DNA from: Armatimonadota bacterium
GTDB lineage: Bacteria; Armatimonadota; Zipacnadia; JAUWAU01
Length of the DNA stretch: 64,000 bases
Direction: 5' to 3'
NCBI GenBank assembly: GCA_030601885.1
Contig: JAUWAU010000022.1
Location: forward strand, 6,175-70,174
The position numbers and the translations under genes were made by a program. A model generated the notes under the pieces. That model saw only the letters and a program-made list of their open reading frames with translations. It was not told the origin of the DNA and made no database searches. This document shows, one piece after another, positions 1 through 64,000 of the stretch. Every line of letters starts with the position of its first letter. Within the stretch, counting starts at the first letter, position 1.

Positions 1-413
1 TAGTCGATGCAGCCGGCGAGGAACCCGAACCACTCGTCGAAGCCGTGGTGGTGCGGGCGGCACTCCTCCGCCACCCCAAGGTGCCATTTCCCGAACATCG
101 CCGTTCTGTAGCCCTCCTGCTTCAGAGCCTTCGCGATGGTGGGTGTCTCCTGCGGCAGTCCGCTGCTCTGGCGGTGGCCCGCCAGGATGGCGCGCACTCC
201 CGCGTGGCCCGGATAGCGGCCGGTAAGCAGCGACCCCCGCGAGGGGGAGCACACGGGGGAGTTGGAGTACCAACTCGTGAAGCGTGCTCCCGAGGCGGCG
301 ACGGCGTCCAGGTGCAGCGTCTCGAAGTCCGTCGCGCCCATGCACGAGAGATCGCCGTAGCCCTGGTCGTCGGTGAGGATCACGATGAAGTTCGGCCGGT
401 CGGATGTGCTCAT
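1..413 (-). CDS. Sulfatase (type I, formylglycine-dependent), N-terminal part; C-terminus lies beyond the window edge
   Basis: Reverse translation from the ATG at 411-413 gives MSTSDRPNFIVILTDDQGYGDLSCMG...SPVCSPSRGSLLTGRYPGH...FGKWHLG. This carries the C-x-P-S-R sulfatase signature. It is absent from the ORF track only because no stop lies within the window. Confidence 0.85.
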   Translation of the reverse strand, partial: MSTSDRPNFIVILTDDQGYGDLSCMGATDFETLHLDAVAASGARFTSWYSNSPVCSPSRGSLLTGRYPGHAGVRAILAGHRQSSGLPQETPTIAKALKQEGYRTAMFGKWHLGVAEECRPHHHGFDEWFGFLAGCID

Positions 414-567
414 GGCGTCAGTGCCCCTTTCAGCGGAGTCGCGGTGCTTGTTTCGCCGTTGGTATCCCGTATGTCCTTCCGAGGCTGCGGTGTGTGGTCC
501 GAGAAAGAGGGTGGGGGCTGTGTGGCGAATAGGACCTGTTGGGCAACGTCTGCCAGGGAGGAGCATC

Positions 568-3500
568 ATGACAGGTTGGTCCGTGTGGTCTGACTGCGGT
601 TGGCTGACGGGCATTGGCGTGGCCCTGCTGGTGGCGGGGTTTTCGGCTTCGGCCACGGCGGCGCCGATTAGTCTGTACGTGTCCACGAAGGGCAACGATG
701 GCTGGACGGGGCGGCGTCAGGAGGCGAAGGCGCCGGATGGGCCGTTTGCGACGCTGGAGCGCGCGCGAGAGGAGTTGCGCCAACTCAAGGCGGCAGGTGA
801 TCTCACTGAGGGAGCAACGGTGTACGTGCTGCCGGGGACCTACTATCTCAGTGAGACGCTGGCGTTGGGTGCTGATGACTCCGGCACCGAGGAGGCGCCG
901 ATCGTCTACCGCAGCCGGGAGCCGGGCAGAGCAGTCCTCTGCGGCGGTAAGGTCATCACCGGCTTCCGACCACACCGCGATGGGATACTCCAGTGCGACA
1001 TGAGGGCGAATGGGCTGGCCGGGCGCCGGTTCCGCCAGCTTTTCTTCCGCGGCGAGAGGCAGATTCTCGCCCGCTATCCCAACCTCAACCCGACGGACCC
1101 GCACGGGGGCGAGTGGGCACATGTGGCGGCCGTCGAGGGCAAGGAGAATCGCACGGAGTTCATGTACGGCTCGGACGAGGAGCACGAGTGGGCGCATCCG
1201 GAGGAGGGCGAAGTTCCCATATTCGGCGGACGCGACTGGGCCTTCCGGATCGTGCCCATCGCCCGCCACATCCCCGAGCAGCGGAAGATCGTTCTCGGCA
1301 GCCGGACGTGGGGCGCGCTGGCGATCGGCGATCGCTACATCATCTGGGGGCTCTTCGAGGAGCTCGATGCGCCCGGCGAGTGGTATCTCAACCCGCGCAC
1401 CGACACCTTGTATTTCTGGCCTCCCAGCGACATCAGTGAGGGCGAGGTAGTTGTGCCCGTCGTGGACACGATCGTGTCGATGGAGAATGCGGAGGGGATC
1501 ACGCTTCGGGGCTTCGTCATCGAGGCCTGCGAGGGCGACGCTGTGCGGGTGATTGACTCGCGGCACTGTATCGTGGCCGGCAACATAGTGCGCAATTGCG
1601 GGGGGACGGGCATCGTCATCTCCGGCGGACAGCACAGCGGCGCCCGCGGGAACGACGTGTACTGGTGCGGGCATCGGGGCATCAGCGTCTCCGGCGGCGA
1701 CCGCAAGACGCTGACGGCGGGGCATAACTTCGCCGACAACAACTACATCCACCACTGCGCGAACATCTGGCTGACCTACCGGCCCGCCGCGAGCGTCACG
1801 GGCGTGGGGAATACGGTCAGCCACAACCTCATCCACGACATGCCGCACGCCGGGATGCTGCTGAGCGGGAACGAGAACGTGGTCGAGTACAACATCGTGC
1901 ACCACGTGAATCTGCAGTCGGCCGACACGGGCGGCATCTACTTCTGCTCTCGCGACTGGACGCAGCGGGGGAACATCATCCGCCACAACATCTTCCACCA
2001 CTGCGGGGGCTTTGGGAAGACCAACTCGTGGGTGCCGGTGAGCAAGGGGAAGGTGGAGTTCGGATACCCGCACTTCACCTGGGGCATCTACCTCGACGAC
2101 CCGACAACTGGCACGCTCGTGTACGGCAACATCGTCTACGGGGCGCCCATCTGCGCGACGCACAACCACGGCGGGCGGGACAATACGTGGGAGAACAACA
2201 TCCTGGTGGACTCGCCCGCTTTCCGGGCCGGGATGCTCGCGCCCAATTGGTCCGAATGGCCGAGCATATACCAGAAGCTCAAGGCGGCTCGCTACCCCGG
2301 ATCGCCGTATCTGGAGCGCTACCCGGAGATCGCCGACATTGCCGACACGCGACCCGAGGAGATGTCGGGCCTGCGCTTCGTGCGTAACATCGTCTACTAC
2401 ACGAAGGAGGGCTCCGAGTGGCTGCGGCGCGCGCGGGGCGGCTCGGCGGGAGACACCCGGCAGCAGCTCTACTCGATGCGCATGACCCGCGAGGACTTCG
2501 AGCGTAACGAGTGGGACGGGAACTGCATCTACGCCGAGCCCGGCATCGAGCTGCGCATAGACCTGAGCATGTCCCCCGAGCCGCGGAAGCAGCTCACGTG
2601 GGACGAGTGGCGCGAGCTGGGCGCGGATGCGCACTCGATCACCGAGGATCCGCTCTTCGTTGATCCGAAGAACCACGACTATCGCCTGAAGCCGGATTCG
2701 CCCGCGCTGCGGCTGGGCTTCAAGCCAATACCGGTGGATAAGATCGGCCCATATCAGGACGAGTTGCGGGCCTCCTGGCCCATCAAGGAGGCGCCCGGGG
2801 CAGCGGCCCTCGGCGACTTCGTCACCGTTCGGCACTACGAGCCGCCGCAGTACAGGCGCCTCGAGGCGCGGGAGTTCACGGCCCGTGACGGGGCGCCGAA
2901 CTTCTTTGGCAAGGCCGCCGCGGGGAAGCCACTGAAGGTGGCCTACTTCGGCGGCGGGATTCATCCAGGCAGTGGTTGGCGCAAGGCCGTCATTGAGTGG
3001 CTAAAGGAGCGCTACGGAGATGTTACCGAGATCAATGCGAGCATCACGGACGCGGTGCGCGGCTCGGGCTTCAGTGTCTATCGCTTCGCCCACGATGTCC
3101 TGGCGCACGAGCCGGACCTGGTGCTCATTGACTTCGCCTCCGACGACCACGCCACCGACCCGGCCGCGATACAGCGCCACATCGAGGGAGTCGTGCGCCA
3201 GGCGCGGCATGCGGACCCAGAGCTGGACCTGATTGTTCTGCTCGCCTTCCGCCAGGGCTTTGAGAAAGACTATGCCGAAGGGCTGGCGCCGTACGCGGTC
3301 TCGGCGTACGAGCGGGTGGCGGAGCACTACGGCATACCCACGGTGAACATGGGTCATCGCGTCGCGCAGCTCTATCAGCAGGAGAAGCTGGTTATCAGAG
3401 GCTCGCCGGAGGCGACAGAGCCTCCGGAGAAGCTCGTCTTTTCGTCGGATGGCGTGCGTCCGGCACCGGATGGGAACGAGGTGTACGCCGACGTCATCAC

Positions 3501-4053
3501 GGCGGCGCTCGAGAAGCTATCGGCTCAGGTGCGTCCGACGCCGCACAAGCTCCCGGCTCCATACACGCCGGACAACTACGAGCGGGCGCAGCTGGTGCCA
3601 ATCACGCGGGAGATGCTCAGTGGCGAGTGGCGGGAGCTGCCGGCGGACGATCCGCTGCGGCGGAGCTTGTCCCGCCACATGGACACCATCTGGTTCACCA
3701 ACACGCCCGGGGCAAAGCTCACCTTGAAGTTCAAGGGGACGGCGGCGAGCGTCTTCGACCTCATGGGCCCGGACACGGGCCGGGCGCGGATCACGGTGGA
3801 CGGCAATGAGATCGCCATCCGTGAGCAGGTGGATCGGTGGGCCTACTATCAGCGGCTGTCCGCTCTGCGCATCGCCGACGGCCTGTCAGACACCGTTCAC
3901 ACGGTCACCGTGGAGCTGCTGCCTGATCCGCCCGACCGCACGGTGGCCATCGAGGCTGCCAAAGTCGAGGGACGCTACGATCCGAAGCTGTTCGACGGCG
4001 TTGCGTTTCGGTTTGGGTGGATTCGGATGCGAGGTGATGTCGTGCCCGATTAG
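568..4053 (+). CDS. Secreted right-handed parallel beta-helix repeat protein with a C-terminal SGNH/GDSL-hydrolase-like region (about 1160 aa)
   Basis: ATG at 568 is preceded by GGGAGGAG. The N-terminus has a hydrophobic signal-like segment (GIGVALLVAGFSASATAAP). Repeated N-x-I/V-x-x-N/H beta-helix strands are present (IVAGNIVRNCGG, NNYIHHC, NLIHDM, YNIVHHV, HNIFHHCGG). The C-terminal stretch KVAYFGGGIHPGSG...LVLIDFASDDH resembles an SGNH fold. The track ORF begins at 373, but the upstream 65 codons look non-coding. Confidence 0.75.
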   Translation: MTGWSVWSDCGWLTGIGVALLVAGFSASATAAPISLYVSTKGNDGWTGRRQEAKAPDGPFATLERAREELRQLKAAGDLTEGATVYVLPGTYYLSETLALGADDSGTEEAPIVYRSREPGRAVLCGGKVITGFRPHRDGILQCDMRANGLAGRRFRQLFFRGERQILARYPNLNPTDPHGGEWAHVAAVEGKENRTEFMYGSDEEHEWAHPEEGEVPIFGGRDWAFRIVPIARHIPEQRKIVLGSRTWGALAIGDRYIIWGLFEELDAPGEWYLNPRTDTLYFWPPSDISEGEVVVPVVDTIVSMENAEGITLRGFVIEACEGDAVRVIDSRHCIVAGNIVRNCGGTGIVISGGQHSGARGNDVYWCGHRGISVSGGDRKTLTAGHNFADNNYIHHCANIWLTYRPAASVTGVGNTVSHNLIHDMPHAGMLLSGNENVVEYNIVHHVNLQSADTGGIYFCSRDWTQRGNIIRHNIFHHCGGFGKTNSWVPVSKGKVEFGYPHFTWGIYLDDPTTGTLVYGNIVYGAPICATHNHGGRDNTWENNILVDSPAFRAGMLAPNWSEWPSIYQKLKAARYPGSPYLERYPEIADIADTRPEEMSGLRFVRNIVYYTKEGSEWLRRARGGSAGDTRQQLYSMRMTREDFERNEWDGNCIYAEPGIELRIDLSMSPEPRKQLTWDEWRELGADAHSITEDPLFVDPKNHDYRLKPDSPALRLGFKPIPVDKIGPYQDELRASWPIKEAPGAAALGDFVTVRHYEPPQYRRLEAREFTARDGAPNFFGKAAAGKPLKVAYFGGGIHPGSGWRKAVIEWLKERYGDVTEINASITDAVRGSGFSVYRFAHDVLAHEPDLVLIDFASDDHATDPAAIQRHIEGVVRQARHADPELDLIVLLAFRQGFEKDYAEGLAPYAVSAYERVAEHYGIPTVNMGHRVAQLYQQEKLVIRGSPEATEPPEKLVFSSDGVRPAPDGNEVYADVITAALEKLSAQVRPTPHKLPAPYTPDNYERAQLVPITREMLSGEWRELPADDPLRRSLSRHMDTIWFTNTPGAKLTLKFKGTAASVFDLMGPDTGRARITVDGNEIAIREQVDRWAYYQRLSALRIADGLSDTVHTVTVELLPDPPDRTVAIEAAKVEGRYDPKLFDGVAFRFGWIRMRGDVVPD

Positions 4054-4159
4054 CAGCCGGGCGGCAGGCGCGGGCCCGCCGGCTGGCGAAACTCCGGCGG
4101 CGGAGCTTGGCTTCTCTCATCAACGCACGAGACTGCGAAATCCGAGGAGCGGCGTGGCG

Positions 4160-5590
4160 ATGTCAGGGATGGCAATAACGGACAGTTCAAGGCGCGAGGA
4201 ACCGGGGGTGGCTGCCCGAGTTGATCGCCGTCACTTCCTGGGCGCGGCCACTGGACTCGCCGCCGCCGCAGTGGCGGCGAGGCGGGTGCAGGCCGGGCCC
4301 GATTCGGGGCGCCCCAACGTCCTCTTCATCTTCACCGACGACCAGCGCTGGGATACGATGGGCTGTGCCGGCAATGCGATCCTCAAGACGCCCAATATGG
4401 ACCGCCTGGCGCGAGAGGGCTTCCGCTTCAGCAACGCCTTCGTCACCACCTCGATCTGCGCCCCGAGTCGCGCCAGCTTCCTGTGCGGGAAGTACGCCTA
4501 TCGCCACGGCGTGCGGGACCTGGGGATCAAGCTGCCGGAGGGCCAGAAGACCTTCCCCGAGATCCTGCGCGAAGCCGGCTATCGCACCGGATACGTGGGC
4601 AAGTACCACCTCGGCGGCGATGAGGACGGACAGAAGCGCTTCGACTACTGGGGCGGCTTCCGCGGGCAGGGGCGATACGAGCAGGGCGAGCAGCACCTCA
4701 CCGATGTGCTGACGGAGCGCGCTGTCAACTACCTGCGCGAGCAGGGGGACGCCCCTTTCTGCCTCGTGGTCGGCTACAAGGCCCCCCACTGTCAAGACGG
4801 CGCCAGGCCGGAATTCCGATACGCGCCGCGATTCACCAAGCTCTTTCAGGATGTCGCCATCCCGTATCCGCCCACGTACGAGGGCAGCTACGAGAAGAAG
4901 CCGGAATGCGTACGGACGTCGCTCGGGCGCACCCGTTGGGGCTGGCGCCATGCGACGCGGGAGATGTTCCAGGAGACGGCCAAGTCCTACTACCGCCTTA
5001 TCGCCGGCGTGGACGAGGGGCTCGGGCGGATTCTCGAGGCGCTCGATGACCTGGGCGTGGCGGATAACACGGTGGTCATCTACACGTCGGATAATGGCTT
5101 CTTCCTGGGGGAGCACGGCATGGCGGGGAAGTGGCTCATGTACGAGGAGTCGATTCGGGTGCCGTTGGTGATGCGGTATCCGCGATTGGAGCGCGCGGGC
5201 GTGACGGTGTCGGAAATGGCCGTGAGCATAGATATTGCGCCGACGATCTTGGATCTCGCGGGCGTGCCGATCCCAACGGACATGCAGGGCCGGAGCCTGC
5301 GGCCGCTGTGCGAGGGACGGACGGACGCCAATTGGCGGACGGCGTACCTGTACGAGTACTTCGGCGGCCACAACGTTCCGCCCATCGAGGGCGTGCGAAC
5401 GCCCGATTGGAAGTACATCAAGTACTTGCCGCACAAGGACTATGGCGTGGTCGAGGAGCTGTACCACATTGCCAGCGATCGGCACGAGATGACGGATCTG
5501 GCGAAGGACCCACAACATGCCGATGTGCTGGGAGTGATGAAGGAACTGCTCGAACAACTCAAGTTCGAGACGCGGGGGACGGGTCTTTAG
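4160..5590 (+). CDS. Sulfatase with twin-arginine signal
   Basis: MSGMAITDSSRREEPGVAARVDRRHFLGAATGLAAAAVA is a Tat-like motif (RRHFLG). It is followed by NVLFIFTDDQRWD and CAPSRASFLCGKY, the sulfatase C-x-P-S-R motif. The upstream part of the track ORF (3806-4159) overlaps the previous gene and was rejected. Confidence 0.85.
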   Translation: MSGMAITDSSRREEPGVAARVDRRHFLGAATGLAAAAVAARRVQAGPDSGRPNVLFIFTDDQRWDTMGCAGNAILKTPNMDRLAREGFRFSNAFVTTSICAPSRASFLCGKYAYRHGVRDLGIKLPEGQKTFPEILREAGYRTGYVGKYHLGGDEDGQKRFDYWGGFRGQGRYEQGEQHLTDVLTERAVNYLREQGDAPFCLVVGYKAPHCQDGARPEFRYAPRFTKLFQDVAIPYPPTYEGSYEKKPECVRTSLGRTRWGWRHATREMFQETAKSYYRLIAGVDEGLGRILEALDDLGVADNTVVIYTSDNGFFLGEHGMAGKWLMYEESIRVPLVMRYPRLERAGVTVSEMAVSIDIAPTILDLAGVPIPTDMQGRSLRPLCEGRTDANWRTAYLYEYFGGHNVPPIEGVRTPDWKYIKYLPHKDYGVVEELYHIASDRHEMTDLAKDPQHADVLGVMKELLEQLKFETRGTGL

Positions 5591-6633
5591 AAGAACCTCG
5601 GCACGGTGATGGGCTCGTCCGAGTCGGAGGCGTCTCGGCGGAGTCCTTCGAAGACGAAGGCGCGCATGGCCAGCAGCTCCTGCCGGCCGGCGTCGTCCTG
5701 GTACAGCGTGCTGTGGGGGAGAATGTCGTCCAGGAGCTGTGCGGCGGCGACCGGGGGAATCCGCAGCCGCCTGAGCACCCAGAGCGCCTCGCGGCCGTAC
5801 TCCTCCCGTCGGCGCGACTGATCGAATGTGCTGACAGGCTGCGTCTCGTAGGTGATGCGCAGCATCTCGCCGAAGATGCCGCCGGCCATGATGATCTCCA
5901 CCGCCGGCACTATCTCCACGCCCCAGCCGAGCATCTGCAACTCGGGGTAGTCGCGCTCCGCCCGCCAGAGCCCCTCGACAGCCATCGCGGCCGCCTCCCG
6001 TGAGTACACCTTGTAGCCGCTCTGGATGTCGGGAACGCGGCTGTAGGCGTTGAGGTACTGCGTATTCAGAGCGCGACCCTCGCCGGCGAGAGCGTACTTG
6101 AGCGCCTCCCAGATCAGCTCCGCAATGATGAGCTCGTACTCGCCCCGCCAGAAGCCGAGCGGCCGATGCAGGCCGAAACGCCGGCCGCACACGGCCACCA
6201 GGTCCGCCCCTTCGGCTGCCCGGATCTCCGTGGCGAGGCGGTATAGGTGCGGCAGATCGTAGATGGAATGATCGCCGTCGTCGTCGCGGATGCAGAGGTA
6301 CTGCAGGTCAGGCCGCTCGAGCAGCCGCTCGAAGCCGAGCGCCACGGCGCCGCCCTTGCCCAGGTTGTCCTCTTTCGCCGACACCTCGAACGTCTGCCCC
6401 AAGCGCTCCTCCGTCTCTCCCCGGAGCTCCTCGACAACGGGCGCGGCCGGCGGGCAGCCGTCCACCTGGAGCAGGACGTTCTCCATCCGCACGAAAAGCT
6501 CCACGTCGCTGAGCGCCAGCGCGAGCAACTCTTTCATGGTCGCAGGGGCTGTGGCCTGGGGGAACCACACCGGAATGAGCATCCCCAGCGATGCCTGGGT
6601 CTGTTCGCTCAGGGGTTGTGTCCTATCCGTCAT
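5587..6633 (-). CDS. Glycosyltransferase-fold protein (GT2/GT81-like), function uncertain
   Basis: 348-aa ORF with NLGKGGAV and an acidic RDDDGDH (DxD-like) motif, as seen in GT-A fold enzymes. Its stop overlaps the stop of the convergent sulfatase gene by 4 nt. Confidence 0.5.
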   Translation of the reverse strand: MTDRTQPLSEQTQASLGMLIPVWFPQATAPATMKELLALALSDVELFVRMENVLLQVDGCPPAAPVVEELRGETEERLGQTFEVSAKEDNLGKGGAVALGFERLLERPDLQYLCIRDDDGDHSIYDLPHLYRLATEIRAAEGADLVAVCGRRFGLHRPLGFWRGEYELIIAELIWEALKYALAGEGRALNTQYLNAYSRVPDIQSGYKVYSREAAAMAVEGLWRAERDYPELQMLGWGVEIVPAVEIIMAGGIFGEMLRITYETQPVSTFDQSRRREEYGREALWVLRRLRIPPVAAAQLLDDILPHSTLYQDDAGRQELLAMRAFVFEGLRRDASDSDEPITVPRFF

Positions 6634-6740
6634 TGCGTGCGCTCCGCACTGCAGGGGTCAGTGGCTGGTCTCCCGCACGTGCCGGCCGACGGCCTTCCTC
6701 TCTCCCCGCCCAAGGCGCGTGGCCCGTGAGCGGTCGCCTC

Positions 6741-7631
6741 TCAGCCATCATTCGGTTTGCGATCCGCCGGTGGATAGTTGAGATCTTCTCCGTCTACTTC
6801 GCTGATCCAGTAGAAGCCGTCTCTTGTGATCGCCATCGTGAGTTTGGCGGCGCGGGGATCGAAGTAGAAGCCCTCATGAATGCCGCCCTTGGGGTGCTTG
6901 AACAGAGTGCCTCGGTCGGCGCCTGCAGAATCGTACATGTGCACGCCGCGGCTCGTCTCAGCAATGTAGAAGTTGCCTTGAGCGTCCATATCGATCCCCT
7001 GCGGCCGGAGGTACCCTTGGCCAGAAAGGGGGATGAACCTGACGAACTCCGCCGACGGGAACTTGAACTCACCGACGTATTGGATCACCTTGCTCCTCTT
7101 CGCCTGCACGTCAGTGGAAGCCAATGCCAACGCACAGTAGAAGTGCTCTCCCACGATGTGGGGCCCGCCCGAAACGCAATACTCGCAGCCGTCTGGGCCA
7201 TCTGGAATCGCTATGTCGCGGTAACCCTTGTATGTCAGGTCATCGGCAGAATACCACACCAGTCGCATCGGCGGATTCGCGCCGACTTTGGCGAAGGTGT
7301 ACACGCTTCCCTGATAGTACTCGGGAGCGCCCAGGTGGTTGAAGTCCGTGCCCTCGAAGTCGGGATGATCGAAGGCTTTCTCGTTGCGGATTAGCCTGGC
7401 TTGAGGGGCGCTGAAGTCATCGGTCTCATACCGGAAGAGCTGCTCATTGTGAGTGACGTACCACACCGTCCCGGGCCCGCTCGTGACTCCTTGGTGCCCA
7501 AGGCCTTTTCGGGTTTCGTTGTAGACGAGTTTCGTGTCAACTATGCTCGCGTGAGTCGGCCGGCTGGCGGCGGCGATGCTCAAGGTGAAGGCAAGACAGA
7601 ATGCCAGGCTGGTGAGAAGTTGTCCCGACAT
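6741..7631 (-). CDS. Secreted hypothetical protein (beta-propeller-like)
   Basis: ATG start with an N-terminal signal peptide (LLTSLAFCLAFTLSIAAASRPTHA). GC3-rich codon usage is consistent with its neighbours. No diagnostic catalytic motif was recognised. Confidence 0.55.
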   Translation of the reverse strand: MSGQLLTSLAFCLAFTLSIAAASRPTHASIVDTKLVYNETRKGLGHQGVTSGPGTVWYVTHNEQLFRYETDDFSAPQARLIRNEKAFDHPDFEGTDFNHLGAPEYYQGSVYTFAKVGANPPMRLVWYSADDLTYKGYRDIAIPDGPDGCEYCVSGGPHIVGEHFYCALALASTDVQAKRSKVIQYVGEFKFPSAEFVRFIPLSGQGYLRPQGIDMDAQGNFYIAETSRGVHMYDSAGADRGTLFKHPKGGIHEGFYFDPRAAKLTMAITRDGFYWISEVDGEDLNYPPADRKPNDG

Positions 7632-7691
7632 GGCGCTATCCTTTCCCTCCGGATGGCTCGCCGTGGGCGAGGTGCTCGCCTCGGCTTGGCT

Positions 7692-8960
7692 CTATGGCCT
7701 CACCTGCACGATGGCCACTCGCGCTCGGAGCTCGTCCTGCTCGGTGCCGCGCAGGTAGAGGACGCCAAGCTTGCCGTCCTCAGTAACGTGCGCGGCGACG
7801 TTCGGATACCAGTTGTCATCGGTGGCCGGGTCGCTGATGGGGCCCCGCTCCTGCCATTGCTCACCGTCAAAGCTCATCAAGCGCACATCGCCGGTGCGCC
7901 GCCGTTTGTCGCGGCCCACACGCAGCTCTCGCACATAGATGACGTGCAGTGCTGCCGGATCGACATGGGGGTCAATGGCGATCACGGCGGCACAGACGGG
8001 AGCTTCGTGCAGCACAGTGCCAGCCCCTGCAGCCGCTGGATCCCATGTCGCGTAAGGTGGAGCGAGATGGCGGTGGCGCAGAACGCCCTGGCCGTCGATG
8101 TACACCAGATGGACGGTGCCCGTGGGCTCGTCGAGCACGGCGCACATGCGCCGGTCATCGCCTTGCACGGCGGTCATCTTCGCGAGCATGGTGGGCTGGC
8201 GCTGCCAGGCTATGCCGTCGAAGAAGCTGCCCAGGAGCCGGTTGGCCTTCGAGCCGACCTCGGCGTACGTGCGGGCAAAGGAGTACGCCTTGCCCTCTGG
8301 TAGTGGCACAATGACGGGGACGATACTCCCCTTGGCTCGGACAGGGATCGGGACCACCGGGACTGTCCACTTCTCCAAGCGCCCCGGCAACGTGGTTTGA
8401 GTCAGTCGCGTGTCCTGCGCCAGTTGCTCTTCAGGCACGGAGCGATCCACGTGGCGGGTCTGCACCCAGAAGGCGCCGTCTGGGCCAGCGGCGGCGCAGA
8501 TGTAGAAGTCCGTGCCCTGGGGGTCGATCATCACCGGGTGCACTTCGTCGCCAAGAGTGGCCCGGCCGTCCTGTATCAACACCTCTCGCACCACCAGGCC
8601 ATCGCTTCTCCACTGCCGCTCGGCGGAATCGGGCTTGAAGTCGGTGTAGAAGATGAACAGGCGACTGTGCCGCGTGATGAAGGTGAAGCTCGAGGAGGAT
8701 TCCATGGCGTTGAACCGCGTCGGCGCGGACCATTGGATGCCGTCCTCACTGGTGCGTATCTGGCTGCCGTCCTCGTTGGCAAAGCAGATCACCCATGTCC
8801 CATTGACGTAAGCCACCTTGCGCTGATGCCCGCGCGTGGTGCCGTGGTAGGTGCAGGGGCCGATGTCGGCGCACTGCACGGGAAGCCCTTGGCTTGAGGC
8901 GTGGCTGCAGGCGGCTACCGTGAGGCCGAGAAGAAACGCCGCCACGAGAAGTTGGCTCAT
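7692..8960 (-). CDS. Lipoprotein/secreted hypothetical protein, BNR/sialidase-like propeller suspected
   Basis: MSQLLVAAFLLGLTVAACSHASS is a lipobox-like LTVAAC. The rest is a long beta-rich sequence with repeated W/Y-containing strands. The family assignment is tentative. Confidence 0.5.
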   Translation of the reverse strand: MSQLLVAAFLLGLTVAACSHASSQGLPVQCADIGPCTYHGTTRGHQRKVAYVNGTWVICFANEDGSQIRTSEDGIQWSAPTRFNAMESSSSFTFITRHSRLFIFYTDFKPDSAERQWRSDGLVVREVLIQDGRATLGDEVHPVMIDPQGTDFYICAAAGPDGAFWVQTRHVDRSVPEEQLAQDTRLTQTTLPGRLEKWTVPVVPIPVRAKGSIVPVIVPLPEGKAYSFARTYAEVGSKANRLLGSFFDGIAWQRQPTMLAKMTAVQGDDRRMCAVLDEPTGTVHLVYIDGQGVLRHRHLAPPYATWDPAAAGAGTVLHEAPVCAAVIAIDPHVDPAALHVIYVRELRVGRDKRRRTGDVRLMSFDGEQWQERGPISDPATDDNWYPNVAAHVTEDGKLGVLYLRGTEQDELRARVAIVQVRP

Positions 8961-9153
8961 CGCGTCTGCCCTCCCATCAACGAAAAGACGTCGTCAGCGG
9001 AGGTTCCGTGTCCGACTACCCCCTAACTCAATAACGAGCGTTCGTCACTGATTCCTCATTCGCTTCCGACAACCTGCACAGCGGTAGGCATTCGCCGCGG
9101 CGGCGACGAACTGTCCGGCAACGCCAGTGGACTTGACCAAGGAGCGATCCGAC

Positions 9154-10131
9154 GTGCAAACGACCAATCTCGGTTTCATCGGCTGCGGAGGCAACGCCAG
9201 AGGCCACATGCAGCGGGCCGGCGCCGTAGAGGGCGTCAACATCGCGGGGGTTTGTGATGTGGTCGAGGACATTGCCAAGGAGCGTGCTGGGGAGTTCGGG
9301 GCCGAGGCGTACACCGACCACCGGGCGTTGCTGGAGCGCCGCGACTTGGACGCCGTCGTCATCAGCATTCCGGTGCACGCGCACGGCGCGCCTGAGATGG
9401 ATACCATCGAGCGCGGGCTGCCCTTCCTGGTCGAAAAGCCAGTTGCCCGGGACATGGACACAGCGAGCCAGATCCAGGCGGCAGTCGAGGAGGCGGGAAT
9501 CCTGACGGCGGTCGGCTACCAGCTTCGCTACTCGGGCGCCGCTGCACAGGCGCGGGAGTTCTTGGCCGACAAGACGCTCGGCCTGGTCGTGGGGCAGTAT
9601 TGGTGCGGCACGGGGATTGGCAGCGCAAAAGGCTGGCTCCGACAGTTCGACAAATCCGGCGGGCAAGTGCTGGAGCAGGCGACGCACACTATCGACATGA
9701 TGCGCTTCCTGGCCGGGGAAATCGAGGAAGTGTCGGCGTTCGCGGCCTCGCGGTTCCTGCACGAGATCGACTGCCCAGACGTGAACGTGCTTGCTCTGCG
9801 TTTCGCCAATGGCGCCCTTGGCGCGCTGACGACCATGTGGGCCTTCGACCCGAAAGATTGGTCGAACGCCAATCTGCTGTCCATCACCTACGACGGCGGC
9901 TGGATGCGCTGGAGCGCCGCGAAGGCCATCATCAAGCCGGCGGGGGAGGAGCAGGAGCAAGAGCTTGGCGGCGAAGGCCCCAACATCGATGAGGTGTTCG
10001 TCCGCGCCGTGCGGGCAAAGAACCAGTCCCTTATCCTGTCGCCTTACAGCGATGCGGTCAAGTCGATGGCGGTCTCCATCGCTGCTCTCGAATCGGCGGC
10101 GGAGAATGTGGCGAAGCGGGTGGGAGCCTGA
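9154..10131 (+). CDS. Gfo/Idh/MocA family NAD(P)-dependent oxidoreductase
   Basis: GTG at 9154 lies 9 nt after AAGGAG. The N-terminus VQTTNLGFIGCGGNARGH is the Rossmann GxGxxG of this family. EKP motif (FLVEKPVA). The track ORF starts at the GTG at 9127, which is an alternative start. Confidence 0.8.
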   Translation: MQTTNLGFIGCGGNARGHMQRAGAVEGVNIAGVCDVVEDIAKERAGEFGAEAYTDHRALLERRDLDAVVISIPVHAHGAPEMDTIERGLPFLVEKPVARDMDTASQIQAAVEEAGILTAVGYQLRYSGAAAQAREFLADKTLGLVVGQYWCGTGIGSAKGWLRQFDKSGGQVLEQATHTIDMMRFLAGEIEEVSAFAASRFLHEIDCPDVNVLALRFANGALGALTTMWAFDPKDWSNANLLSITYDGGWMRWSAAKAIIKPAGEEQEQELGGEGPNIDEVFVRAVRAKNQSLILSPYSDAVKSMAVSIAALESAAENVAKRVGA

Positions 10132-10173
10132 CGCACCAGAGCGAGCGTCGAGGAGCAGTTGATCGGCCTCAAC

Positions 10174-11133
10174 TCAGCGCGCTGCCTGCGAGTCTTGCTC
10201 GGCCATGAAGGCCTCGACCTCAGCCCGAGGCAGTGCGCCCTCCATCGGGCCATGTCGTGAGGCGCCGAGGGCGCCGCAGGCGTTGGCGAGCCGACCGCAT
10301 TCGTACAGCGATAGGCCCTCGAGCATCCCCACCACGAACGCGGCATCGAAGCAGTCGCCGGCGCCGGTGGGATCAACGGCTTCCACCTTGAACGCGGGCA
10401 CGTCGATGCTCTCGTCGTCGGCGAGGACCGTGCACCCTTCCGTGCCCCGCTTCAGCACCACCACTTCTGCCGCCCCCGCCAGCAGCGCCTCGCATGCGCC
10501 GATGGGATCGCTGATGCCCGCGAGGATCTCGGCCTCGCTGGCGCTTGGCAGCACGAGCGCGGCGGCAGCGAGGATTGGCTGGCACACCTGGCGCACCGCC
10601 TCCTCGCCCCCGAGCAGCTCGGGCCGCAGATTCGGATCGAGCGAGACCTTCCCGCCGGCCTCTACGACCATCTCGCAGACCTCGTAGCATCGATCGCGCA
10701 TGGCCTCGGAGGCCGACAGTGTGGAGCCGCAGATGTGCAGCCACTTCACATCCTCCAGGTAGGCGCGCGCGGGGAGTGGCATCCGGGCTGCCGCGCTGTT
10801 GCCGATGTGGAAGAGGAATCTGCGGTCGCCATCGGAGAAGTACGTGACGAAGGCGACGCCGGTAGAGAGCTCTTTGTCTCGATGCACATAGGTGGTATCG
10901 ATCCCGTCGGCGGAGAAGCGCTCGAGATTGGCCTGACCGAAGTCGTCGTCGCCGACGGCGCCGATGAAGCCCGTCTTGGCGCCGAGGCGTGCCGCCTGGT
11001 CAATGAAGTTCGCCGGTGCGCCACTGGGGAAGGGGCCGATGAAATCGGCCGGAATGCCCAGCGGTGTATCCAACTCCTTGCGCAGCACGTCCACGATGAA
11101 CTCGCCGATGGATAGGACCTCGACCTTCGGCAT
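10174..11133 (-). CDS. PfkB-family carbohydrate kinase
   Basis: MPKVEVLSIGEFIVDV...; the C-terminal DPTGAGDCFDAAFV is the PfkB signature 2 (DTxGAGD). ATG at 11131-11133. The upstream 39 codons of the track ORF were rejected. Confidence 0.85.
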   Translation of the reverse strand: MPKVEVLSIGEFIVDVLRKELDTPLGIPADFIGPFPSGAPANFIDQAARLGAKTGFIGAVGDDDFGQANLERFSADGIDTTYVHRDKELSTGVAFVTYFSDGDRRFLFHIGNSAAARMPLPARAYLEDVKWLHICGSTLSASEAMRDRCYEVCEMVVEAGGKVSLDPNLRPELLGGEEAVRQVCQPILAAAALVLPSASEAEILAGISDPIGACEALLAGAAEVVVLKRGTEGCTVLADDESIDVPAFKVEAVDPTGAGDCFDAAFVVGMLEGLSLYECGRLANACGALGASRHGPMEGALPRAEVEAFMAEQDSQAAR

Positions 11134-11276
11134 CACGTGCCTCCTGTGCCTGCGTGCATCCTGATGGGCTGACCAACTGCAGGCTGGCAGCCTGCGCTCC
11201 CCGGGACCGCAGGCATCCTTGCCTGCATTCCTCTTGGCTGCGTGACCCACCTGGTCGCGTCGCCCCGAAGGGCCGC

Positions 11277-12722
11277 TTAGTCCTCGTCCTGCGTTTCGGC
11301 CGCGGACTCATCTTCGGCTCGCCGTCTGCGAAACAGGCGCACGAGAAGGGCAAGCACAGTGTGGGGACGCACGCGAACATGTACCACCTCGACCTTCCCC
11401 AACTCCATGTCCTCGGGCAACTCGAGCGACGGCGTTTTCGCCAGCCCAAGCACTTGGCTGGGATAGACGCTGCGATGCCCGGCGATGAGGAAGGCCGCGG
11501 CGCAGCCCACGGCGGCGTACGTGCCAAAGGCGACACCGAGAGTCTCCAGTGCCATGACAGAGGCAGCAATGGGCGTGTTGGCTCCGGCGGACAACACGGC
11601 GAACATACCCATCGCTGCGGTGAGAGACGAAGACACGCCGAAAAGGCGCCCCATAACGTTTCCCGCGGTGGCGCCGATGAAAAACATCGGCGTGATGATG
11701 CCCCCACTGCCACCCGTCTCCAGCGTCACTGTCGTTGCCAGGATCTTGAAGAGAAACGCCAGCGCGAAGATGTGTGCCCCGCTGAGGGCCCGGTCAATGG
11801 TGTCTACCCCCAGTCCGGCGTAGTCCGTTCCAGCGACAGAGAGAAGCGCCGCGACGACGACTCCCCCTGCGGCGCCCAGGAGCAGCGGTCGCTTTCTGAA
11901 GCGTTCCGCGACATGCACTACGAGGTGCTGCACTTCCATGAGTACCACGGCGATCAGGCCGAAGAGCAGGCCGGCGCCCAAGCCCAGGGCCACGAGGGCG
12001 CCATGCGAGAGCTCGGTGCCGCCCACGATTGCCGGGCTCACGGGGTGCACTTCGCCGCAGACGAGGTGCGCCACCATGCCCGACACGAGGCAGGGAAACA
12101 ACACCTGATACTCGAGGCGCCCAAGGTATAGCACCTCGATGCCGAAGAGCGCCCCGGCCAGGGGCGCCCCAAACACGGCGGCAAAGCCGCCACTGATCCC
12201 GCACACTACCAGTCGGCGGCGGTCGATGTCCTCCAGGCGAAGGAGATGGGCGGTGCCCGAGGCAAGCGCTGCGCCGATCTGCGCCGATGGCCCGACTTTC
12301 CCCACTGATCCGCCACAGGCCGCTGTGATCACAGTGGTCACGAACTTGACGGGGGCGATCCTGGCCTGCAGCTTGCCGCCGCTCTCGTGCAACGCGCGAA
12401 TGACCGGCTCGGCGCCCCGCTGCGCCGCCTCCGGAGCCAGCTTGTCAACGAGCCACGCCGCGAAGGGGATCGCGACCGGCAGAAGCCAGTAGAAGTGGGG
12501 GAGGCGGGCAATCGTGCCCGTGGCCGATTCTAGCGCCCACACAAAGCCGCGTGTGCTGCCGCCCGCCATCGCGCCCACCACCGAGGCAAGCGCCGCCCAC
12601 TTGATGATGCTCACCAGAAGCGTCGCCTCTTCAACCACAACCGAGCGCAGATGCTCTCGCTCCGTTGGCCGATGAGACTCCTCAGGGGTCACGATGCCGC
12701 CTCGCAATTTGCATGCTGCCAA
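11277..12722 (-). CDS. ClC-family voltage-gated chloride channel / H+-Cl- antiporter
   Basis: Multiple TM helices with ClC selectivity motifs GGSVGKVGP (GxxGxEGP-like) and GGSGGIITP (GxFxP-like). The start is uncertain: TTG at 12722 or GTG at 12692. Confidence 0.8.
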   Translation of the reverse strand: MAACKLRGGIVTPEESHRPTEREHLRSVVVEEATLLVSIIKWAALASVVGAMAGGSTRGFVWALESATGTIARLPHFYWLLPVAIPFAAWLVDKLAPEAAQRGAEPVIRALHESGGKLQARIAPVKFVTTVITAACGGSVGKVGPSAQIGAALASGTAHLLRLEDIDRRRLVVCGISGGFAAVFGAPLAGALFGIEVLYLGRLEYQVLFPCLVSGMVAHLVCGEVHPVSPAIVGGTELSHGALVALGLGAGLLFGLIAVVLMEVQHLVVHVAERFRKRPLLLGAAGGVVVAALLSVAGTDYAGLGVDTIDRALSGAHIFALAFLFKILATTVTLETGGSGGIITPMFFIGATAGNVMGRLFGVSSSLTAAMGMFAVLSAGANTPIAASVMALETLGVAFGTYAAVGCAAAFLIAGHRSVYPSQVLGLAKTPSLELPEDMELGKVEVVHVRVRPHTVLALLVRLFRRRRAEDESAAETQDED

Positions 12723-12935
12723 GGCCTCTCACCGAAGGTACGCCAAAGCCGCTCCCTGTCGTGGCGGCGGGCCTTTGGCTCGCAAGACACATTATAGCAC
12801 CATGGCGGATCGGGTGCGTTCCTGGTTGGCGCGAGCAGCGAAGGCCTCGGCGTGCGTGGCCGCTGGGGTCAAATCCGGCGCGCACGGCAGCGGGAGAGAC
12901 GTACACGCCCCTGAGGGATTCGCGTGAAGGGCGGC

Positions 12936-13718
12936 TCATGTCATCATTGCGCCGGCGGTGACGTTGAGGGCCTGGCCGGTCATGGCCGAGGATGCGTTAC
13001 TGGCCAGGAAGAGCGCCACGCGGGCGCATTCCTCAGTCGTGGCGAAACGCTTCATCGGGGAGCGCTCGGCCCATTCGGCGGCGAACTGCTCGGCCGTGAT
13101 GCCGCGCTGCGCCGCCATCTCATTCATGGCGCGACGCAGCCGGTCCGTGAGCACGGGCCCGGGGCAGATGCCATTGACGCGTATGCCGCATTCGGCCACC
13201 TCGAGCGCCAGGGTCTGCGTGAGGCCCTGCATGGCCCATTTGCTGCACGCGTACGGCGCCCGGTTCGGGAATCCGCGACGCCCCGCGGCCGACGAGATGT
13301 TGATGATGACGCCCTCGCTCTGCGGAATCATGTATCGCAGTGCCTCGCGGCAGCAGAGCATGACGCCGGTGAGGTTGATGGCGATGGCCTCGTTCCATTG
13401 GTCGAGGTCGAGGTCGCTGACGGGGGCAACCTGGCCGACGACGCTGGCGTTGTTGATGAGGATGTGGAGGCCACCGAGTCGGTCAACGGTTTCGTCAACG
13501 ACGCGCCGCACGTCGTCCTCGTTTGACTGGTCGGCCTGAATGGCGGCCGCCCGGCGGCCCTTGGCCTCGATGTCGGCGGCGGTCTTCTGCAGGGGCTCGG
13601 CTCGGCGCCCGCAAATGGCAACATCGGCCCCCTCATCGGCAAACAGCAGTCCGATGGCGCGACCGATGCCGACGCCTCCGCCGGTGATGAGAGCGACCTT
13701 GTCTTTCAGGGCGTCCAT
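12936..13718 (-). CDS. Short-chain dehydrogenase/reductase (SDR)
   Basis: MDALKDKVALITGGGVGIGRAIG is the TGxxxGxG motif. NNAS and YACSKWAMQG (YxxxK) are also present. ATG at 13716-13718 lies 7 nt after GGAGAG. The rest of the 883-aa track ORF is antisense to the next gene. Confidence 0.9.
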   Translation of the reverse strand: MDALKDKVALITGGGVGIGRAIGLLFADEGADVAICGRRAEPLQKTAADIEAKGRRAAAIQADQSNEDDVRRVVDETVDRLGGLHILINNASVVGQVAPVSDLDLDQWNEAIAINLTGVMLCCREALRYMIPQSEGVIINISSAAGRRGFPNRAPYACSKWAMQGLTQTLALEVAECGIRVNGICPGPVLTDRLRRAMNEMAAQRGITAEQFAAEWAERSPMKRFATTEECARVALFLASNASSAMTGQALNVTAGAMMT

Positions 13719-14027
13719 GGCTGGTCTCTCCATTCGCGCCGCTTCTGCCCGGCCGCCCAGAGGATGGCGTTGACCCATCGGATCGGCCATCCACTTCAGC
13801 TCCCTGCGCGGGACAGAGCGCAAGCTCCCTTTGGCTCTCGGATGCGACACTGCCTTTTCGCTGCGGTCGGAACAACACCTTTGATCGGCCGGGCCGCCCA
13901 TGTGGCCCCCGAGACGCCGGCGACGAAGGACGAAGCGCCGACAGCATGGAAGACGGGGGCGAGCTGCGCTGGCTCTGCCGGCCGTGGCGGCCGGTGATGT
14001 ACCGTCGCAGTGTAGGGAGGCCATGTC

Positions 14028-16139
14028 GTGAAGCAACTCAAGGCGCTGCGAGCAGCGCTCAGGCTTGCACTCATTCTCTGCATGATGGGGTGTGCCCCGA
14101 TGAATCGTGCTCTTCAGGCAGACGTTCCGCGGTGGGAGCCGTACGATCTTGCTTTCACCAGCGACACGCAGCACGAGAATCCCTTCCGCGTCACTCTCAT
14201 GGCGACGGCGACCGGGCCGAACGGGGAGAAGCTCAAGGTGCCGGGCTTCTACGACGGCGACCGCACGTGGAAGGTGCGCTTTGCGCCGCCGGCTCGCGGG
14301 CGATGGGAGCTGACGACGGAGTCGGACGATCCGATGCTGGACGGCAAATCGGCGACGCTGGAGTGTGTGGCCAACGCCAACGAGGCGGTGCATGGCGGGC
14401 TGCTGGTGGATCCCGACAGCCCGCATCACTTCGTGTGGGAGGACGGGACGCGGTACTTCCTGCTGGCCTACGAGTGCGACTGGCTCTGGGCGCTCGACAT
14501 GGGCGATCCAGAGCTTCCGAACCTGAAGCCATTCCTGGACAAACTGGCGGCGCACGGCTTCAACCATATTCTCGTGAACGCGTATGCGCACGACTGCAGG
14601 TGGCGCGAGGGGAAAACCGGGCCCGACGACTACGGGCCGCCGCCGCTGTACGCCTGGCTCGGCAGCAACGAGGAGCCCGATCACACGCGCTTCAACCTCG
14701 ACTACTGGCAGCATTACGACCGGATGATGCGGGCGATGCATAAGCGGGGGATCGTGGCGCACATCATGATCAAGGTCTACAACAAGATGGTGAACTGGCC
14801 GACGAGGGCCGGCGCCGAGGACGATCTGTACTTCCGCTGGGTGGCCGCGCGGTACGCGGCGTACCCGAACGTGGTGTGGAGCTTTTCCAAGGAGTCGCAC
14901 AACGAGCGAGATCTGGACTACAAGCTGGGCCGGGTGCGGCTGATTCGGGAGACCGATCCGTACCGGCGGCTCATCACCACCCACGACGACGATGCCGCCT
15001 ACCGGGGCGGCTATTACGACAACTTCCTCGACCTCCGCACCGACCAGCAGCACAGCAAGTGGCGTGAGACGATCCTGACTCAGCGTGCGCGGCGGGCCTG
15101 GCCGGTGGTCAACGTGGAGTACGGCTACGAGCACGGTCCAGGCGGGATGGAGGACAAGACGTACGGTCGCGTGCAGCCGCCCGAGGAGGTGATCCGGCGG
15201 GCGTGGGACGTGCAGATGGCGGGCGGGTACGGGGCGTACTACTACACGTACACGGCGTGGGACGTGATTCGGCCCGAGGATACGCCGCCGGGGTATGCGT
15301 ACTGCAGGCATCTGGTCGAGTTCTTCAAACGAACCGAGTATTGGCTCATGGAGCCGGCGGAGGAGCTGGTGAGTGCAGGCTACTGCCTGGCGCGGTCGGG
15401 GGAGGAGTATGTGGTGTATCTGGACGAGGCGCAGCCGTTTACGCTCAAGGTTGAGGCTGCCGCGCCGCCGCGAGCCGAGTGGTTCCACCCGCTCACGGGC
15501 GAGCGCAAGGCGGCCGATCCCATCCCGGCTGGCACGGCATCGCTGACGCCGCCGGCCGAGTGGGGCGACGGGCCGGTGGCGCTGCACGTCGGCGAGCCAT
15601 CGCCGGCGAGGAAGGTCGAGCGCTCAACGCTCACGCGGTCGCTGCCGAGCATGGAGGAGACGCATCATCGGCGCGAGACGCGGCCGGCGATCCCCGTGAA
15701 GGAGCCCGGCACCGGCACCGGGCTTGCCGGGCACTACTTCGGGGACGTTGGGCTGCTGGAGGAGAAGGCGACGCGGCTCGACGCACAGCTCGACTTTCAT
15801 TGGGACGGGAAGTCGCCGGTCAAGGGGATCAGCGGCGAGCGCTTCAGCGCCCGCTGGACGGGGCGCATCGAGGCGCCGCGCGATGGCGAGTACACGTTCA
15901 TCGCTGTGGCGAACGATGGAGAGCAGCTATGGATCGACGGGAAGTTGATCGTGCATGACTGGGCCCAGCACACCGCTCGGGAGGCGCGCGGAAGCATCAC
16001 GCTGAAGGGCGGCATGCTATACGACATCGTGCTGGAATACTTTCAAAATGGCAAGAGCTCCGAACTGACGCTGTTCTGGGAGCCGCCAGGCGGGGAGCGG
16101 GAGGTCGTGCCGGCGAGGGTGCTGTATGCGGACGAGTGA
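14028..16139 (+). CDS. Lipoprotein glycoside hydrolase (DUF5060/DUF4038, GH140-like TIM barrel) with C-terminal PA14 domain
   Basis: GTG lies 7 nt after GGGAGG. Lipobox LILCMMGC. The N-terminal KVPGFYDGDRTWKVRFAP is DUF5060-like. The central region is DUF4038-like (FNHILVNAY..., VWSFSKE). The C-terminal GLAGHYFGD...FSARWTGRI...GEYTF...DGEQLWIDG...LEYFQNG is a clear PA14 pattern. Confidence 0.75.
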   Translation: MKQLKALRAALRLALILCMMGCAPMNRALQADVPRWEPYDLAFTSDTQHENPFRVTLMATATGPNGEKLKVPGFYDGDRTWKVRFAPPARGRWELTTESDDPMLDGKSATLECVANANEAVHGGLLVDPDSPHHFVWEDGTRYFLLAYECDWLWALDMGDPELPNLKPFLDKLAAHGFNHILVNAYAHDCRWREGKTGPDDYGPPPLYAWLGSNEEPDHTRFNLDYWQHYDRMMRAMHKRGIVAHIMIKVYNKMVNWPTRAGAEDDLYFRWVAARYAAYPNVVWSFSKESHNERDLDYKLGRVRLIRETDPYRRLITTHDDDAAYRGGYYDNFLDLRTDQQHSKWRETILTQRARRAWPVVNVEYGYEHGPGGMEDKTYGRVQPPEEVIRRAWDVQMAGGYGAYYYTYTAWDVIRPEDTPPGYAYCRHLVEFFKRTEYWLMEPAEELVSAGYCLARSGEEYVVYLDEAQPFTLKVEAAAPPRAEWFHPLTGERKAADPIPAGTASLTPPAEWGDGPVALHVGEPSPARKVERSTLTRSLPSMEETHHRRETRPAIPVKEPGTGTGLAGHYFGDVGLLEEKATRLDAQLDFHWDGKSPVKGISGERFSARWTGRIEAPRDGEYTFIAVANDGEQLWIDGKLIVHDWAQHTAREARGSITLKGGMLYDIVLEYFQNGKSSELTLFWEPPGGEREVVPARVLYADE

Positions 16140-16190
16140 GGGCTGCGGCAAACCACGAAGGCCTGCTTGCGCGGGCCCGACGGCCGCACC

Positions 16191-17036
16191 TCAAAGCTGG
16201 GCCGCCAGTTGAGCCAGTGCGGCGAAGTCCGCGTGTGAGTTGGCTGGGCCGATGTGGCGCAGGGCGTCGCGGGCGTGCTGGGCGATGAGCTTCGCAGCAC
16301 CAATTGGAAGTCCCAGGTGTCGCACCAGCGACGCGAGCAGGTCCCGTCCGCTGAACCATGTCACGTGTTGATCGCCAGCCAGGAAGTCAGGATCCTTGAA
16401 CTTGGCATGGAACTCATCGAAGAGGTCGCGCGCGCGACCCTCGTTGACTTGGGATGCGGGAGTGGCAAACCGTTGCACCTCGGCCACCACTTGCTCCCAG
16501 CACGCCTTCCTGCAGCAGTCGTCGGGCAAGCGGAAGGGGTCGCACCAATCGCGGCGCAGATAGGGCCATCCGCTCGAGGGCCGGAGTTGCCCCAGAGCCC
16601 AGCGAGCGACCTGGTAGCTTATTATCTCGCGTGCTCCGTCTTCAAGGTGTGCGGCGAGGTCCTTTTCCGAGACAGCAGGAAGGGTGGCCCCGATCGAACT
16701 GGGGAGAGCATCGTACGCGTCCTTCAGCACAGGTCCATCCAGGAAGTAGTTCTCGAGCTCCAGTCGCCCCCAAGCATAGATGGGCAGGTTGCGGTGTGCG
16801 CGCAGCAGGCCGGTCGCGTGCTCGTCGGGTGGGAAGTCGAAGTCGCGGTCGCGGATGGCTATGTATGAGCACCCGGCGGGCAGCATGGGGTCTTGCAGGA
16901 AAGACATCAGCGCCCTCTTGCTTCCCACGGGCCTGACAGTGACCGAGCGGCTGGCTACGGCGGCCCGAACGATGATGGCGTCCGGGCTGCCGGGCCCGCC
17001 CTCACAGAAGAGCAGCTTCGCGGCGAGCGTCGCCAT
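16191..17036 (-). CDS. TOPRIM-like nuclease partner (DUF4435/RloB-like), AriB-like
   Basis: MATLAAKLLFCEGGPGSPDAII carries the TOPRIM glutamate. IAIRDRDFDF is the DxD motif, followed by LELENYFLD. The start overlaps the 3' end of the upstream ATPase gene by 35 nt. Confidence 0.65.
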   Translation of the reverse strand: MATLAAKLLFCEGGPGSPDAIIVRAAVASRSVTVRPVGSKRALMSFLQDPMLPAGCSYIAIRDRDFDFPPDEHATGLLRAHRNLPIYAWGRLELENYFLDGPVLKDAYDALPSSIGATLPAVSEKDLAAHLEDGAREIISYQVARWALGQLRPSSGWPYLRRDWCDPFRLPDDCCRKACWEQVVAEVQRFATPASQVNEGRARDLFDEFHAKFKDPDFLAGDQHVTWFSGRDLLASLVRHLGLPIGAAKLIAQHARDALRHIGPANSHADFAALAQLAAQL

Positions 17037-18105
17037 CCACGGTCGCTCCCTCCACCCTGTGCAACACTTCCTCGGGCACCACGTTGACGACTTCCTGCGA
17101 GTGCGTGGTGACGATGAACTGGTTGTCCGTGCCCAGCTTCGGGAGGGTGTCGATGAGGAACTGCTGGAGCGGCGGGTGCAGGTGCAGCTCAACGTCATCC
17201 AGGAGAATCACCGACCTGTTGATCCGCCACCTCACGAAGTCCAGAAGGATGGGGAAAACCGCCCGCTCCCCGGAGGACATCTCCTCGAGTTCGTAGTACC
17301 TCGCACCGTCGTGGAGCATGAACCAGAATCCCTGGTCAACGCCAGGCGAGGGTGCCGCCGGTGTGGGTTCGAGGCCAACGAACCGCCTGCCGGGAAAGAT
17401 GCGCGAAAACGCCGTGGCGAGGTCGTCGTAGAAGTCGCGCATCCCCTGCTCTAACTGGCGGAGACCGTGCTCGATGTCCTGGTGGAAGGACCGCCACTTG
17501 CCCATTTCCTCGCGCAGAGCGGCCATGTCCAGGGGCTGACGACAGCCTCCCCAGAGCGTGGTGGCGGGACGCCCCTCGTGGTACCACAGGATGGTCCCGA
17601 GCCGATCGAAGTCCTCGTGAGCAGCTGCCCGAGCGGAGAAGAGCTTGTGAGCGTAGCTACGACCCCGACACTGCCACAACGCCTCGGGGCTGTGCGCGAG
17701 GGCCCGGCCTGGCTCGTAGTGAATGTTCACCACCGGACTCTCACCGGGCGGCTGATATGGGAAGTCAAAGCCGCCCAGCGCCGCGAGCGTCTGGGCGACC
17801 TCCCGAGTCGCTTGTATCTCGTCCGTGCCAAAGCCAACCTCGAGCTCGATTCGAGTACGCCGCCCGGGCGGCGAATGCAGTCTTTCCAGCATGAACCCCG
17901 GCCACCTAAAGTCCTCCGCCGTCTTGATGCTGCCGGTGCCTAATCCGAGCGGCAGCGCAATCGCCTGGAGAAGCGTGGATTTGCCGCACCCATTCTCCCC
18001 GACGAGCACGGTCAGGTCTCGCGGCTCGCCGTTGGGTCCACAAAGGTCAAGCTCGTAGTCCGAGAACCGCTTGAAGTTGCGCAGCTTCAGCTTCCTGAGC
18101 TTCAT
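17002..18105 (-). CDS. ABC/SMC-type ATPase (AAA_21-like), AriA-like
   Basis: MKLRKLKLRNFKRF...LTVLVGENGCGKSTLLQAI contains Walker A. MSSGER is the ABC signature. VILLDDVELHLHP is Walker B/D-loop, and IVTTHS is the H-loop. Confidence 0.75.
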   Translation of the reverse strand: MKLRKLKLRNFKRFSDYELDLCGPNGEPRDLTVLVGENGCGKSTLLQAIALPLGLGTGSIKTAEDFRWPGFMLERLHSPPGRRTRIELEVGFGTDEIQATREVAQTLAALGGFDFPYQPPGESPVVNIHYEPGRALAHSPEALWQCRGRSYAHKLFSARAAAHEDFDRLGTILWYHEGRPATTLWGGCRQPLDMAALREEMGKWRSFHQDIEHGLRQLEQGMRDFYDDLATAFSRIFPGRRFVGLEPTPAAPSPGVDQGFWFMLHDGARYYELEEMSSGERAVFPILLDFVRWRINRSVILLDDVELHLHPPLQQFLIDTLPKLGTDNQFIVTTHSQEVVNVVPEEVLHRVEGATVDGDARREAALL

Positions 18106-20600
18106 GTTTCGCCACCGCTTCCGCCCTGATTTGGCCGCCCGCCGGGGTCTGCGATGCTCCCTTCGCCCCCGCTATGTTCCACACGCACGCGCGAGCCCCT
18201 CCCCTGCCCCGAGCTGCGGGCTGCTGCCGTGTCCAGGTGAGGGCGTAGGGTGTAGAACGGGAAGAAGCCTGCTGCTGAGAGGCCCTCTTCCTGAGCTGCT
18301 CTGAGGTGGCGGGCGATCACGGCGTCGGCGTGGACATATGACGGGTCCGCGCGCTGGATGTAGGTCACGCCGAGCATGGGGTAGATGCGGCTGGTGTCGC
18401 CGCCGAGCTCGCGATCGGCGATGATCCGCAGGCCGCGGCACTGGGCGCGGAAGAACGGCGTGCTCGGGGTGTACATGCCGACGGCCACGAAGTCCATGAT
18501 GCCCTCGCGCAGCCAGCGGGGCCAGTCCTGCCCGGCGCGGTCCTTGTCCGGCCCAAACCGCCCCCAGACGTAGCCGCTGAACTTCGCGTCGGAGCGGGCG
18601 CGGCGCAGCGCCTCCCGCAGCTCTCGCATGTACTCGGTGATGCTGTCGCGCTTCCAGTTGATCCAGTCGGGGTCGTAAGTATCCACGTCTTCGATCGGCT
18701 TGCCGTACTTCGCCTCGAACCCTTTTGCGCAGAGCGGGCCGAAGCAGCCCCCGCCCGGGCGGCAGTGATCCAGCGAGACGCCGGCAACTTCGTACCGCTC
18801 GACGATCTCAGCCAGCAGCGACGCGTGATACGCGCGCACCTCCGGGTTGTTGTAGCAGTACCAGCCGTTCGGCTTGCTGCCGCGGTCGAGCGCGGCCCAA
18901 TCCGGCTGGGCTTTGAGGTCGGCCTCGTGGGCCATGCCGATCTCGTACGCAGCGTAGATCTCGACTCCCTGCCTGCGGCCTTCTTCGACGGCGACTTGCA
19001 TTCGGTCCCACTTGGCCTCGACGTTGGGGGCGATGCGGCTCGGGTATACGGTCTCCTTGCTGGTCCGTGCGTGTATCAGCAGCTTGCCTACGCCTGCAGC
19101 CTTGGCATCGGCGACCAGGCGGCGCGTGCTGTCGGGGCCGTGAGCGGCGCCCGGGGCGAGGGAATACGTGGGATAGCCCCAGCCGAGGAGTTCGAGAGGT
19201 GGCAAGTCAGGCGGATAGGCGGGCGGCCGGGATGCCGTCACCGGTACCGTCACGTCTATGGTCTCTCGCCTTTTGCCGGCGAGGGTTGCTACGTACACGA
19301 CCGCACGTACTCGGATGGAGGCGGGCATCGTTCCCGGGAAACGGGCGAGATAGTCGCCCGTCGGCACGCCGTCGATGCCGACCTCCGGGTGGGCCGCCAC
19401 GCACGTGCCGCCAGACTCCGCGCTCGGCCACAGGCGGTACAATGGAACGCTATTGGCCCGAGCATCTATGAGCCGCGGCCGGATTCTGACCGCGCCGACA
19501 TCGCCGCGTGCGGAGACAGAGAACCGGTACGACGTGAGATCGGCCAGTGAGAAGGGCGCCGCAACGCCGGTAGGCCCCAGGAAGCTGCTCAGGCGCGTCA
19601 CCTCGACCGTGTCCCAGTAGTTGAACGTCTGGCCCGTCTTGGCGTCGCGATACGGCTCGCCCTCGGGCTTCTCGGTGCTGTACACCAGGAAGCGCTTGCT
19701 GTACTCCGTGAGGAAGACGTATCCGCCGGGCGCCAAGTCGGAGGCTCTGTCGGAGAAGCCGCACATTCGCCCTTGCAGGTGGGTGCCGTGTCGCGACAGG
19801 TCGAGTCGCTCGTCCGTGTGTATCTGGGCCAACTCGCGCCGCTCGGGACAGTAGAGCGTCCAGTACTGGGAGCCCCACGCGGAAGTGAGGTAGACCGGGG
19901 CCGGTCGGTGCACGACTATGGAGAACCACAAGCGGAGGTTGGTTTGATTCCTGCCACCCAGGTGGAATACGTGCGCATTCCCCCACGGCCTGAAGTCGGT
20001 GAACCTGAATATGGGCCAGTCGGTGAACCGCCCCGCGCTGCCGGTAACGGCGAGCGGGATCTTCTTGCGCGGCACACGCGGCAGGTCCACTGGCGGGCCG
20101 AGGTACAGGTCGTCGATGTAGATGGAGCCCTCGCAGCCGCGCAGATAGACGCTGGGCCGAATGCGGACGATAGGCGCCCTGGGCTTCCAGCGATGCTCGC
20201 GGTACACCCAGCTTCCCATCTCGGATGCGTCGATCTGGAAGTGCCCGTACCACGACAGCGTCGTCCCATCGGCCATATCCGTTGGGAAGGTCACGCCGCC
20301 GCGTATGGGCCCGATCTGGCGCCGGGCGTCGAACCGCATCCAGAAGGCGGCCATGACCATCTCGGGCTCGGTCTGGTTGAGCTCGATGGGCTCGCCGTAC
20401 CGGGCGCTGACGCTCAGCTCGTCCGCCGGCTCGTCGAGGCGAAGGGCCCCCTTGCCGGAGTGGACAATGTCCCGCTCGATGGCCGCCCCGTCCCACCGCA
20501 GCGGCTCCTCGGTCTCGAAGTCGGCGTTTTCGATCCAGTTCTCAGCCAGCGCCGGCAGCCCGGCGCAGACGGCGAGTGCGGTGAGCGCGATGAGGCGCAT
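18102..20600 (-). CDS. Secreted glycoside-hydrolase-like protein (GHL10/DUF187-type TIM barrel at the C-terminus)
   Basis: MRLIALTALAVCAGLPALA is a signal peptide (ATG at 20598-20600). The C-terminal half (LLIHARTS...EIYAAYE...YCYNNPEVRAYH...VSLDHCR...FVAVGMY) resembles glycosyl hydrolase-like family 10. The last 45 or so codons are low-complexity, and the stop overlaps the next start (ATGA). Confidence 0.6.
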   Translation of the reverse strand: MRLIALTALAVCAGLPALAENWIENADFETEEPLRWDGAAIERDIVHSGKGALRLDEPADELSVSARYGEPIELNQTEPEMVMAAFWMRFDARRQIGPIRGGVTFPTDMADGTTLSWYGHFQIDASEMGSWVYREHRWKPRAPIVRIRPSVYLRGCEGSIYIDDLYLGPPVDLPRVPRKKIPLAVTGSAGRFTDWPIFRFTDFRPWGNAHVFHLGGRNQTNLRLWFSIVVHRPAPVYLTSAWGSQYWTLYCPERRELAQIHTDERLDLSRHGTHLQGRMCGFSDRASDLAPGGYVFLTEYSKRFLVYSTEKPEGEPYRDAKTGQTFNYWDTVEVTRLSSFLGPTGVAAPFSLADLTSYRFSVSARGDVGAVRIRPRLIDARANSVPLYRLWPSAESGGTCVAAHPEVGIDGVPTGDYLARFPGTMPASIRVRAVVYVATLAGKRRETIDVTVPVTASRPPAYPPDLPPLELLGWGYPTYSLAPGAAHGPDSTRRLVADAKAAGVGKLLIHARTSKETVYPSRIAPNVEAKWDRMQVAVEEGRRQGVEIYAAYEIGMAHEADLKAQPDWAALDRGSKPNGWYCYNNPEVRAYHASLLAEIVERYEVAGVSLDHCRPGGGCFGPLCAKGFEAKYGKPIEDVDTYDPDWINWKRDSITEYMRELREALRRARSDAKFSGYVWGRFGPDKDRAGQDWPRWLREGIMDFVAVGMYTPSTPFFRAQCRGLRIIADRELGGDTSRIYPMLGVTYIQRADPSYVHADAVIARHLRAAQEEGLSAAGFFPFYTLRPHLDTAAARSSGQGRGSRVRVEHSGGEGSIADPGGRPNQGGSGGET

Positions 20601-20824
20601 CGGGATTCTCTCCTCGGCGGCGGACGGGATTGTGCTGAGCATCTGAGGCGCGCCGGGACTCCCCGCTTCAAACCGGGCTCTCCCCTCCGTGCCCCTCCAT
20701 CATATATGGTCAACTGGACCTGACCTTGTCAACTCAAAGGCGGGACATCGTACCCGTGGGGGCTGTGGGCGGTTCTTCGACGACGGCACCGGCGGAGGGA
20801 AAAGACGGGGCCGCGAGTCCGGGA

Positions 20825-23011
20825 TTACAGGTCTTTGAGTTCCTGGAGGACTCTGTCGATGACTTCGTCCAGGGACATCTGCTGCTCCTCCGTCTCGATC
20901 TGGCTGAAGCGCTCCTGGCCGATGAGATCGGCGATGCTTTGGCAGTCGGCCTCGGCCCGCTCCCGCTCGGCCATGCCGATTTCGTCCATGAGGCGACGGG
21001 CGGCACAGATCGCCAGCGCAGCCGTCTCGGGCCGGTCCACTTGCTCGGCTAGCATGGCCATCTGGCCAAGCGAGGTCGCGATGCCGGCCCGGTTGCCCAG
21101 CTCGCGGTTGATTTGCAGGCCCATTTCGTAGTAGCGCTGGGCCTCGGCGTGGTTGTCCTGCAACTCCTCGATTCGGCCCAGTTGGTGGAGGGTGCTGGCG
21201 ACGCGGCCCCGGTCGCCCAGCTCCCTGGCGATCTGCAGGCTTTCCCCGTAGTGGCGCTGGGCTTCGGCGTAGTTGCCCTGGCGCTGCTGGATGGTGCCCA
21301 GTTGGTGGAGGGTGCTGGCGACGCCGCCCCGGTCGCCCAGCTCCCTGGCGATCTGCAGGCTCTCCTCGTAGTGTCGCTGGGCTTCGGAATAGTTGCCGTG
21401 GTACTGCTGCACGGTGCCGAGTTGGTGGAGGCAGATGGCAATGCCAGCCTGGTGGCCCACCTCGCGGGCAATCTCCAGGCCCTCTTCGTAGCAGCGTTGG
21501 GCTTCGGCGTAGTTGCCCTGCTGCTGCTCGACGGTGCCGAGTTGGTTATGGGCGGCGGCAATGCTGGCCCGGTTGCCGACCTCGCGGGCGATCTCCAGGC
21601 TCTCTTCGTAGTAGCGCCGAGCGTCGGCGTACTTGCCCCGCAGCTGCTGAACCATGCCCAGTTGGTTGAGGCTCCTGGCGGCGCTGGCCTGGTCGCCAAG
21701 CTCGCGGAAGATCTCCAGGCTCTCCTCGTAGTAGCGCTGGGCTTCGGAGTAGTTGCCCAGGTTCTGCTGGGCGATCCCGGCGTTGTGGAGGACGGCGGCG
21801 CGGATCGGGGGATCGGTCGCCAGGGCGGATTCCTGGCCAATCCGCGCCAACAAGTGCCAGTGGCCCCAGCGGTGCAGCATCTCCCAGGTGTCGGTGAATA
21901 TGCGTGCGGCCTCGTCGTGCTTGCCGGCTTCGTGGAAGTGCTCGCGGGCGCGCAGTGCGTTCCGGATGTCCTCGATGCTCGTCGGCTCGCCGTCCGTGGT
22001 CTCAGCCCGCTTGACGTAGAACTGTGCCGCCCGCAGGTGCAGGCTCTTGTGATGCGCCGGGTCACCCTTGAGCTCGGTCTCGTGGATGTACTCGGCGCAG
22101 GTGGGGTGGTACAGGCGTGCCTCGGCGGCGTCTTCATCGAAGATCGCCGGCGAGAGGTCCAGCTTCGTTCTGTCGGTCTCCAGTATCGCGGCCAGGTCCG
22201 TGAGGGATACCGGCTCTCCGAGCACCGCGAGCATTTCCGCGCAGGGGCGCTGGCTCGGGGTCAGCTTTGTGTAAGCGCCGTGGTATTGGTCCGCGAGCGT
22301 CCGCGGGATCTCCGTGAGGAGGTCGCCAAGGGTGTCGGCCTCGGCCATCGCCAGGTAGAGCCGTCCGGGGTCTCCCTCCCAGCGTTCGTCCACTTGTGGG
22401 TCCCAGTCGCCGTACTTGCGGCGGACCAAGTCCTCGGTCTGCTCGGGCGTGAAGCGGTCGAGCGAGACGAAGGTCGCGTCATCACGGATGTGTTCGTTCA
22501 GGTCCACATCGGCCCGAGTCTCGTCGCGAATGCCGATGACGATGGTGGCAGAAGTTCGCCTCAAGATGTCCCAGAGGAGGTCGAGTATGTCCTGCTTGTC
22601 GGCGACCTCCCTGATGCCGTCGAGGTAGATGGGCGTTTCGGCCTTGCCGAGGAGGTCGAGGAACTGCTCGAGGATGTGCCGCCTCTCTGTCGTGATGGCC
22701 TCGACGGCCTCGTCGCCCTTGAAGATGCTAGCCAGGCCCTTGGCGACCTTTTGCATCGTCTCCCAGACCTTATGCACTAGCCGTGGGCGCTTCCCCATTG
22801 CCTCCGCCAGCCGGATGCGGATGGACTCGGGCAGGTCGGACCCGTGGAACTCGAAGTAGACGCCGCGGCCGTCCTCGGCGAGCTTCTTCAGCAAGGTCGT
22901 CTTCCCGCAGCGCGCCGGGCCGTGGAGGACGACGATGCCGGAGGCCCTGACGAGGGCGTCGTATTCGTCTTCGCGGTGAACGAGGTAGCGGGATTCTCTT
23001 TGCGGCGGCAC
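20825..23011 (-). CDS. P-loop NTPase (STAND/AAA-type) fused to a six-unit TPR array; no recognisable effector domain
   Basis: Walker A VLHGPARCGKTTLLKKL lies about 25 aa from the N-terminus. Walker B-like TPIYLDGIRE. Then six 40-aa TPR units (GNYAEAQRHYEESLQIARELGDR...LHQLG). The likely start is GTG at 23011, 8 nt after GGAGAG; GTG at 23020 is an alternative. The track ORF extension to 23470 was rejected. Confidence 0.75.
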   Translation of the reverse strand: MPPQRESRYLVHREDEYDALVRASGIVVLHGPARCGKTTLLKKLAEDGRGVYFEFHGSDLPESIRIRLAEAMGKRPRLVHKVWETMQKVAKGLASIFKGDEAVEAITTERRHILEQFLDLLGKAETPIYLDGIREVADKQDILDLLWDILRRTSATIVIGIRDETRADVDLNEHIRDDATFVSLDRFTPEQTEDLVRRKYGDWDPQVDERWEGDPGRLYLAMAEADTLGDLLTEIPRTLADQYHGAYTKLTPSQRPCAEMLAVLGEPVSLTDLAAILETDRTKLDLSPAIFDEDAAEARLYHPTCAEYIHETELKGDPAHHKSLHLRAAQFYVKRAETTDGEPTSIEDIRNALRAREHFHEAGKHDEAARIFTDTWEMLHRWGHWHLLARIGQESALATDPPIRAAVLHNAGIAQQNLGNYSEAQRYYEESLEIFRELGDQASAARSLNQLGMVQQLRGKYADARRYYEESLEIAREVGNRASIAAAHNQLGTVEQQQGNYAEAQRCYEEGLEIAREVGHQAGIAICLHQLGTVQQYHGNYSEAQRHYEESLQIARELGDRGGVASTLHQLGTIQQRQGNYAEAQRHYGESLQIARELGDRGRVASTLHQLGRIEELQDNHAEAQRYYEMGLQINRELGNRAGIATSLGQMAMLAEQVDRPETAALAICAARRLMDEIGMAERERAEADCQSIADLIGQERFSQIETEEQQMSLDEVIDRVLQELKDL
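21044..21780. repeat. Tandem 120-bp coding repeats (TPR units), two of them nearly identical at DNA level
   Basis: The sequence lines phase exactly every 120 nt. 21181-21240 and 21301-21360 differ at a single position (acgcggcccc vs acgccgcccc). Confidence 0.85.
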
Positions 23012-23058
23012 GGCGGCCACTCTCCGTGTGTGATGCTGTGAGTGCTTGACAGGTTGGC

Positions 23059-23087
23059 AGTGTAGCAGAAGGTGAGGTGGGGAGCAA
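23059..23087 (-). promoter_or_regulatory. Candidate sigma70-type promoter for the NTPase-TPR gene
   Basis: The minus strand reads TTGCTC, a 17-nt spacer, then TACACT, about 45 nt upstream of the proposed GTG start. Confidence 0.3.
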
Positions 23088-23123
23088 GACGGCAGTGGTT
23101 GGTGGATAGTGATTAGTGATAGT

Positions 23124-23146
23124 GAATTCCGGGGACATATAATGCC
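23124..23146. repeat. REP-like repeat copy A (left arm flanking the RAYT remnant)
   Basis: GAATTCCGGGGACATATAATGCC is the inverted partner of 23466-23490. The core is CCGGGGACATA(TA)ATGCC. Confidence 0.7.
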
Positions 23147-23189
23147 AATTTCTTGACATTCCACCCGGTGCCCTGCGACTCTGGCCCTT

Positions 23190-23466
23190 GTGGCACGGAT
23201 AGCGAGAGTTGTGCTTCCTGGAGTCGCCCACCACGTTACCCAGCGCGGCGTGCGGTCCCAGTTGCGTGCGATGCCGAGGAGCTTGTGGGGATACGGGACT
23301 GGCGGGAGTTGTTGCGAGCGATCCGGCGGAGGTGGCCAAGCTGCGGGAGAAGAGCCGGAGGGGTCGCCCGTGCGGGAACGAGGAGTTCGTGCGTTGGGCC
23401 GAGGGCGTGACGGGCCGTCGTCTGCAGCTGCTCTCCCCGGGCCGCCCCCGCAAAGGGGAGAAATAG
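23190..23466 (+). pseudogene. Remnant of a REP-associated tyrosine transposase (RAYT / IS200-like Y1 transposase), internally deleted and frameshifted
   Basis: Frame 0 starts MARIARVVLPGVAHHVTQRG, a typical RAYT N-terminus. Frame +1 ends ...RRGRPCGNEEFVRWAEGVTGRRLQLLSPGRPRKGEK, a typical RAYT C-terminal tail. Only about 92 codons remain in total, and the HUH/Tyr catalytic core is missing. Confidence 0.65.
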
Positions 23467-23490
23467 GCATTATGTCCCCGGATTTCCGTG
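23466..23490. repeat. REP-like repeat copy B (right arm flanking the RAYT remnant); overlaps the last codons and stop of the TIR gene
   Basis: GGCATTATGTCCCCGGATTTCCGTG; its reverse complement CACGGAAATCCGGGGACATAATGCC matches copy A. Confidence 0.7.
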
Positions 23491-24762
23491 TTTCTTCATG
23501 AAATCGGGCCCGGGGAGCTCAGCAAAGTCGGTCACGACCTCCTGCACTCGTTCCGGAGATGCCTCACCATGGCGAGCCACAAGCTTACGCAGGCTCTTAC
23601 TGATAATGTGGGTCGCCACGTAGTCCGGATCGCCGAAGATGCTTTCCAGACCGGCTGATGCTATGGCGCAGCCCAATGTCCCTATGGCCCGATCTGCGAT
23701 GGGGGCAGCACGATAGGCCTGCGAATCCGCGGTCTTCACCAGGAGTCTAACATATTGCGGCCAGAGGCTGCGGGGCATCGCCGCGGCTGCCGCCACAAGT
23801 CCGCCCGTGAGCTTGTTCATCGCGTCGAACTGGCAACTGTCGATGAGAGATATCACATCCACGAACAGCATGTGGAGAACGTGCTCCTCCGATGTGGCCA
23901 GCAATTCGGATTCGAGACATGAGAGGGCGTCGGCCTTTACGTCTAGGGAGCCGCTCAACACTACGCGCCGAGTCGCTTGTGTCATCAGGACGCCAACTCG
24001 GTCACGCCGGAGGAGTTGTGCATCCCCTGCTACCTGAGAGATGAACGAAAGCGCCAGTCGTCGCGTGCTTGAGTCGTCGTCGCAAACGTGGGGCGATACC
24101 AAGTCTATCACGGCCGCCCGGTCGCTCTCCGATAGTAGCGACAGCCTAGCGTTGATGCCATCGCCGTGGGCTTCCCAGCGGAGGATCGTTCGGGCTGTCT
24201 CCCTCGCCAGGCAGCTGGGCTGGGGCAACGACACATCTGGCGGATGCCTCAGCTTGGCAGTGCCCTGGGCTGCGGGGCCGGGCGCTCGTGCGTCCTGGCT
24301 TTGGAGGGGGATGGGTTGGGACGCGCCGTCGCGGGGACGGCGAGCCTCGGCCACGATGGCGTTCAGGAGGCCCTGGTAGGCTTCGCTGTAGGGGTTGGTA
24401 GCGAAGTCGGCGTACTTGCGAGCCTTGAGGTAGCCGGGGAGGTTGCAGTCCTCGATGACGCAGGCCAGGATGAACCGCTTCTTCTTCTCGCGGATTTGCC
24501 TCTCGATGGCCTCCCGGAGCTCCTCCTGAATCCACGGGCGCTTGACCGAGGCCTTGGAGAGGACGGCGATGACGAAGTGCGCCTCGCCGATGGCGGTCTG
24601 GATCTCGTCGGGAATGGAGTCGCCGATGTGCAGTTTGGCTTCGTCGGTCCATACCTGACAGCCATCGCGCTCGAGATCGGCCCCGAGCTTCTCGACGAAT
24701 TCGTGGTCGGCGCTTGTGTGGCTGATAAACACCTTGGGCCTTGTTGGTTGGTCAGGATGCAT
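23470..24762 (-). CDS. TIR-domain protein with an uncharacterised, about 270-aa alpha-helical C-terminal region
   Basis: MHPDQPTRPKVFISHTSADHEFVEKLGADLERDGCQVWTDE...HFVIAVLSKASVKRPWIQEELREAI is a TIR fold with the W-x-x-E-E-L putative catalytic Glu retained. ATG at 24760-24762. GC looks lower than in the neighbours. Confidence 0.8.
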   Translation of the reverse strand: MHPDQPTRPKVFISHTSADHEFVEKLGADLERDGCQVWTDEAKLHIGDSIPDEIQTAIGEAHFVIAVLSKASVKRPWIQEELREAIERQIREKKKRFILACVIEDCNLPGYLKARKYADFATNPYSEAYQGLLNAIVAEARRPRDGASQPIPLQSQDARAPGPAAQGTAKLRHPPDVSLPQPSCLARETARTILRWEAHGDGINARLSLLSESDRAAVIDLVSPHVCDDDSSTRRLALSFISQVAGDAQLLRRDRVGVLMTQATRRVVLSGSLDVKADALSCLESELLATSEEHVLHMLFVDVISLIDSCQFDAMNKLTGGLVAAAAAMPRSLWPQYVRLLVKTADSQAYRAAPIADRAIGTLGCAIASAGLESIFGDPDYVATHIISKSLRKLVARHGEASPERVQEVVTDFAELPGPDFMKKHGNPGT

Positions 24763-24825
24763 GGCACCGGGCCTCAGAAAGCGTTCTGTATAGCAATGCG
24801 ATTGTATGTAGGAGATTCGACGGAG

Positions 24826-24849
24826 CACGCGGGTGGGCCTGCCCGCGTG
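24826..24849. promoter_or_regulatory. Perfect 8-bp inverted repeat (CACGCGGG-N8-CCCGCGTG) upstream of the TIR gene
   Basis: Read directly at 24826-24849, which is 64-87 nt upstream of the TIR start. It could be an operator, or a terminator insulating the gene from the repeats. Confidence 0.3.
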
Positions 24850-24884
24850 ATGGCAGTGGGCACTGGCTAGTGATCAGTGAGATG

Positions 24885-25005
24885 CGGGGACAGCAACGGC
24901 GGGAGGGAGCGGTGATGGCGGGTTGGGCGAGGAGAGCGAGGGGCTCGGTGAGCGATGGTCACGGTGTAGGGCGGAATTGGATGGCAGTCCCCGTTTCTCC
25001 GCGTG
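24885..25005. repeat. Degenerate REPIN-like inverted pair (copies E/F)
   Basis: GCGGGGACAGC at 24884-24894 and CAGTCCCCGTTTCTCCGCGTG at 24985-25005. The reverse complement of the latter, CACGCGGAGAAACGGGGACTG, resembles copy D. It is followed by ACGGAATCTT, as in the next unit. Confidence 0.4.
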
Positions 25006-25099
25006 GGTTGGCTCGCAGCAGACGGAATCTTTGAGGTGACCGTCATGTGGCGGGGGCGTACGCGGAAACCAGGAAGATGGGTGGGGCGACTGGGGGCCG

Positions 25100-25233
25100 G
25101 GAATTCGGGGACAGACAGCGAAATCCGCCGGGCGGCCTCGCGAGCACCTGTCTCGCCGGAGATGAGTTTGCCGGAGTGGGTTGGCACGGCCCTGGAGTGG
25201 GATTTCGTAGTCAGTCCCCGAATTTCCGGCGTG
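25100..25233. repeat. REPIN-like inverted repeat pair (copies C/D), about 29-nt arms separated by about 75 bp
   Basis: GGAATTCGGGGACAGACAGCGAAATC (25100-25125) pairs with GATTTCGTAGTCAGTCCCCGAATTTCCGGCGTG (25201-25233). The arms are complementary with a few mismatches. They share the core CGGGGAC(A/T) with copies A/B. Confidence 0.7.
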
Positions 25234-25274
25234 CGTTGATGTCGGTAGAACGGAATCTTCGAAGCAGCAGTTCT

Positions 25275-26570
25275 TCAGAGGGTCTGCAGGAACCGGTCGA
25301 TCTGCCGGGCGGCCTGGGTGAAGCGCGTCTCTGCGAGGGACATTGCGTCGTTGAGATATGCGAGGGCTGTGTCGTGGTTGTTGTGGATGTCCATGAGGCG
25401 ACTGGCGACCTGGTCGCCGTCGGTCTGCTCGATCTCGAAGACCCATTTGGGGACGCCGATGTCGTACCACATCTGTCCCTTGATCGTGTCCTGGGGCTGG
25501 CGGAGGTAGATGGCGGGCGTGCCGTGGGCGAAGGCGATAATGGGTGAGTGGCACTCGAAGCTCAGAATGGCGCGGGCACGCCGGTAGACCGATCCGGCTT
25601 CGTCGGGGAGCCAGTACTCCTCGCGGCGAACCACGTGAGGCTTGACGTCGTCGGGCAGGGGATCGATGAGCAGCTCCTGGATGATGTCGAGCTCGTAGGT
25701 CATCTCGGGGCAGGCGAGCACCTTGTTGCCGGTCTCACGCACCCAGCGGATCATGGCTTCGCGAGCTTTCGCGTGGTCGAGCTCGGCCCACTTCTCGTTG
25801 AGCTCGGTCACCGAGTGGATCTTCTCCTCGGTCCACTTCACCCGGGGCTTGAACTTGTAGTACGGGGTCACGCGGAGGCGGGGCACGACGCAGATGAAGC
25901 GGCCCTCCTCGAGCCCGTGTGATTCCATGAACGCAGCCGCGCGGTCCTCGTCCCGCAGGTCGATGGCGAATGTCCCGTCGGGGCAGAATGCGCGCACGGG
26001 CTGCTCGACGCCGGCGTCCTTGAGGTGATCCAGGGATTTGGTCTCGCGGGTGTATATGAAGGCGGCCTGTGAGAGAATCCTGCGCGTGCGGTCGTCGGGA
26101 GTCTGGGTGGTGATGCCCCAGGCTCCGTACGGCTTGCCGGTGAACGCCAGCCACGCTTCGACATCGCGCGACGCCACCAGGCTCGGCCCGGAGCCATGGA
26201 GGAGGAGATGGGCCTGCTCGACGGCATTGGCGAGGGAGTCGTTGTCGGGTCCGTGCTTCGCGTCGAGCTTCCCGCTGACGATCTCGACCTGAGGAAACCG
26301 TCGATGGAGCATTGGCTCGACGCCGCGCTCCAGCGCGTTCGCCCAGAGGATCGCGCGATGGTGTGGGAGGAGCTCCTCGAGCAGCCTCAGCACGCCGGCC
26401 GTGTGAGCGATGTCGCCGATGTTCTCCGTCTGCCAGCCGGAACGGAGGAGCAACGTTCTGCGCGTGGGCTCAGTAGCCATCAGTCGGCTCGGACAGCCGC
26501 CGACGATCGCTGCCATGCCAGCGAGGAAGCGGCGGCGGGAGTGTTGGTTTGCATGGGTCTCTGGATGCAT
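25275..26570 (-). CDS. Polysaccharide pyruvyl transferase family protein with Tat-type signal
   Basis: MHPETHANQHSRRRFLAGMAAIVGG is a twin-arginine signal. The body (GWQTENIGDIAH...LLLHGSGP...) resembles the pyruvyl transferase fold. An alternative GTG start lies at 26594. Confidence 0.7.
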   Translation of the reverse strand: MHPETHANQHSRRRFLAGMAAIVGGCPSRLMATEPTRRTLLLRSGWQTENIGDIAHTAGVLRLLEELLPHHRAILWANALERGVEPMLHRRFPQVEIVSGKLDAKHGPDNDSLANAVEQAHLLLHGSGPSLVASRDVEAWLAFTGKPYGAWGITTQTPDDRTRRILSQAAFIYTRETKSLDHLKDAGVEQPVRAFCPDGTFAIDLRDEDRAAAFMESHGLEEGRFICVVPRLRVTPYYKFKPRVKWTEEKIHSVTELNEKWAELDHAKAREAMIRWVRETGNKVLACPEMTYELDIIQELLIDPLPDDVKPHVVRREEYWLPDEAGSVYRRARAILSFECHSPIIAFAHGTPAIYLRQPQDTIKGQMWYDIGVPKWVFEIEQTDGDQVASRLMDIHNNHDTALAYLNDAMSLAETRFTQAARQIDRFLQTL

Positions 26571-26607
26571 GGCTTGCTGGTCAAGTCGTGCCACACGGCG
26601 CGGTGCG

Positions 26608-27285
26608 TCACTTGGCCGGCTCGAGGGCGATGTTGCGGAACTCGATGGGCGCGCCTTCGCTCTGTAGGCAGATCTTGCCGCTGGTGACGTTGCAGTCGGT
26701 GGCTTCGTTCTGCAGCAGGCCGTTGATGGAGACGCGAATGGTGTCCCCCTGGCAGACGGCCTCGAAGACGTTCCACTCCCCCGGCGGCTTCTCGTTGCTC
26801 TCGTGCTTCTTGGGGACGCGGCGACCCTCGACCCCTATGTGCTCCTTGAGCTCCGTGCCGCCAATGAGCCAGAAGTCGCCGGCGTTGCCGTTCGCGAGTT
26901 GCCCCTCGATGCTCCGGGGCCAGACCTTGTCCGGTTCGCTCATGTGCATGAGCACGCCGCTGTTGCCGGGCTTCTCGCCCGCCCAGCGCCATTCGAGGCG
27001 GAGCTTATAGTTCGCGTAGTCAGTGGTGGTGCGGATGTATCCCCTGGGGTTGCCCACGCAGTGGATGACGCCGTCCTTGACCGACCACACCTCACTCACA
27101 TCGTAGTCCGGCTCCTTGAGGAACATCTTCCATCCGGTGAAGTCCTTGCCGTTGAACAGCTCGATCTTCTTCTGGGGCACGACGGGCGGCGCGCTGGTGC
27201 CTTCCGATGTCCCCTCCTGCGCCACGCCCACCGTCACGGCAAGCAATAGCAGGCCTAGCCCGGCGAGCAGTACTGTGCGCTTCAT
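26608..27285 (-). CDS. DUF1080 (3-keto-disaccharide hydrolase-like) secreted protein
   Basis: MKRTVLLAGLGLLLLAVTV is a signal peptide. LFNGKDFTGWK...VKDGVI...NYKLRLEWR...NSGV...ICLQSEGAPIEFRNI is the classic DUF1080 pattern. ATG at 27283-27285 follows GGAAAGGAGA. Confidence 0.85.
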   Translation of the reverse strand: MKRTVLLAGLGLLLLAVTVGVAQEGTSEGTSAPPVVPQKKIELFNGKDFTGWKMFLKEPDYDVSEVWSVKDGVIHCVGNPRGYIRTTTDYANYKLRLEWRWAGEKPGNSGVLMHMSEPDKVWPRSIEGQLANGNAGDFWLIGGTELKEHIGVEGRRVPKKHESNEKPPGEWNVFEAVCQGDTIRVSINGLLQNEATDCNVTSGKICLQSEGAPIEFRNIALEPAK

Positions 27286-27302
27286 CGTGGTCTCCTTTCC
27301 GT

Positions 27303-28586
27303 TCACAGCAGATCCCTGTAGTTGGCCACGACCTTGCCGAATGCCTCGATGTATTGATCCAAGAAGCCCTCCTTCGGGTCGATGTAGGCCGGCAGCCGCA
27401 GGACGCGCTCGTGGAGGCCCTCCGAGATGGGGAAGTCGCCGGGCTTGTGCGGCTTGAAGTTCTGGTTCAGCGGGTGGCGGTTGTTGCCCCAGATGTCGAA
27501 GCCCTCGGTGTAGATGGTCCGCAGGTGCTCCATGTGGCCGACCCCGGGGCCCGAGACGGGCGCACCCTCGGCGTGCACCGCCTGCACGAAACGCTTGGCG
27601 GGCAGTCCGTCGAGCTCCTCCGGGTTGTAGATGAGCCGCAGACCGCCGTAGAAGCCGGCCGGCCGGGCCTTCGGGTAGTCGTGAACCGGCTCGATGCCGG
27701 GAAGCTCCCGCAGCGCGTCGAAAATGATCTTGCGGTTCTGCCGGCGGCGCTCGTTGCGATACACGAGGGTGGAGAGCGATACCTTGGCGAGGGCCAATGC
27801 CAGTGGATGGGCCCGCCACTTCAGGCCGAGCACCTGGCTGTCGAGCTTCGCGTACTCGGGGAGGGTCAGCTCGTCCACGACACCCTTGCGGTGCAGATGG
27901 CAGAAGACGAGCTGGCGCTCGTACAGCTCCCGATCGTTGGTGCACACGATGCCGCCCTCGCCGCCGGAGACCGGCTTGCCGCCCGGGTCAGTTCCCTGGA
28001 GGCTGAAGCAGGCGATGTGGCCGACATTGCCGATCTTGTTGCCGTCCCATTCGGAGCCGTGTGCGTGAGCCGCATCCTCGACGACGACGATGTCGTGCTT
28101 CTCCGCCAGCGTCAACAGGCCGTCCATGTCGCACGGCCGGCCGCACATGTGAATGGGGATGATGGCCCGCGTGCGCTCCGTGATTCGCTTCTCCACGTCC
28201 GCCGGATCCATGAGCAGCGTCTTGGGGTCGATCTCGCAGAACACGGGGATGGCGCCCAGATGCAGCGCGCCGCAATAGGAGCCGATGTAGCCGGCCGTGG
28301 GCGTGATCACCTCATCCCCCGGGCCAATGCCGGCCGCCCACAGCGCACTGTGCAGCCCGGTGGAGCCGTGGTCAATGCTGAGGCAGTACTTGCAGCCGAT
28401 GAACTCCCGAAACTCCTCCTCGAACTCCAGCGGCAGGCCCGCTCCTGCGCCGGAAACAGCCCCCTCGTCCAGTAGCTTGCCCACGAGCTCCTTCTCCTTC
28501 TCAATCGGCCGCTTCCATTGCTCGCCGCTGCTGATAGTGACTACCGGCGTGCCGCCGAGCATTGCGAGCTGTGACGCGCTTGACAT
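27303..28586 (-). CDS. DegT/DnrJ/EryC1/StrS-family PLP-dependent aminotransferase
   Basis: 427-aa ORF; LGGTPV..., DEVITPT..., VVEDAAHAHGS are typical family motifs. ATG follows GAGGAG. Confidence 0.9.
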   Translation of the reverse strand: MSSASQLAMLGGTPVVTISSGEQWKRPIEKEKELVGKLLDEGAVSGAGAGLPLEFEEEFREFIGCKYCLSIDHGSTGLHSALWAAGIGPGDEVITPTAGYIGSYCGALHLGAIPVFCEIDPKTLLMDPADVEKRITERTRAIIPIHMCGRPCDMDGLLTLAEKHDIVVVEDAAHAHGSEWDGNKIGNVGHIACFSLQGTDPGGKPVSGGEGGIVCTNDRELYERQLVFCHLHRKGVVDELTLPEYAKLDSQVLGLKWRAHPLALALAKVSLSTLVYRNERRRQNRKIIFDALRELPGIEPVHDYPKARPAGFYGGLRLIYNPEELDGLPAKRFVQAVHAEGAPVSGPGVGHMEHLRTIYTEGFDIWGNNRHPLNQNFKPHKPGDFPISEGLHERVLRLPAYIDPKEGFLDQYIEAFGKVVANYRDLL

Positions 28587-28676
28587 CAGAATTGCACTCC
28601 TCTTCGGTGCGTATGGTCCATGCCGGAGCCCGAGTCCTCACGAGGAGGCCGACTCCTGGACCGTGGCTCTCGTGAG

Positions 28677-29750
28677 CTAATCGTAGCTTGGCGGTGCTGG
28701 TGGCTCGACTCCGGGTGGCGGCGGAGGCGGCTCCTCTCGCCACCGTCGCAGGCGGAAGTCCACCATCGTTGTGCTGCGCGGTCGAACGCCGATCTCCCGG
28801 CTTTGCGGGGCGTACCCCTCCGCGAACACTCTGACGACCGCTGGGCCGGCGGGCACGTTGAGGCTGTAGTGGCCACGGGCGTTCGTAAGCGTCGAGAACT
28901 CCGGCCGTATCGGCGGCGGGAAGATGTCCGGCGTCACCCCTATGGCGTCGGCCACTTCCTCCAGTTCGTCATCGAGGATAATGGGCCACCACGGGAGCTC
29001 CGGCGTCACTGTCACGCGGGCGCCTTCGAGAGGTATGGCGCCGGTCTCGTTCATGCCGTACACTCTGCCCTCGACCGTACCCACGCCCTCCGGGGGCGCG
29101 GGCCAGAGCACGAAGTCGGCCACGGCGGTGTGACCCGGCTCGACGTGGACGAATCTGATGCCGCCTCGCAGGCCCGGCACTGATACCGTGACGACGTACC
29201 CGCCCGGCGGCACGGCGCGCATGTCGTAGACGCCGTCCTCGTCGGTAAAGACCACGATGGGTGGCTCATCGCTCGGGGTCGGCAGCTCGTCGTTGCGGCC
29301 GCCGCTGTCGAGATACAACGGCCCCGGTGTCGCCACGACTTCGACGTCCGGAAGCGGCTCCAGCAGGCCGTTCTCCGTGCGCTTGGTCACCGTGCCGGTG
29401 ATGCGGCCGCCGAGCCTCGGGTCGAGCGTGCCGAGGTCCGTGTCCTGCCCCTCCTGAACGACCACTGCAGCATAGACTCCCCAGATGCCATCGGGCGCGA
29501 TGAGGCAGATGACGTGCTCCCCGGGCGCAACGCCGGGCACGCGAAATGCGCCGCTGGCGTTCGGACGCCGGGTCAGCTCCTGTCCGTCCAGGTAGATGGT
29601 GTAGCCTTGCGGCTGGCTGTCAGCGGCCAGCGTGCCCACGATGCTGCCGCCGGTCGGTGGGTTCAGTGCTTCATGCGACGATCCGCCGCACCCGACTAGC
29701 AGCAGCACAAGAGCGAGCAGCAGGCCAGAACACGGCAGGGCGCTTCTCAT
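28677..29750 (-). CDS. Lipoprotein with carboxypeptidase-regulatory-like (Ig/prealbumin-fold) repeats and a Pro-rich tail
   Basis: MRSALPCSGLLLALVLLLVGCGG is a lipobox. Repeated G-x-V...DGxY...PGxY segments follow. ATG at 29748-29750. The upstream track ORF extension was rejected. Confidence 0.65.
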   Translation of the reverse strand: MRSALPCSGLLLALVLLLVGCGGSSHEALNPPTGGSIVGTLAADSQPQGYTIYLDGQELTRRPNASGAFRVPGVAPGEHVICLIAPDGIWGVYAAVVVQEGQDTDLGTLDPRLGGRITGTVTKRTENGLLEPLPDVEVVATPGPLYLDSGGRNDELPTPSDEPPIVVFTDEDGVYDMRAVPPGGYVVTVSVPGLRGGIRFVHVEPGHTAVADFVLWPAPPEGVGTVEGRVYGMNETGAIPLEGARVTVTPELPWWPIILDDELEEVADAIGVTPDIFPPPIRPEFSTLTNARGHYSLNVPAGPAVVRVFAEGYAPQSREIGVRPRSTTMVDFRLRRWREEPPPPPPGVEPPAPPSYD

Positions 29751-29984
29751 ACCTACTCCCTCCTCATACGAGCAGTGCTCGGTGTTCAGTTGTGCGCCGG
29801 CTGTCCCTACTGATCTCAGCGACCGGTACCGGCAGCTCGCGCCATGGCCCAAGGCGGTTGCCTCTCGGAACAGGTCTTCGCCGTGAGGCCCCACAAGCCC
29901 TTCAGCAGTGACTTCAATTGCTACCATCAGTTGCCCCGGTCGCGAGTGGAGGAGCATCGCGTCAGTGGGAGGAAGCACCGCAGC

Positions 29985-30932
29985 GTGGCCGAGCGGATCT
30001 GCATTTGCATCGCCAACTACAACCAGGGCGAATGGCTGCAGCGGGCGATCGACTCGATCCTCCGCAGCACCATCGCCGACGCCGTCGAGATCGTGGTAGT
30101 GGACAGTGGCTCCACGCGGGACGGCGTCGCGGCTGCTCGCGAGCGATTTCCGCAGCCCCGATACATCGAAATGGGCCGCAATTGCGGGTATTCGACGGCA
30201 TTGAACCGGGGGCTCGCGGAGACAGATGCGCCGATCGTCGTGTGTGCCAATGCGGATATCGAGTTCTCCCCAGGCACCTTGGAGCTACTGCGCGACGTAC
30301 TGTTGAGCCACGGGAATGCGGCCGGCGCGGCGCCGCGATTTGTGTTCGGCGACGGCGCGGCGCAGCCGAGCGTTGAGGCCTTCCCATCCCTCTGGCAGGT
30401 CCTGCGCATGGCGCTGGTGCCAGGGACGCGAACGCGGCCGGCTCCCGAGATGGGCGGCCCAGTTCCGGTGGAGACATCGGTTGGGGCGTGCGTCATGTAC
30501 CGGCGTGAGTGTCTCGAGGAGGTCGCCGGATTCGACGAGCGTTTCTTCCTATACTACGAGGAGGTGGACTTGCATCGCCGCCTCCGAGGCGCCGGATACG
30601 GGCTCGTGGTGGCGCCGGAAGCCGTCGTGGTGCACCATGGGGGTCGCGCTACCGGGGGGGCAACGGCCACGACCGTGCGGCAGCATCTGGCAAGCCTCTT
30701 CTACTACCTGCGCAAGCATGACGGCCGCGGGCAGGAGCTGCTCGGCCGGACGATTCTCGCCATCGGCTACCTGGCCCGCCTGGCGGTCAGCATTGCGCTG
30801 CTGCCGGTGATGTTGGTGGTGGCGCTCGCGCGTCGCGCGAATCCTCTGGGCGCGCTGGCGAAGTACGCATCGCTGCTGTCCTGCTGCGTGCGTGGGTGGA
30901 CGGAGACAGAGCGGGGCGTAGAGCCCAGGTGA
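29985..30932 (+). CDS. GT2-family glycosyltransferase
   Basis: VAERICICIANYNQGEWLQRAIDSIL...VVDSGSTRDG...NCGYSTALNRG...ANADIEF are GT-A motifs. GTG at 29985 lies 9 nt after GGGAGGAAG. ATG at 29844 is an alternative start. Confidence 0.8.
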   Translation: MAERICICIANYNQGEWLQRAIDSILRSTIADAVEIVVVDSGSTRDGVAAARERFPQPRYIEMGRNCGYSTALNRGLAETDAPIVVCANADIEFSPGTLELLRDVLLSHGNAAGAAPRFVFGDGAAQPSVEAFPSLWQVLRMALVPGTRTRPAPEMGGPVPVETSVGACVMYRRECLEEVAGFDERFFLYYEEVDLHRRLRGAGYGLVVAPEAVVVHHGGRATGGATATTVRQHLASLFYYLRKHDGRGQELLGRTILAIGYLARLAVSIALLPVMLVVALARRANPLGALAKYASLLSCCVRGWTETERGVEPR

Positions 30933-31100
30933 CGAGCGCCTGCCGGTTCCGGCGGGAGGCAGGTGCGATGTCGCGGAAGATCGGCTGGCTGCGACCAAGA
31001 AAAAGCGGAGCAGCAGATTGGTGCCTGCTGCTCCGTGAACAGTACCGCGCCTGCTATGCGGGCGAGAGCGTACTGTGCCCACTATGAGCCGGATGATGGC

Positions 31101-31397
31101 CTATGTGCCGCTCTCTTTCAGCATGTCGTCCGCAAGTTGCTCGGCGTCCACCTCATACACGCCGTCCTGTACAGCCTGCCGGAGTGCATTCACTTTCTCC
31201 TGCCGCACCGGGGCAAGCTTCGCCAACGCATCGCGGGCAAGCTGGACCTCCTGCGCACGCGCTGAGAGGCTGACTCGATCAGCCTCTGGCGGCGCCTCGG
31301 CAGGCTCGGCCCCCTCGACCTTGTCTGCAGGTGTCGGCTCCGTCGGGCCGACAGGCTCCGGCTCGATCGGCCGAACTCCCTCTGGATCAATCTTCAC
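31101..31397 (-). CDS. flgM: Anti-sigma-28 factor FlgM family protein
   Basis: 98 aa. The C-terminus VRQEKVNALRQAVQDGVYEVDAEQLADDML matches the FlgM C-terminal sigma-28 binding helix pattern. GTG start follows AGGAGGG. Confidence 0.7.
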   Translation of the reverse strand: MKIDPEGVRPIEPEPVGPTEPTPADKVEGAEPAEAPPEADRVSLSARAQEVQLARDALAKLAPVRQEKVNALRQAVQDGVYEVDAEQLADDMLKESGT

Positions 31398-31906
31398 GCA
31401 ATCACACCCTCCTGCGCGCCGCAGCCCCCTCGCTCCCGAGCGTCGTAAGGATTATCCGCAGAGGAGTCATACATCGTGTCGCGGCGATGTCAATTTGCCG
31501 TTACGGTTTGCCTCCGAACGGCTCGACCAACTCACTTTAGACAGCAGACCATAGCGCTCGCGCCTGCTTGGCCCGGCTCTTCGAATGCCTGCCGCAACAA
31601 GCGGGTGCATTAGCGCCGCGCGCAACCGGCATTCGGCTCTCAGTTTCGCCCAGTGGGGAGCTGAGCAACGCCGACATTTTCTATGTTCGCCGCAGCCGTA
31701 TCCGGCTCCTTCCTCCGTGTGACATGCAGGCACGCGGAGGTAGGTGGCGCGCGGGGCGGTACAGCGACCTCGCGGATTCGCAGACCGCGGCTCCGGAGCC
31801 GCATCGGCTACGCTCTGAGCCACGACGGGTGGTTCATGTCTGGCGGTGGCGGAGCCAAGTGGCTTGAAGTTGAGACGGGGTCGAATCCTGTCCCACAGCG
31901 TGTCGC

Positions 31907-32950
31907 TCAGGGCGTGGTGCCGCGGGAGTGGCCGCGCGTGCCCAGCGCCCGCACTGTGACAGCGCGGATGGGCCCGATTTGCTCCGGACGCAACTGGCCC
32001 ACGAGGGTGAAGTGCAGTGGCCCGGCAATCCATTCGCTGGTCGTGGCCGTGTGGTGCAGGTTGATGGGACGGTTGGGCCGCCTGCGCTGGAAGAGCGAGA
32101 AGACATCGATGCCGTTGCCGAACCGCAGCCAGGCCACCTTGGCACCCTCCTCCTCGAAGACGGCGACCCTGTCTGACAGGAGCTTGAAGCCGGTAGGCAG
32201 GACCGCCGATGGCGGCACGAAGATAGCGAATCCCACGGCGTCATGCGCTCGGTGCAACGGAAGCTCCTGAAGAGGACCGGGGACCCTTTTCACCACCACG
32301 CCAGCCGGGGCCCGCCAGTCGAATATGTTCTCCGTCAATGTCGGGCTGTAGGTAATGCTCACAAAGCGCTCTCGCTGACTCGGCGTTCCGTCTGACCAGT
32401 ATCGTTCCTTCTTCAACTCGACCCATTTCTCGCGATCAATCCAATACTGACGTAGGAGTGCGTTGCTCTGCCGAGCGCTTATCTTGACCAGCCAGGTTGG
32501 TCGCCCGGCGACGAGGCCGCCATCACCCAGGGTGAAGGCGATCTGGCTCTGTAGCTCGCGGATCTCTCTCAGGCGCCGGCCTTTCTCTTCCGCGCGCAGC
32601 GGCAGGATTTCCCGAAAGGCAATCCGGGCCCGCGGATCGTATCGCCATCGTGTTGCACCATCACAAACGATGAGGGCGCCCTTGTGGCTCGGCGGGGAAA
32701 GGGTCTCGATGCGGTAGCGACCGCCACTGTCCCTGACGATCTTTTGGCGCACGACTCTGGATCGGCCGCGCCGGAGCGACTCGATCTCGCGCTCGCCTGA
32801 TAGCGTGACGTCGCCCTCCGCCTTGATTTTGGCCTCGAGGACCTGCAGCGCGGTGCGCTTGGGTTCGTTCGCCCTCTGTGCCAAAACGGGCAAGCTGACG
32901 AGAATCCCGAGCGCCGATAGCCCAAGCCAGTTTCTGACTCTCATCTCCAT
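31907..32950 (-). CDS. LolA/RseB(MucB)-like periplasmic protein with C-terminal DUF4367-like region
   Basis: Signal peptide (WLGLSALGILVSLPVLAQ). It sits immediately downstream of the anti-sigma gene, with only a 4-nt gap. The beta-rich body is typical of outer-membrane lipoprotein-sorting-like folds. Confidence 0.55.
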   Translation of the reverse strand: MEMRVRNWLGLSALGILVSLPVLAQRANEPKRTALQVLEAKIKAEGDVTLSGEREIESLRRGRSRVVRQKIVRDSGGRYRIETLSPPSHKGALIVCDGATRWRYDPRARIAFREILPLRAEEKGRRLREIRELQSQIAFTLGDGGLVAGRPTWLVKISARQSNALLRQYWIDREKWVELKKERYWSDGTPSQRERFVSITYSPTLTENIFDWRAPAGVVVKRVPGPLQELPLHRAHDAVGFAIFVPPSAVLPTGFKLLSDRVAVFEEEGAKVAWLRFGNGIDVFSLFQRRRPNRPINLHHTATTSEWIAGPLHFTLVGQLRPEQIGPIRAVTVRALGTRGHSRGTTP

Positions 32951-32954
32951 CGAC

Positions 32955-33464
32955 CTACGTGCCGTTCTCGTAGCTGGCATAGATTAGCGCCCGGTCGTCG
33001 AAGGGCAAAGTAGTCGCGACGAACCTGCGATGGCGCTCCACCACGGTTGTCAGGTAGTCGTCGGTGGCGGTGGCGGTCACTTCCGGGCCGAGTGTAGGCG
33101 TCTCGCCCGTGCGATTCAGCACGCCCACGAGACTCACCGCCACAACCAACACCGCAACTCCGGCGGTCGCCGCCTGCCACCTGAGCTGCGAATCCAGCAG
33201 CCACTGCATGGCCCGGCGGAGCACTCCCGGAGCACCCAGTTGCTGCCGTTCTCGCAGCCTGAGGACGAGGGCGGGCATGAACTCGTCCGACGTTCGCCCG
33301 TGCGGCAGCTCCGCCACCAGTTTCTTGGTGCGCTGCATCTCGCCCAGCAGGGCGGAGCACTCGTTACACGAGTCCACATGCTCATCCACTCGCGCCCGTT
33401 CGCCAGGCGAGCAAGCGTCGTCGATGTATGCTGACAGCAGTCGTCTGACCTTCCTGCACGACAT
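32955..33464 (-). CDS. Anti-sigma factor (zf-HC2 type), single-pass membrane protein
   Basis: MSCRKVRRLLSAYIDDACSPGERARVDEHVDSCNECSALLGEM carries the H-x3-C-x2-C zinc motif. A TM helix (ATAGVAVLVVAVSLVGVL) is also present. Confidence 0.8.
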   Translation of the reverse strand: MSCRKVRRLLSAYIDDACSPGERARVDEHVDSCNECSALLGEMQRTKKLVAELPHGRTSDEFMPALVLRLRERQQLGAPGVLRRAMQWLLDSQLRWQAATAGVAVLVVAVSLVGVLNRTGETPTLGPEVTATATDDYLTTVVERHRRFVATTLPFDDRALIYASYENGT

Positions 33465-33560
33465 TTGCCTTAGTCTCCCATTCGGCTCGACCGCCCCCGC
33501 CGCTCCCCATTGGGCAGCGCCTTGGTTGGTCCTCTGCGGTCTGATGCCTCCGGCCTGTTC

Positions 33561-34142
33561 TTATTGTTCCACGTATCGCGTCAACCGCTGCCTGAGCGCC
33601 ATGCGGGCATTGAACAGACGGCTCTTCACGGTGCCCAGCGGCACCCCGAGCACCTCGGCGATCTCCTCGTACGAGAGTCCCTGGATGTCGAACAGCACGA
33701 TCACAACGCGCAACTTCTGCGACAGCGCACTGATGGCTTGCTGCACCTCGAGCTGCAGCTCCCGCCTTGCCACTGCCTCATGCGGCTCGGGCACCGTGTC
33801 GGCCAGCTCTCTTGGTACGGAACTGTCGCCTGTCTCGATGGGCGCATCCAGAGGCAGAGCCGGCGGCCCGGCACGTCGCCTCTTGCGCAGCATGTCCAGG
33901 GCCATGTTCGTCGCTATTTTGTAGAGCCACGTCTGAAACGTCGCCGTGCCCCGAAAACGGCGCATAGCCACAAAGGCGCGAATGAAGACCTCCTGCGTTA
34001 AGTCCTCCGCATCAGGCGCGTCGCCACACAGCCGCGCGACGTAATTGTATATCCTATCCTTGTACTTGGCGGCGAGGCGCGCGAACGCCTCCGCATCGCC
34101 CTGCTTAGCCCGTTGCACCAGGGCGATATCGCCGTTCGGCAT
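33561..34142 (-). CDS. ECF (sigma-24/sigma-E family) RNA polymerase sigma factor
   Basis: LVQRAKQGDAEAFARL...DAEDLTQEVFIRAF is region 2. LSYEEIAEVLGVPLGTVKSRL is the region 4 HTH. Confidence 0.9.
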   Translation of the reverse strand: MPNGDIALVQRAKQGDAEAFARLAAKYKDRIYNYVARLCGDAPDAEDLTQEVFIRAFVAMRRFRGTATFQTWLYKIATNMALDMLRKRRRAGPPALPLDAPIETGDSSVPRELADTVPEPHEAVARRELQLEVQQAISALSQKLRVVIVLFDIQGLSYEEIAEVLGVPLGTVKSRLFNARMALRQRLTRYVEQ

Positions 34143-34193
34143 CCTCTGCGTCCTTTGCTCGTCTTTTCATAGACGTTCGCGACAGCCTTGTGT

Positions 34194-35171
34194 TCATTCT
34201 TCGCGGCCAGTCTTGTCGGGCGGCTCACCGGCGTAGATGTAGCGCTCCAGGAGCGGCTGCCAGTCCGACCAGGTGCGTCCGTCGGCTGCGGCTTGCTCCG
34301 CTACGTCGCTGAACTGGCGTACCTTGGCGTCCATGATGTCGGCGTGGTGCAGCGCGATGGCCTCGGCCGTCATTGGCACAATGGGCGCGCCCCATTCTCG
34401 CTGGCCGTGGTGGCTGAGGATGATGTGCCGCAGCAACATGCCGAGCTGCGGCGGGAAGCCGTCCACGGCGTCAATGGCCTGGTGCACGAGTTGGTCGCCG
34501 ATAACCACGTGGCCGATCAGACGACCCTCGTCGGTGTAGTCGATGTCCATCTCGTACTGCAGCTCCGTCATTTTGCCGATGTCGTGCAGCAGCGCCGCGC
34601 TGAGCAGCAGGTCCCGGTTGAGCTGCGGATGCACGTCGCACACTCGCTCACAGACCTGCGTGACCTCCACGACGTGTTCGAGCAGGCCGCCGAGGTAGGC
34701 GTGGTGCAGGCGCTTCGCCCCCGGCGCTTTCGTGAACATCGCCACGAACGCCTCGTCGTTGAAGAACGATTCCAGAAGCTGGCGCAGATGCGGGTCCTGG
34801 GTCTCTCGTATCGTCCGCTGAATCTCCCCCACGAACTCCGCGGTATCGCGCGTCGTGGCCGCGATGTAGTCCTCCGGGTCGATGTCCTCTTCGCGGCACT
34901 TCCGAAGGCGGTCGATGATAATCTGCGGCGTGCCCTGGTACTCGTCCACGCGGCCGCGGATCAGGATGACGTCGCCGGCCTCGAAGCGCTCCGCGAGCTG
35001 CTCGGCGTTGTCCCACGCCTTTGCCTGGATCTCGCCGGTCTTGTCGGCGAGTGCGATGGCGAGGTAGTGGCCCGGCTTGTTGCGGAAGGGGACGAGCGAC
35101 TTGCTCCTCGCCAGGAATGGGCCCTCGATGGGTTTGTGCGGCTCTAGATCGCGCACGTAGACCTTCGCCAT
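34194..35171 (-). CDS. OB-fold + HD-domain 3'-5' exoribonuclease (YhaM-like)
   Basis: The N-terminal OB region is LAIALADKTGEIQAKAWD...VILIRGRVDEYQG. The HD domain is HHAYLGGLLEH...LLHDIGK...SHHG. Confidence 0.8.
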   Translation of the reverse strand: MAKVYVRDLEPHKPIEGPFLARSKSLVPFRNKPGHYLAIALADKTGEIQAKAWDNAEQLAERFEAGDVILIRGRVDEYQGTPQIIIDRLRKCREEDIDPEDYIAATTRDTAEFVGEIQRTIRETQDPHLRQLLESFFNDEAFVAMFTKAPGAKRLHHAYLGGLLEHVVEVTQVCERVCDVHPQLNRDLLLSAALLHDIGKMTELQYEMDIDYTDEGRLIGHVVIGDQLVHQAIDAVDGFPPQLGMLLRHIILSHHGQREWGAPIVPMTAEAIALHHADIMDAKVRQFSDVAEQAAADGRTWSDWQPLLERYIYAGEPPDKTGREE

Positions 35172-35405
35172 TGTCCGTTTGCTCCTCTGAATGCCACGCT
35201 TCGCCACGGCTGTTGCGTTGCCACTCTGGTACCTACTTGCATAGGTCCGCAGTAGAACTGTCGGGCTAGAAGGGACTCCGCCGAGGACTCCGCTGAAGCT
35301 ACGTCCTCCGCGAAGGCGGAAGCTTCGTCCCTCTCGCGAAGGCGGAAGCCCGACCTACGCGGAGCTGGGTCGCGCCAGGCCCACGCTGGCGCCTCCACCC
35401 GCGTA

Positions 35406-35427
35406 GGCGGGGCATTCTTGCCCCGCC
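35406..35427 (-). terminator. GC-rich perfect hairpin downstream of the CobO-like operon
   Basis: GGCGGGGCA-TTCT-TGCCCCGCC has a 9-bp perfect stem. It lies 36 nt past the CobO-like stop on the minus strand. No clear U-tract follows on that strand, so its function is uncertain. Confidence 0.35.
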
Positions 35428-35462
35428 GGGTTTCGTAGACCAACTTACGCAACCAACAAGTA

Positions 35463-36029
35463 CTAGAACTCCATGCCGGCCCGCGCTCGCACGCCCGCAT
35501 CGTACGGATGCTTCAGCTTTCGCATTTGGGTCACGAGATCGGCAGCATCAACCAGCCAGCGCGGCGCCGAGCCGCCGGTGAGCACGAGCTCGGTGTGCTT
35601 TGCCCGGCTTTCCAGCAGGTCTATGATGTCCTGCCTGCTGACGAGTCCGAAGTTCAGGGCGTACAACAGCTCGTCGCCGACGACGATATCGAACTCACCT
35701 GAGGCGGCAGCCTCCCGGGTCGCCTCCAGGGCGCGACGCGCGACCGCCAGGGCTTCCTCGGTAGGCTCCCCGCGTCTGATCCACTCGCCCCAGCCGGACG
35801 CCCGGACGGGCATCCCGAAACACCGGACGGTAATGTGCTCGTCAAGCCGTCGCAGAGCGAAGTGCTCCCCGCTGCTCCGGGGGCGTTTGCCAAACTGGAT
35901 CAATGCCCCGCGCAGCCCGCGCCCGGCGGCGCGCACCAGGAGCCCGACGGCCGCCGTGGTCTTTCCCTTCGCCCTGCCGACGTAGAGCTGCACGAGGCCT
36001 GTGTCGAGCGCACGCTTCGCCCCGGCCAT
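35463..36029 (-). CDS. cobO: ATP:cob(I)alamin adenosyltransferase (CobA/CobO/BtuR family)
   Basis: GLVQLYVGRAKGKTTAAVGL is the P-loop. DIVVGDELLYAL...ELVLTGGSAP...DLVTQMRKLKHPYDAGVRARAGMEF gives a typical C-terminus. ATG at 36027-36029 follows GGGAG. Confidence 0.85.
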   Translation of the reverse strand: MAGAKRALDTGLVQLYVGRAKGKTTAAVGLLVRAAGRGLRGALIQFGKRPRSSGEHFALRRLDEHITVRCFGMPVRASGWGEWIRRGEPTEEALAVARRALEATREAAASGEFDIVVGDELLYALNFGLVSRQDIIDLLESRAKHTELVLTGGSAPRWLVDAADLVTQMRKLKHPYDAGVRARAGMEF

Positions 36030-36033
36030 GCCA

Positions 36034-36687
36034 TTAGCTCCCTTGGCGACCGTGCTCCGCCGGTTCGAGGTGGCAGGTATCGCTGAACGTGAGCAGCACG
36101 ACGCCATCGGCGTGCGTCTGCAGGGCCGTCACCGATGCGTTGGCAATGCGCAATCGCCGGCTGTTCGGCCAGGGAATGTCCAGGGCGGTTGCCAGGATCT
36201 GGCGGATCGGCCCGCTATGCGTCACGACGACTATGCGCCCGCTATCGCATCCTCCCACCATGCCCCCGAAGGCGTCCCACACGCGCCGGCGCAGCTCCTT
36301 CGAACTCTCGGCGCCCGGCGGACGGAAATGCTCCAAATCCCGCTCCCATGTCTCCAAGGCCACCGGGTCGTCCTGATCGGCCTCGTCGAGCGTCAGCCCC
36401 TCCCAGCGCCCGAAGCAGCGCTCTCGAAGGCCGCGATGCACCACCGGATTCAGCCCGTGCGGGCGGGCTATTGCCTCGGCCGTTCGGAAGGCGCGCCCCA
36501 GGTCGCTGGAGTATACTTCATCCACGCACGTCCCGGCCAGTCGGTCCGCCAGGAGCGCTGCCTGGCGCTCTCCCCTGGTGGTCAGGGCGCTGTCGCCTTG
36601 CCCCTGGATTCGCCGCCGTCTGTTCCACTCGGTCTCGCCATGCCGCACGAGCAGCACGGTTGTGGGCGTCGCTGCGCTCATGGCCAT
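36034..36687 (-). CDS. Histidine phosphatase family protein (PGAM/CobC-like)
   Basis: VLLVRHGETEWN is the RHG catalytic motif. ...VVVTHSGPIR carries the second His. The second ATG (36681) overlaps the upstream stop as ATGA. Confidence 0.8.
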   Translation of the reverse strand: MAMSAATPTTVLLVRHGETEWNRRRRIQGQGDSALTTRGERQAALLADRLAGTCVDEVYSSDLGRAFRTAEAIARPHGLNPVVHRGLRERCFGRWEGLTLDEADQDDPVALETWERDLEHFRPPGAESSKELRRRVWDAFGGMVGGCDSGRIVVVTHSGPIRQILATALDIPWPNSRRLRIANASVTALQTHADGVVLLTFSDTCHLEPAEHGRQGS

Positions 36688-37763
36688 CGAACCTCCACGG
36701 GGCCAAGTTCGCTGAAGTCCGGCTGCAGCCGCAACGTGCCCATGGTCACCGTGGCCACGGCATCTGCCGCCGCCACCGGCGTTATCACACGGAGGCTGTT
36801 GGCCTTGAAGTCCACGTCCGTCAGGACGCCTATGCCGAGTAAGTGCTCCTGGGCGTCAGAAAGGCCCACTACGCCGCCGCGAATTGCCCTGAGCGGCAAC
36901 ACGGCGACCTCCTGATCGGGGAACTGCTCGCGCAAGGCTTCAATGGCCCCCGGCTGCGGGTACTGCTCGCACACCAGCAGGAGGCGCTCTTCTGTCATCT
37001 CCGCGTGGAAGCACTCAATGCCGAGCAGCTCCTCGGCGTAGGAGCGCACGTGACTCGGCGCTGCAGTGCCGGACAGCAGGCTGGTGCCGAGCACCCCGAT
37101 CTGCCCCAGGGGCAAGGCCAGCTCGGCCGCGCCGGCGAAGTAGTTGCGGAATTGCTCTCCGCGGTGGCGCCGTCGCTGGTCCATATCGCGGCGTCGCGCG
37201 CGGCGGGACGCGCGCACGGTGTGGACCTGAACGTCGGTTCGGCTCGCGTGCGGAGCAATGAGATGCTGGATCTCGTCTCTCGCCTGGATGGCGATGATAT
37301 GGCCCGGCGCCAACAGAGCTATCTTCGCCTCTTTGAGCGCCCGGGCGGCGGGCCCATTGATCCATCCGGACGTATCAACGATAATACAGTCGGCGCCGGC
37401 CCGGCGTGCCGCATCGGCCATCTTCCGCACGCCGACAGCGGTCTGCAGCATGTGGCCCTGCGGGCTGGTGGCCCCAACGAACCACATGCCGGCGGGCTCA
37501 GTGCCGTGGTCAGGAGGCGTGGTGCTGTCCACCAGGGCAAACCCGATAGTCGTTGGCGGTCCGAGCCACGACTGTCCCAGGTCGGCGTCCAGGATGGCAG
37601 GCTTGCGTCCCGCCTCCGCGCAGCAGTGCGCCAGGAACCGGCACAGCGTGGACTTGCCCGTGTCAACGGCGCCGAGCACCACGGCGACGCCGCCGTCGCG
37701 GGCTACGGCGTCGGCTGCGCCCTGCCAGTCCGGCGGGCGGTCGATGTCGGTGATCGACAGCAT
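36678..37763 (-). CDS. Clp1/Grc3-like P-loop polynucleotide kinase family protein
   Basis: VAVVLGAVDTGKSTLCRFL is Walker A. ILDADLGQSWLGPPTTIG and IIVDTSGWINGP resemble the Clp1 P-loop domain pattern (D-x-D-x-GQ, DT-x-GW). Confidence 0.6.
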   Translation of the reverse strand: MLSITDIDRPPDWQGAADAVARDGGVAVVLGAVDTGKSTLCRFLAHCCAEAGRKPAILDADLGQSWLGPPTTIGFALVDSTTPPDHGTEPAGMWFVGATSPQGHMLQTAVGVRKMADAARRAGADCIIVDTSGWINGPAARALKEAKIALLAPGHIIAIQARDEIQHLIAPHASRTDVQVHTVRASRRARRRDMDQRRRHRGEQFRNYFAGAAELALPLGQIGVLGTSLLSGTAAPSHVRSYAEELLGIECFHAEMTEERLLLVCEQYPQPGAIEALREQFPDQEVAVLPLRAIRGGVVGLSDAQEHLLGIGVLTDVDFKANSLRVITPVAAADAVATVTMGTLRLQPDFSELGPVEVRWP

Positions 37764-37855
37764 GCTGAGTCTGGGAGCCTACGAAGATGGGCTCCCCCCA
37801 GCAAGTTCGTGCCTGCCGCTAGCTTTCCTTCAGCCTGGTGTGTAGGGGTGAGCGC

Positions 37856-38314
37856 ATGACGCGACGGAGCAAACTGCTGCTGGGGCTCGGTATCCTGGCT
37901 CTCGTGGGGGTGGGGTTGTGGCTGGCGCTTCGCGAGCGGCAGTCGCCCCGGGAACAGATCCTGGAGAGCATCATCGCTCTCGTGGACGCGGTCGAGGCCG
38001 AGGACGTCGCCGGGTGCATGCGGTTGATATCTCCGGACTACCGCGACAGCAAGGGCAACACGCGCATCATCCTTCGCCGGTTGGCGACCAACGGCTTTCG
38101 CGAGGCCCAGTCAATAGACATGACCCTGCATGAGCCCCAGATCACCGTCTCCGGACGGGACGCCACGGCGACTCTCGAGGCGGCGGTGACGGCAGTGACG
38201 AGCACCGGGCGGCATCGCTGGGAGCTGGAGCTCACCTTCACCTTCAAGCGCGAGCGGCGGCGCTGGCGGATCGTGCGCGCCGAGGGCTGGCAGCATCTCT
38301 CGGGCCAATGGTAA
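37856..38314 (+). CDS. Membrane-anchored NTF2/SnoaL-like (DUF4440-like) hypothetical protein
   Basis: MTRRSKLLLGLGILALVGVGLWLAL is a TM anchor, followed by an alpha+beta cone-like segment of about 120 aa ending RRRWRIVRAEGW. Confidence 0.5.
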   Translation: MTRRSKLLLGLGILALVGVGLWLALRERQSPREQILESIIALVDAVEAEDVAGCMRLISPDYRDSKGNTRIILRRLATNGFREAQSIDMTLHEPQITVSGRDATATLEAAVTAVTSTGRHRWELELTFTFKRERRRWRIVRAEGWQHLSGQW

Positions 38315-38426
38315 TTGGGCGCGGCGTTAGTAGCAGCCGGGCTCATCGGGCGGGAGCGTCGCCGCGCGCGCCCACCAAGGTCGCGCTGGAACATTTCTGG
38401 TCCTGGCGCGTTCTGCGATAGGGGAA

Positions 38427-39350
38427 GTGTCGTCTGACACTCCCTTCACACCGATGACAAGGAGGAGGGAAAACATCCTGAGTACGAGAAGAGAAAAGCT
38501 GCTTGACCAATTACACACAGATTCGGAGGTGACTGAGGTGCGAGCGAAGGGGGTGAGTCTGCGCAATGGCGCCATCCTGTGGTTCGGCACTGCGGTGATT
38601 GGAGTGCTGGTCTTGCTGCTGGTACCTACGGTCGGCCAGGATGCGCTTTCGGGTGCAGCGGTCGTGCAAGAGCAAGGGCGGGTAACGGATGGATTGGTCG
38701 TGCTCTACGAGTTCAAAGAGGGAGCCGGCCAGGTCGTCAGTGAGACCAGCGGGGTGGGCCAGCCGTTGAATTTGACGATTAGCGACGCCACGGGGGTGAC
38801 CTGGGCGCCGGGCGGCGGCGTGGATATCACGGGCGACCGAGTAGCGATCCGGACGGATGGCGCGGCGACCAAGATCATCGACGCACTGCGAGCCAGCAAT
38901 GAGCTGACCATCGAAGCAGTTGTGACGCCTCGGGACACGACGCACACCGGACCGGCGCGGATCGTGTCGCTGTCGCGCGACACTTCGGTGCGGAACTTCA
39001 CGCTCGGCCAGACCCGGAGCCAGTACATCATGCGTCTGAGGACTTCCCGCACGGATACGCAGGGGACGCCCGAGACAGAGACGGACCGCGACGTCCTGAA
39101 GGCAGAGCGGCAGCATGTCGTGGTCACCTACACAGCGGGCTCGGTACGCATCTATGTGGACGGGGAGCCGAAGGGCCTGGGAGCACGAACCGGCGATTTC
39201 TCCACGTGGGATCCCACGTTTCGTTTCCTACTCGGCAACGAAGGCACCCTCGACAGACAGTGGCACGGGAAGATCGAGTTGGTGGCGATCTATAGCCGCG
39301 GCCTCAGTGCCGAGGAGATAAAGCGGAACTTCGACGCTCTCGCCAACTGA
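38427..39350 (+). CDS. LamG/concanavalin-A-like lectin domain protein with N-terminal TM anchor
   Basis: LVVLYEFKEGAGQVV...LTIEAVVTP...ARIVSLS...VVVTYTAGSVRIYVDGE...WHGKIELVAIYSRGLSAEEI is the classic LamG jelly-roll pattern. The start is uncertain: 38427, 38454 or GTG 38538. Confidence 0.65.
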   Translation: MSSDTPFTPMTRRRENILSTRREKLLDQLHTDSEVTEVRAKGVSLRNGAILWFGTAVIGVLVLLLVPTVGQDALSGAAVVQEQGRVTDGLVVLYEFKEGAGQVVSETSGVGQPLNLTISDATGVTWAPGGGVDITGDRVAIRTDGAATKIIDALRASNELTIEAVVTPRDTTHTGPARIVSLSRDTSVRNFTLGQTRSQYIMRLRTSRTDTQGTPETETDRDVLKAERQHVVVTYTAGSVRIYVDGEPKGLGARTGDFSTWDPTFRFLLGNEGTLDRQWHGKIELVAIYSRGLSAEEIKRNFDALAN

Positions 39351-39474
39351 GAGCTGAGGCTAACGCCGGCGAGCGCCGCGGCCGAAGGAGCTTGCCGACG
39401 CGTACTGATGACACGGAACGCTCTCCGCGTCCGCGGCCGCCGAGGTTGCCGCCTCGGCGAAGGGGCGATGATGT

Positions 39475-39945
39475 GTGCGTGACAGCAGCGCCTTGGTGCG
39501 GGTACTGGAGAAGCTGCGCATCAGGAAGCGCGGCCCCGAACTCACGCGCGAGCAGGCTATGAACGCCCTTCCGCTCCGCAACCCGAACCTGAAGTGGCGG
39601 GGTAACGACCGGGGCGACGTGGTGGTCACCCTCACGCGACGCCGGGACGTCAGGGGCCGGCTGGTCTCCTTCTTCTTTCACGTTCCCAAATCGCGTGACA
39701 TAACACTCGACGAGGTGGGCTCGAAGGTCTGGACGCTGAGCAACGGTCGGCGCACAGTGACGGAGCTCATCGACACGCTGGCGACGGAGTACAAGCTCAA
39801 CCGGCGCGAGGCCGAGGTGTCGCTCACCGAGTACCTCCGGCAGCTCGGCCAGCGAGGGATGGTGGGGTTGTTGGTGGATAAGGAGGACATGGAGGAGACA
39901 GACGCTCAGAAGGGGACCGCAGAGGCGGAGGAGTCGGAGGAGTAG
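39475..39945 (+). CDS. PqqD-family (RiPP-recognition-element-like) small protein with acidic tail
   Basis: ITLDEVGSKVWTLSNGRRTVTELIDTLATEYKLNRREAEVSLTEYLRQLGQRGMV matches the PqqD winged-helix pattern. Confidence 0.55.
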   Translation: MRDSSALVRVLEKLRIRKRGPELTREQAMNALPLRNPNLKWRGNDRGDVVVTLTRRRDVRGRLVSFFFHVPKSRDITLDEVGSKVWTLSNGRRTVTELIDTLATEYKLNRREAEVSLTEYLRQLGQRGMVGLLVDKEDMEETDAQKGTAEAEESEE

Positions 39946-40080
39946 GGGCACACATTGGCGGCGTTTGCTCCGACGATGCGTCTTAGGTTCCTGTGACCCG
40001 AGGTACGTGTGGGAAGGTGTTTCCGGATATCGTGGGAGCCACGGGCGTCGGATCGTCGCTGCGGTGGCAGGTCGCAGTGG

Positions 40081-40109
40081 TTGAAAAACACGAGCTGCTC
40101 TGGTACACT
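40081..40109 (+). promoter_or_regulatory. Candidate sigma70-type promoter of the TerB/ATPase/helicase cassette
   Basis: TTGAAA (40081-40086), a 17-nt spacer, then TACACT (40104-40109). Confidence 0.35.
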
Positions 40110-40252
40110 GGTTGTGACACAGTTGGATGGCCCTGCCGCTGAGGAGGTCCCGGCGGGACGGGCGCTGGAGGGTTCAAGGCGCGACCCCGTTTTGGACTCG
40201 GGTGGAAGTCCGGAACGGCAAACGGTGGCAGTTCTCGGGAGCGGGATGCAGC

Positions 40253-42740
40253 GTGAAGGCACTGCTCGTACTGGCGCTATTGATCGGGGCCGTCTGGTAC
40301 GTGTGGTGGGTCTGGCGTCAGGCCCAGGAGGGGGCATTCGCGTCGAGGGCTAAAGCCCGCCGGCGGAGTGGTGCGGCGGGAGGGGAGGCTGAGCTGCGAG
40401 CGTACGTAGCGGCGATGCGAGCGGATGGGCGATCCGAGCACGAGATACGAATCGTCTTGCTACGGGCGGGATGGCCTGCATATCTGGTTGAGCCCTTGGT
40501 GGGCCCTGCGCCAACGGGAAGCCCCGCCGCAACACGGAGCCGGAGTGTTCCTGCGGGGGCCTCATTGCACGGGCAAACAACTGAGGCCCGGGTGGGAAGT
40601 GTCGGTCCTGACGAGTGCTGGGTCCCCCCCGGGGGACAGACCCTTGTGGCTGGGCGGACGATCGGGGGGGGGGATGATCTATGTGGGGCGAGGCCTCGCA
40701 TCGGTTGGGAGCTCTGCGTTGCCTGAACCCGCGCTGATCGATCCAGCCCTCCCGGTAGGGGACAGCTCTCTGGGGAGACCGGCCACGTGGCCATACTGGC
40801 CGTCCTACGGGAGCATCTCGCCAGACTGCCGTGCCACCTATCTGGACTGGCTCGCGGATGGACGAAGGGATCCCGCCGTTTCGATCGGCTGCGTGTTCCT
40901 GTTCTACTACGGCCTGGAACGCAGGCTCTTGGCGGATCCGTCTACATCGCACCGCGCGAGGGCGCAGCGCTCGGCTCTTGTACAAGAAGTCGAGCGCTTG
41001 CTCGGCATCTACAAATGGCACAGCGCCCTCGTCGGGTACGCTACGGACTTGCTCGACCTCCTGGGCGTGGAGGGGGCGAGGGCGGGGGTGGGGGATCTCA
41101 CGGCGCCGAATCTGTGGACCGGCGAGGCCCGGGCGGTACAGGAGTACCTTCAGACATCATACTTCTCCAAGGACACCGCGCGGGTGAAAGTGGGCCTGGC
41201 CACGATCGTGGCGGCAGGCCGTCCTGTGCCCTGGGACTGGGCACTGGCGTGGTACTGCAGCAGCCCCGAACGGAGCTTCCGGACTCCCGCGTGGCGGTGC
41301 GGGGATGAGTTTCGGGCACTCTTCCGCGCTCGATTTGATGAGCGGTTCGGAGACGGACTTGCGGTGAAGCCGAACAAGACGCGGCTCAAGGCTAAGTACC
41401 GACCTGCGAGTTCATCCTTCTGGCGCGAGGTCTCTGCGTGCGCAGAGGACCTCTGCGACGTCACTCGTCAGAGAGTGCCACTGCGCAAGGTGGCAGCTCT
41501 TGTCGAGGACTGCCAGACGGAGCTGGATGGCTACTCACGCTGGTTGGGTCGCAACCCGGGTGGACGTGGAACGCTCCCGGGCATCGCACTTCTGCCGGAG
41601 GAAGTCGTTCGCACGATTACGTTTGACGAGCTTGAGGCACTGCGGTCCTGCCTCGACGACATGCTCGGCAAGTCGAGATCAGTCGTCGTTGGGGCCCAGA
41701 GCCTGATGGAGCGTTGGCCGTCAGGTGACAAGGAGCGCTTTGCGAAGCGAGATGCCGTCGGACTGGCCCAAGCCGTGAGCAAGTGCGGCTATGGGATCGA
41801 GCCGGACGCGCGCTTCGGCGGGACGACCCCCAAGGCCGAGGATCCGCTGGTGGTGTTCCGACTCCCTGAGGGTTCGCCGACTGTCCCGACCGAGTCGTAC
41901 CTCGCTGCCGTGTTCGCGGTACGCCTATTCATCGCGGTGGCCCTCGCCGACGGGAGGGTCAGCGACGGTGAGCACCAGGAGATCGTGGGGTACCTGAAGG
42001 CGAGTACGCCCCTGACGCCCGCCGAACGCGTGCGCCTCCGCGCCCACTCCCGCTGGCTCGTGTGTGTGAAGCCGGGGCTGACTGGAATGAGGCGGAGGAT
42101 GGCCGGGCTCACGGCCGAGGAGCGTGCGGCATTGGGCGGCATGCTAGTTGCGGTAGCAGGCGCAGACGGAGTCATAGCGCCCCCAGAGGTGGCCGCACTG
42201 ACGAGAATCTACCGGTTGCTGGATCTTCGGCCGGAGGAGGTCCATCAGGATATCCACGCACTGGCGGCTTCGGCCGCGTCGCCGAATGACCCCGTAACTG
42301 TCGCAGAGGCCGACCTAGGCTCGTCGGGATTCACGATACCTTCCGCGCCCGGGCACCGGGAAGATGAGCCCGACACCATCACGCTCGACATGGATCGAGT
42401 GCGGGCGAAGCTAGCCGAGACCGAGAGGGTCGCGGTGTTGCTTGGGAGCATCTTTGCTGAGGATGAACAGCCGGGAGGGATTCCCCCGGCTGCGGGGGAG
42501 GAGGGTCCTCTCGCGGCCGGTCTTGACTCAGCCCATTCGGCTCTACTGCGAAGGTTGGCGAAACGCGAATCTGTGGATAGAGCGGCCTTTGAGCGCCTGT
42601 GTGAAGACTGCTCTGTCCTGCCCGACGGGGCCCTTGACGCTCTCAACGATGCAGCCTTGGATGCCTGCGAGGAGAGCCTGTGCGAGGGTGATGACCCCAT
42701 CGAAATCAACCAGGAGGTTCTTGAGGAGATGGTGGCGTGA
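40253..42740 (+). pseudogene. TerB-N / TerB / TerB-C domain protein (Shango SngA-like), reading frame broken in a G10 tract
   Basis: The upstream frame (GTG 40253 or ATG 40127) encodes the TM helix KALLVLALLIGAVWYVWWVW and ...CWVPPGGQTLVAGRTIGGG. The downstream frame continues MIYVGRGL...EPALIDPALPV...WPYWPSYGSISPDCRATYLDWL...FLFYYGLERR (TerB-N). This is followed by a TerB-like segment (IAVALADGRVSDGEHQEI) and TerB-C (ALLRRLAKRESVDRAAFERLCEDCSVLPDGALDALND). Removing one G from the tract joins the two frames. Confidence 0.75.
40664..40673. repeat. Homopolymeric G10 tract at the frameshift site (a C7-G5 tract lies 34 nt upstream at 40624-40635)
   Basis: Counted directly: atc-GGGGGGGGGG-atgatc. 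Confidence 0.95.
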
Positions 42741-44101
42741 GCGAACTCCCGCGGATTCGGCCGAAGGATCGGGATGCCATCTTGCAGTCGCTACGGGCCG
42801 GTGTCGTGCCGCGCGCTGGGCAGCAGCACATTCAGGTGGGGCGGGTGGAGGAGGTAAAGGCCCTCCTTGCGGACCTGGAGCGGATCGTCGACGGTGGATC
42901 GGCAATGCGCTTCGTCATCGGCGAGTATGGATCCGGCAAGACCTTCTTCCTCTACCTTGTTCGGTCCATCGCGCTCAGCAAGCGCCTGGTGACGGTTCAC
43001 GCGGACCTGACCCCGGATCGGCGCCTTCAGGGCAGCGGAGGCCAACCGCGTGCGCTGTACGCTGAGTTGATGCGCAACATGGCGACCCGCTCGAAGCCGG
43101 ACGGAGGTGCACTGTCGAGCGTCGTCGAGCGATTCGTTAGCTCCGCGCTAAGCGAGGCCCGGGCGGCGGGCAGCGCCCCCGAGGTCGTGATACAGCGGAG
43201 GCTGACGGATATCTCTGAAATGGTGGGGGGATACGACTTCGCGCAAGTCGCTGCGGCCTACTGGCGGGGTCACGACACTGGCAACGACATTCTCAAGTCC
43301 GACGCGATCCGTTGGCTGCGCGGGGAGTTCTCGACTAAGACGGACGCGCGGCGGGCGCTCGGGGTCCGCACAATAATAGATGACGCGAATGTCTACGACC
43401 ACCTCAAGCTCTTGGCCCGTTTCGTGCGCCTCGCTGGGTTCGAGGGCCTTTTCGTCTGCCTGGATGAACTGGTTAACCTCTACAAGCTCGCCAACACTCA
43501 GGCTCGGAACGCCAACTACGAACAGATCCTCCGGGTCCTCAACGACAGCCTGCAGGGAGTCGCGGTAGGGCTAGGTTTCTTACTCGGAGGTACCCCGGAG
43601 TTCCTGACCGATACGCGCAAGGGACTGTATAGCTACCCGGCCCTCCAGTCACGCCTTGCGGACAACACCTTTGCCGTAGGCGGACTGGTGGACTACTCTG
43701 GGCCGGTGCTCCGGCTGGCCAACCTCACGAGGGAGGAGTTCTTCGTCCTCCTCGACAAGCTGCGGCACCTCCAGGCTGGTGGTGATCCCCAGGGGTACCT
43801 CGTGCCCGACGAGGCCCTGACGGCATTCATGGATCACTGCGCCAGACGCGTGGGCGACGCGTACTTCCGCACGCCGCGGGAGACCATCCGAGAGTTCGTC
43901 GGGTTGCTGGCCGTACTCGAACAGAATCCCCAGGCGTCGTGGCAAGAGCTTGTCGGCGGGGTCGAAATCGGGCATGAGGTCAATCCTGACCTCGTTCCTC
44001 TCCCCGATGAAGGCGAGTCGGGCGAGGGCGCACAATCCGCCGTGAGCGTGCCCGCGAGAAGCGACATCGCCAATGATGAGCTTACCACGTTCAGGCTCTG
44101 A
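42737..44101 (+). CDS. P-loop ATPase, DUF2791-like (Shango SngB-like)
   Basis: ILQSLRAGVVPRAGQQHIQVGR...MRFVIGEYGSGKTFFLYL contains Walker A. LFVCLDELVNL is Walker B. The GTG start overlaps the upstream stop (GTGA). Confidence 0.75.
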   Translation: MSELPRIRPKDRDAILQSLRAGVVPRAGQQHIQVGRVEEVKALLADLERIVDGGSAMRFVIGEYGSGKTFFLYLVRSIALSKRLVTVHADLTPDRRLQGSGGQPRALYAELMRNMATRSKPDGGALSSVVERFVSSALSEARAAGSAPEVVIQRRLTDISEMVGGYDFAQVAAAYWRGHDTGNDILKSDAIRWLRGEFSTKTDARRALGVRTIIDDANVYDHLKLLARFVRLAGFEGLFVCLDELVNLYKLANTQARNANYEQILRVLNDSLQGVAVGLGFLLGGTPEFLTDTRKGLYSYPALQSRLADNTFAVGGLVDYSGPVLRLANLTREEFFVLLDKLRHLQAGGDPQGYLVPDEALTAFMDHCARRVGDAYFRTPRETIREFVGLLAVLEQNPQASWQELVGGVEIGHEVNPDLVPLPDEGESGEGAQSAVSVPARSDIANDELTTFRL

Positions 44102-46328
44102 CGCGGAACAGCGGGAAAGCTCGGCGTTTGCCCATCTTCACGAGAAGGTCCAGCGCTGGGTCTGGAGCCGCCGGTGGCGCGAACTGCACGACGTGCAGGA
44201 ACTGGCCGTTGAGCCGATCTTGGCGAAGGCCGATGTCATCGTCGCGGCTCCCACGGCGGGCGGCAAGACAGAAGCGGCATTCCTTCCCATCTGCTCCAGC
44301 CTCATGGGCGATGCGCCGGACGGCGTCGTGGTGCTGGCGGTGAGCCCCCTCAAGGCCCTGATCAACGATCAGTACGATCGCCTCGAACCCTTCTGCGCGA
44401 CCCTCGGCATCAGCGTGCATCGGTGGCACGGCGACGTCTCTGCCGGGACGAAGCAGCGGCTCTTGCGGGAGCCCTCAGGTGTTCTTCTGATCACCCCCGA
44501 GTCCCTTGAGGCCCTGTTCGTGCTCCACGGTACCAAGCTGGCGCGCGTGTTCGCCGGTCTGAGTTACGTGGTCGTGGACGAGTTGCATGCATTCATCGGC
44601 AGCGAACGCGGCCGACAACTGCAGTCGCTGCTCCATCGGGCCGAACTGCTGCTCCGGCGGCACGTGCCAAGGATCGGGCTCAGCGCCACTCTCGGCGACA
44701 TGCGGCTCGCGGCCGACCACTTACGCCCGGGGGCAGCGGAGAAGGTCAAGCTCGTTGTCTCAGCCGGGACGGGCCAGCAGATCAAACTGCTCCTGCGTGG
44801 GTATCGGGATACGCCCCCGGGGCCGGGCGAGGCTGACGCGGCTAGCGGCGACACCCAGGGCCCTCAGAGTGATCCCCCCAGCGCTGATGTGCGAGCTATC
44901 GCCGAGAACTTGTTCGCCAATCTCCGGGGCCGTCACCATCTCATCTTTGCCAACAGCCGGAGCAGCGTCGAGCAGTATGCCGATCTCCTGAGGCAGCTCA
45001 GCGACCAGCGGCGCCTACCGAACGAGTTCTTCCCACACCACGGCAGCTTATCGAAGGAGCTTCGTGAGGACGTCGAGGCGCGGCTGAAGGACAAGACCCG
45101 CCCGACGAGCGTCGTCTGCACGAGCACGCTGGAGCTGGGCATTGACGTGGGTGACGTTGAGAGCATCGTGCAGATTGGGACTCCACCGTCGGTGGCGAGC
45201 ATGAGGCAGCGACTTGGGCGCTCCGGGCGCCGCGAAGGCCAAGCGGCAGTCCTGCGGCTCTTCATTCGAGAGCCGGAACTCACGGAGCGGAGCCCGCCGC
45301 AAGACTACTTGCGGGCCGAACTCGTGCAGGCGACCGCGATGGTGCGCCTACTCGTTGCTGGGTGGTGCGAGCCGCCCACGGAGGGCGCACTTCACTTGTC
45401 CACTTTGGTCCAGCAGCTACTCGGGCTGATCGCTCAGTACGGGGGCGTGCGCCCCCAAGAAGCCTGGGGGGCCCTCTGCGGAAGCGGCCCGTTCGGCGGC
45501 GTCAACCAACGGCTGTTCGCCAAGTTCCTGCGCGCCCTGAGCGAACACGACTTGGTCGAACAAGCAGCCGACGGCGCTCTGCTGCTTGGTGTGCGTGGCG
45601 AGCGAATCGTCAACCACTATAGCTTCTACACTGCATTCATGTCGCCGGAGGAGTACCGCATTATCACCGGCACGCGCACACTCGGCACGATCCCGATTGA
45701 CTATCCTCTGGTGGAGGGCATGTACATCATCTTCGCCGGACGCCGGTGGGAAGTGGTCAGCGTCGATCCGGGGGGCAGGGCCGTCGAGGTCGTGCCCGCG
45801 GCCGGCGGGCGGCCTCCGTCCTTCGGCGGCACCGGTGCCTCAGTGCACGATCGCGTCCGCCGGGAGATGCTGTGCATCTACCAGTCTACGGAGATACCCG
45901 CCTTCCTGGATGCCACGGCCCGGGAGCTCCTCGCGGAGGGCCGAGCCGCGTTCGCCCGGTACGGCCTGGGTCAGCAACGTTGGCTCCAGCACGGGGACGA
46001 CTGCCTGCTCTTTCTCTGGGCTGGGGACCGCGTCATGAACACGGTGCTCCTGCAGTTGGTGGCCCGGGGCCTGAAGGTCACGCAAGACGGCATCGCGCTC
46101 ACCATCGAGGACGCGACGACGGCTGAGCTGTCCATTCATTTGAAAGCACTGGCCGACCAAGGCCCCGCTGGCGGTGAGACGCTTGCCTCGGTGGTCCAGA
46201 ACAAGCGCTCGGAGAAGTACCATTGGTGCCTAACCGAGGAGCTACTGAGTCGAGACTACGCGTCGCGCTGGTTGGACGTCGCTGCAGCGCACCAGGTAAT
46301 CGAACGGTTGGCGACATCACCGCTGTGA
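44073..46328 (+). CDS. DEAD/DEAH-box superfamily-2 helicase, Lhr-like (Shango SngC-like)
   Basis: VQELAVEPILAKADVIVAAPTAGGKTEAAFLP is motif I. VVVDELHAF is motif II (DExH). GLSATLG is motif III. TSTLELGIDVG and QRLGRSGRR are motifs V and VI. The start overlaps the upstream gene by 29 nt. Confidence 0.8.
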   Translation: MMSLPRSGSDAEQRESSAFAHLHEKVQRWVWSRRWRELHDVQELAVEPILAKADVIVAAPTAGGKTEAAFLPICSSLMGDAPDGVVVLAVSPLKALINDQYDRLEPFCATLGISVHRWHGDVSAGTKQRLLREPSGVLLITPESLEALFVLHGTKLARVFAGLSYVVVDELHAFIGSERGRQLQSLLHRAELLLRRHVPRIGLSATLGDMRLAADHLRPGAAEKVKLVVSAGTGQQIKLLLRGYRDTPPGPGEADAASGDTQGPQSDPPSADVRAIAENLFANLRGRHHLIFANSRSSVEQYADLLRQLSDQRRLPNEFFPHHGSLSKELREDVEARLKDKTRPTSVVCTSTLELGIDVGDVESIVQIGTPPSVASMRQRLGRSGRREGQAAVLRLFIREPELTERSPPQDYLRAELVQATAMVRLLVAGWCEPPTEGALHLSTLVQQLLGLIAQYGGVRPQEAWGALCGSGPFGGVNQRLFAKFLRALSEHDLVEQAADGALLLGVRGERIVNHYSFYTAFMSPEEYRIITGTRTLGTIPIDYPLVEGMYIIFAGRRWEVVSVDPGGRAVEVVPAAGGRPPSFGGTGASVHDRVRREMLCIYQSTEIPAFLDATARELLAEGRAAFARYGLGQQRWLQHGDDCLLFLWAGDRVMNTVLLQLVARGLKVTQDGIALTIEDATTAELSIHLKALADQGPAGGETLASVVQNKRSEKYHWCLTEELLSRDYASRWLDVAAAHQVIERLATSPL

Positions 46329-46505
46329 GGGGCGGCCGGGCGGCGCGTCGGGGTTGTTGGTAGACAAGGACGAAATGGAGGAGGCAGAAACGGAGAAGAC
46401 CTCCTCCAAAGCCGAGTTATCGTCTGAGGACGAGTAGCCGCGTGCGCCGGTCGGCGCGCCGCCCCGAGTCCATCCCCCCGTGGCTTCGCCACGTCACAAG
46501 GCTGC

Positions 46506-47390
46506 CTACCGCTGGTCGCTCACCTCTCCGGCCCTCGGGGCGCCGGGCTTGATGGACTTGAGGAACTCCACGGCCCGGGTGATGTCGCCGACAGGGTCGT
46601 CTCCGGTCTCGCGCTCGATGGCATAGTAGCCGTCGTAGCCCTCGTCCATCAGCGACTGCACGTACACAGGCCAATCGACCCAGCCGGAGCCCAGCGGGAC
46701 CTCCCTCCGCGTGCCGTCCTCCCGCACGAGGGCGTCTTTGGCGTGGGTGTGCACGATGTACTCCCCGAGCACCTTGACGCCGTCCATGGGCTGGAACTCC
46801 TCCCACGCCTCCTTTCGGTCGTACTGCTCGCCGCGCTCGGCGAAGAGCCGAACCGGCCAGAGGATGAGGTTGCCGGGATCGTAGTTGACTCGGAGCCCGG
46901 CGCTGCCGATGTCCTCGATGAGCCGCTTGAGCACCTTGGGAGGCTCGGGGCCGGTCTCGATGGCCAGGCACGCGCCGACGCTCTCGCCGTACCGCGCGAT
47001 CTGTCCGGTCGAGTCCAGGAACACGTTCCAGCGCGGATCGCTGGTGTCCGTGGGCATCACGCCGACGTGGGCCTGCCAGATGTTGCACTCGAGGTCAATG
47101 CTCATGTCCAGAATGCGCTTGGCCCAGGCGATGTTGTGCTCCGCCTCGTCGGCATCGCCCAGGTCCACCTTCCCGCCCCAGGCCGAGACGGCCGACACCT
47201 CGAGGCCGAGGGAGCGGATGTGCTCCAGGAGCGTCTTGCGGGCGGCATTGTCCATGTTCTCCGGCGCAAAGGGTCCGCCACCTATGCTGAGGTGCAGCCC
47301 GGGCACCCCCATCTCGACGACCTTTTTCATGCCCTCGTACGGGTCCATCTTGAGGTTATTGAGCATCACGGCGATCTTCAGGTCAGACAC
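46506..47390 (-). CDS. Sugar phosphate isomerase/epimerase (xylose isomerase-like TIM barrel)
   Basis: VSDLKIAVMLNNL...; HTHAKD and YAIERE are motifs typical of the AP endonuclease 2/xylose isomerase-like fold. GTG at 47390 lies 8 nt after GGAGG. The upstream 119 codons of the track ORF were rejected. Confidence 0.8.
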   Translation of the reverse strand: MSDLKIAVMLNNLKMDPYEGMKKVVEMGVPGLHLSIGGGPFAPENMDNAARKTLLEHIRSLGLEVSAVSAWGGKVDLGDADEAEHNIAWAKRILDMSIDLECNIWQAHVGVMPTDTSDPRWNVFLDSTGQIARYGESVGACLAIETGPEPPKVLKRLIEDIGSAGLRVNYDPGNLILWPVRLFAERGEQYDRKEAWEEFQPMDGVKVLGEYIVHTHAKDALVREDGTRREVPLGSGWVDWPVYVQSLMDEGYDGYYAIERETGDDPVGDITRAVEFLKSIKPGAPRAGEVSDQR

Positions 47391-47634
47391 GGTTGTGGCC
47401 TCCGATGGCCGCCAGCGTGGCGGCTGCTTGGCATCATCACGGCGCGCACAGGTGATTCCGCGGCGCGGCACCGCGCACCTTCTGAGTGCAAGCCGCCGGC
47501 TGACGAGGGCCGAGAATCGCGGGCGGCTGCCATTGCTCTTGGCGGGCTTTTGTGCTATCATTCCCATAGGTGATTGGGAACGGCGAGCAAAGTGGCGGTA
47601 GCGGACCCTTTGCTCCCAGGAGGAAACTCCTTCG

Positions 47635-48918
47635 TTGGAGTTACCATTATTCGTCAGCCTCGTGATACTGGGGCTGCTGCTGGCCGTACAGGCCTTCTTC
47701 GCTGCTTCGGAAATCGGATACCTTGCGATAAGCAAGACCCGTGCCACGCAGTTGCGTGCCGCTGACGGGCCTGGCGCGCAAATGCTCTATGCCCTCGCGC
47801 AGCGTCCCACGGTCGTTCTCTCCACGATCATCCTCGGCATCACGTCCTGCATATATGTGATCGAGGCGCTGGCCACGCTGGCGGCGGAGCAGGCGCTGCC
47901 TCCGGAAGTGGCCCACTATGTGGCATTGTTCGGCACGGCCATCGTGGTGCTCGTTCTCGCCGAGATGACGCCAATTCTGTATGCCGTCCAGAACCCGGAG
48001 GGTGTTGCCCTCCGCGCGGCGCCGATCCTGTGGGTGCTGACGCGCCTGCTTTGGGTTGGTGTAGTTGTCTTGACGGGCATTGCCTATGGCGCCAGTTGGC
48101 TCCTGAGTGGTGGGCGGAGGAAAGTGGACCCCTCGATGACCGAAGCCGACATAAAGGAGATGGTGGACATCGGGGAGGAGCAGGGGATCTTGGACGAAGA
48201 GGAGCGGCGGATGCTGCATGGGGTGTTCCAGTTCACGGACGCCGTTGTGGGGCAGGTGATGGTGCCGCGGACGGACATGATCTGCGTTGAGGCGAGTCGA
48301 ACAGTGGGAGAGGCGTTGCGCACCATTGTCGAGCAGAAGCACTCGCGCCTGCCCGTGTACGAGGGCGATATCGACGACATCGTGGGTATTCTGTACGCCA
48401 AGGACCTCTTGCCCTACATTCGGCAGGGGAAGATGGATACGCCTGCCAGGGAGGTCGCGCGGGAGGCGCCGCGGGTCCCGGAAAGCAGCCGCGTCCGAAA
48501 CCTGCTGCGGCAGTTGCAGCTTCAGCGTCGGGTGATGGCGATCGTCGTGGACGAGTACGGCGGGACGGCCGGACTGGTGACGCTCGAGGATCTGTTGGAG
48601 GAGATCGTCGGGGAGATCGAAGACGAGTTCGATAGCGAAGAGGAGGCGCCGGTACGATGTGTGGCGCCGGGGGAATACGTCTGCGACGCCCGGGCGAGCA
48701 TACAGGAGTTCAGCGAAATCACGAATATCGACGTCCCGGAAGGAGACTTCGACAGCGTAGGTGGGCTTGTTTACCACCTGCTGGGGCATATCCCACGGCC
48801 TGGAGAGAAGTGCAGGCATGGCGGCGTGGAGTTCAGGGTGGAGCAGGTGGAGAATCGGCGGATCGCGAAGGTCCGGGTCGTACGGCTGGCGGAGAGGGCT
48901 GGGGCGGACGAGGTGTAG
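47635..48918 (+). CDS. CNNM/HlyC-CorC family transporter (DUF21 + CBS pair + CorC_HlyC)
   Basis: The N-terminal DUF21 TM region has the FFAASEIGYLAISK motif. CBS domains and a C-terminal transporter-associated domain follow (GGLVYHLLGHIPRPGE). Confidence 0.85.
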   Translation: MELPLFVSLVILGLLLAVQAFFAASEIGYLAISKTRATQLRAADGPGAQMLYALAQRPTVVLSTIILGITSCIYVIEALATLAAEQALPPEVAHYVALFGTAIVVLVLAEMTPILYAVQNPEGVALRAAPILWVLTRLLWVGVVVLTGIAYGASWLLSGGRRKVDPSMTEADIKEMVDIGEEQGILDEEERRMLHGVFQFTDAVVGQVMVPRTDMICVEASRTVGEALRTIVEQKHSRLPVYEGDIDDIVGILYAKDLLPYIRQGKMDTPAREVAREAPRVPESSRVRNLLRQLQLQRRVMAIVVDEYGGTAGLVTLEDLLEEIVGEIEDEFDSEEEAPVRCVAPGEYVCDARASIQEFSEITNIDVPEGDFDSVGGLVYHLLGHIPRPGEKCRHGGVEFRVEQVENRRIAKVRVVRLAERAGADEV

Positions 48919-49002
48919 GCGACAAATGCGGCCGTGCCGTGATGAGGGGTACGTGCGCGAGTCGCCATCCCCTGGCAATGGCGCGGAGGAGGACGCAGCG
49001 AA

Positions 49003-50388
49003 TTGGATGACCCTTTAAGTACGCACGTCCTCGGCGACCCGGCGCTTACCATGCTGGTCGCGGGGATAGTTGCGGGCCTCATTGAACACATAAGCGATCC
49101 GTTTGTGATCGCCGCGCTCGTGGGGATCGTTGCGGGCTTAGTGTGCGTGTTCACTCAGTCGTTGTCTGAGGCCGGGTTCTTGGCCGTCAGCAAGGTGCGC
49201 CTTCGCAGCTTGGCCGACGAGGGGAACGTGAAGGCGCGCATCGTCCAGCGCCTCACGGACGAGAGCGACGACTACCTGGGCGCGCTCATCGTCGCCAACA
49301 CGGTGTGCATCATGCTGGTGTCGCACCTGACGACCCGGCTGGTTGTGCACGTGTCCGGCACCGATGGAGCCGAGAAATGGCTCCCGATGGTCTCGATCGG
49401 GATGCTGGTGTTCATCTTGGTCTTCTGCGAGCTCACGCCCAAGAGCTTCGCGAAACAGCGCTCGACCAGGAGCGCCCTGCTCATGGCGCGGCCGGTGCAG
49501 TGGTTGACGTTTGCATCCAGGCCGGTCATATGGGTGCTGACGGCGGTGGCCAGCAGGATCATCCGCCTCTTTGGCGGCGAGACCCGGCGCCGCGGTTACC
49601 GGATAACCGAAGATGATATCGTGGCAGCAGCGGAGGTGGGGGAGGAGGAAGGAACGGTCGAGCCCAGCGAGCGGCGGATGATCGAGCGTATCATTGGGTT
49701 TGGCACCAAGATCGCGCGCGAGGTAATGATCCCGCGGATTGATGTGGTCGCCGTGCCCGAAGAGGCGACAGCCGACGACGTGCTGGACATCGCTGAGGAG
49801 CGCGGCTTCTCGCGCATCCCGGTGTATCGCGAGACGATTGACAACATCACGGGGATCGTGTACGTCAATGACATCCTTGCCGCCATCGTGAACGGCCACG
49901 CCAAGATCGACATTCGCGACATCCTGCGGGAGCCGATCCACGTGCCGGAGACGAAGACGCTGGATGAGCTGTTCGCCGAACTGCAGCAGAGGAAGGTGCA
50001 CATCGCTATCGTCCTGGACGAGTACGGCGGAACCGAAGGGCTCGTAACCATCGAGGATATCCTGGAGGAGATCGTCGGCGAGATCAGAGACGAGCATGAC
50101 GCCGAGGAGTTCGTGGTTCGACGACTCAGCGAGTTGGAAGCGCTCATCGATCCTGGGGTGTCGGTGGCGGACGCGAACGACATGCTGGGGGTCAATATTC
50201 CGGAGGGCGACTACGAGACCGTCGGTGGGTTCGTGCTCGAGCGCGTTGGGCGCGTGCCCGATGTCGGTGAGACGGTGCGTGCAGACGGGTTTGACCTGGT
50301 CGTCGAGGATCTCGACGGACCGCGTCTCACGCTAGTGCGCGTGCTGAAGAAGCCGGGCGACGCCAGCCCTCAGAATGGCGAGGAGTGA
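49003..50388 (+). CDS. CNNM/HlyC-CorC family transporter, second paralogue
   Basis: Same architecture as the previous gene: SLSEAGFLAVSK, a CBS pair, and GGFVLERVGRVPDVGE. Confidence 0.85.
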   Translation: MDDPLSTHVLGDPALTMLVAGIVAGLIEHISDPFVIAALVGIVAGLVCVFTQSLSEAGFLAVSKVRLRSLADEGNVKARIVQRLTDESDDYLGALIVANTVCIMLVSHLTTRLVVHVSGTDGAEKWLPMVSIGMLVFILVFCELTPKSFAKQRSTRSALLMARPVQWLTFASRPVIWVLTAVASRIIRLFGGETRRRGYRITEDDIVAAAEVGEEEGTVEPSERRMIERIIGFGTKIAREVMIPRIDVVAVPEEATADDVLDIAEERGFSRIPVYRETIDNITGIVYVNDILAAIVNGHAKIDIRDILREPIHVPETKTLDELFAELQQRKVHIAIVLDEYGGTEGLVTIEDILEEIVGEIRDEHDAEEFVVRRLSELEALIDPGVSVADANDMLGVNIPEGDYETVGGFVLERVGRVPDVGETVRADGFDLVVEDLDGPRLTLVRVLKKPGDASPQNGEE

Positions 50389-51347
50389 GCTCAGGCGTGC
50401 CTTTGCAGGTGAAAGTGGACGACAAGAAGGCGCGGGCGAAGGCGCAGCTCAGCGATACGGATTTCCGCTTCCCACGGGAGAAGGCGATGTATTGGCAGGC
50501 CCTGGCGGGCGTCGTCATATGCGGCCTGATTCCTGCCGGCATTACGTTCGCCATCGTCAGCCGCAGCGAGATGCCTCTGTGGCAGATCCCGGCTTTCTTC
50601 GTGTTGTGGCCGGTTCTATGTTTGATCCTGGTACCAGCGCTGGCCGGCCGGCCGATGCGAAAGCGGATCAAGGAGGCCGGTCGGCAGGGGAAGGTCCTGC
50701 CGACCAACTACCCTGAGATCCACCAACTCGTCCGGTCCCAGTGCGCCATGTTGGGCATCAAGGAGCCCGACATGTACGTGCTCGACGACGAAGTGGCACA
50801 GGTTGTTACGATCGCAGGCGCCAAGCCTGTCCTGGTCATCACCAGGCCCGTTTTGAACGCTCTGACTGGCGAGGAGTTGGCCGCTGCCATCGCCCACGAA
50901 CTCGGCCACATCAAGGCCGGGCACGTGCGCATGGAGAACGTGCTCATCTATATGGGGGGCGCACCATCGCATTGGCGGATTATCTTCGCTCCAGCGACTC
51001 TCTTTGGCTTCTTTCTTGGCACATGGGCGCAGGTCATCGAGCGCACCGCTGATCGCATTGCGCTGCTGCTCACGAACAAGGTAGCAGTTGTCAACACGGC
51101 CATAGTGAAGCTGGCCATGGAAGCTGACTCGCTTGCCCAGGTAGACCCCCGCGAGCTGCGCGCGTACCTCTCCTCCAACGGCGAACTCTCCACTGATTCC
51201 AGCCAAGTAGAGCGACACTTCCGCATTGGCACCTTCATTAGCCAGCAGCCTGGGCTGCGAGATCGTATCGCGCAGCTCGTGGAATACGCGAAGTCGGAAG
51301 AAGCGCAGAGCGCCCTGAGCAAATTGACGGCGGCGTCGCCGGGATAG
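50385..51347 (+). CDS. M48-family zinc metallopeptidase (HtpX-like), membrane bound
   Basis: AAAIAHELGHIKAGH is the HExxH motif. Two N-terminal TM helices are present. The GTG start overlaps the upstream stop (GTGA). Confidence 0.75.
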   Translation: MSSGVPLQVKVDDKKARAKAQLSDTDFRFPREKAMYWQALAGVVICGLIPAGITFAIVSRSEMPLWQIPAFFVLWPVLCLILVPALAGRPMRKRIKEAGRQGKVLPTNYPEIHQLVRSQCAMLGIKEPDMYVLDDEVAQVVTIAGAKPVLVITRPVLNALTGEELAAAIAHELGHIKAGHVRMENVLIYMGGAPSHWRIIFAPATLFGFFLGTWAQVIERTADRIALLLTNKVAVVNTAIVKLAMEADSLAQVDPRELRAYLSSNGELSTDSSQVERHFRIGTFISQQPGLRDRIAQLVEYAKSEEAQSALSKLTAASPG

Positions 51348-51501
51348 CGCTTGCGCGTACACCTCGCTCGCGGCATGGCTGGGGCCACGGCAGCAGAGCC
51401 GTGCAGGCCTGACGGCCCGGACGGCTCTGCCGCAGCGACGGGTCGGGTCCGCCTGGTGCAAGACGCGACGGGGACGGCCAGCGAGCGACGCGAAGAGGCG
51501 C

Positions 51502-52548
51502 CTATTGGGCCTCGGGGTATGACCCGAGCACCTTGACGAACATGCACACGGCTCGGAGCTGCTCCAGGGCGGCGGCCACTTCGTCATCTTCCTGGTGGCC
51601 CAGGAAATCGAGGAAGAAGAGGTATTCCCACGGGGTATGCCGGGTCGGGCGCGACTCGATCATGGTGAGGTTGATGCTCTTGTCTTTGAATGGGCGCAGG
51701 GCCTCGAACAGGGCGCCGGATCGATGTTGCGTGGCGAAGAGCACCGACGTTTTGTCGGCTCCCGTGGGCGGGCATTCGAGCCGGCCGATGGTAAAGAAGC
51801 GCGTCCGGTTCCCTGGCACGTCCTCGATGTTCTTGGCGAGAATGCGCAGGCCAATATGCGCGGCAGGCTCGGGAGCTATCGCGCCGGCCTTGGGCGTGCG
51901 AAGCGCTCGCTCCGCTCCCGCTGTGGTGCTCGATGTCTCCACGCATTCAGCGCGGGGCAGGTGATTGCGGAGCCAGGCGCGGCACTGAGCGAACGCCTGG
52001 GGATGCGAGAATACGTGGGTGATCTCCTCGAGGCCGGCGGCGGACAGCAGGCAATGATGGATGTCCAGGTACACTTCTGCACAAATGCGCAAGTCAGTTT
52101 CGCTCAGTGCGTCCAGCGTGGGCGTCTCCACGCCTTGGATGGAGTTCTCGATGGCGACCAGACCGAAGTTGGCATTTCCCTTGGCGACTTCGCTGAAGAT
52201 GTCGAGCACCGAGGGCGCCGGCAGGAATTCGACGGACGATCCGAACTTCTCGATGGCGGCCCGGTGACTGAATGTGTATGTGGGGCCCAGATACGCTACG
52301 GCGAGGGATTGCTCCACGGCGCGGCAAGCGGATACGATCTCGGTGTAGATTCGCGTTATGGCTTCCGGCGTCAGCGGTTCGCCGACGGCCCTGGCAACAC
52401 GGCCGAGGACGTCTTTCTCGCGATGAGGCGCGTAGGCCTGTGCTTTCAAGAGGCCGACCTGTCGGGCAAGTTGAGCGCGCTGCGTCAGAGACTGAACGAT
52501 CTGATCGTCAAGAGCATCGATCCGCTTTCGCAGTTCGTTGATGTCCAT
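51502..52548 (-). CDS. pheA: Bifunctional chorismate mutase / prephenate dehydratase (P-protein)
   Basis: The N-terminal CM helix is LRKRIDALDDQIVQSLTQRAQLA. The PDT domain has AYLGPTYTFSH and TRF. The C-terminal ACT domain has ESRP. Confidence 0.9.
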   Translation of the reverse strand: MDINELRKRIDALDDQIVQSLTQRAQLARQVGLLKAQAYAPHREKDVLGRVARAVGEPLTPEAITRIYTEIVSACRAVEQSLAVAYLGPTYTFSHRAAIEKFGSSVEFLPAPSVLDIFSEVAKGNANFGLVAIENSIQGVETPTLDALSETDLRICAEVYLDIHHCLLSAAGLEEITHVFSHPQAFAQCRAWLRNHLPRAECVETSSTTAGAERALRTPKAGAIAPEPAAHIGLRILAKNIEDVPGNRTRFFTIGRLECPPTGADKTSVLFATQHRSGALFEALRPFKDKSINLTMIESRPTRHTPWEYLFFLDFLGHQEDDEVAAALEQLRAVCMFVKVLGSYPEAQ

Positions 52549-52696
52549 ATCTCAGCGTCTCACCGAGCCGCCCGAACGCTCGCGGAGGGCATCATAGCAT
52601 AAAGCCGTAAGCACAGTAAAGCGGCCGTGCGAGACGGTTGCGATATCGATACAGTGCGGCTGCAGAGGACGCGGCGAAAGCGAGGCACGCTGCATC

Positions 52697-53605
52697 GTGA
52701 GTGCGGACGAAACATTTGGTCGCCGTAGACGGCGGGGCGAGACTCATGCCGACGAGCGGCTTCGGGACGTTCCTGAGGATCTGTGGGAGACTTGCCCGAA
52801 GTGCCGTGAGGCGATCTACCGGAAGGAGCTCGAGAGGAATCTCAGGGTCTGTCCGAAGTGCGGCTTCCATTTGAGGCTCAAGTGCTACGAGCGCATTGCG
52901 ATCACTGCAGATGAGGGCAGCTTTCGGGAGTTTGAGATGTCTGCAGCGCCGTACAACCCGCTTGGCTTTCCGGAGTACGACGGGAAGATCGCCGGCGATC
53001 GGAAGGCGACTGGGCTGAGCGAGGCGGTCGTGGCCGGGGGGTGCACGATCGAAGGCACGCCCACCGTGATGGCAGTCATGGACATGAGCTTTCGCGGGGG
53101 CAGCATGGGCTACGAGGTGGGGGAGCGCGTCGCCCGGGCGGCCGAGGCGGCACTGGAGCGACGATGGCCGCTCATCATCTTCGCGGCCTCTGGCGGAGCG
53201 CGCATGCAGGAATCGCTCATCTCCTTGATGCAGATGGCCAAGACGAGCGCGGCACTGGGTCGTCTCGACTCAGCGGGCCTGTCCTACATTACAGTGGTCA
53301 CGGACATGACCTATGCCGGCGTGCTCGCGAGCTTCACCTCGCTGGGCGATGTCATTCTGGCCGAGCCCGGTGCTGCCATGGGTTTCACGGGCCCACGGGT
53401 AATCGAGATAACGCTCCGAATCAGGCTCCCGCACGAAGTGCAGACCAGCGAATTCCACCACGAGCACGGCATGATAGATGCGATCGTGGAGCGCAAGGAT
53501 ATGCGCTCCACCCTGGCCCGGGTGTTGCGGTGGTGCACCGGCGCCGCCGCACGCGACAGCGTTCTCGCCCGGGCAGCCCACGTTGAGGATACCCATGAGC
53601 AATAG
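52697..53605 (+). CDS. accD: Acetyl-CoA carboxylase carboxyltransferase subunit beta
   Basis: Zinc ribbon CPKCREAIYRKELERNLRVCPKCGFHLRL, followed by the carboxyltransferase body (MDMSFRGGSMG). Confidence 0.9.
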   Translation: MSADETFGRRRRRGETHADERLRDVPEDLWETCPKCREAIYRKELERNLRVCPKCGFHLRLKCYERIAITADEGSFREFEMSAAPYNPLGFPEYDGKIAGDRKATGLSEAVVAGGCTIEGTPTVMAVMDMSFRGGSMGYEVGERVARAAEAALERRWPLIIFAASGGARMQESLISLMQMAKTSAALGRLDSAGLSYITVVTDMTYAGVLASFTSLGDVILAEPGAAMGFTGPRVIEITLRIRLPHEVQTSEFHHEHGMIDAIVERKDMRSTLARVLRWCTGAAARDSVLARAAHVEDTHEQ

Positions 53606-54560
53606 GAGGCAGCAGGCCGGCGGGGATCGCCTGGGTTTGCTGTTGGAGTTGGAGCGAAACCTGCGCGAACTGCGACGCCTGCAGCGCCGCGGGGGCACGG
53701 ACTTGCGCGAGAAGATCGTGGATCTGGAGCGCCGCAAGGATGAGTTAACGCCGCGCGTATTCGCCGAGCTGCGCGCATGGGACTGCGTCGCACTTGCCCG
53801 CCACGACGAGCGGCCGTACACGCTGGATTACGTGAGCGCGATCTTTGATGACTTCATCGAGCTTCACGGCGACCGACGCCACCGCGATGACCCGGCCATT
53901 GTGGCCGGGCTGGCCTTGCTCGATGGGCGACCCGTGGTCGTTGCCGGCCACCAGAAGGGCCGCACGGCGCGGGAACGGACGCAGCGGAACTTCGGGATGG
54001 CGCATCCGGAGGGCTATCGCAAGGCGCTCCGAGTCATGCGCCTGGCGGCCAAGCTTGGCCATCCCATCATTACGTTCCTGGATACGCCGGGGGCAGCTTG
54101 TCTCGAGGAGGCCGAGGCACGAGGCATCAGCGAGGCCATCGCCGTGAATCAACGAGAGATGTCGCGTCTGCCGGTGCCCATCGTCGTGGTCGTCATCGGC
54201 GAGGGTGGCAGCGGCGGCGCCATAGGACTGGGTGTAGGGGATCACGTGGCGATGCTCCAATACGCCTATTACTCGGTGATCACCCCGGAGGCCTGCGCAG
54301 CGATACTGTGGCGCGACGGGGAGCGAAAGGCCGAGATGGCGGAGGCGCTGAAGCTCACCGCCGCGGATGCGCTCGAACTCGGGGTTGTGGACGAGATCAT
54401 ACCCGAGCCCGTCGGCGGGGCGCACCGGGCCTACACGGAGATGGCGTCACGCGTCAACGGAAGCATTACGCGTGCCCTGCAGGAGCTGGATCGGCTGGAC
54501 ACAGAAGAGCTCCTGCAGCGACGCTACGATAAGTTCATGCGGATGGGTCGCATGGACTGA
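53595..54560 (+). CDS. accA: Acetyl-CoA carboxylase carboxyltransferase subunit alpha
   Basis: MSNRRQQ...; ARHDERPYTLDY, HGDR, FGMAHPEGYRKALR and FLDTPGA are typical AccA motifs. It overlaps the accD 3' end by 11 nt. Confidence 0.9.
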   Translation: MSNRRQQAGGDRLGLLLELERNLRELRRLQRRGGTDLREKIVDLERRKDELTPRVFAELRAWDCVALARHDERPYTLDYVSAIFDDFIELHGDRRHRDDPAIVAGLALLDGRPVVVAGHQKGRTARERTQRNFGMAHPEGYRKALRVMRLAAKLGHPIITFLDTPGAACLEEAEARGISEAIAVNQREMSRLPVPIVVVVIGEGGSGGAIGLGVGDHVAMLQYAYYSVITPEACAAILWRDGERKAEMAEALKLTAADALELGVVDEIIPEPVGGAHRAYTEMASRVNGSITRALQELDRLDTEELLQRRYDKFMRMGRMD

Positions 54561-54614
54561 CGCGTTGCTGCAGCGTGGCCGTGGGCGCTTTCTGCCGTGG
54601 GTACGACTACGCTG

Positions 54615-54703
54615 TGGTGCCGGAGGTGGGAGTTGAACCCACACGAGACTTGCGTCCCACTGGATTTTGAGTCCAGCGCGTCTGCCAATTCCGCCACTCC
54701 GGC
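54615..54703 (-). tRNA. tRNA-Leu (anticodon CAA), type II with long variable arm, CCA encoded
   Basis: The reverse complement reads GCCGGAGTGGCGGAATTGGCAGACGCGCTGGACTCAAAATCCAGTGGGACGCAAGTCTCGTGTGGGTTCAACTCCCACCTCCGGCACCA. The acceptor stem GCCGGAG pairs with CTCCGGC. The anticodon stem is CTGGA/TCCAG with loop CTCAAAA. The T-loop is GGTTCAACTCC. Confidence 0.92.
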
Positions 54704-54783
54704 GGGGTGGCGGAAGTATAGACCTCGACCGAGCACAGTGTCAAGCACGGGCTTGCCGTCGCCCGGCGCGGGAAAGTGAGAGG

Positions 54784-56037
54784 ATGAAAATGCAGGATGA
54801 GCTTATGAGCGAAGGACAGAAGCCGGCGCCTGAGCAGCCGTTCGTTGGCCCATCGTCACAGGAGGACCCATCGGCGCCGCACGTTGGGCCGCCGCCAGGC
54901 TCGGGCCCAGCGGCGGAGCCGGGGAGTGCGCCCCAACCACCGGGCCCTCCGCAGGCACCGCAAGTGCCGCCAGCGCAGCCGGGGGCTGCTGCCGGCGCCG
55001 AGACGTGGCCGCAGTACTCATACCCGTACCAGTATCAATACCAATGGCCGTACACGTACGGGCAGCAGCCAACGCCAACGCCCAAGAAGAGCCGCACAGC
55101 GCTCATCATCGTTGTGGTTCTCTGCGGCCTGGTACTGCTCGGCGGGCTCATGATCGCTGCGATAAGCATGAGCTCAGGCGGCATTGCGACGCTCGCCAGC
55201 GACTCTATCGCCATCGTCCGCATTCAGGGCATCATCGCCGAGAGCACGGGCGGCGGCCCATTCGGCTTCGGCTACGAATCCGGCACGGAGACCATAGTGA
55301 ACCAGCTCGAGCGCGCGGGCACAGATGCCTCGGTGAAAGCTGTTGTGATCCGGATCAATAGCCCCGGGGGCTCGGCGGCTGCCTCTCAAGAGATCTATCG
55401 TGCCGTGAAGCGTCTGCGGGAGAAGCACGGTAAGCCGGTCGTCGTCTCCATGGGCGATGTGGCCGCCTCCGGCGGTTATTACGTAGCTGCTCCGGCCGAT
55501 CATATCGTGGCCAACCCCGCCACACTCACCGGCAGCATCGGTGTCCTCATGCAGACGATAAACCTCGAGGCTCTGATGGAGCGCTACGGCATCCGCGCAG
55601 ATACCGTCAAGAGCGGGCCCTACAAGGACACCGGTTCGATGTGGCGCAAGATGAGCCCCGAGGAACGGACGTACTGGCAGAGGATGGTGGACGACGTCTA
55701 CGACCAGTTTGTGCAGGCGGTGGTGGCGGGTCGCAAGATGGAGGAGGCCGATGTTAAGAAGCTCGCCGATGGCAGAGTGTTCACCGGCAAACAGGCAAAG
55801 GACAACAATCTCGTGGATGAACTCGGGGGCCTCCGCACGGCCATTGAGGCCGCCAAGAAGCTGGCTGGGATCAAGGGGCGGGTCCAGATCAAGGAGCTCC
55901 GGCGCAAGTCCTTCTTCGAGGAGTTCATGGGCCCGTCGTACCGCACCAAAGGGGACGTCGTGCGGCGTATTCTGGAGTACGAGCGCGCCAATCCGGCGCG
56001 GCATCTGCTGGAGACGCCGCTGCCATATGTTGAGTAG
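54784..56037 (+). CDS. sppA: Signal peptide peptidase SppA (S49, 36K type) with a Pro/Gln/Tyr-rich N-terminal extension
   Basis: VVIRINSPGGSAAAS and MGDVAASGGYYVA carry the catalytic Ser region, followed by GSIGV. There is a single TM helix (ALIIVVVLCGLVLLGGLMIAAI). The upstream part of the track ORF overlaps the tRNA and was rejected. Confidence 0.85.
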   Translation: MKMQDELMSEGQKPAPEQPFVGPSSQEDPSAPHVGPPPGSGPAAEPGSAPQPPGPPQAPQVPPAQPGAAAGAETWPQYSYPYQYQYQWPYTYGQQPTPTPKKSRTALIIVVVLCGLVLLGGLMIAAISMSSGGIATLASDSIAIVRIQGIIAESTGGGPFGFGYESGTETIVNQLERAGTDASVKAVVIRINSPGGSAAASQEIYRAVKRLREKHGKPVVVSMGDVAASGGYYVAAPADHIVANPATLTGSIGVLMQTINLEALMERYGIRADTVKSGPYKDTGSMWRKMSPEERTYWQRMVDDVYDQFVQAVVAGRKMEEADVKKLADGRVFTGKQAKDNNLVDELGGLRTAIEAAKKLAGIKGRVQIKELRRKSFFEEFMGPSYRTKGDVVRRILEYERANPARHLLETPLPYVE

Positions 56038-58803
56038 TTGAGCAGTGGAGTGGTGATCGTGGCGGAGAAGCTGGTTGCCATCGACGGCAATAGTCTGTTG
56101 CATCGGGCGTACCATGCGCTGCCGCCGCTCAGCACGAGCGACGGCGTGCCCACCAATGCCGTCTACGGCTTCGCCCAGATGCTCCTGGGCGTGCTGGAGG
56201 CGGAAGCCCCGGACATGATCGTGGTGGCCTTCGACACCCCGGAGCCCACCTTCCGCCACGAGCAGTACGCGGAGTACAAGGCCAACCGCCCTCCCCTGCC
56301 CGACGACCTCGTGCCGCAGATGCAGTTGGCACACAGTGTCGTCGAGGCCCTGGACATCGCCAGCATAACGGCGCCGGGCTACGAGGCCGACGACGCACTC
56401 GGGACCGTGGCGCGAGCTGCCGAGGCGGCCGGACTCGACGTCGTCATCGTCACCGGCGACCGCGATGCGCTGCAGCTCGTGACCGATGCCACCAGCGTGC
56501 TGGCGACTCTGCGAGGCATTAAGGACACGCGGCGGTACACACCAAAGGTCGTCCGCGAGGAGCATGGCTTGGGTCCCGAGCGGATCGCGGACATGAAGGC
56601 GCTGAGCGGCGATACCAGCGACAACATCCCCGGCGTGCCCGGCATCGGGCCAAAGACAGCCCAGAAGCTGTTGACTCAGTTCGGCACGCTTGAGCATCTG
56701 CTCGAACACCTCGATGAGGTCGAAAGCGAGCGGCTCAGGCGGCGATTGTCAGAGCATGCCGACCAGGCGCGACTCAGCCGAGAACTCGCCACCATCGTGA
56801 CCGACGTGCCGCTGAAGCTGGACTTCGAGGCGTGGCGCGTCACCCAGCGCCGTCCCGAGGGAGCCCGAGCCCTGTTCACCGAGCTTGAGTTTGTCACGCT
56901 CCTGGAGAAGCTGCCAGCCGGCGATTCCGAGCAGTGGCAGGGCGAGTACGGCGTGGTCGAGGACGAGGCCGCAGTTCTTCAGCTTTGCGACGGCGTTCGC
57001 GACGCGGGGCGCATGGGGATCGCTATGTTGGCATCTTCGGAGCCGGCCACAAGGGCCCGACTCGATGGTGTGGCCATCGCCACGGCGCCCGGCGGAGCTG
57101 CGCTCGTTCCCGCGGCGATGTTGGTGGGGGACGCTGCCCAGGGATACACCGGCGCGGACGGCGGCCTGTTCGGCGGGAGGGCTGAAGCGAGCGGCGCGGC
57201 TTGGCGACTGTGCGAACTGCTTGGCGACGCCGATATCGAGAAGTACGGCGACGATCTCAAGCGAACCGCCGTCATTCTCGCGCGGCATGGGGTAGCGTTC
57301 GCCGGCGAGCACTTCGACAGCACCATTGCCTCCTACGCCCTCGCCCCCCAAAAGGCAAGCCACGACCTGGGGCGGTTGGTCACCGAGTACCTCAAGGCCG
57401 AACTGCCGCCGGCGCCCGGCAGGCGGCGGAAGGCAGGCACCGCCGCCGAGCGGGCCGAGGCGGAATCCGAGGACGGGCTCGATCCTGCCACCCGGCGCGC
57501 GTGCGCGGACGCCGATGCCGCCCTGCGCCTTGCAGAGCCCATGCAGGAACGTCTCTCGGCGGAGCACCACGAGAAGCTGTTCGGCGAGGTGGAGATCCCT
57601 CTGCTGCGGATACTGGCCGATATGGAGCTGGCCGGTGTGGCCGTGGAGGCGGACAGGCTTCGGGAGCTGGACGGTCAGATGGGCGGCAAGATCAGGGTGC
57701 TGTCCACGCAGATCCACCAGCTCGCCGGGCAGCCGTTCAATATCGACTCGCCCAAGCAGCTTGCCCGCGTGCTGTTCGAAGAGCTTAAGCTCCCCGGGGG
57801 CAAACGCACCAAGACCGGCTACTCCACGGATGCGGCAGTGCTGAGGAAACTGGCGGCGGAGCATGAGATCGCGCAGAGGATCTTGGACTACCGCAGCTTT
57901 GCGAAGTTGAAGTCCACCTACGTTGACGGTCTGCTGCGGCTCATCGATCCGCAGACGCATCGCGTGCACACGACGCTAAACCAGACGGTTGCGGCCACCG
58001 GTCGGCTGTCCAGCAGCGACCCGAACCTGCAGAACATCCCCATCCGCACAGAATGGGGGCGCGAGATCCGGGCCTGCTTCGTCACTGATCGGCCCGGCTG
58101 GAAGCTGCTCTCGGCCGATTACTCGCAAATCGATCTGCGCGTGCTTGCGCATCTGTCTGAGGACGAAGGTCTGCTCTCGGCATTCCGAGCGGGCGAAGAC
58201 ATTCATCGCCGAACGGCGTCGCAGATATTCGACGTGGCGCCTGAGAACGTCACGTCCGAGATGCGGCGGCAGGCCAAGACAGTGAACTTCGCCGTCATCT
58301 ATGGTATGGGGGCGATGGCGCTCAGCCTGGAGTTGGGCATCAGTCGCGAGCAGGCCGAGGCGTTCATCAAGAGCTACTTCGCGAAACTCCCTGGCGTCAA
58401 GCGCTTCATTGAAACTACGCTGGAAGCGGCACATAAGGACGGCGCTGTGACCACCGTCCTGGGTCGGCGGCGGGAGATACCGGGCCTGCGCAGCGCCAAT
58501 CCCGGCACGCGATCGTATGCTGAACGCGCCGCCGTGAACCATCCCATACAGGGGAGCTCCGCCGACATCATTAAGCTGGCCATGGTCGTTCTGGCAGGGA
58601 AGCTGGCGCAGCCGGGCGGCTCGGCTCGGATGATCCTGCAGGTGCACGACGAGCTGCTGCTGGAGGCGCCCGAAGGCGAGCTGGACGCCATCGGCGATGT
58701 GATTCGCGAATGCATGTCGGGCGCCTATGAACTCAAGGTCCCGCTTGTAGTGGATGTCAAGGTGGGGGATAATTGGCGAGACATGCAGCCCGGCACGACG
58801 TAG
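56038..58803 (+). CDS. polA: DNA polymerase I
   Basis: The 5' nuclease region is LVAIDGNSLLHRAYHAL and SDNIPGVPGIGPKTA. Pol domain motif A is LLSADYSQIDLRVLAH, motif B is RRQAKTVNFAVIYG, and motif C is QVHDELL. The start is uncertain: TTG at 56038 or GTG at 56059. Confidence 0.95.
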   Translation: MSSGVVIVAEKLVAIDGNSLLHRAYHALPPLSTSDGVPTNAVYGFAQMLLGVLEAEAPDMIVVAFDTPEPTFRHEQYAEYKANRPPLPDDLVPQMQLAHSVVEALDIASITAPGYEADDALGTVARAAEAAGLDVVIVTGDRDALQLVTDATSVLATLRGIKDTRRYTPKVVREEHGLGPERIADMKALSGDTSDNIPGVPGIGPKTAQKLLTQFGTLEHLLEHLDEVESERLRRRLSEHADQARLSRELATIVTDVPLKLDFEAWRVTQRRPEGARALFTELEFVTLLEKLPAGDSEQWQGEYGVVEDEAAVLQLCDGVRDAGRMGIAMLASSEPATRARLDGVAIATAPGGAALVPAAMLVGDAAQGYTGADGGLFGGRAEASGAAWRLCELLGDADIEKYGDDLKRTAVILARHGVAFAGEHFDSTIASYALAPQKASHDLGRLVTEYLKAELPPAPGRRRKAGTAAERAEAESEDGLDPATRRACADADAALRLAEPMQERLSAEHHEKLFGEVEIPLLRILADMELAGVAVEADRLRELDGQMGGKIRVLSTQIHQLAGQPFNIDSPKQLARVLFEELKLPGGKRTKTGYSTDAAVLRKLAAEHEIAQRILDYRSFAKLKSTYVDGLLRLIDPQTHRVHTTLNQTVAATGRLSSSDPNLQNIPIRTEWGREIRACFVTDRPGWKLLSADYSQIDLRVLAHLSEDEGLLSAFRAGEDIHRRTASQIFDVAPENVTSEMRRQAKTVNFAVIYGMGAMALSLELGISREQAEAFIKSYFAKLPGVKRFIETTLEAAHKDGAVTTVLGRRREIPGLRSANPGTRSYAERAAVNHPIQGSSADIIKLAMVVLAGKLAQPGGSARMILQVHDELLLEAPEGELDAIGDVIRECMSGAYELKVPLVVDVKVGDNWRDMQPGTT

Positions 58804-59020
58804 AGGAACGGCACGGGGCATCGTCGCTCCGCGGGGCACACTGGGCGCATGGGAGGTGAAGGTATCTGCGATCATGCCGGCGGCACGCGCGCCCAGCCGC
58901 CTGGGTTGGCGTTTGTGTTCGTGGTCATTTGACCTGACAACGATGTATGAGACTCACATTCTTGTTGGCTGACTCGACGCGTGAGTTGGCTCTTCTAACC
59001 AGGAAGGAGCAGGTGACGAA

Positions 59021-60688
59021 ATGCGTTACGATTCTGGCGATGCCGTTGACCGGATACTGGATCCGGAGAGGGCGCTCAAGATTCTGGAGGAGCAGAAACA
59101 GGGGACGAGCGATGATGAGGCAGAGCAGCAGGCGCCGCCGGCCGCCGGTGCTGATGAGCAGCCGGAGCGCGACGACCAGCCCGAAGCAGCCGTGGAAAGC
59201 CAGGACGAACTGGCGGCCGCGGTGCCGGAGGTGCGGCCCGGTCAGATCATCAAAGGCATCGTGGTCCAGACCGGCGACGACGGCGTGCTCGTGGACGTGG
59301 GCCTGAAGTACGAGGGCACTATTCCTATCTATGAGTTCCCCAGCCCGTCGGACGTACCCTCTGTCGGCGCTGAGCTGGACGTGGCCGTCGTCCGGGTCAA
59401 CGACGACGAGGGCACCGTCGTGCTATCCAAGAAGCGCGCCGACTACGAGAACGTCTGGCGGCGCATCCTGGAGGCGAACAAGACGGGCGAAGTCATCACT
59501 GCGATGGTCACGGAGCGGGTGAAAGGCGGGCTGCGCGTTGACTTGGGCATCCAGGGCTTCGTCCCGGCGTCGCATGTGGGCGTGCGCCGGCTGCGGGATC
59601 TGGATCGAATGGTCGGTCGGTCACTGCGGCTGCGCGTGACCGAGGCTGACAAAGATCAAAAGAAGGTCATTCTCTCTCACAGGCTTGTTATCGAGGAGGA
59701 GCGGCGAACGCGGCGCGAGGAGACGCTGGAACGCCTCGTCGAGGGCGGTGTGTTCAAGGGCCGTGTGCGCAACCTCACCGACTACGGCGCCTTCGTTGAC
59801 CTCGGCGGAGTGGACGGACTCTTGCACATCTCCGAGATGTCGTGGACGAGGATCAAGCATCCGTCCGAGGTGCTCAGTGTGGGAGACACCATCGAGGTGA
59901 TAGTGCTCAAGATCGACCGGGAGCGCGGTCGCATCTCTCTGGGCCGCAAGCAGATCCTCCCCGACCCCTGGAAGAAGGCGGCCAAGACTCTCAAAGTGGG
60001 CAGCATCGTGAGCGGTCGCGTCACTCGCGTCGTGCCCTTTGGTGCCTTCGTGCACCTCGAGATAGGCATCGAGGGCATCCTGCCAAATGCCGAGGTCAGT
60101 GAGCGGCGTGGCGTCGAGGCGAAGGACGTCGTCCGGGTCGATGACACCATCAACATCAAGATACTGAACATCCGTCCCGAGGAGCGGCGGATGACCCTCA
60201 GCCTCATCCAGGCGCAGCAGGAGCAGGAGCGGCGGGAATACCGGCAGTACATGCGCGAACAGCAGGCGCAGCGGCCGACCATCGGCGATCTGTACGGAGA
60301 CGCGCTCAAGGAGCATCGCGCTGCTCTGGAGGCGCAACAGGCCGCGAACGATGAAGCGGCGCCCGCCGAGCCGGCGACGGCCGCAGCGGCTGACGCTGCG
60401 CCGGAGGCCGAGGAGCAGGCGGTACCAGCCGAGGCGGCGAGCGGGCCTGAGGAGTCGGAAAAGGCCGGCCCCCCGGAGGCTGAGCCGGCGGAGGAAGCCG
60501 AGGCAGTATCGGTCGCCGAGCCTTCGGCCGAAGCCACCGATCCGGCCGCAGAGCAGAAGGGCGAGGCGGAGCAGGAGTCAGAGGAAGTCGAGGAGCAGAC
60601 GCCGGCAACCGAGCCAGAACAGGAGCAGGACGCGCCGGACGATGCAGCGGTTGAGGATACGGAGCCGACGGAGCCGACCCCGGAGTAG
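59021..60688 (+). CDS. rpsA: 30S ribosomal protein S1 (four S1 domains) with a long acidic C-terminal tail
   Basis: ATG follows GGAAGGAG. S1/OB repeats are GQIIKGIVV, GEVITAMVT, GGVFKGRVRNLTDYGAFVDLGGVDGLLHISE and GSIVSGRVTRVVPFGAFV. The tail is rich in A/E/P. Confidence 0.88.
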   Translation: MRYDSGDAVDRILDPERALKILEEQKQGTSDDEAEQQAPPAAGADEQPERDDQPEAAVESQDELAAAVPEVRPGQIIKGIVVQTGDDGVLVDVGLKYEGTIPIYEFPSPSDVPSVGAELDVAVVRVNDDEGTVVLSKKRADYENVWRRILEANKTGEVITAMVTERVKGGLRVDLGIQGFVPASHVGVRRLRDLDRMVGRSLRLRVTEADKDQKKVILSHRLVIEEERRTRREETLERLVEGGVFKGRVRNLTDYGAFVDLGGVDGLLHISEMSWTRIKHPSEVLSVGDTIEVIVLKIDRERGRISLGRKQILPDPWKKAAKTLKVGSIVSGRVTRVVPFGAFVHLEIGIEGILPNAEVSERRGVEAKDVVRVDDTINIKILNIRPEERRMTLSLIQAQQEQERREYRQYMREQQAQRPTIGDLYGDALKEHRAALEAQQAANDEAAPAEPATAAAADAAPEAEEQAVPAEAASGPEESEKAGPPEAEPAEEAEAVSVAEPSAEATDPAAEQKGEAEQESEEVEEQTPATEPEQEQDAPDDAAVEDTEPTEPTPE

Positions 60689-60690
60689 GC

Positions 60691-61356
60691 GTGGCCATGT
60701 GTGCAAGCGCGCGTGGGGAGGTGTCGGGACAGCGGTCACCGGTTATAATAGGAGTGGTGGGCGAATCCGGCAGCGGCAAGACTGTCGTGCTGGAGATGCT
60801 GAGAGAGCTGGGCGCGGCCACGATCGAGGCCGATGCCATCGCCCGGGAAGTGGTCGCACCGGGATCTCCCGTGCTCAAGGCGATCGGCCGGCGTTTCGGA
60901 CCGGAGTACCTTCGGCCCGACGGATCGCTCGACCGCAAGGCGCTGGGGCAGCTCGTTTTCAGCGACGAGCAGGCGCGCCGGACTCTCAACGCACTCACGC
61001 ACCCGGCCATGCTGTCGCGCATCAAGGCGCGGATCGGTGAGCTGGCCGGCGGCAAGGCCCCACCTGTGACCGTTGCCTTGGAGGCGGCCGTGCTGCGGGA
61101 GATGGGGGCGCTGGACCTGGTAGACGTGCTCATCATGGTGCGTGCGCCGCGCAGCCTGCGACTGCAGCGGATTCGCCGGCGGGACAGCCTGACCGAGGTT
61201 GAGGCCGAGGCGCGTCTGGCAGCGCAGGAAGAGGCCGGCCTGGGGCAGGTGAAGGCGGATTTCGTGGTGGACAATGCCGGCGATATCGCGCTCACCGAGG
61301 AGCAAGTGAGGGCTATTTGGCCGCGCATAAGAACCACCGTGCCGTGGCAGGAATGA
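60691..61356 (+). CDS. coaE: Dephospho-CoA kinase
   Basis: IIGVVGESGSGKTVV is the P-loop. ADAIAREVVAPGSP, ...LNALTHPAM is the typical CoaE pattern. The start is uncertain: GTG at 60691 or ATG at 60697. Confidence 0.85.
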   Translation: MAMCASARGEVSGQRSPVIIGVVGESGSGKTVVLEMLRELGAATIEADAIAREVVAPGSPVLKAIGRRFGPEYLRPDGSLDRKALGQLVFSDEQARRTLNALTHPAMLSRIKARIGELAGGKAPPVTVALEAAVLREMGALDLVDVLIMVRAPRSLRLQRIRRRDSLTEVEAEARLAAQEEAGLGQVKADFVVDNAGDIALTEEQVRAIWPRIRTTVPWQE

Positions 61357-61369
61357 CGGCGCAGATAGG

Positions 61370-61398
61370 TTGCAACAACGGGGTGACTATGCTATAAT
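61370..61398 (+). promoter_or_regulatory. Near-consensus sigma70-type promoter
   Basis: TTGCAA (61370-61375), a 17-nt spacer, then TATAAT (61393-61398). No protein start lies within the next 440 nt or so. Confidence 0.4.
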
Positions 61399-61844
61399 GC
61401 GCCGCGTGGCAACCCTACCCAAACGCGCTAATCGCAGCTCAGTTCGCAGCTCAGTGCAACCCAGGGGACCCTCCCACTCCCAAAGCCTCTGCCGCCGTTT
61501 ACAGACATTTTACATCGGGTTTTCGCGCCCGATACAAGTTGTGGGCACCACGATCACAGGTTGGTCACCCGCAATCGCCTATGACCAGGACTTGGGCGCC
61601 TCGGCTCACGAAGCGGAGGTGACGGGCCTGCTCGCCGGCTCGACGGGCCCGGCGCAGCGCAAGTCTGGTTTGTCGTTTGGTTCGGAAGCAGGGGGCATTC
61701 CTCTGTGCAGACAGCCGTCTGTTGCGTGAGTCCTATGGGACCCGGCTCACTGCGTCTTGCCGTGTGGCCCGGCCCGCAGCGAGCGCGGCGTAGAGTTGTG
61801 CGCATGCCGCTGGTGCGCAGGGCCGGAAGGGAGCGGTATCTCGC

Positions 61845-64000
61845 ATGGGTGGTCAGTTCAAGCGCCTCTGCATCGCACTCATAGTGTCGCTTGCCTTACT
61901 TCCCGTCTTCAGCGTCGCACGCCCCAAAGGCGTCATCATGCCCGGGGGGCTGGACCGCACCAGCTACAGCGGCTATCTGCAGGTACCCGGGGCCTGGCAC
62001 CCGCCAATCCGGCCGAGCATAGGCCGGCGCGTGCCCCTGGACCGCAGTATGCTCCCGCATATCTTCGATCAACTGCGGTCGGATTTGGCCCGCTCGCGTC
62101 AGGGCCCCCGGCCCGACACCAATCTGACGCCGTCGGCGACTCTGTCGGACGAGCTTCAACCGACGTGGGCGCCGGACCCAGCTCTGGAGCGCGTCGCCTT
62201 CGTCAGCAATGGGGTGGACGAGGACGGCTTCCCCGGCATCGACCCGGGCGTCACCACGCCGGACGGGACGTACAACATCTGGCTGATGCGGCCTGACGGC
62301 TCGCAGCCGTACCGCCTGACGATGGACGATGGCGCCAATGAGGTGGGCCCGGCGTTTGACACCGGCTCGCGCCTCGTCGCCTTCGCCTCCGACAAGACGG
62401 GCACCTACGAGATCTACACCATCGACGTCGCCTCGCGCGTGGTGAACCAGATCACCACCAGCCTGGTCGTGGCGGGCAACAAGCGCCACCCCACGTGGTC
62501 CGCCGATAGATCCATCATCGCCTTCCAGCTCGAGCGCTCCCCGGGCAATTGGGACATCTACACGATCGCGTCTAGCGGCATCGGCCAGCCGCAGCCGCTC
62601 ATAACGGACCCGACGAACGATGTGGACCCGGCATTCCACCCCAGCGATGCGAACGTTCTCGCCTACACCTCCGAGCGCAGCGGCGCCAAGAACATCTACC
62701 TGTACAACCGCGGCGCCATGACGGACGAGCAGCTCACCAACGGCGGCGGCGATCCGTCGGTCAACGACAAGGATCCGGCGTGGCGGGCCACGGGCGACAT
62801 GCTCGCCTTCGCCTCGGATCGGCAGCAGGCGCCCGGGGATGCGACCACGGAGTACAACATCTGGACGATGGCGCGCGTGGGGGAGTTGGTCGGCCCGCCG
62901 CCACTGCTGAAGAGCAACGCGGACGTGGGGGACACGGAGGGCGACGAGGAGCCCGCCTGGTCGCCGTTCGACATTGGCACACCCCCGCCAGGCGGCGGCA
63001 AGCCGCAGATACAGATCGTGTTCCAGTCCAGGCGACCCGGCGGGCAGGCCGTGAACGATGCCGACATCTGGTCGGTGTATCAATTCGACATCGTCCCGCC
63101 CATCATATTGGGGATGGACAGCGGTGAAGCCATGGTGGCTGAGCCGCGCCTGGCTTCTGCGGGCCAGACCGTCACGATCTCAGTGGCGTTGGACGATCTT
63201 GAAACTGGCGTCCGAGGCGCCGTGTGCCAGATCAAAGACCCCGATGGGCCGCTGACGGACGCTCAGGGGCTGGACCATCACCTGTATTTGGTGTATCCGG
63301 GGTCCCCCCTGGGTGGCACCGGGGGCACAGCGTGGGTGGAGTACGACTTCGAGACGATTGCCACAGTGCCACTGCGCAATGATGGTGTGCCGCCGGATGT
63401 GGATGCCAGCGACAAGGTATGGACCGCGGAGTTCCCCACGCCGGCGGTCCCCAGCGACTATATCATTGACGTCGTCACTGTGGACGAAGTGGGCAACACG
63501 TTCGAGTACGACAATATCTACGGCTTCAGCACCCAAATCTTCAATCCGCAGACTCACGTGCTCCTGGTTGATGACCACATGTCGTCTCAGAGGTTCCCAT
63601 CCCTCCCATGGAGCCTCCACTTCTTCTTCGTCTGGCCCTCCGCCACCTACTACGAGTGGAACTGGGGCGGGTACGACCCAACGACCTTAATGCCGGAATT
63701 ACCCGGTATATGGGTCCACGACTTCGGGACGTACGGAGGCGAGACCGCCTATCCGTGGGTCCTGAACTATAACTACTGGCCGGAGCACATCGATGTGTGG
63801 CGCATTCAGTGCCGCGGGCCCATTCCCAGGCACGTTGTGGACTACTACGGCCCGACGACCGAGGTACAGGTCCAGCCCGGCGACTTCACCCAGCCGCGCG
63901 CGGTCATCGTGAGTGACAAGTGCATCTGGTGGGGAGCGCCTAACGCCGGGAATGTCTACGCGACGCGCGGAGCTATCACTGACGCCGACACGCAGGCCGA
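61845..64000 (+). CDS. Secreted TolB-like PD40/WD40 beta-propeller repeat protein with a large C-terminal extension (partial; runs off the window)
   Basis: ATG at 61845 follows GGAAGGGAG. Signal peptide MGGQFKRLCIALIVSLALLPVFSVA. PD40-type repeats are PAFDTGSRLVAFASDKTGTYEIY, PTWSADRSIIAF, PAFHPSDANVLAYTSERSGAKNIYL and PAWRATGDMLAFASDR. The frame stays open to 64000, so it is missing from the ORF track. Confidence 0.7.
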   Translation, partial: MGGQFKRLCIALIVSLALLPVFSVARPKGVIMPGGLDRTSYSGYLQVPGAWHPPIRPSIGRRVPLDRSMLPHIFDQLRSDLARSRQGPRPDTNLTPSATLSDELQPTWAPDPALERVAFVSNGVDEDGFPGIDPGVTTPDGTYNIWLMRPDGSQPYRLTMDDGANEVGPAFDTGSRLVAFASDKTGTYEIYTIDVASRVVNQITTSLVVAGNKRHPTWSADRSIIAFQLERSPGNWDIYTIASSGIGQPQPLITDPTNDVDPAFHPSDANVLAYTSERSGAKNIYLYNRGAMTDEQLTNGGGDPSVNDKDPAWRATGDMLAFASDRQQAPGDATTEYNIWTMARVGELVGPPPLLKSNADVGDTEGDEEPAWSPFDIGTPPPGGGKPQIQIVFQSRRPGGQAVNDADIWSVYQFDIVPPIILGMDSGEAMVAEPRLASAGQTVTISVALDDLETGVRGAVCQIKDPDGPLTDAQGLDHHLYLVYPGSPLGGTGGTAWVEYDFETIATVPLRNDGVPPDVDASDKVWTAEFPTPAVPSDYIIDVVTVDEVGNTFEYDNIYGFSTQIFNPQTHVLLVDDHMSSQRFPSLPWSLHFFFVWPSATYYEWNWGGYDPTTLMPELPGIWVHDFGTYGGETAYPWVLNYNYWPEHIDVWRIQCRGPIPRHVVDYYGPTTEVQVQPGDFTQPRAVIVSDKCIWWGAPNAGNVYATRGAITDADTQA

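Follow-up and report, generated by a model that had tools for sequence, protein, structure and literature searches.

Shango is a system of anti-phage defense built of three proteins, SngA, SngB, and SngC, and the PADLOC and DefenseFinder models define it by a match to each protein and by the arrangement of the three genes in one operon. The system has been assayed against phage in Pseudomonas aeruginosa PA14 (PA14_RS11735-45) and in E. coli, in which it was also discovered independently (Johnson et al. 2023, PMC10250203; Millman et al. 2022). Solved structures were found for neither SngA nor SngB, and, as an earlier note on this DNA had stated in agreement with the literature, the mechanism of Shango is still essentially unknown. 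Type 2 BREX and Pgl have in common with Shango both PF10923 and a clade of Lhr-like helicases (PMC12278908). The TerB domain is likewise present in the Bunzi protein BnzA and the Dionysus protein DinB, with a proposed role in membrane surveillance.

The window, that is, the whole 64-kb stretch of Armatimonadota DNA that was analyzed, in all likelihood carries a canonical Shango operon (SngA-SngB-SngC) on a horizontally acquired insert of 6.5 kb, in which sngA is frameshifted and the system as sequenced is off or inactivated. The operon agrees with Shango of PA14 and E. coli in its three protein families and in their order, and its protein sizes match the 769, 438, and 731 residues of the triad carried by a Klebsiella plasmid. 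The differences from the PA14 and E. coli systems are the host phylum, Armatimonadota, an N-terminal signal-anchor helix in SngA, the frameshift in a tract of ten G residues in sngA, and the location of the cassette in a small two-gene slot rather than in a large defense island.

Gene content and family assignment

The three genes are adjacent and co-oriented on the + strand of the window and overlap by 4 nt (GTGA, 42737-42740) and by 29 nt (44073-44101), both overlaps having been described in the earlier note. The assignment of the triad to Shango proposed there is borne out by PADLOC, in which each Shango model is the top match for its protein (SngA, 2.8e-84 after repair of the frame; SngB, 1.2e-176; SngC, 1.7e-269). 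All three proteins and the single-operon arrangement are found, and the locus is a member of the Shango family, yet a disrupted copy, in that a +1 frameshift at the G10 tract (40664-40673) divides sngA in two.

The 5′ fragment of sngA (40127-40726, + strand), in the frame of ATG 40127, encodes the N-terminal hydrophobic anchor, then a short stretch of helix and the opening 15 residues of TerB_N, before continuing out of frame to a TGA stop. The 3′ part (40674-42740, + strand), in the frame of an ORF that opens at 40425, encodes the remainder of TerB_N, a middle α/β region, TerB, and TerB_C. In the frame-repaired protein, Pfam places TerB_N at 40625-41291 (3e-41), TerB at 41919-42245 (3e-13), and TerB_C at 42357-42728 (9e-21), all on the + strand. 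The first gene had been read as encoding a membrane-anchored TerB-N/TerB/TerB-C protein; the domains stand, but the single reading frame does not, the membrane anchor and the TerB domains being encoded in different frames. GTG 40253 is likely the true start of sngA, rather than ATG 40127, because in L002, the closest ortholog, the corresponding GTG is the one start that is possible. A transmembrane signal-anchor helix (KALLVLALLIGAVWYVWWVWR, 40256-40318, + strand) is predicted at this N terminus and is followed by a Lys/Arg-rich stretch; the AlphaFold2 model of SngA (mean pLDDT of 85.7) predicts a helix across residues 2-39, and about one-third of the homologs sampled have a comparable N-terminal hydrophobic helix. 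In TerB, two acidic ADG...E motifs are conserved, and residues D566, E573, D638, G639, and E645 show no or almost no variation among homologs. The membrane anchor is shared with Bunzi. In contrast to Dionysus, which includes a pore-forming toxin, Shango combines its TerB protein with an ATPase plus a helicase, and no toxin is obvious in it. Just upstream of the operon, the candidate promoter reported before is present at 40081-40109 (+ strand) as a match to the σ70 consensus (TTGAAA-17-TACACT; a TG extends the -10 element); no other + strand match lies within 7.6 kb, for which 0.5 matches are expected on both strands together.

SngB (42737-44101, + strand) is a 454-residue BrxD-like P-loop ATPase with a GTG start that overlaps the sngA stop codon. 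PF10923 (now BrxC_BrxD, formerly DUF2791) matches it with an E value of 1.3e-152 over the whole profile length, and Pfam thus recovers TerB_N, TerB_C, and PF10923, the three domains that the earlier note had named as a check. The GEYGSGKTFF sequence from which a P-loop ATPase had been recognized contains the Walker A motif GEYGSGKT (42920-42943, + strand), and a Walker B motif, FVCLDE, is located at 43451-43468 (+ strand). The second-best PADLOC match of SngB is BrxD (1.6e-42), and the protein is 65-82% identical to its homologs in other phyla.

SngC (44073-46328, + strand) is a 751-residue Lhr-like SF2 DExH helicase. Motifs of the DExH helicase proposed for the third gene are present and intact on the + strand: motif I (44247-44279), motif II (DELH, 44571-44594), motif III (SAT, 44679-44696), and motif VI (45207-45233). 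The PADLOC SngC model is matched over positions 3-718 of 720, and the next best model is BrxHI (1.7e-134). By sequence (phmmer), the best solved relatives are Lhr (PDB 5v9x, 4e-28) and MrfA, and the predicted fold of SngC aligns with Lhr 5v9x over the full length in Foldseek, across ~770 residues, with a TM score of 0.70 and an E value of 2.6e-29; both matches agree with the Lhr-like character that the sequence had suggested. With Lhr and MrfA (PDB 5v9x, 6znp), SngC has the SF2 DExH core in common and may also share the winged-helix and C-terminal domains, as in the four-domain Lhr core (two RecA-like domains, a winged helix, and domain 4). In contrast, identity to Lhr is only ~21%, Pfam finds in SngC no Lhr-specific domain, no DUF1998, and no Lhr C-terminal extension, and sngC lies in a mobile three-gene operon, coupled through the 29-nt overlap to the gene for a BrxD-like ATPase. 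SngC falls in a separate clade of defense helicases with BrxHI, DruE, and DpdJ (PMC12278908).

The likeness of SngB to BrxD and of SngC to BrxHI relates the cassette to type 2 BREX and Pgl. Membership in these systems was considered and rejected: the PglX methyltransferase, PglZ, and PglW are absent from the 6.6-kb segment and its neighbors, and a TerB protein is present instead.

Insertion at the 3′ end of a PqqD-like gene

The cassette lies in a strain-variable segment of 6.6 kb (39888-46506), at whose borders homology to the sister strain GCA_054773435.1 and to four metagenome contigs stops (39887) and resumes (46507). The segment is placed between the 3′ end of a PqqD-like gene (+ strand) and the stop codon of an AP_endonuc_2/xylose-isomerase-like gene (- strand), in keeping with the earlier description of an insertion between a PqqD-like gene and a sugar isomerase gene. 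The sister strain, at 97-98% nucleotide identity, lacks the cassette and has 1,295 bp of unrelated sequence in the same place. The cassette is a recent strain-specific insert of ~6.5 kb at the 3′ end of the PqqD-like gene. Acquisition from elsewhere is also in keeping with the Gly codon use of sngA, which differs from that of the rest of the window (43% against 23% GGG), and with the SngB homologs carried by plasmids.

A direct repeat of 49 nt flanks the insert, the two copies being 82% identical and 6486 nt apart. Copy 1 (39864-39912, + strand) lies within the 3′ end of the PqqD-like gene and contains a 21-nt core, GGGGTTGTTGGTGGATAAGGA, of which the window has two copies and each relative one. 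Copy 2 (46350-46437, + strand), 21 nt past the sngC stop codon, is what is left of a PqqD C-terminal tail, stop codon included (GLLVDKDEMEEAETEKTSSKAELSSEDE and stop); for comparison, the tail in the relatives reads GLLVDKEEAEEAADEAVSESEPTADDE and stop. Only sngA, sngB, and sngC are encoded in 39888-46506, with no integrase, transposase, or recombinase, and the nearest tRNA is 8 kb from the cassette. Two features of an integrative island are thus found, presence or absence among close strains and junction repeats, and a third, an integrase of its own, is not. The missing integrase or transposase and the repeat copies, identical at just 82% of positions, are points against the account given here of how the cassette was acquired. 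The neighboring genes encode PqqD, Laminin_G_3, SnoaL, AP_endonuc_2, and CNNM proteins, which are housekeeping functions and not a defense island.

The G10 tract of sngA

The G10 homopolymer (40664-40673, + strand) lies at about codon 138 of 828 in sngA and encodes Gly-Gly-Gly in the conserved TerB_N motif xI(P)GGM[IL]YVG. The two open pieces of sngA (40127-40726 and 40425-42740) join only when one G is deleted from the tract; G9 would be in frame, and either G9 or G12 would restore the gene. G10 is the longest homopolymer in the window, in which G/C runs of five, six, and seven number 108, 14, and 2, runs of eight and nine are absent, and one run of ten is present. In orthologs, the Gly motif is encoded by mixed Gly codons, with G6 in L002, and no run of nine or more was found inside the sng genes of 79 other loci; by this comparison, the G10 tract is specific to this lineage.

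The +1 frameshift is probably real. G10 is also present in a Logan contig that was produced by a different assembler and is 100% identical to the window over 18.7 kb, although this contig and the window assembly may derive from the same reads. The window and the sister strain align with zero gaps over 17.4 kb, and elsewhere the indels are intergenic only, which argues that the window assembly is not generally prone to homopolymer errors. The SngA sensor protein is probably split and translational coupling into sngB lost and, given the frameshift in sngA, the system as sequenced is probably not functional.

Alternative readings of the cassette

In one reading, which is rather doubtful, the cassette is a decaying pseudogene remnant, and the frameshift is the first step in the irreversible loss of a costly or useless system. 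Defense systems turn over fast, at least three different contents fill the slot across strains whose flanking DNA is ~97-98% identical at the nucleotide level, and sngA is disrupted. However, the frameshift is a single lesion in 6.2 kb, and neither piece of sngA, nor sngB, nor sngC has any further stop codon or indel; with no additional lesions in the cassette, any inactivation is very recent.

The tract may alternatively be a contingency locus, in which slipped-strand mispairing would flip sngA, and with it by coupling the entire operon, from ON (G9 or G12) to OFF (G10) and back. G10 is an outlier from the decay of run lengths in the window, the tract is early in the sngA ORF, where contingency tracts are usually found, both frame pieces are otherwise open such that a single slip repairs the gene, and a C6/C5 length polymorphism in an intergenic run among strains shows that slippage occurs in the population. 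A precedent is provided by Streptomyces Pgl, in which a G tract in pglX drives phase variation at 1e-2 to 1e-4 (PMC4365076), and type 2 BREX has BrxD and BrxHI, the homologs of SngB and SngC; the Pgl tract is located in pglX, however, and not in the ATPase or helicase partner. Against switching, a search of 5.8 billion protein clusters found no intact near-identical sngA allele, and metagenome contigs yielded no G7-G13 variant, the lineage being represented by essentially one sample. In addition, the tract is not a feature of the family, in which no run reaches nine in the 79 loci and the closest ortholog has G6. The Gly codon GGG accounts for 43% of Gly codons in sngA compared with 23% in the rest of the window, and at this usage three successive GGG codons have a probability of ~8%, so that selection is not needed to account for the tract. 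Phase variation of the operon is unlikely on this evidence. In a variant of this unlikely reading, slippage would toggle SngA between a full-length protein anchored in the membrane and a soluble protein whose translation restarts at ATG 40674; under both readings Shango would be phase-variable in this lineage.

It is quite unlikely that the extra G is a sequencing or assembly artifact and that the real sngA has G9, leaving Shango intact and active. Two different assemblers give G10, and a comparison of more than 30 kb to independent assemblies turns up no coding-sequence indel that shifts the frame, although long G runs are the most error-prone context on most sequencing platforms and the Logan contig was possibly built from the same reads. 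The extra G is also the sole disruption in the cassette, and the catalytic motifs of SngB and SngC are all intact, as an artifact would have it.

Very improbable is a function outside defense, in which the triad would be a membrane-linked stress or DNA-repair module that joins metal or tellurite sensing by TerB to a repair helicase of the Lhr type; TerB first became known from tellurite resistance, the genes on either side have housekeeping functions, and the solved proteins nearest to SngC, Lhr and MrfA, work as DNA-repair helicases. The best matches are nevertheless to experimentally validated defense models and not to Lhr, SngC groups with the defense helicases BrxHI, DruE, and DpdJ (PMC12278908), and strain specificity, horizontal acquisition, and carriage on plasmids elsewhere are traits of the cassette that are typical of defense cargo.

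Conservation of the triad and a working model

As a Shango operon, the cassette can be compared with its relatives across many phyla. The order A-B-C is kept in 68 of 68 related loci, so that the triad recurs as a conserved neighborhood in at least 68 genomes, a check that the earlier note had also named, and the sngB/sngC overlap is exactly 29 nt in 21 of 27 loci; by these sequence comparisons, both the order and the overlap are conserved beyond chance. Median identities to homologs are 38.5% for SngA, 68.8% for SngB, and 53.2% for SngC. Some loci have two or three tandem copies of sngA ahead of a single sngB. The triad is found on hundreds of plasmids, and SngB homologs on 700 plasmids. The high conservation of SngB, the variability and occasional tandem duplication of SngA, and the nearly invariant 29-nt overlap point to a division of labor in which SngA is the specificity sensor and SngB-SngC the fixed engine, its parts coupled stoichiometrically.

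A possible working chain, inferred at every functional step and put forward tentatively for an in-frame SngA, would run from SngA to SngB to SngC. SngA would be located at the membrane, on its cytoplasmic side, which in this copy the N-terminal signal-anchor helix would ensure, and as the variable sensor it would detect phage entry or a perturbed membrane through TerB_N and TerB. Its TerB_C domain or middle region may relay the signal to SngB, the highly conserved BrxD-like ATPase, which could serve as an ATP-driven switch or an assembly platform. SngB would then recruit or license SngC, an Lhr-like 3′-to-5′ translocase, to act on phage DNA or replication intermediates, and replication would be blocked. 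The Shango cassette encodes no nuclease of its own.

Implications

The mechanism of Shango is no easier to study through the present copy, and the locus in itself is ordinary. A census of defense systems would count this Shango system although it is probably off, which bears on annotation. Switching by the tract, if shown, would add a regulatory mode; it would mark the first report of contingency-locus control in Shango and a parallel to the G-tract switch of Pgl/BREX type 2. The locus extends Shango, a catalogued system, to Armatimonadota and provides a clean natural example of gain and loss, with the cassette in one strain and other cargo at the same slot in its sisters, and the comparison over 80 loci yields usable constraints for work on the Shango mechanism.

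Domain composition of the cassette

Three genes on the forward strand, sngA (40127–42740), sngB (42737–44101) and sngC (44073–46328), make up a copy of Shango, a three-gene anti-phage system composed of a TerB-domain protein, a PF10923 ATPase and an Lhr-like helicase. SngA, once repaired by removal of one G from the ten-G run at 40664–40673 (G10), matches the Pfam families TerB_N (3e-41), TerB (3e-13) and TerB_C (9e-21), and SngB matches PF10923 BrxC_BrxD, formerly DUF2791, over the full length of the profile (1e-152), recovering the domains that the earlier note had assigned to the first two proteins. SngC contains DEAD and Helicase_C domains. In PADLOC, against which the proposed Shango-type identity was run, a Shango model ranks first for every protein (SngA, 2.8e-84; SngB, 1.2e-176; SngC, 1.7e-269), the runners-up being BrxD for SngB (1.6e-42) and BrxHI for SngC (1.7e-134). 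Membership in BREX type 2 is ruled out by the missing partner genes.

The Walker A and B motifs of SngB are intact, as are motifs I, II (DELH), III and VI of SngC, in agreement with its description as a DExH helicase with SF2 motifs. The nearest solved structures to SngC are those of Lhr (5v9x, 7lhl) and MrfA (6znp), and an AlphaFold2 model of SngC (pLDDT 82.6) aligns with Lhr over its full length (Foldseek E 2.6e-29, TM 0.70); the Lhr-like label is thus borne out by both sequence relatives and fold superposition. Sequence and profile searches for structures of SngA and SngB returned the TerB domain only, with no deposited structure of either protein, and Foldseek with the full SngA model gave TerB-like matches and noise. 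Together, the domain, PADLOC and structural matches and the intact motifs support the earlier interpretation of the cassette, and the locus displays every sequence-level hallmark of Shango except gene integrity.

That exception concerns the first gene. As proposed, sngB (454 aa, GTG start) and sngC (751 aa) are each a single open reading frame, joined by the predicted overlaps, GTGA at 42737–42740 between sngA and sngB and 29 nt at 44073–44101 between sngB and sngC; sngA is not a single frame but is divided between a 199-aa piece (40127–40726) and a 771-aa piece (40425–42740), both on the forward strand. The 199-aa piece comprises a hydrophobic helix, KALLVLALLIGAVWYVWWVWR, followed by the initial residues of TerB_N, CWVPPGGQTLVAGRTIGGG, and the TerB_N continuation, MIYVGRGL..., sits in a different frame. 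Loss of one G from G10 fuses the two pieces. The promoter-like TTGAAA-17-TACACT is present upstream, at 40081–40109, as a consensus match. The closest ortholog, from an Armatimonadetes MAG (L002; 52% identity in SngA, 82% in SngB and 71% in SngC), has an intact sngA of 821 aa whose GTG start is homologous to window position 40253, a likelier start for sngA than the ATG at 40127.

Conservation across the Shango family

Searching species-representative genomes for SngB gave more than 578 loci, in Actinomycetota, Chloroflexota, Myxococcota, Cyanobacteria, Acidobacteriota, Planctomycetota, Armatimonadota and other phyla. Eighty were retained for comparison (L002–L081); the 68 of these in which the triad is complete share the order A-B-C on a single strand (68/68), which answers the question of whether the triad is a conserved neighbourhood. 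The end of sngA falls within a few bases of the start of sngB in most loci, and of the 27 loci in which the length of the sngB/sngC overlap could be measured, 21 have exactly 29 nt, indicating that both reading frames are constrained across the overlap.

Median identity to the window proteins is 38.5% for SngA, 68.8% for SngB and 53.2% for SngC. Across the 80 loci the identities of SngA fall between 31 and 52%; those of SngB are unusually high for comparisons between phyla, at 65–82%, including approximately 65% to copies on Klebsiella plasmids. Homologs of SngB occur in 700 plasmid records, mainly conjugative plasmids of Klebsiella and Salmonella. A phage-borne Shango was also considered, and SngB had no match in 50,697 phage records. 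The proteins of one triad on a Klebsiella plasmid measure 769, 438 and 731 aa, so the long SngA of the window is canonical; an N-terminal hydrophobic helix like that of the window SngA is found in about a third of homologs.

Insertion site and genomic context

The cassette occupies a variable slot between a PqqD-like gene (forward strand) and a convergent AP_endonuc_2 gene (reverse strand). The DNA polymerase I of the window is most similar to those of Armatimonadota MAGs, and a sister strain, GCA_054773435.1, is 97–98% identical in nucleotide sequence on either side of the cassette. Homology to this strain ends at 39887, within the final 20 codons of the PqqD-like gene, and restarts at 46507, at the stop codon of the AP_endonuc_2 gene; the sister strain has other sequence in between, as expected from the claim that the cassette is inserted. 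Its slot of 1,295 bp holds a 231-aa open reading frame of unassigned function with no Pfam match, bracketed by two 99% identical copies of a 95-nt palindromic element (10486–10580 and 11607–11701 of the sister-strain record, L084). This element, built of 30-nt perfect arms, AATTCTGGGGACACCATACTTAATTCTTGG, and a 35-nt loop, also occurs in three other loci (L082, L087 and L088) and is not present in the window. Two Logan contigs end inside the palindrome, and two further metagenome contigs diverge again past its first copy, giving the slot at least three states.

The insert is bounded by an imperfect direct repeat (39864–39912 and 46350–46398; 82% identical, 6486 nt apart), the second copy of which runs on as far as 46437 and codes for the remnant of a PqqD C-terminal tail, stop codon included. 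A 21-nt core of the repeat, GGGGYTGYTGGTNGAYAAGGA, has two copies in the window and one in each relative. The segment encodes no recombinase. A tRNA- or integrase-linked island was rejected, as there is no integrase and the only tRNA (Leu, 54615–54703) is not adjacent. The sharp boundaries, the sister-strain slot, the PqqD-tail repeat and the glycine codon usage of sngA, which departs from that of the host, are consistent with a horizontal insertion of recent date, or with the exchange of one cassette for another, at what would be a recombination-prone site.

The neighbours of the cassette are housekeeping genes and form no defence island. On the reverse strand, 16 kb upstream of the cassette, a 452-aa TIR-domain protein (23473–24828; Pfam TIR_2, 2e-29; PADLOC PDC-S66, Aga_TIR and ThsB-like) is encoded next to an 881-aa AAA_22 and TPR protein resembling STAND NTPases (20828–23470), the start of whose gene overlaps the TIR gene's stop; the two genes (20828–24828) could form another defence pair, so far uncharacterised. 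Two further stretches (25278–29978, reverse, and 373–4050, forward) hold a cluster of cell-surface polysaccharide genes, for a pyruvyl transferase, a DegT aminotransferase and a CarboxypepD_reg-domain protein, and a gene for a 1,226-aa beta-helix/GDSL protein. They represent ordinary envelope biosynthesis, and such genes are potential phage-receptor determinants.

The frameshift in sngA

The frameshift separates the anchor of SngA from its sensor domains and stops translation approximately 2 kb short of the sngA/sngB overlap; the window's system is therefore most likely off. Both pieces of sngA are otherwise open, which points to a lesion that is recent or reversible. The ortholog L002 has only six Gs at the equivalent position, and other homologs use mixed glycine codons in the motif xIPGGM[IL]YVG.

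The count of ten is probably genuine, with a small chance of a consensus error at that single long run. In an independent assembly, a Logan contig from SRR14872663 agrees with the window at every base across 18.7 kb, G10 included. The window and the sister strain align gap-free over 17.4 kb, with indels elsewhere confined to intergenic sequence, making a generic homopolymer error unlikely. A protein search with repaired SngA for an intact nine-G allele recovered, apart from the truncated gene call of the window itself, nothing closer than a 53% ortholog, and a metagenome DNA scan for tract variants of seven to 13 Gs found none.

That the tract is a phase-variation switch for Shango appears improbable. 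In the related Pgl/BREX type 2 system, pglX contains a G tract through which phase variation takes place at 1e-2 to 1e-4 (PMC4365076), a precedent that makes a switch in sngA plausible. G/C runs of 5 to 10 nt number 108, 14, 2, 0, 0 and 1 in the window, G10 being an outlier to the decay with run length. The statistical case for a selected tract is not compelling, because a codon-based null expects about 0.1 such tracts per window and, given that GGG makes up 43% of glycine codons in sngA vs 23% elsewhere in the window, the chance of the tract for this tripeptide is 8%. Homopolymer tracts as a general Shango trait can be dismissed, as the 79 other loci (456 kb of cassettes) contain neither a run of 9 or more nor a frameshift at a homopolymer.

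Several further runs were noted. Of the 17 G/C runs of 6 or more in the window, six fall within the 6.2-kb cassette, and a C7 run at 40624–40630, 34 nt upstream of G10, encodes the Pro-Pro of a conserved W-x-P-x-G motif. An intergenic C6 at 37794–37799, between CLP1_P-like and SnoaL-like genes, is one base shorter (C5) in three related assemblies, so homopolymer length varies naturally within the same population. In a Nonomuraea sp. locus (L050, 6521–8556), sngA is apparently in two frames near a G6 run and might likewise be a broken Shango sensor gene; the splits in L003, L014 and L032 coincide with N runs in the records and are uninformative.

Proposed mechanism and implications

The earlier note held the mechanism of Shango to be essentially unknown, and the literature searched indeed gives phenotypes and no mechanism. 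Millman et al. proposed TerB-based membrane surveillance, and in a preprint of 2025 the role of TerB is still described as unclear. SngC clusters with BrxHI, DruE and DpdJ (PMC12278908). We tentatively suggest, reading every step from the anatomy of the proteins, a chain that is rather less than an even bet as a whole. SngA would act as a variable sensor at the membrane, as suggested by its being the most divergent component, sometimes in two or three tandem copies, and by its conserved acidic TerB motifs and signal anchor; the Lys/Arg-rich stretch that follows the anchor would put most of SngA on the cytoplasmic side. SngB would be a conserved ATP-driven switch, and SngC an Lhr-like 3'-to-5' translocase that would interfere with phage DNA or replication intermediates.

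Four loci (L022, L023, L031 and L041) have a single sngB preceded by two or three diverged sngA paralogs in tandem, 28–39% identical to the window SngA, an arrangement in which several sensors may feed into one ATPase-helicase engine. The locus in the window is a further Shango system, in a poorly sampled phylum; its frameshift, its strain-specific insertion with a PqqD-tail repeat and the family-wide regularities of the 29-nt overlap and the gradient of conservation are useful details that would not surprise a specialist.

What the first reader, a model, noticed from the sequence alone, without database searches (positions are those of the whole stretch)
40621..40680. G10 homopolymer frameshift inside the TerB-N gene: possible phase-variable ON/OFF switch of a defence system
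**What is seen.**
- The conserved TerB-N N-terminal motif is split between two frames exactly at a run of ten G (40664-40673).
- The upstream frame reads ...CWVPPGGQTLVAGRTIGGG and then runs into nonsense (DDLCGARP...).
- The downstream frame reads MIYVGRGLASV...EPALIDPALPV.
- Deleting one G (G9), or adding two, gives a continuous ...TIGGGMIYVG... protein.
- A second C7-G5 tract lies 34 nt upstream.

**Interpretation.**
- Homopolymers this long are rare in coding DNA and are classic contingency-locus switches.
- Alternatively, the ATG immediately after the tract (40674) could yield an N-terminally truncated, non-membrane form.
- A homopolymer sequencing or assembly error is the trivial explanation.
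Basis: seen in the sequence. Interest (0 to 1): 0.72.

Follow-up and report, generated by a model that had tools for sequence, protein, structure and literature searches.

The report
Poly-G frameshift splits Shango defence gene
A run of ten G's, one more than the reading frame allows, cuts the first gene of a three-gene anti-phage system (Shango) in two; it is most likely a recent and possibly reversible knock-out of a known kind, but without the raw reads neither a sequencing miscount nor true on/off switching can be settled.

Summary
G10 at 40664-40673 is the only homopolymer of 8 or more bases in the 64 kb window. It lies exactly where the conserved TerB_N motif W-x-P-x-G...V-x-G-x-x-I-x-G-G | M-[ILV]-Y-V-G changes frame. 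Removing one G gives an 828-aa protein (GTG 40253 to stop 42740) with complete TerB_N, TerB and TerB_C domains and an N-terminal membrane helix.

The gene is sngA of a Shango system; sngB (42737-44101) and sngC (44073-46328) are intact.

- In about 190 homologues the motif is contiguous. None is frameshifted here, and none carries more than G7 at this site.
- Two assemblies, an NCBI contig and a Logan assembly of SRR14872663, both show G10.
- No G8, G9, G11 or G12 allele exists in the public collections searched.
- About 45 other genes in the window look intact.

Most likely this is a real +1 G slippage mutation in an unusual GGG-GGG-GGG tract. It would give a young OFF allele that slippage could revert. 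The precedent is the G8 tract of pglX in Streptomyces coelicolor.

No evidence shows that the tract was selected as a switch or that the population is mixed. A homopolymer miscount remains possible (about 0.2). Interest is modest.

The parts
40081..40109 (+). Promoter-like site (TTGAAA, 17 nt spacer, TACACT, TG before the -10) upstream of sngA
   Evidence: This is a consensus scan only, with 2 sites found in 7.5 kb against 0.5 expected. It lies 144 nt upstream of GTG 40253. Function is not shown.
40253..40726 (+). 5' piece of sngA in its original frame. It starts at GTG and encodes the membrane helix KALLVLALLIGAVWYVWWVW, a small helical segment, a disordered linker and the first 17 profile positions of TerB_N (CWVPPGGQTLVAGRTIGGG). 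These are followed by 17 out-of-frame residues and TGA at 40724-40726.
   Evidence: Translation. The piece aligns contiguously with the N-terminus of the closest intact homologue P0002, which itself starts at the membrane helix (46% identity over 235 aa, E 5e-53). Gene callers extend the ORF to ATG 40127, giving 199 aa.
40624..40635 (+). C7 followed by G5, encoding the Pro-Pro-Gly-Gly of the conserved W-V-P-P-G motif; in frame and intact
40664..40673 (+). G10 homopolymer, the site of the frame break. In the in-frame (G9) state it is GGG-GGG-GGG, coding Gly138-Gly140, the turn between two beta strands of TerB_N.
40674..42740 (+). 3' piece of sngA in the shifted frame: MIYVG..., the rest of TerB_N (profile 18-207), TerB and TerB_C. 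There are no further stops or shifts.
   Evidence: The gene callers' version starts at TTG 40719 (673 aa, P0001).
42737..44101 (+). sngB, a BrxD-like ATPase. It is intact, and its GTG start overlaps the sngA stop (GTGA).
   Evidence: Pfam BrxC_BrxD 1-411 of 414, E 1.3e-152. PADLOC SngB, E 1.2e-176. The overlap was read directly.
44073..46328 (+). sngC, a DEAD/DEAH helicase. It is intact and overlaps sngB by 29 nt.
   Evidence: Pfam DEAD and Helicase_C. PADLOC SngC, E 1.7e-269.

Best explanation
This is a genuine one-base expansion (G9 to G10) by replication slippage in a poly-G tract inside sngA, the first gene of a Shango (SngABC) anti-phage operon.

**Shown**
- The intact gene is the fusion of the two frames. 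It encodes an 828-aa, membrane-anchored TerB_N-TerB-TerB_C protein.
- The tract encodes the Gly-Gly-Gly turn inside the first beta sheet of TerB_N.
- With G10, translation from GTG 40253 ends after 157 residues.
- The rest of the operon is undamaged.

**Inferred**
- The sequenced population carries a null or severely weakened sngA, so Shango is OFF. Loss of translation through 2 kb of sngA may also lower sngB and sngC expression, because their starts overlap the preceding stops.
- The mutation is young, since there is no second lesion in 2.5 kb.
- A 9-10 base G run is intrinsically slippage-prone, so G10 to G9 reversion should occur far more often than ordinary mutation. The tract therefore acts as a de facto stochastic ON/OFF toggle.

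Whether selection maintains the tract for that purpose is not shown.
For: **The split is at the tract and the repaired gene is the evolved one**
- Translations and in-silico tract lengths.
- Pfam TerB_N covers 1-207 of 207 in the repaired protein against 18-207 in the downstream piece.
- PADLOC SngA, E 2.5e-84.
- The alignment to P0002 runs unbroken across the junction and includes the lineage-specific membrane helix.
- The motif is contiguous in the listed homologues wherever it was located and in about 66 genomic loci.
- W123 and G140 are invariant in a 40-sequence alignment.
- In the AlphaFold model, strands 130-132 and 135-137 lie before the tract and strand 142-144 after it, with pLDDT 95-97.

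**The allele is probably real**
- An independent Logan assembly of SRR14872663 is 100% identical over 13,365 bases with no gaps, G10 included.
- The same two products are recorded from NCBI and from Logan.
- About 45 other genes in the window give full-length domain matches, although the window holds 124 G/C runs of 5-7 bases. This argues against an indel-prone read technology.

**The tract is unusual**
-.

**Precedent**
- G-tract slippage switches a defence system on and off in a high-GC bacterium: pglX, G8 ON, G7 or G9 OFF, at 1e-2 to 1e-4 (PMC4365076).
- Indels in homopolymeric tracts are a recognised source of functional diversity in Mycobacterium tuberculosis (PMC13104627).
Against: - No reads were available, so coverage and the distribution of tract lengths are unknown.
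- Both assemblies may rest on the same reads, so a systematic miscount at a 10-mer would be shared.
- The organism appears in only one sample, so no sister strain with G9 supports the reconstruction.
- That loss of the N-terminal part abolishes defence is inferred from conservation and a model. It was not measured, and the mechanism of Shango is unknown (10.1101/2022.05.11.491447, PMC10250203).
- The reversion rate is inferred from other organisms. The mismatch-repair status of this one is unknown.
Confidence: 0.5

Rival explanations
1. Sequencing or assembly miscount. The organism really has G9 and an intact sngA, and the tenth G comes from homopolymer error in the reads or in consensus calling.
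For: - Homopolymers of this length are the classic site of indel error (general knowledge).
- The repaired gene is flawless over 828 codons and the operon is otherwise intact, as expected if nothing is wrong.
- It is the only run of 8 or more bases in the window, so there is no internal control of the same length.
- The two assemblies may share their reads.
Against: - Two assemblers give the same length, and their sequences agree at 100% over 13.4 kb, which points to accurate reads.
- Logan contigs are built from k-mers seen repeatedly (my own knowledge of the method), so G10 k-mers were the dominant path.
- No other gene of about 45 is split, despite 124 G/C runs of 5-7 bases.
Confidence: 0.2
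2. An evolved contingency locus. The GGG-GGG-GGG tract is kept by selection because it lets the lineage switch Shango on and off at high frequency. The population would be a mixture of G9 and G10 cells, and possibly G11, with G10 dominant when sampled.
For: - The tract lies in the 5' 17% of the gene, one length in three is ON, and it sits in a defence gene. This is the same layout as pglX (PMC4365076).
- GGG-GGG pairs are otherwise avoided: 0 of 91 against about 5 expected.
- Runs of 10 or more are about 50-fold rarer than one per window by extrapolation.
- The gene shows no decay.
Against: - No length variant was found in any collection.
- The Logan contig runs straight through the tract.
- No related SngA has a long tract here; the maximum is G7 in about 66 loci and G6 in the nearest relative. 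There is therefore no sign of conservation.
- A G9 can arise by chance where the protein needs Gly-Gly-Gly, and several such tracts per genome are expected.
- This is a single observation.
Confidence: 0.2
3. The split arrangement is expressed. Either slippage by RNA polymerase or a +1 ribosomal shift on the G run makes full-length SngA from G10, or initiation at ATG 40674 (or TTG 40719) makes a working cytosolic SngA that lacks the membrane anchor.
For: - A +1 shift on any GGG-G restores exactly the canonical protein.
- The G run just upstream of ATG 40674 resembles a Shine-Dalgarno sequence.
- Gene callers choose the equivalent Met as the start in several homologues, which shows the context looks like a start site.
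- Some homologues naturally lack the membrane helix (for example P0045 and P0061).
Against: - No homologue has the frameshifted arrangement, so it is not a conserved recoding site.
- All six checked 'Met-start' homologues continue in frame upstream.
- Every homologue in which the motif was located keeps the W-x-P-x-G hairpin, apart from a few annotated as starting inside or just after it (six of these were checked and are start miscalls). A product from ATG 40674 would lack it, including the invariant W123.
- There is no stop or known hungry codon in the A site and no unusual RNA structure nearby (z = -0.57).
- Transcriptional slippage is documented mainly for A/T runs (own knowledge).
Confidence: 0.1

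Closest known systems
Phase variation of the Pgl (BREX-type) phage defence of Streptomyces coelicolor through a G tract in pglX (Sumby & Smith 2003, as described in PMC4365076)
   Same: - A poly-G tract lies inside a coding gene of a multi-gene anti-phage system in a GC-rich genome.
- One tract length is in frame, and +1 or -1 lengths give a frameshift and loss of defence.
- The proposed mechanism is replication slippage.
   Different: - In Pgl the switching was measured (1e-2 to 1e-4) and both alleles were sequenced. Here a single length is known.
- The tract there is G8 in the ON state; here G9 would be ON.
- The gene there is a methyltransferase that is toxic without PglZ, which explains selection for OFF variants. 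For SngA no cost is known.
- It is a different defence system (BREX/Pgl versus Shango).
Shango defence system, SngABC (Millman et al. 2022, 10.1101/2022.05.11.491447; Johnson et al. 2023, PMC10250203)
   Same: - Same three-gene architecture and order: a TerB-domain protein, a BrxD-like ATPase and a DEAD/DEAH helicase, with strong PADLOC matches to all three.
- SngB is 82% identical to that of an Armatimonadetes MAG.
   Different: - sngA is interrupted here.
- This SngA carries an N-terminal membrane helix and a small helical segment that only some homologues have.
- No phase variation or frameshifted sngA appeared in the literature searches for Shango; the passages read do not mention either.
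Reversible frameshifts in homopolymeric G/C tracts of Mycobacterium tuberculosis (reviewed in PMC13104627; the glpK 7C tract is from my own knowledge)
   Same: Short G/C homopolymers in coding regions of a GC-rich bacterium gain or lose one base and reversibly inactivate a gene.
   Different: - Those cases are backed by clinical isolates and by experiments that show both alleles and reversion.
- They concern metabolism and drug tolerance, not phage defence.
Phase-variable restriction-modification genes with simple sequence repeats in Haemophilus, Neisseria, Helicobacter and Campylobacter (own knowledge; touched on in PMC12707154)
   Same: Defence genes are switched by repeat-length change in the coding region.
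   Different: - Those loci are conserved as repeat tracts across many strains, and tract-length polymorphism is documented.
- They occur in small AT-rich genomes that carry many contingency loci.

Membership tests
Shango (SngABC) anti-phage system | SngA: a protein with TerB_N, TerB and TerB_C domains | tested here: met
   After removal of one G: Pfam TerB_N 1-207/207 (E 3e-41), TerB and TerB_C, and PADLOC SngA E 2.5e-84. As it stands in the sequence the gene is split, so the system is present but probably not functional.
Shango (SngABC) anti-phage system | SngB: a BrxD-like ATPase | tested here: met
   Pfam BrxC_BrxD E 1.3e-152. PADLOC SngB E 1.2e-176, against BrxD at 1.6e-42.
Shango (SngABC) anti-phage system | SngC: a DEAD/DEAH helicase | tested here: met
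   Pfam DEAD and Helicase_C. PADLOC SngC E 1.7e-269.
Shango (SngABC) anti-phage system | Three adjacent genes on one strand in the order A-B-C | tested here: met
   Coordinates 40253-42740, 42737-44101 and 44073-46328, all on the + strand, with overlapping stops and starts. The same order is seen in homologous loci.
Shango (SngABC) anti-phage system | Protects against phage | not testable with these tools
   This needs plaque assays with G9 and G10 constructs.
Phase-variable (contingency) gene switched by a simple sequence repeat | A long homopolymer or short repeat inside, or just upstream of, the coding region, usually near the 5' end | tested here: met
   G10 occupies nucleotides 412-421 of the sngA reading frame, which is 2,487 nt with its stop codon once one G is removed.
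Phase-variable (contingency) gene switched by a simple sequence repeat | Changes in tract length move the gene between in-frame and out-of-frame states | tested here: met
   In silico, G9 and G12 give the full-length protein. G7, G8, G10, G11 and G13 give stubs of 182-200 aa.
Phase-variable (contingency) gene switched by a simple sequence repeat | Different tract lengths are observed within a population or among close strains | tested here: not met
   Only G10 is seen in the NCBI contig and the Logan assembly. G8, G9, G11 and G12 products are absent from the protein collection, and the JGI metagenome contigs do not hold this locus at all. The test is weak, because the organism is seen in one sample only and the reads could not be inspected.
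Phase-variable (contingency) gene switched by a simple sequence repeat | The tract is longer than composition predicts, or is maintained in related lineages | tested here: inconclusive
   It is longer than expected in this window (0.02 expected; GGG-GGG pairs avoided elsewhere). It is not maintained in relatives: the maximum is G7 in about 66 loci and G6 in the nearest relative.
Phase-variable (contingency) gene switched by a simple sequence repeat | A measured high switching rate | not testable with these tools
   This needs a fluctuation assay or a reporter assay.
Programmed recoding site (+1 ribosomal frameshift or transcriptional slippage) | The frameshifted gene arrangement is conserved among homologues | tested here: not met
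   The motif is in one frame in the listed homologues where it was located, in about 66 genomic loci, and in the six loci whose annotation suggested otherwise.
Programmed recoding site (+1 ribosomal frameshift or transcriptional slippage) | Stimulatory context, such as a stop or slow codon after the shift site, or a nearby RNA structure | tested here: not met
   The next zero-frame codon is GAT. A fold of 40610-40760 is no more stable than shuffled sequence (z = -0.57).

The most novel reading that the evidence does not exclude
The G tract is a selected contingency locus that gives an uncultured, probably Armatimonadota, lineage a heritable and reversible ON/OFF switch for Shango. This would be the first repeat-mediated phase variation reported for this defence system and for this phylum. 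A further possibility is that the G10 state is not simply OFF. It might yield a free membrane stub plus a cytosolic SngA started at ATG 40674, so that the tract toggles between two forms of the sensor.
Probability: 0.15. Interest if true: 0.55.

Novelty: new member of a known kind. Interest (0 to 1): 0.3.

Why it matters
That pair could be used to test what SngA's membrane anchor and first beta hairpin do, in a system whose mechanism is unknown. If tract lengths turn out to be mixed in the population, the known principle that defence systems are switched by repeat slippage (restriction-modification, Pgl/BREX) would extend to another system and to an uncultured phylum. It would also suggest that Shango carries a fitness cost.

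There is also a practical point for annotation. SngA genes are often given a wrong start at the conserved Met after Gly-Gly, and this locus is annotated as two unrelated ORFs.

If the tenth G is a miscount, the locus is simply an intact Shango system.

Tried and rejected
1. **Recurrent frameshift at this site in other SngA genes.** Eight of the 120 listed homologues are annotated as starting exactly at the Met after the tract. DNA could be fetched for six of them (L002, L003, L004, L085, L086, L087), and all continue in frame upstream with the W-x-P-x-G motif. These are start miscalls, not frameshifts. Two had no DNA available.
2. **Comparing the tract in close relatives.** There are none. The nearest SngA is 53% identical, and the source genome is not among the GTDB representatives.
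3. **Other tract lengths in public data.** Exact look-up of the predicted G8, G9, G11 and G12 products found nothing. A DNA pattern with a variable tract found nothing in the JGI metagenome contigs. A protein search with only the junction region returned just the window's own 199-aa product at high identity.
4. **The long ORF from ATG 40425 (771 aa) in the downstream frame as the real gene.** Rejected. Its first 83 codons have no homologue, whereas the other frame aligns to P0002. An open stretch of that length is expected by chance at 65% GC.
5. **GC3 frame analysis across the tract.** Uninformative, because the Ala/Pro/Gly/Arg-rich linker distorts codon-position GC.
6. **A stimulatory RNA structure for frameshifting.** None found.
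7. **A paper naming SRR14872663.** None found.
8. **A solved structure of SngA.** None. Only a distant TerB-like hit was returned.
9. **Synteny with the nearest Armatimonadetes MAG to confirm taxonomy.** Only the Shango genes themselves match. The taxonomic assignment therefore remains a lead.
Full report
**Observation**

The window has ten consecutive G at 40664-40673, followed directly by ATG at 40674. It is the only homopolymer of eight or more bases in 64 kb of 65% GC DNA; the next longest are one G7 and one C7.
- The frame entering the tract reads ...DECWVPPGGQTLVAGRTIGGG. It then runs into 17 unrelated residues and a TGA at 40724-40726.
- The frame leaving the tract reads MIYVGRGLASVGSSALPEPALIDPALPV... 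and stays open to 42740.
- In silico, G9 or G12 join the two frames. G8 and G11 stop immediately, and G7, G10 and G13 give the stub.

**What the gene is**

With one G removed and the start placed at GTG 40253, the ORF encodes 828 residues.
- Pfam finds TerB_N over its whole profile (1-207 of 207), then TerB and TerB_C.
- The product from ATG 40674 keeps only TerB_N positions 18-207, and the gene callers' 673-aa version keeps only 31-207.
- PADLOC assigns the three consecutive genes to SngA (E 2.5e-84), SngB (42737-44101, E 1.2e-176) and SngC (44073-46328, E 1.7e-269). This is the Shango anti-phage system.
- Shango was described as a three-gene system made of a TerB-domain protein, an ATPase and a helicase. 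It gives modest but broad phage protection, its mechanism is unknown, and membrane surveillance has been suggested for it (10.1101/2022.05.11.491447; PMC10250203).
- The stop of sngA overlaps the start of sngB (GTGA), and sngC overlaps sngB by 29 nt. The three genes therefore look translationally coupled.
- A promoter-like site lies at 40081-40109. This is a consensus match only.

**The intact gene is the fusion of the two frames**

- A search of 5.8 billion proteins gave 597 relatives. The best intact one is P0002 (821 aa, 53% identity, 100% coverage).
- P0002 begins at the same membrane helix. It aligns without a break from residue 4 across the junction into TerB_N (46% identity over 235 residues, E 5e-53). 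This places the true start at GTG 40253 rather than ATG 40127.
- In the 120 listed homologues the motif W-x-P-x-G ... V-x-G-x-x-I-x-G-G followed by M/L-[ILV]-Y-V-G is contiguous wherever it could be located.
- W123 and G140 before the tract, and Y143 and G145 after it, are invariant in a 40-sequence alignment.
- An AlphaFold model of the repaired protein (mean pLDDT 85.5) puts strands at 130-132 and 135-137 before the tract and at 142-144 after it. Confidence there is 95-97, so Gly138-Gly140 form a turn inside a small sheet. The model also shows a long N-terminal helix that includes the hydrophobic anchor.

**Is the split recurrent or conserved?**

No.
- Eight homologues are annotated as starting exactly at the Met after the tract, which looked like a possible recurrent event.
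- For the six whose DNA could be fetched, the upstream sequence continues in the same frame with the full motif. These are wrong start calls, probably because Gly-Gly codons followed by ATG resemble a ribosome-binding site plus a start.
- A scan of one genome per species returned 80 related loci. In the roughly 66 loci where the junction could be located automatically, both halves of the motif are in one frame.
- The longest G run at the site in those loci is 7 (L046). It is 6 in three others, including the nearest relative, an Armatimonadetes MAG.
- The long tract and the frameshift are thus peculiar to this lineage.

**Real allele or artefact?**

- The locus exists in two assemblies: an NCBI contig of 92.7 kb and a Logan assembly of run SRR14872663. 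The Logan contig is 100% identical to the window over 13,365 bases with no gaps, so it also has G10.
- Such agreement implies accurate reads. However, the two assemblies may rest on the same reads, so a systematic miscount at a 10-mer would be shared.
- As an internal check on indel quality, I annotated about 45 other genes of the window. They give full-length domain matches and none is split, although the window holds 108 G/C runs of five bases, 14 of six and 2 of seven.
- I could not inspect reads, and no paper mentions the run.
- I put the chance of an artefact at about 0.2.

**Is there evidence for switching?**

Not directly.
- Exact look-ups for the products expected from G8, G9, G11 and G12 found nothing.
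- A DNA pattern with a variable tract found nothing in the JGI metagenome contigs.
- A protein search with only the junction region found just the window's own 199-aa stub at high identity.
- The organism seems to have been sampled once, so this absence is weak evidence.

Indirect arguments for a special tract:
- G/C runs become 5.3-fold rarer per added base. Only 0.02 runs of ten or more, and 0.11 of nine or more, are expected in the window.
- GGG makes up 24% of Gly codons, yet none of 91 Gly-Gly codon pairs in 21 genes is GGG-GGG, where about five are expected. Three GGG codons in a row therefore run against local usage.

Against that, scaling to a whole genome predicts several such tracts by chance, and a protein site that needs Gly-Gly-Gly is a natural place for one.

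**Mechanism proposed**

Shown:
- The frame break lies at the tract.
- The upstream product ends after 157 residues counted from GTG 40253.
- The remainder of sngA, together with sngB and sngC, is intact.

Inferred:
- The tenth G arose by replication slippage.
- SngA is lost or crippled, because the downstream piece has no proper start and would lack the anchor, the invariant Trp and two of the three strands.
- Shango is off, possibly with reduced sngB and sngC expression through loss of coupling.
- The lesion is young.
- Slippage back to G9 is much more frequent than ordinary mutation, so the tract behaves as a stochastic switch whether or not it was selected for that role.

The direct precedent is the G tract of pglX in the Pgl/BREX defence of Streptomyces coelicolor. 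There G8 is ON and contraction or expansion is OFF, with switching at 1e-2 to 1e-4 (PMC4365076). Homopolymer indels are also a recognised source of functional diversity in Mycobacterium tuberculosis (PMC13104627).

**Rivals**

- Artefact, about 0.2, as discussed above.
- Evolved contingency locus with a mixed population, about 0.2. The anatomy and codon oddity fit, but there is no variant and no conservation.
- Expression despite the shift, about 0.1.
  - A +1 slip on GGG-G would recreate the canonical protein, and the G run could serve as a ribosome-binding site for ATG 40674.
  - However, the arrangement is not conserved, there is no stop or structure to stimulate shifting (fold z = -0.57), and no natural homologue lacks the hairpin.

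**Comparison with what is known, and novelty**

- The system is a member of Shango on every sequence criterion tested.
- The switch-like tract resembles known phase-variable defence genes in layout. It fails, or cannot yet pass, the criteria that define a contingency locus, namely observed length polymorphism and maintenance of the tract.
- The literature searches for Shango returned no paper on phase variation or a frameshifted sngA, and no structure of SngA is solved.
- At best this is a new member of a known kind. At worst it is an ordinary pseudogene-in-the-making or a miscount.
- Interest is modest at 0.3. The decisive experiment is cheap: count tract lengths in the reads of SRR14872663.

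Noticed in passing
L002:739, L003:1248, L004:1456, L085:351, L086:430, L087:690: Public gene calls for SngA homologues (P0031, P0063, P0078, P0047, P0095, P0101) start at the conserved Met after Gly-Gly. In every case the ORF continues upstream in frame with the W-x-P-x-G motif, and often with a membrane helix. This is a systematic start miscall, probably because Gly-Gly codons followed by ATG mimic a ribosome-binding site plus a start.
   Followed up: yes
window 20828-24873 (- strand): A TIR_2-domain protein (23473-24873; PADLOC TIR models down to 2.6e-20) lies next to a large AAA/NACHT-like ATPase with many TPR repeats (20828-23518). This may be a TIR plus STAND-type defence pair, about 16 kb from Shango.
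   Followed up: partly
window 16194-18171 (- strand): An AAA_15/AAA_21 ATPase (17005-18171) resembles PtuA and AriA. It is followed by an ORF (16194-17207) with a weak AriAB match (8.8e-06). This is a possible Septu- or PARIS-like two-gene system.
   Followed up: partly
window 36678-39945: Just upstream of Shango lie a CLP1-type P-loop protein (36678-37763, - strand), a SnoaL-like protein, a Laminin_G_3/concanavalin-like protein (38427-39350) and a PqqD-like protein (39475-39945). None matches a PADLOC model. Whether they have any link to the defence locus is unknown.
   Followed up: partly
L005 versus window 40253-46328: Against the nearest relative (Armatimonadetes MAG VGFB01000085.1), SngB is about 82% identical and SngC about 70-76%, but SngA only 53%. 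SngA evolves much faster than its partners, as might be expected of the component that meets the phage or the envelope.
   Followed up: partly
proteins P0125-P0138 (other genomes): There are many short proteins (129-346 aa) that carry only a TerB_N domain, some on very long contigs (for example P0128 on 917 kb). They could be N-terminal pieces of SngA genes broken elsewhere, or a separate short family.
   Followed up: no
window 30654-30660: The second-longest G run (G7) lies inside a minus-strand ORF (30549-31100) with no Pfam match, next to a FlgM-like anti-sigma factor gene (31104-31451). I did not check whether that ORF is intact.
   Followed up: no
window 44073-44078: sngC begins with two consecutive ATG codons. 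The NCBI record starts the protein at the second (750 aa) and the Logan call at the first (751 aa).
   Followed up: yes
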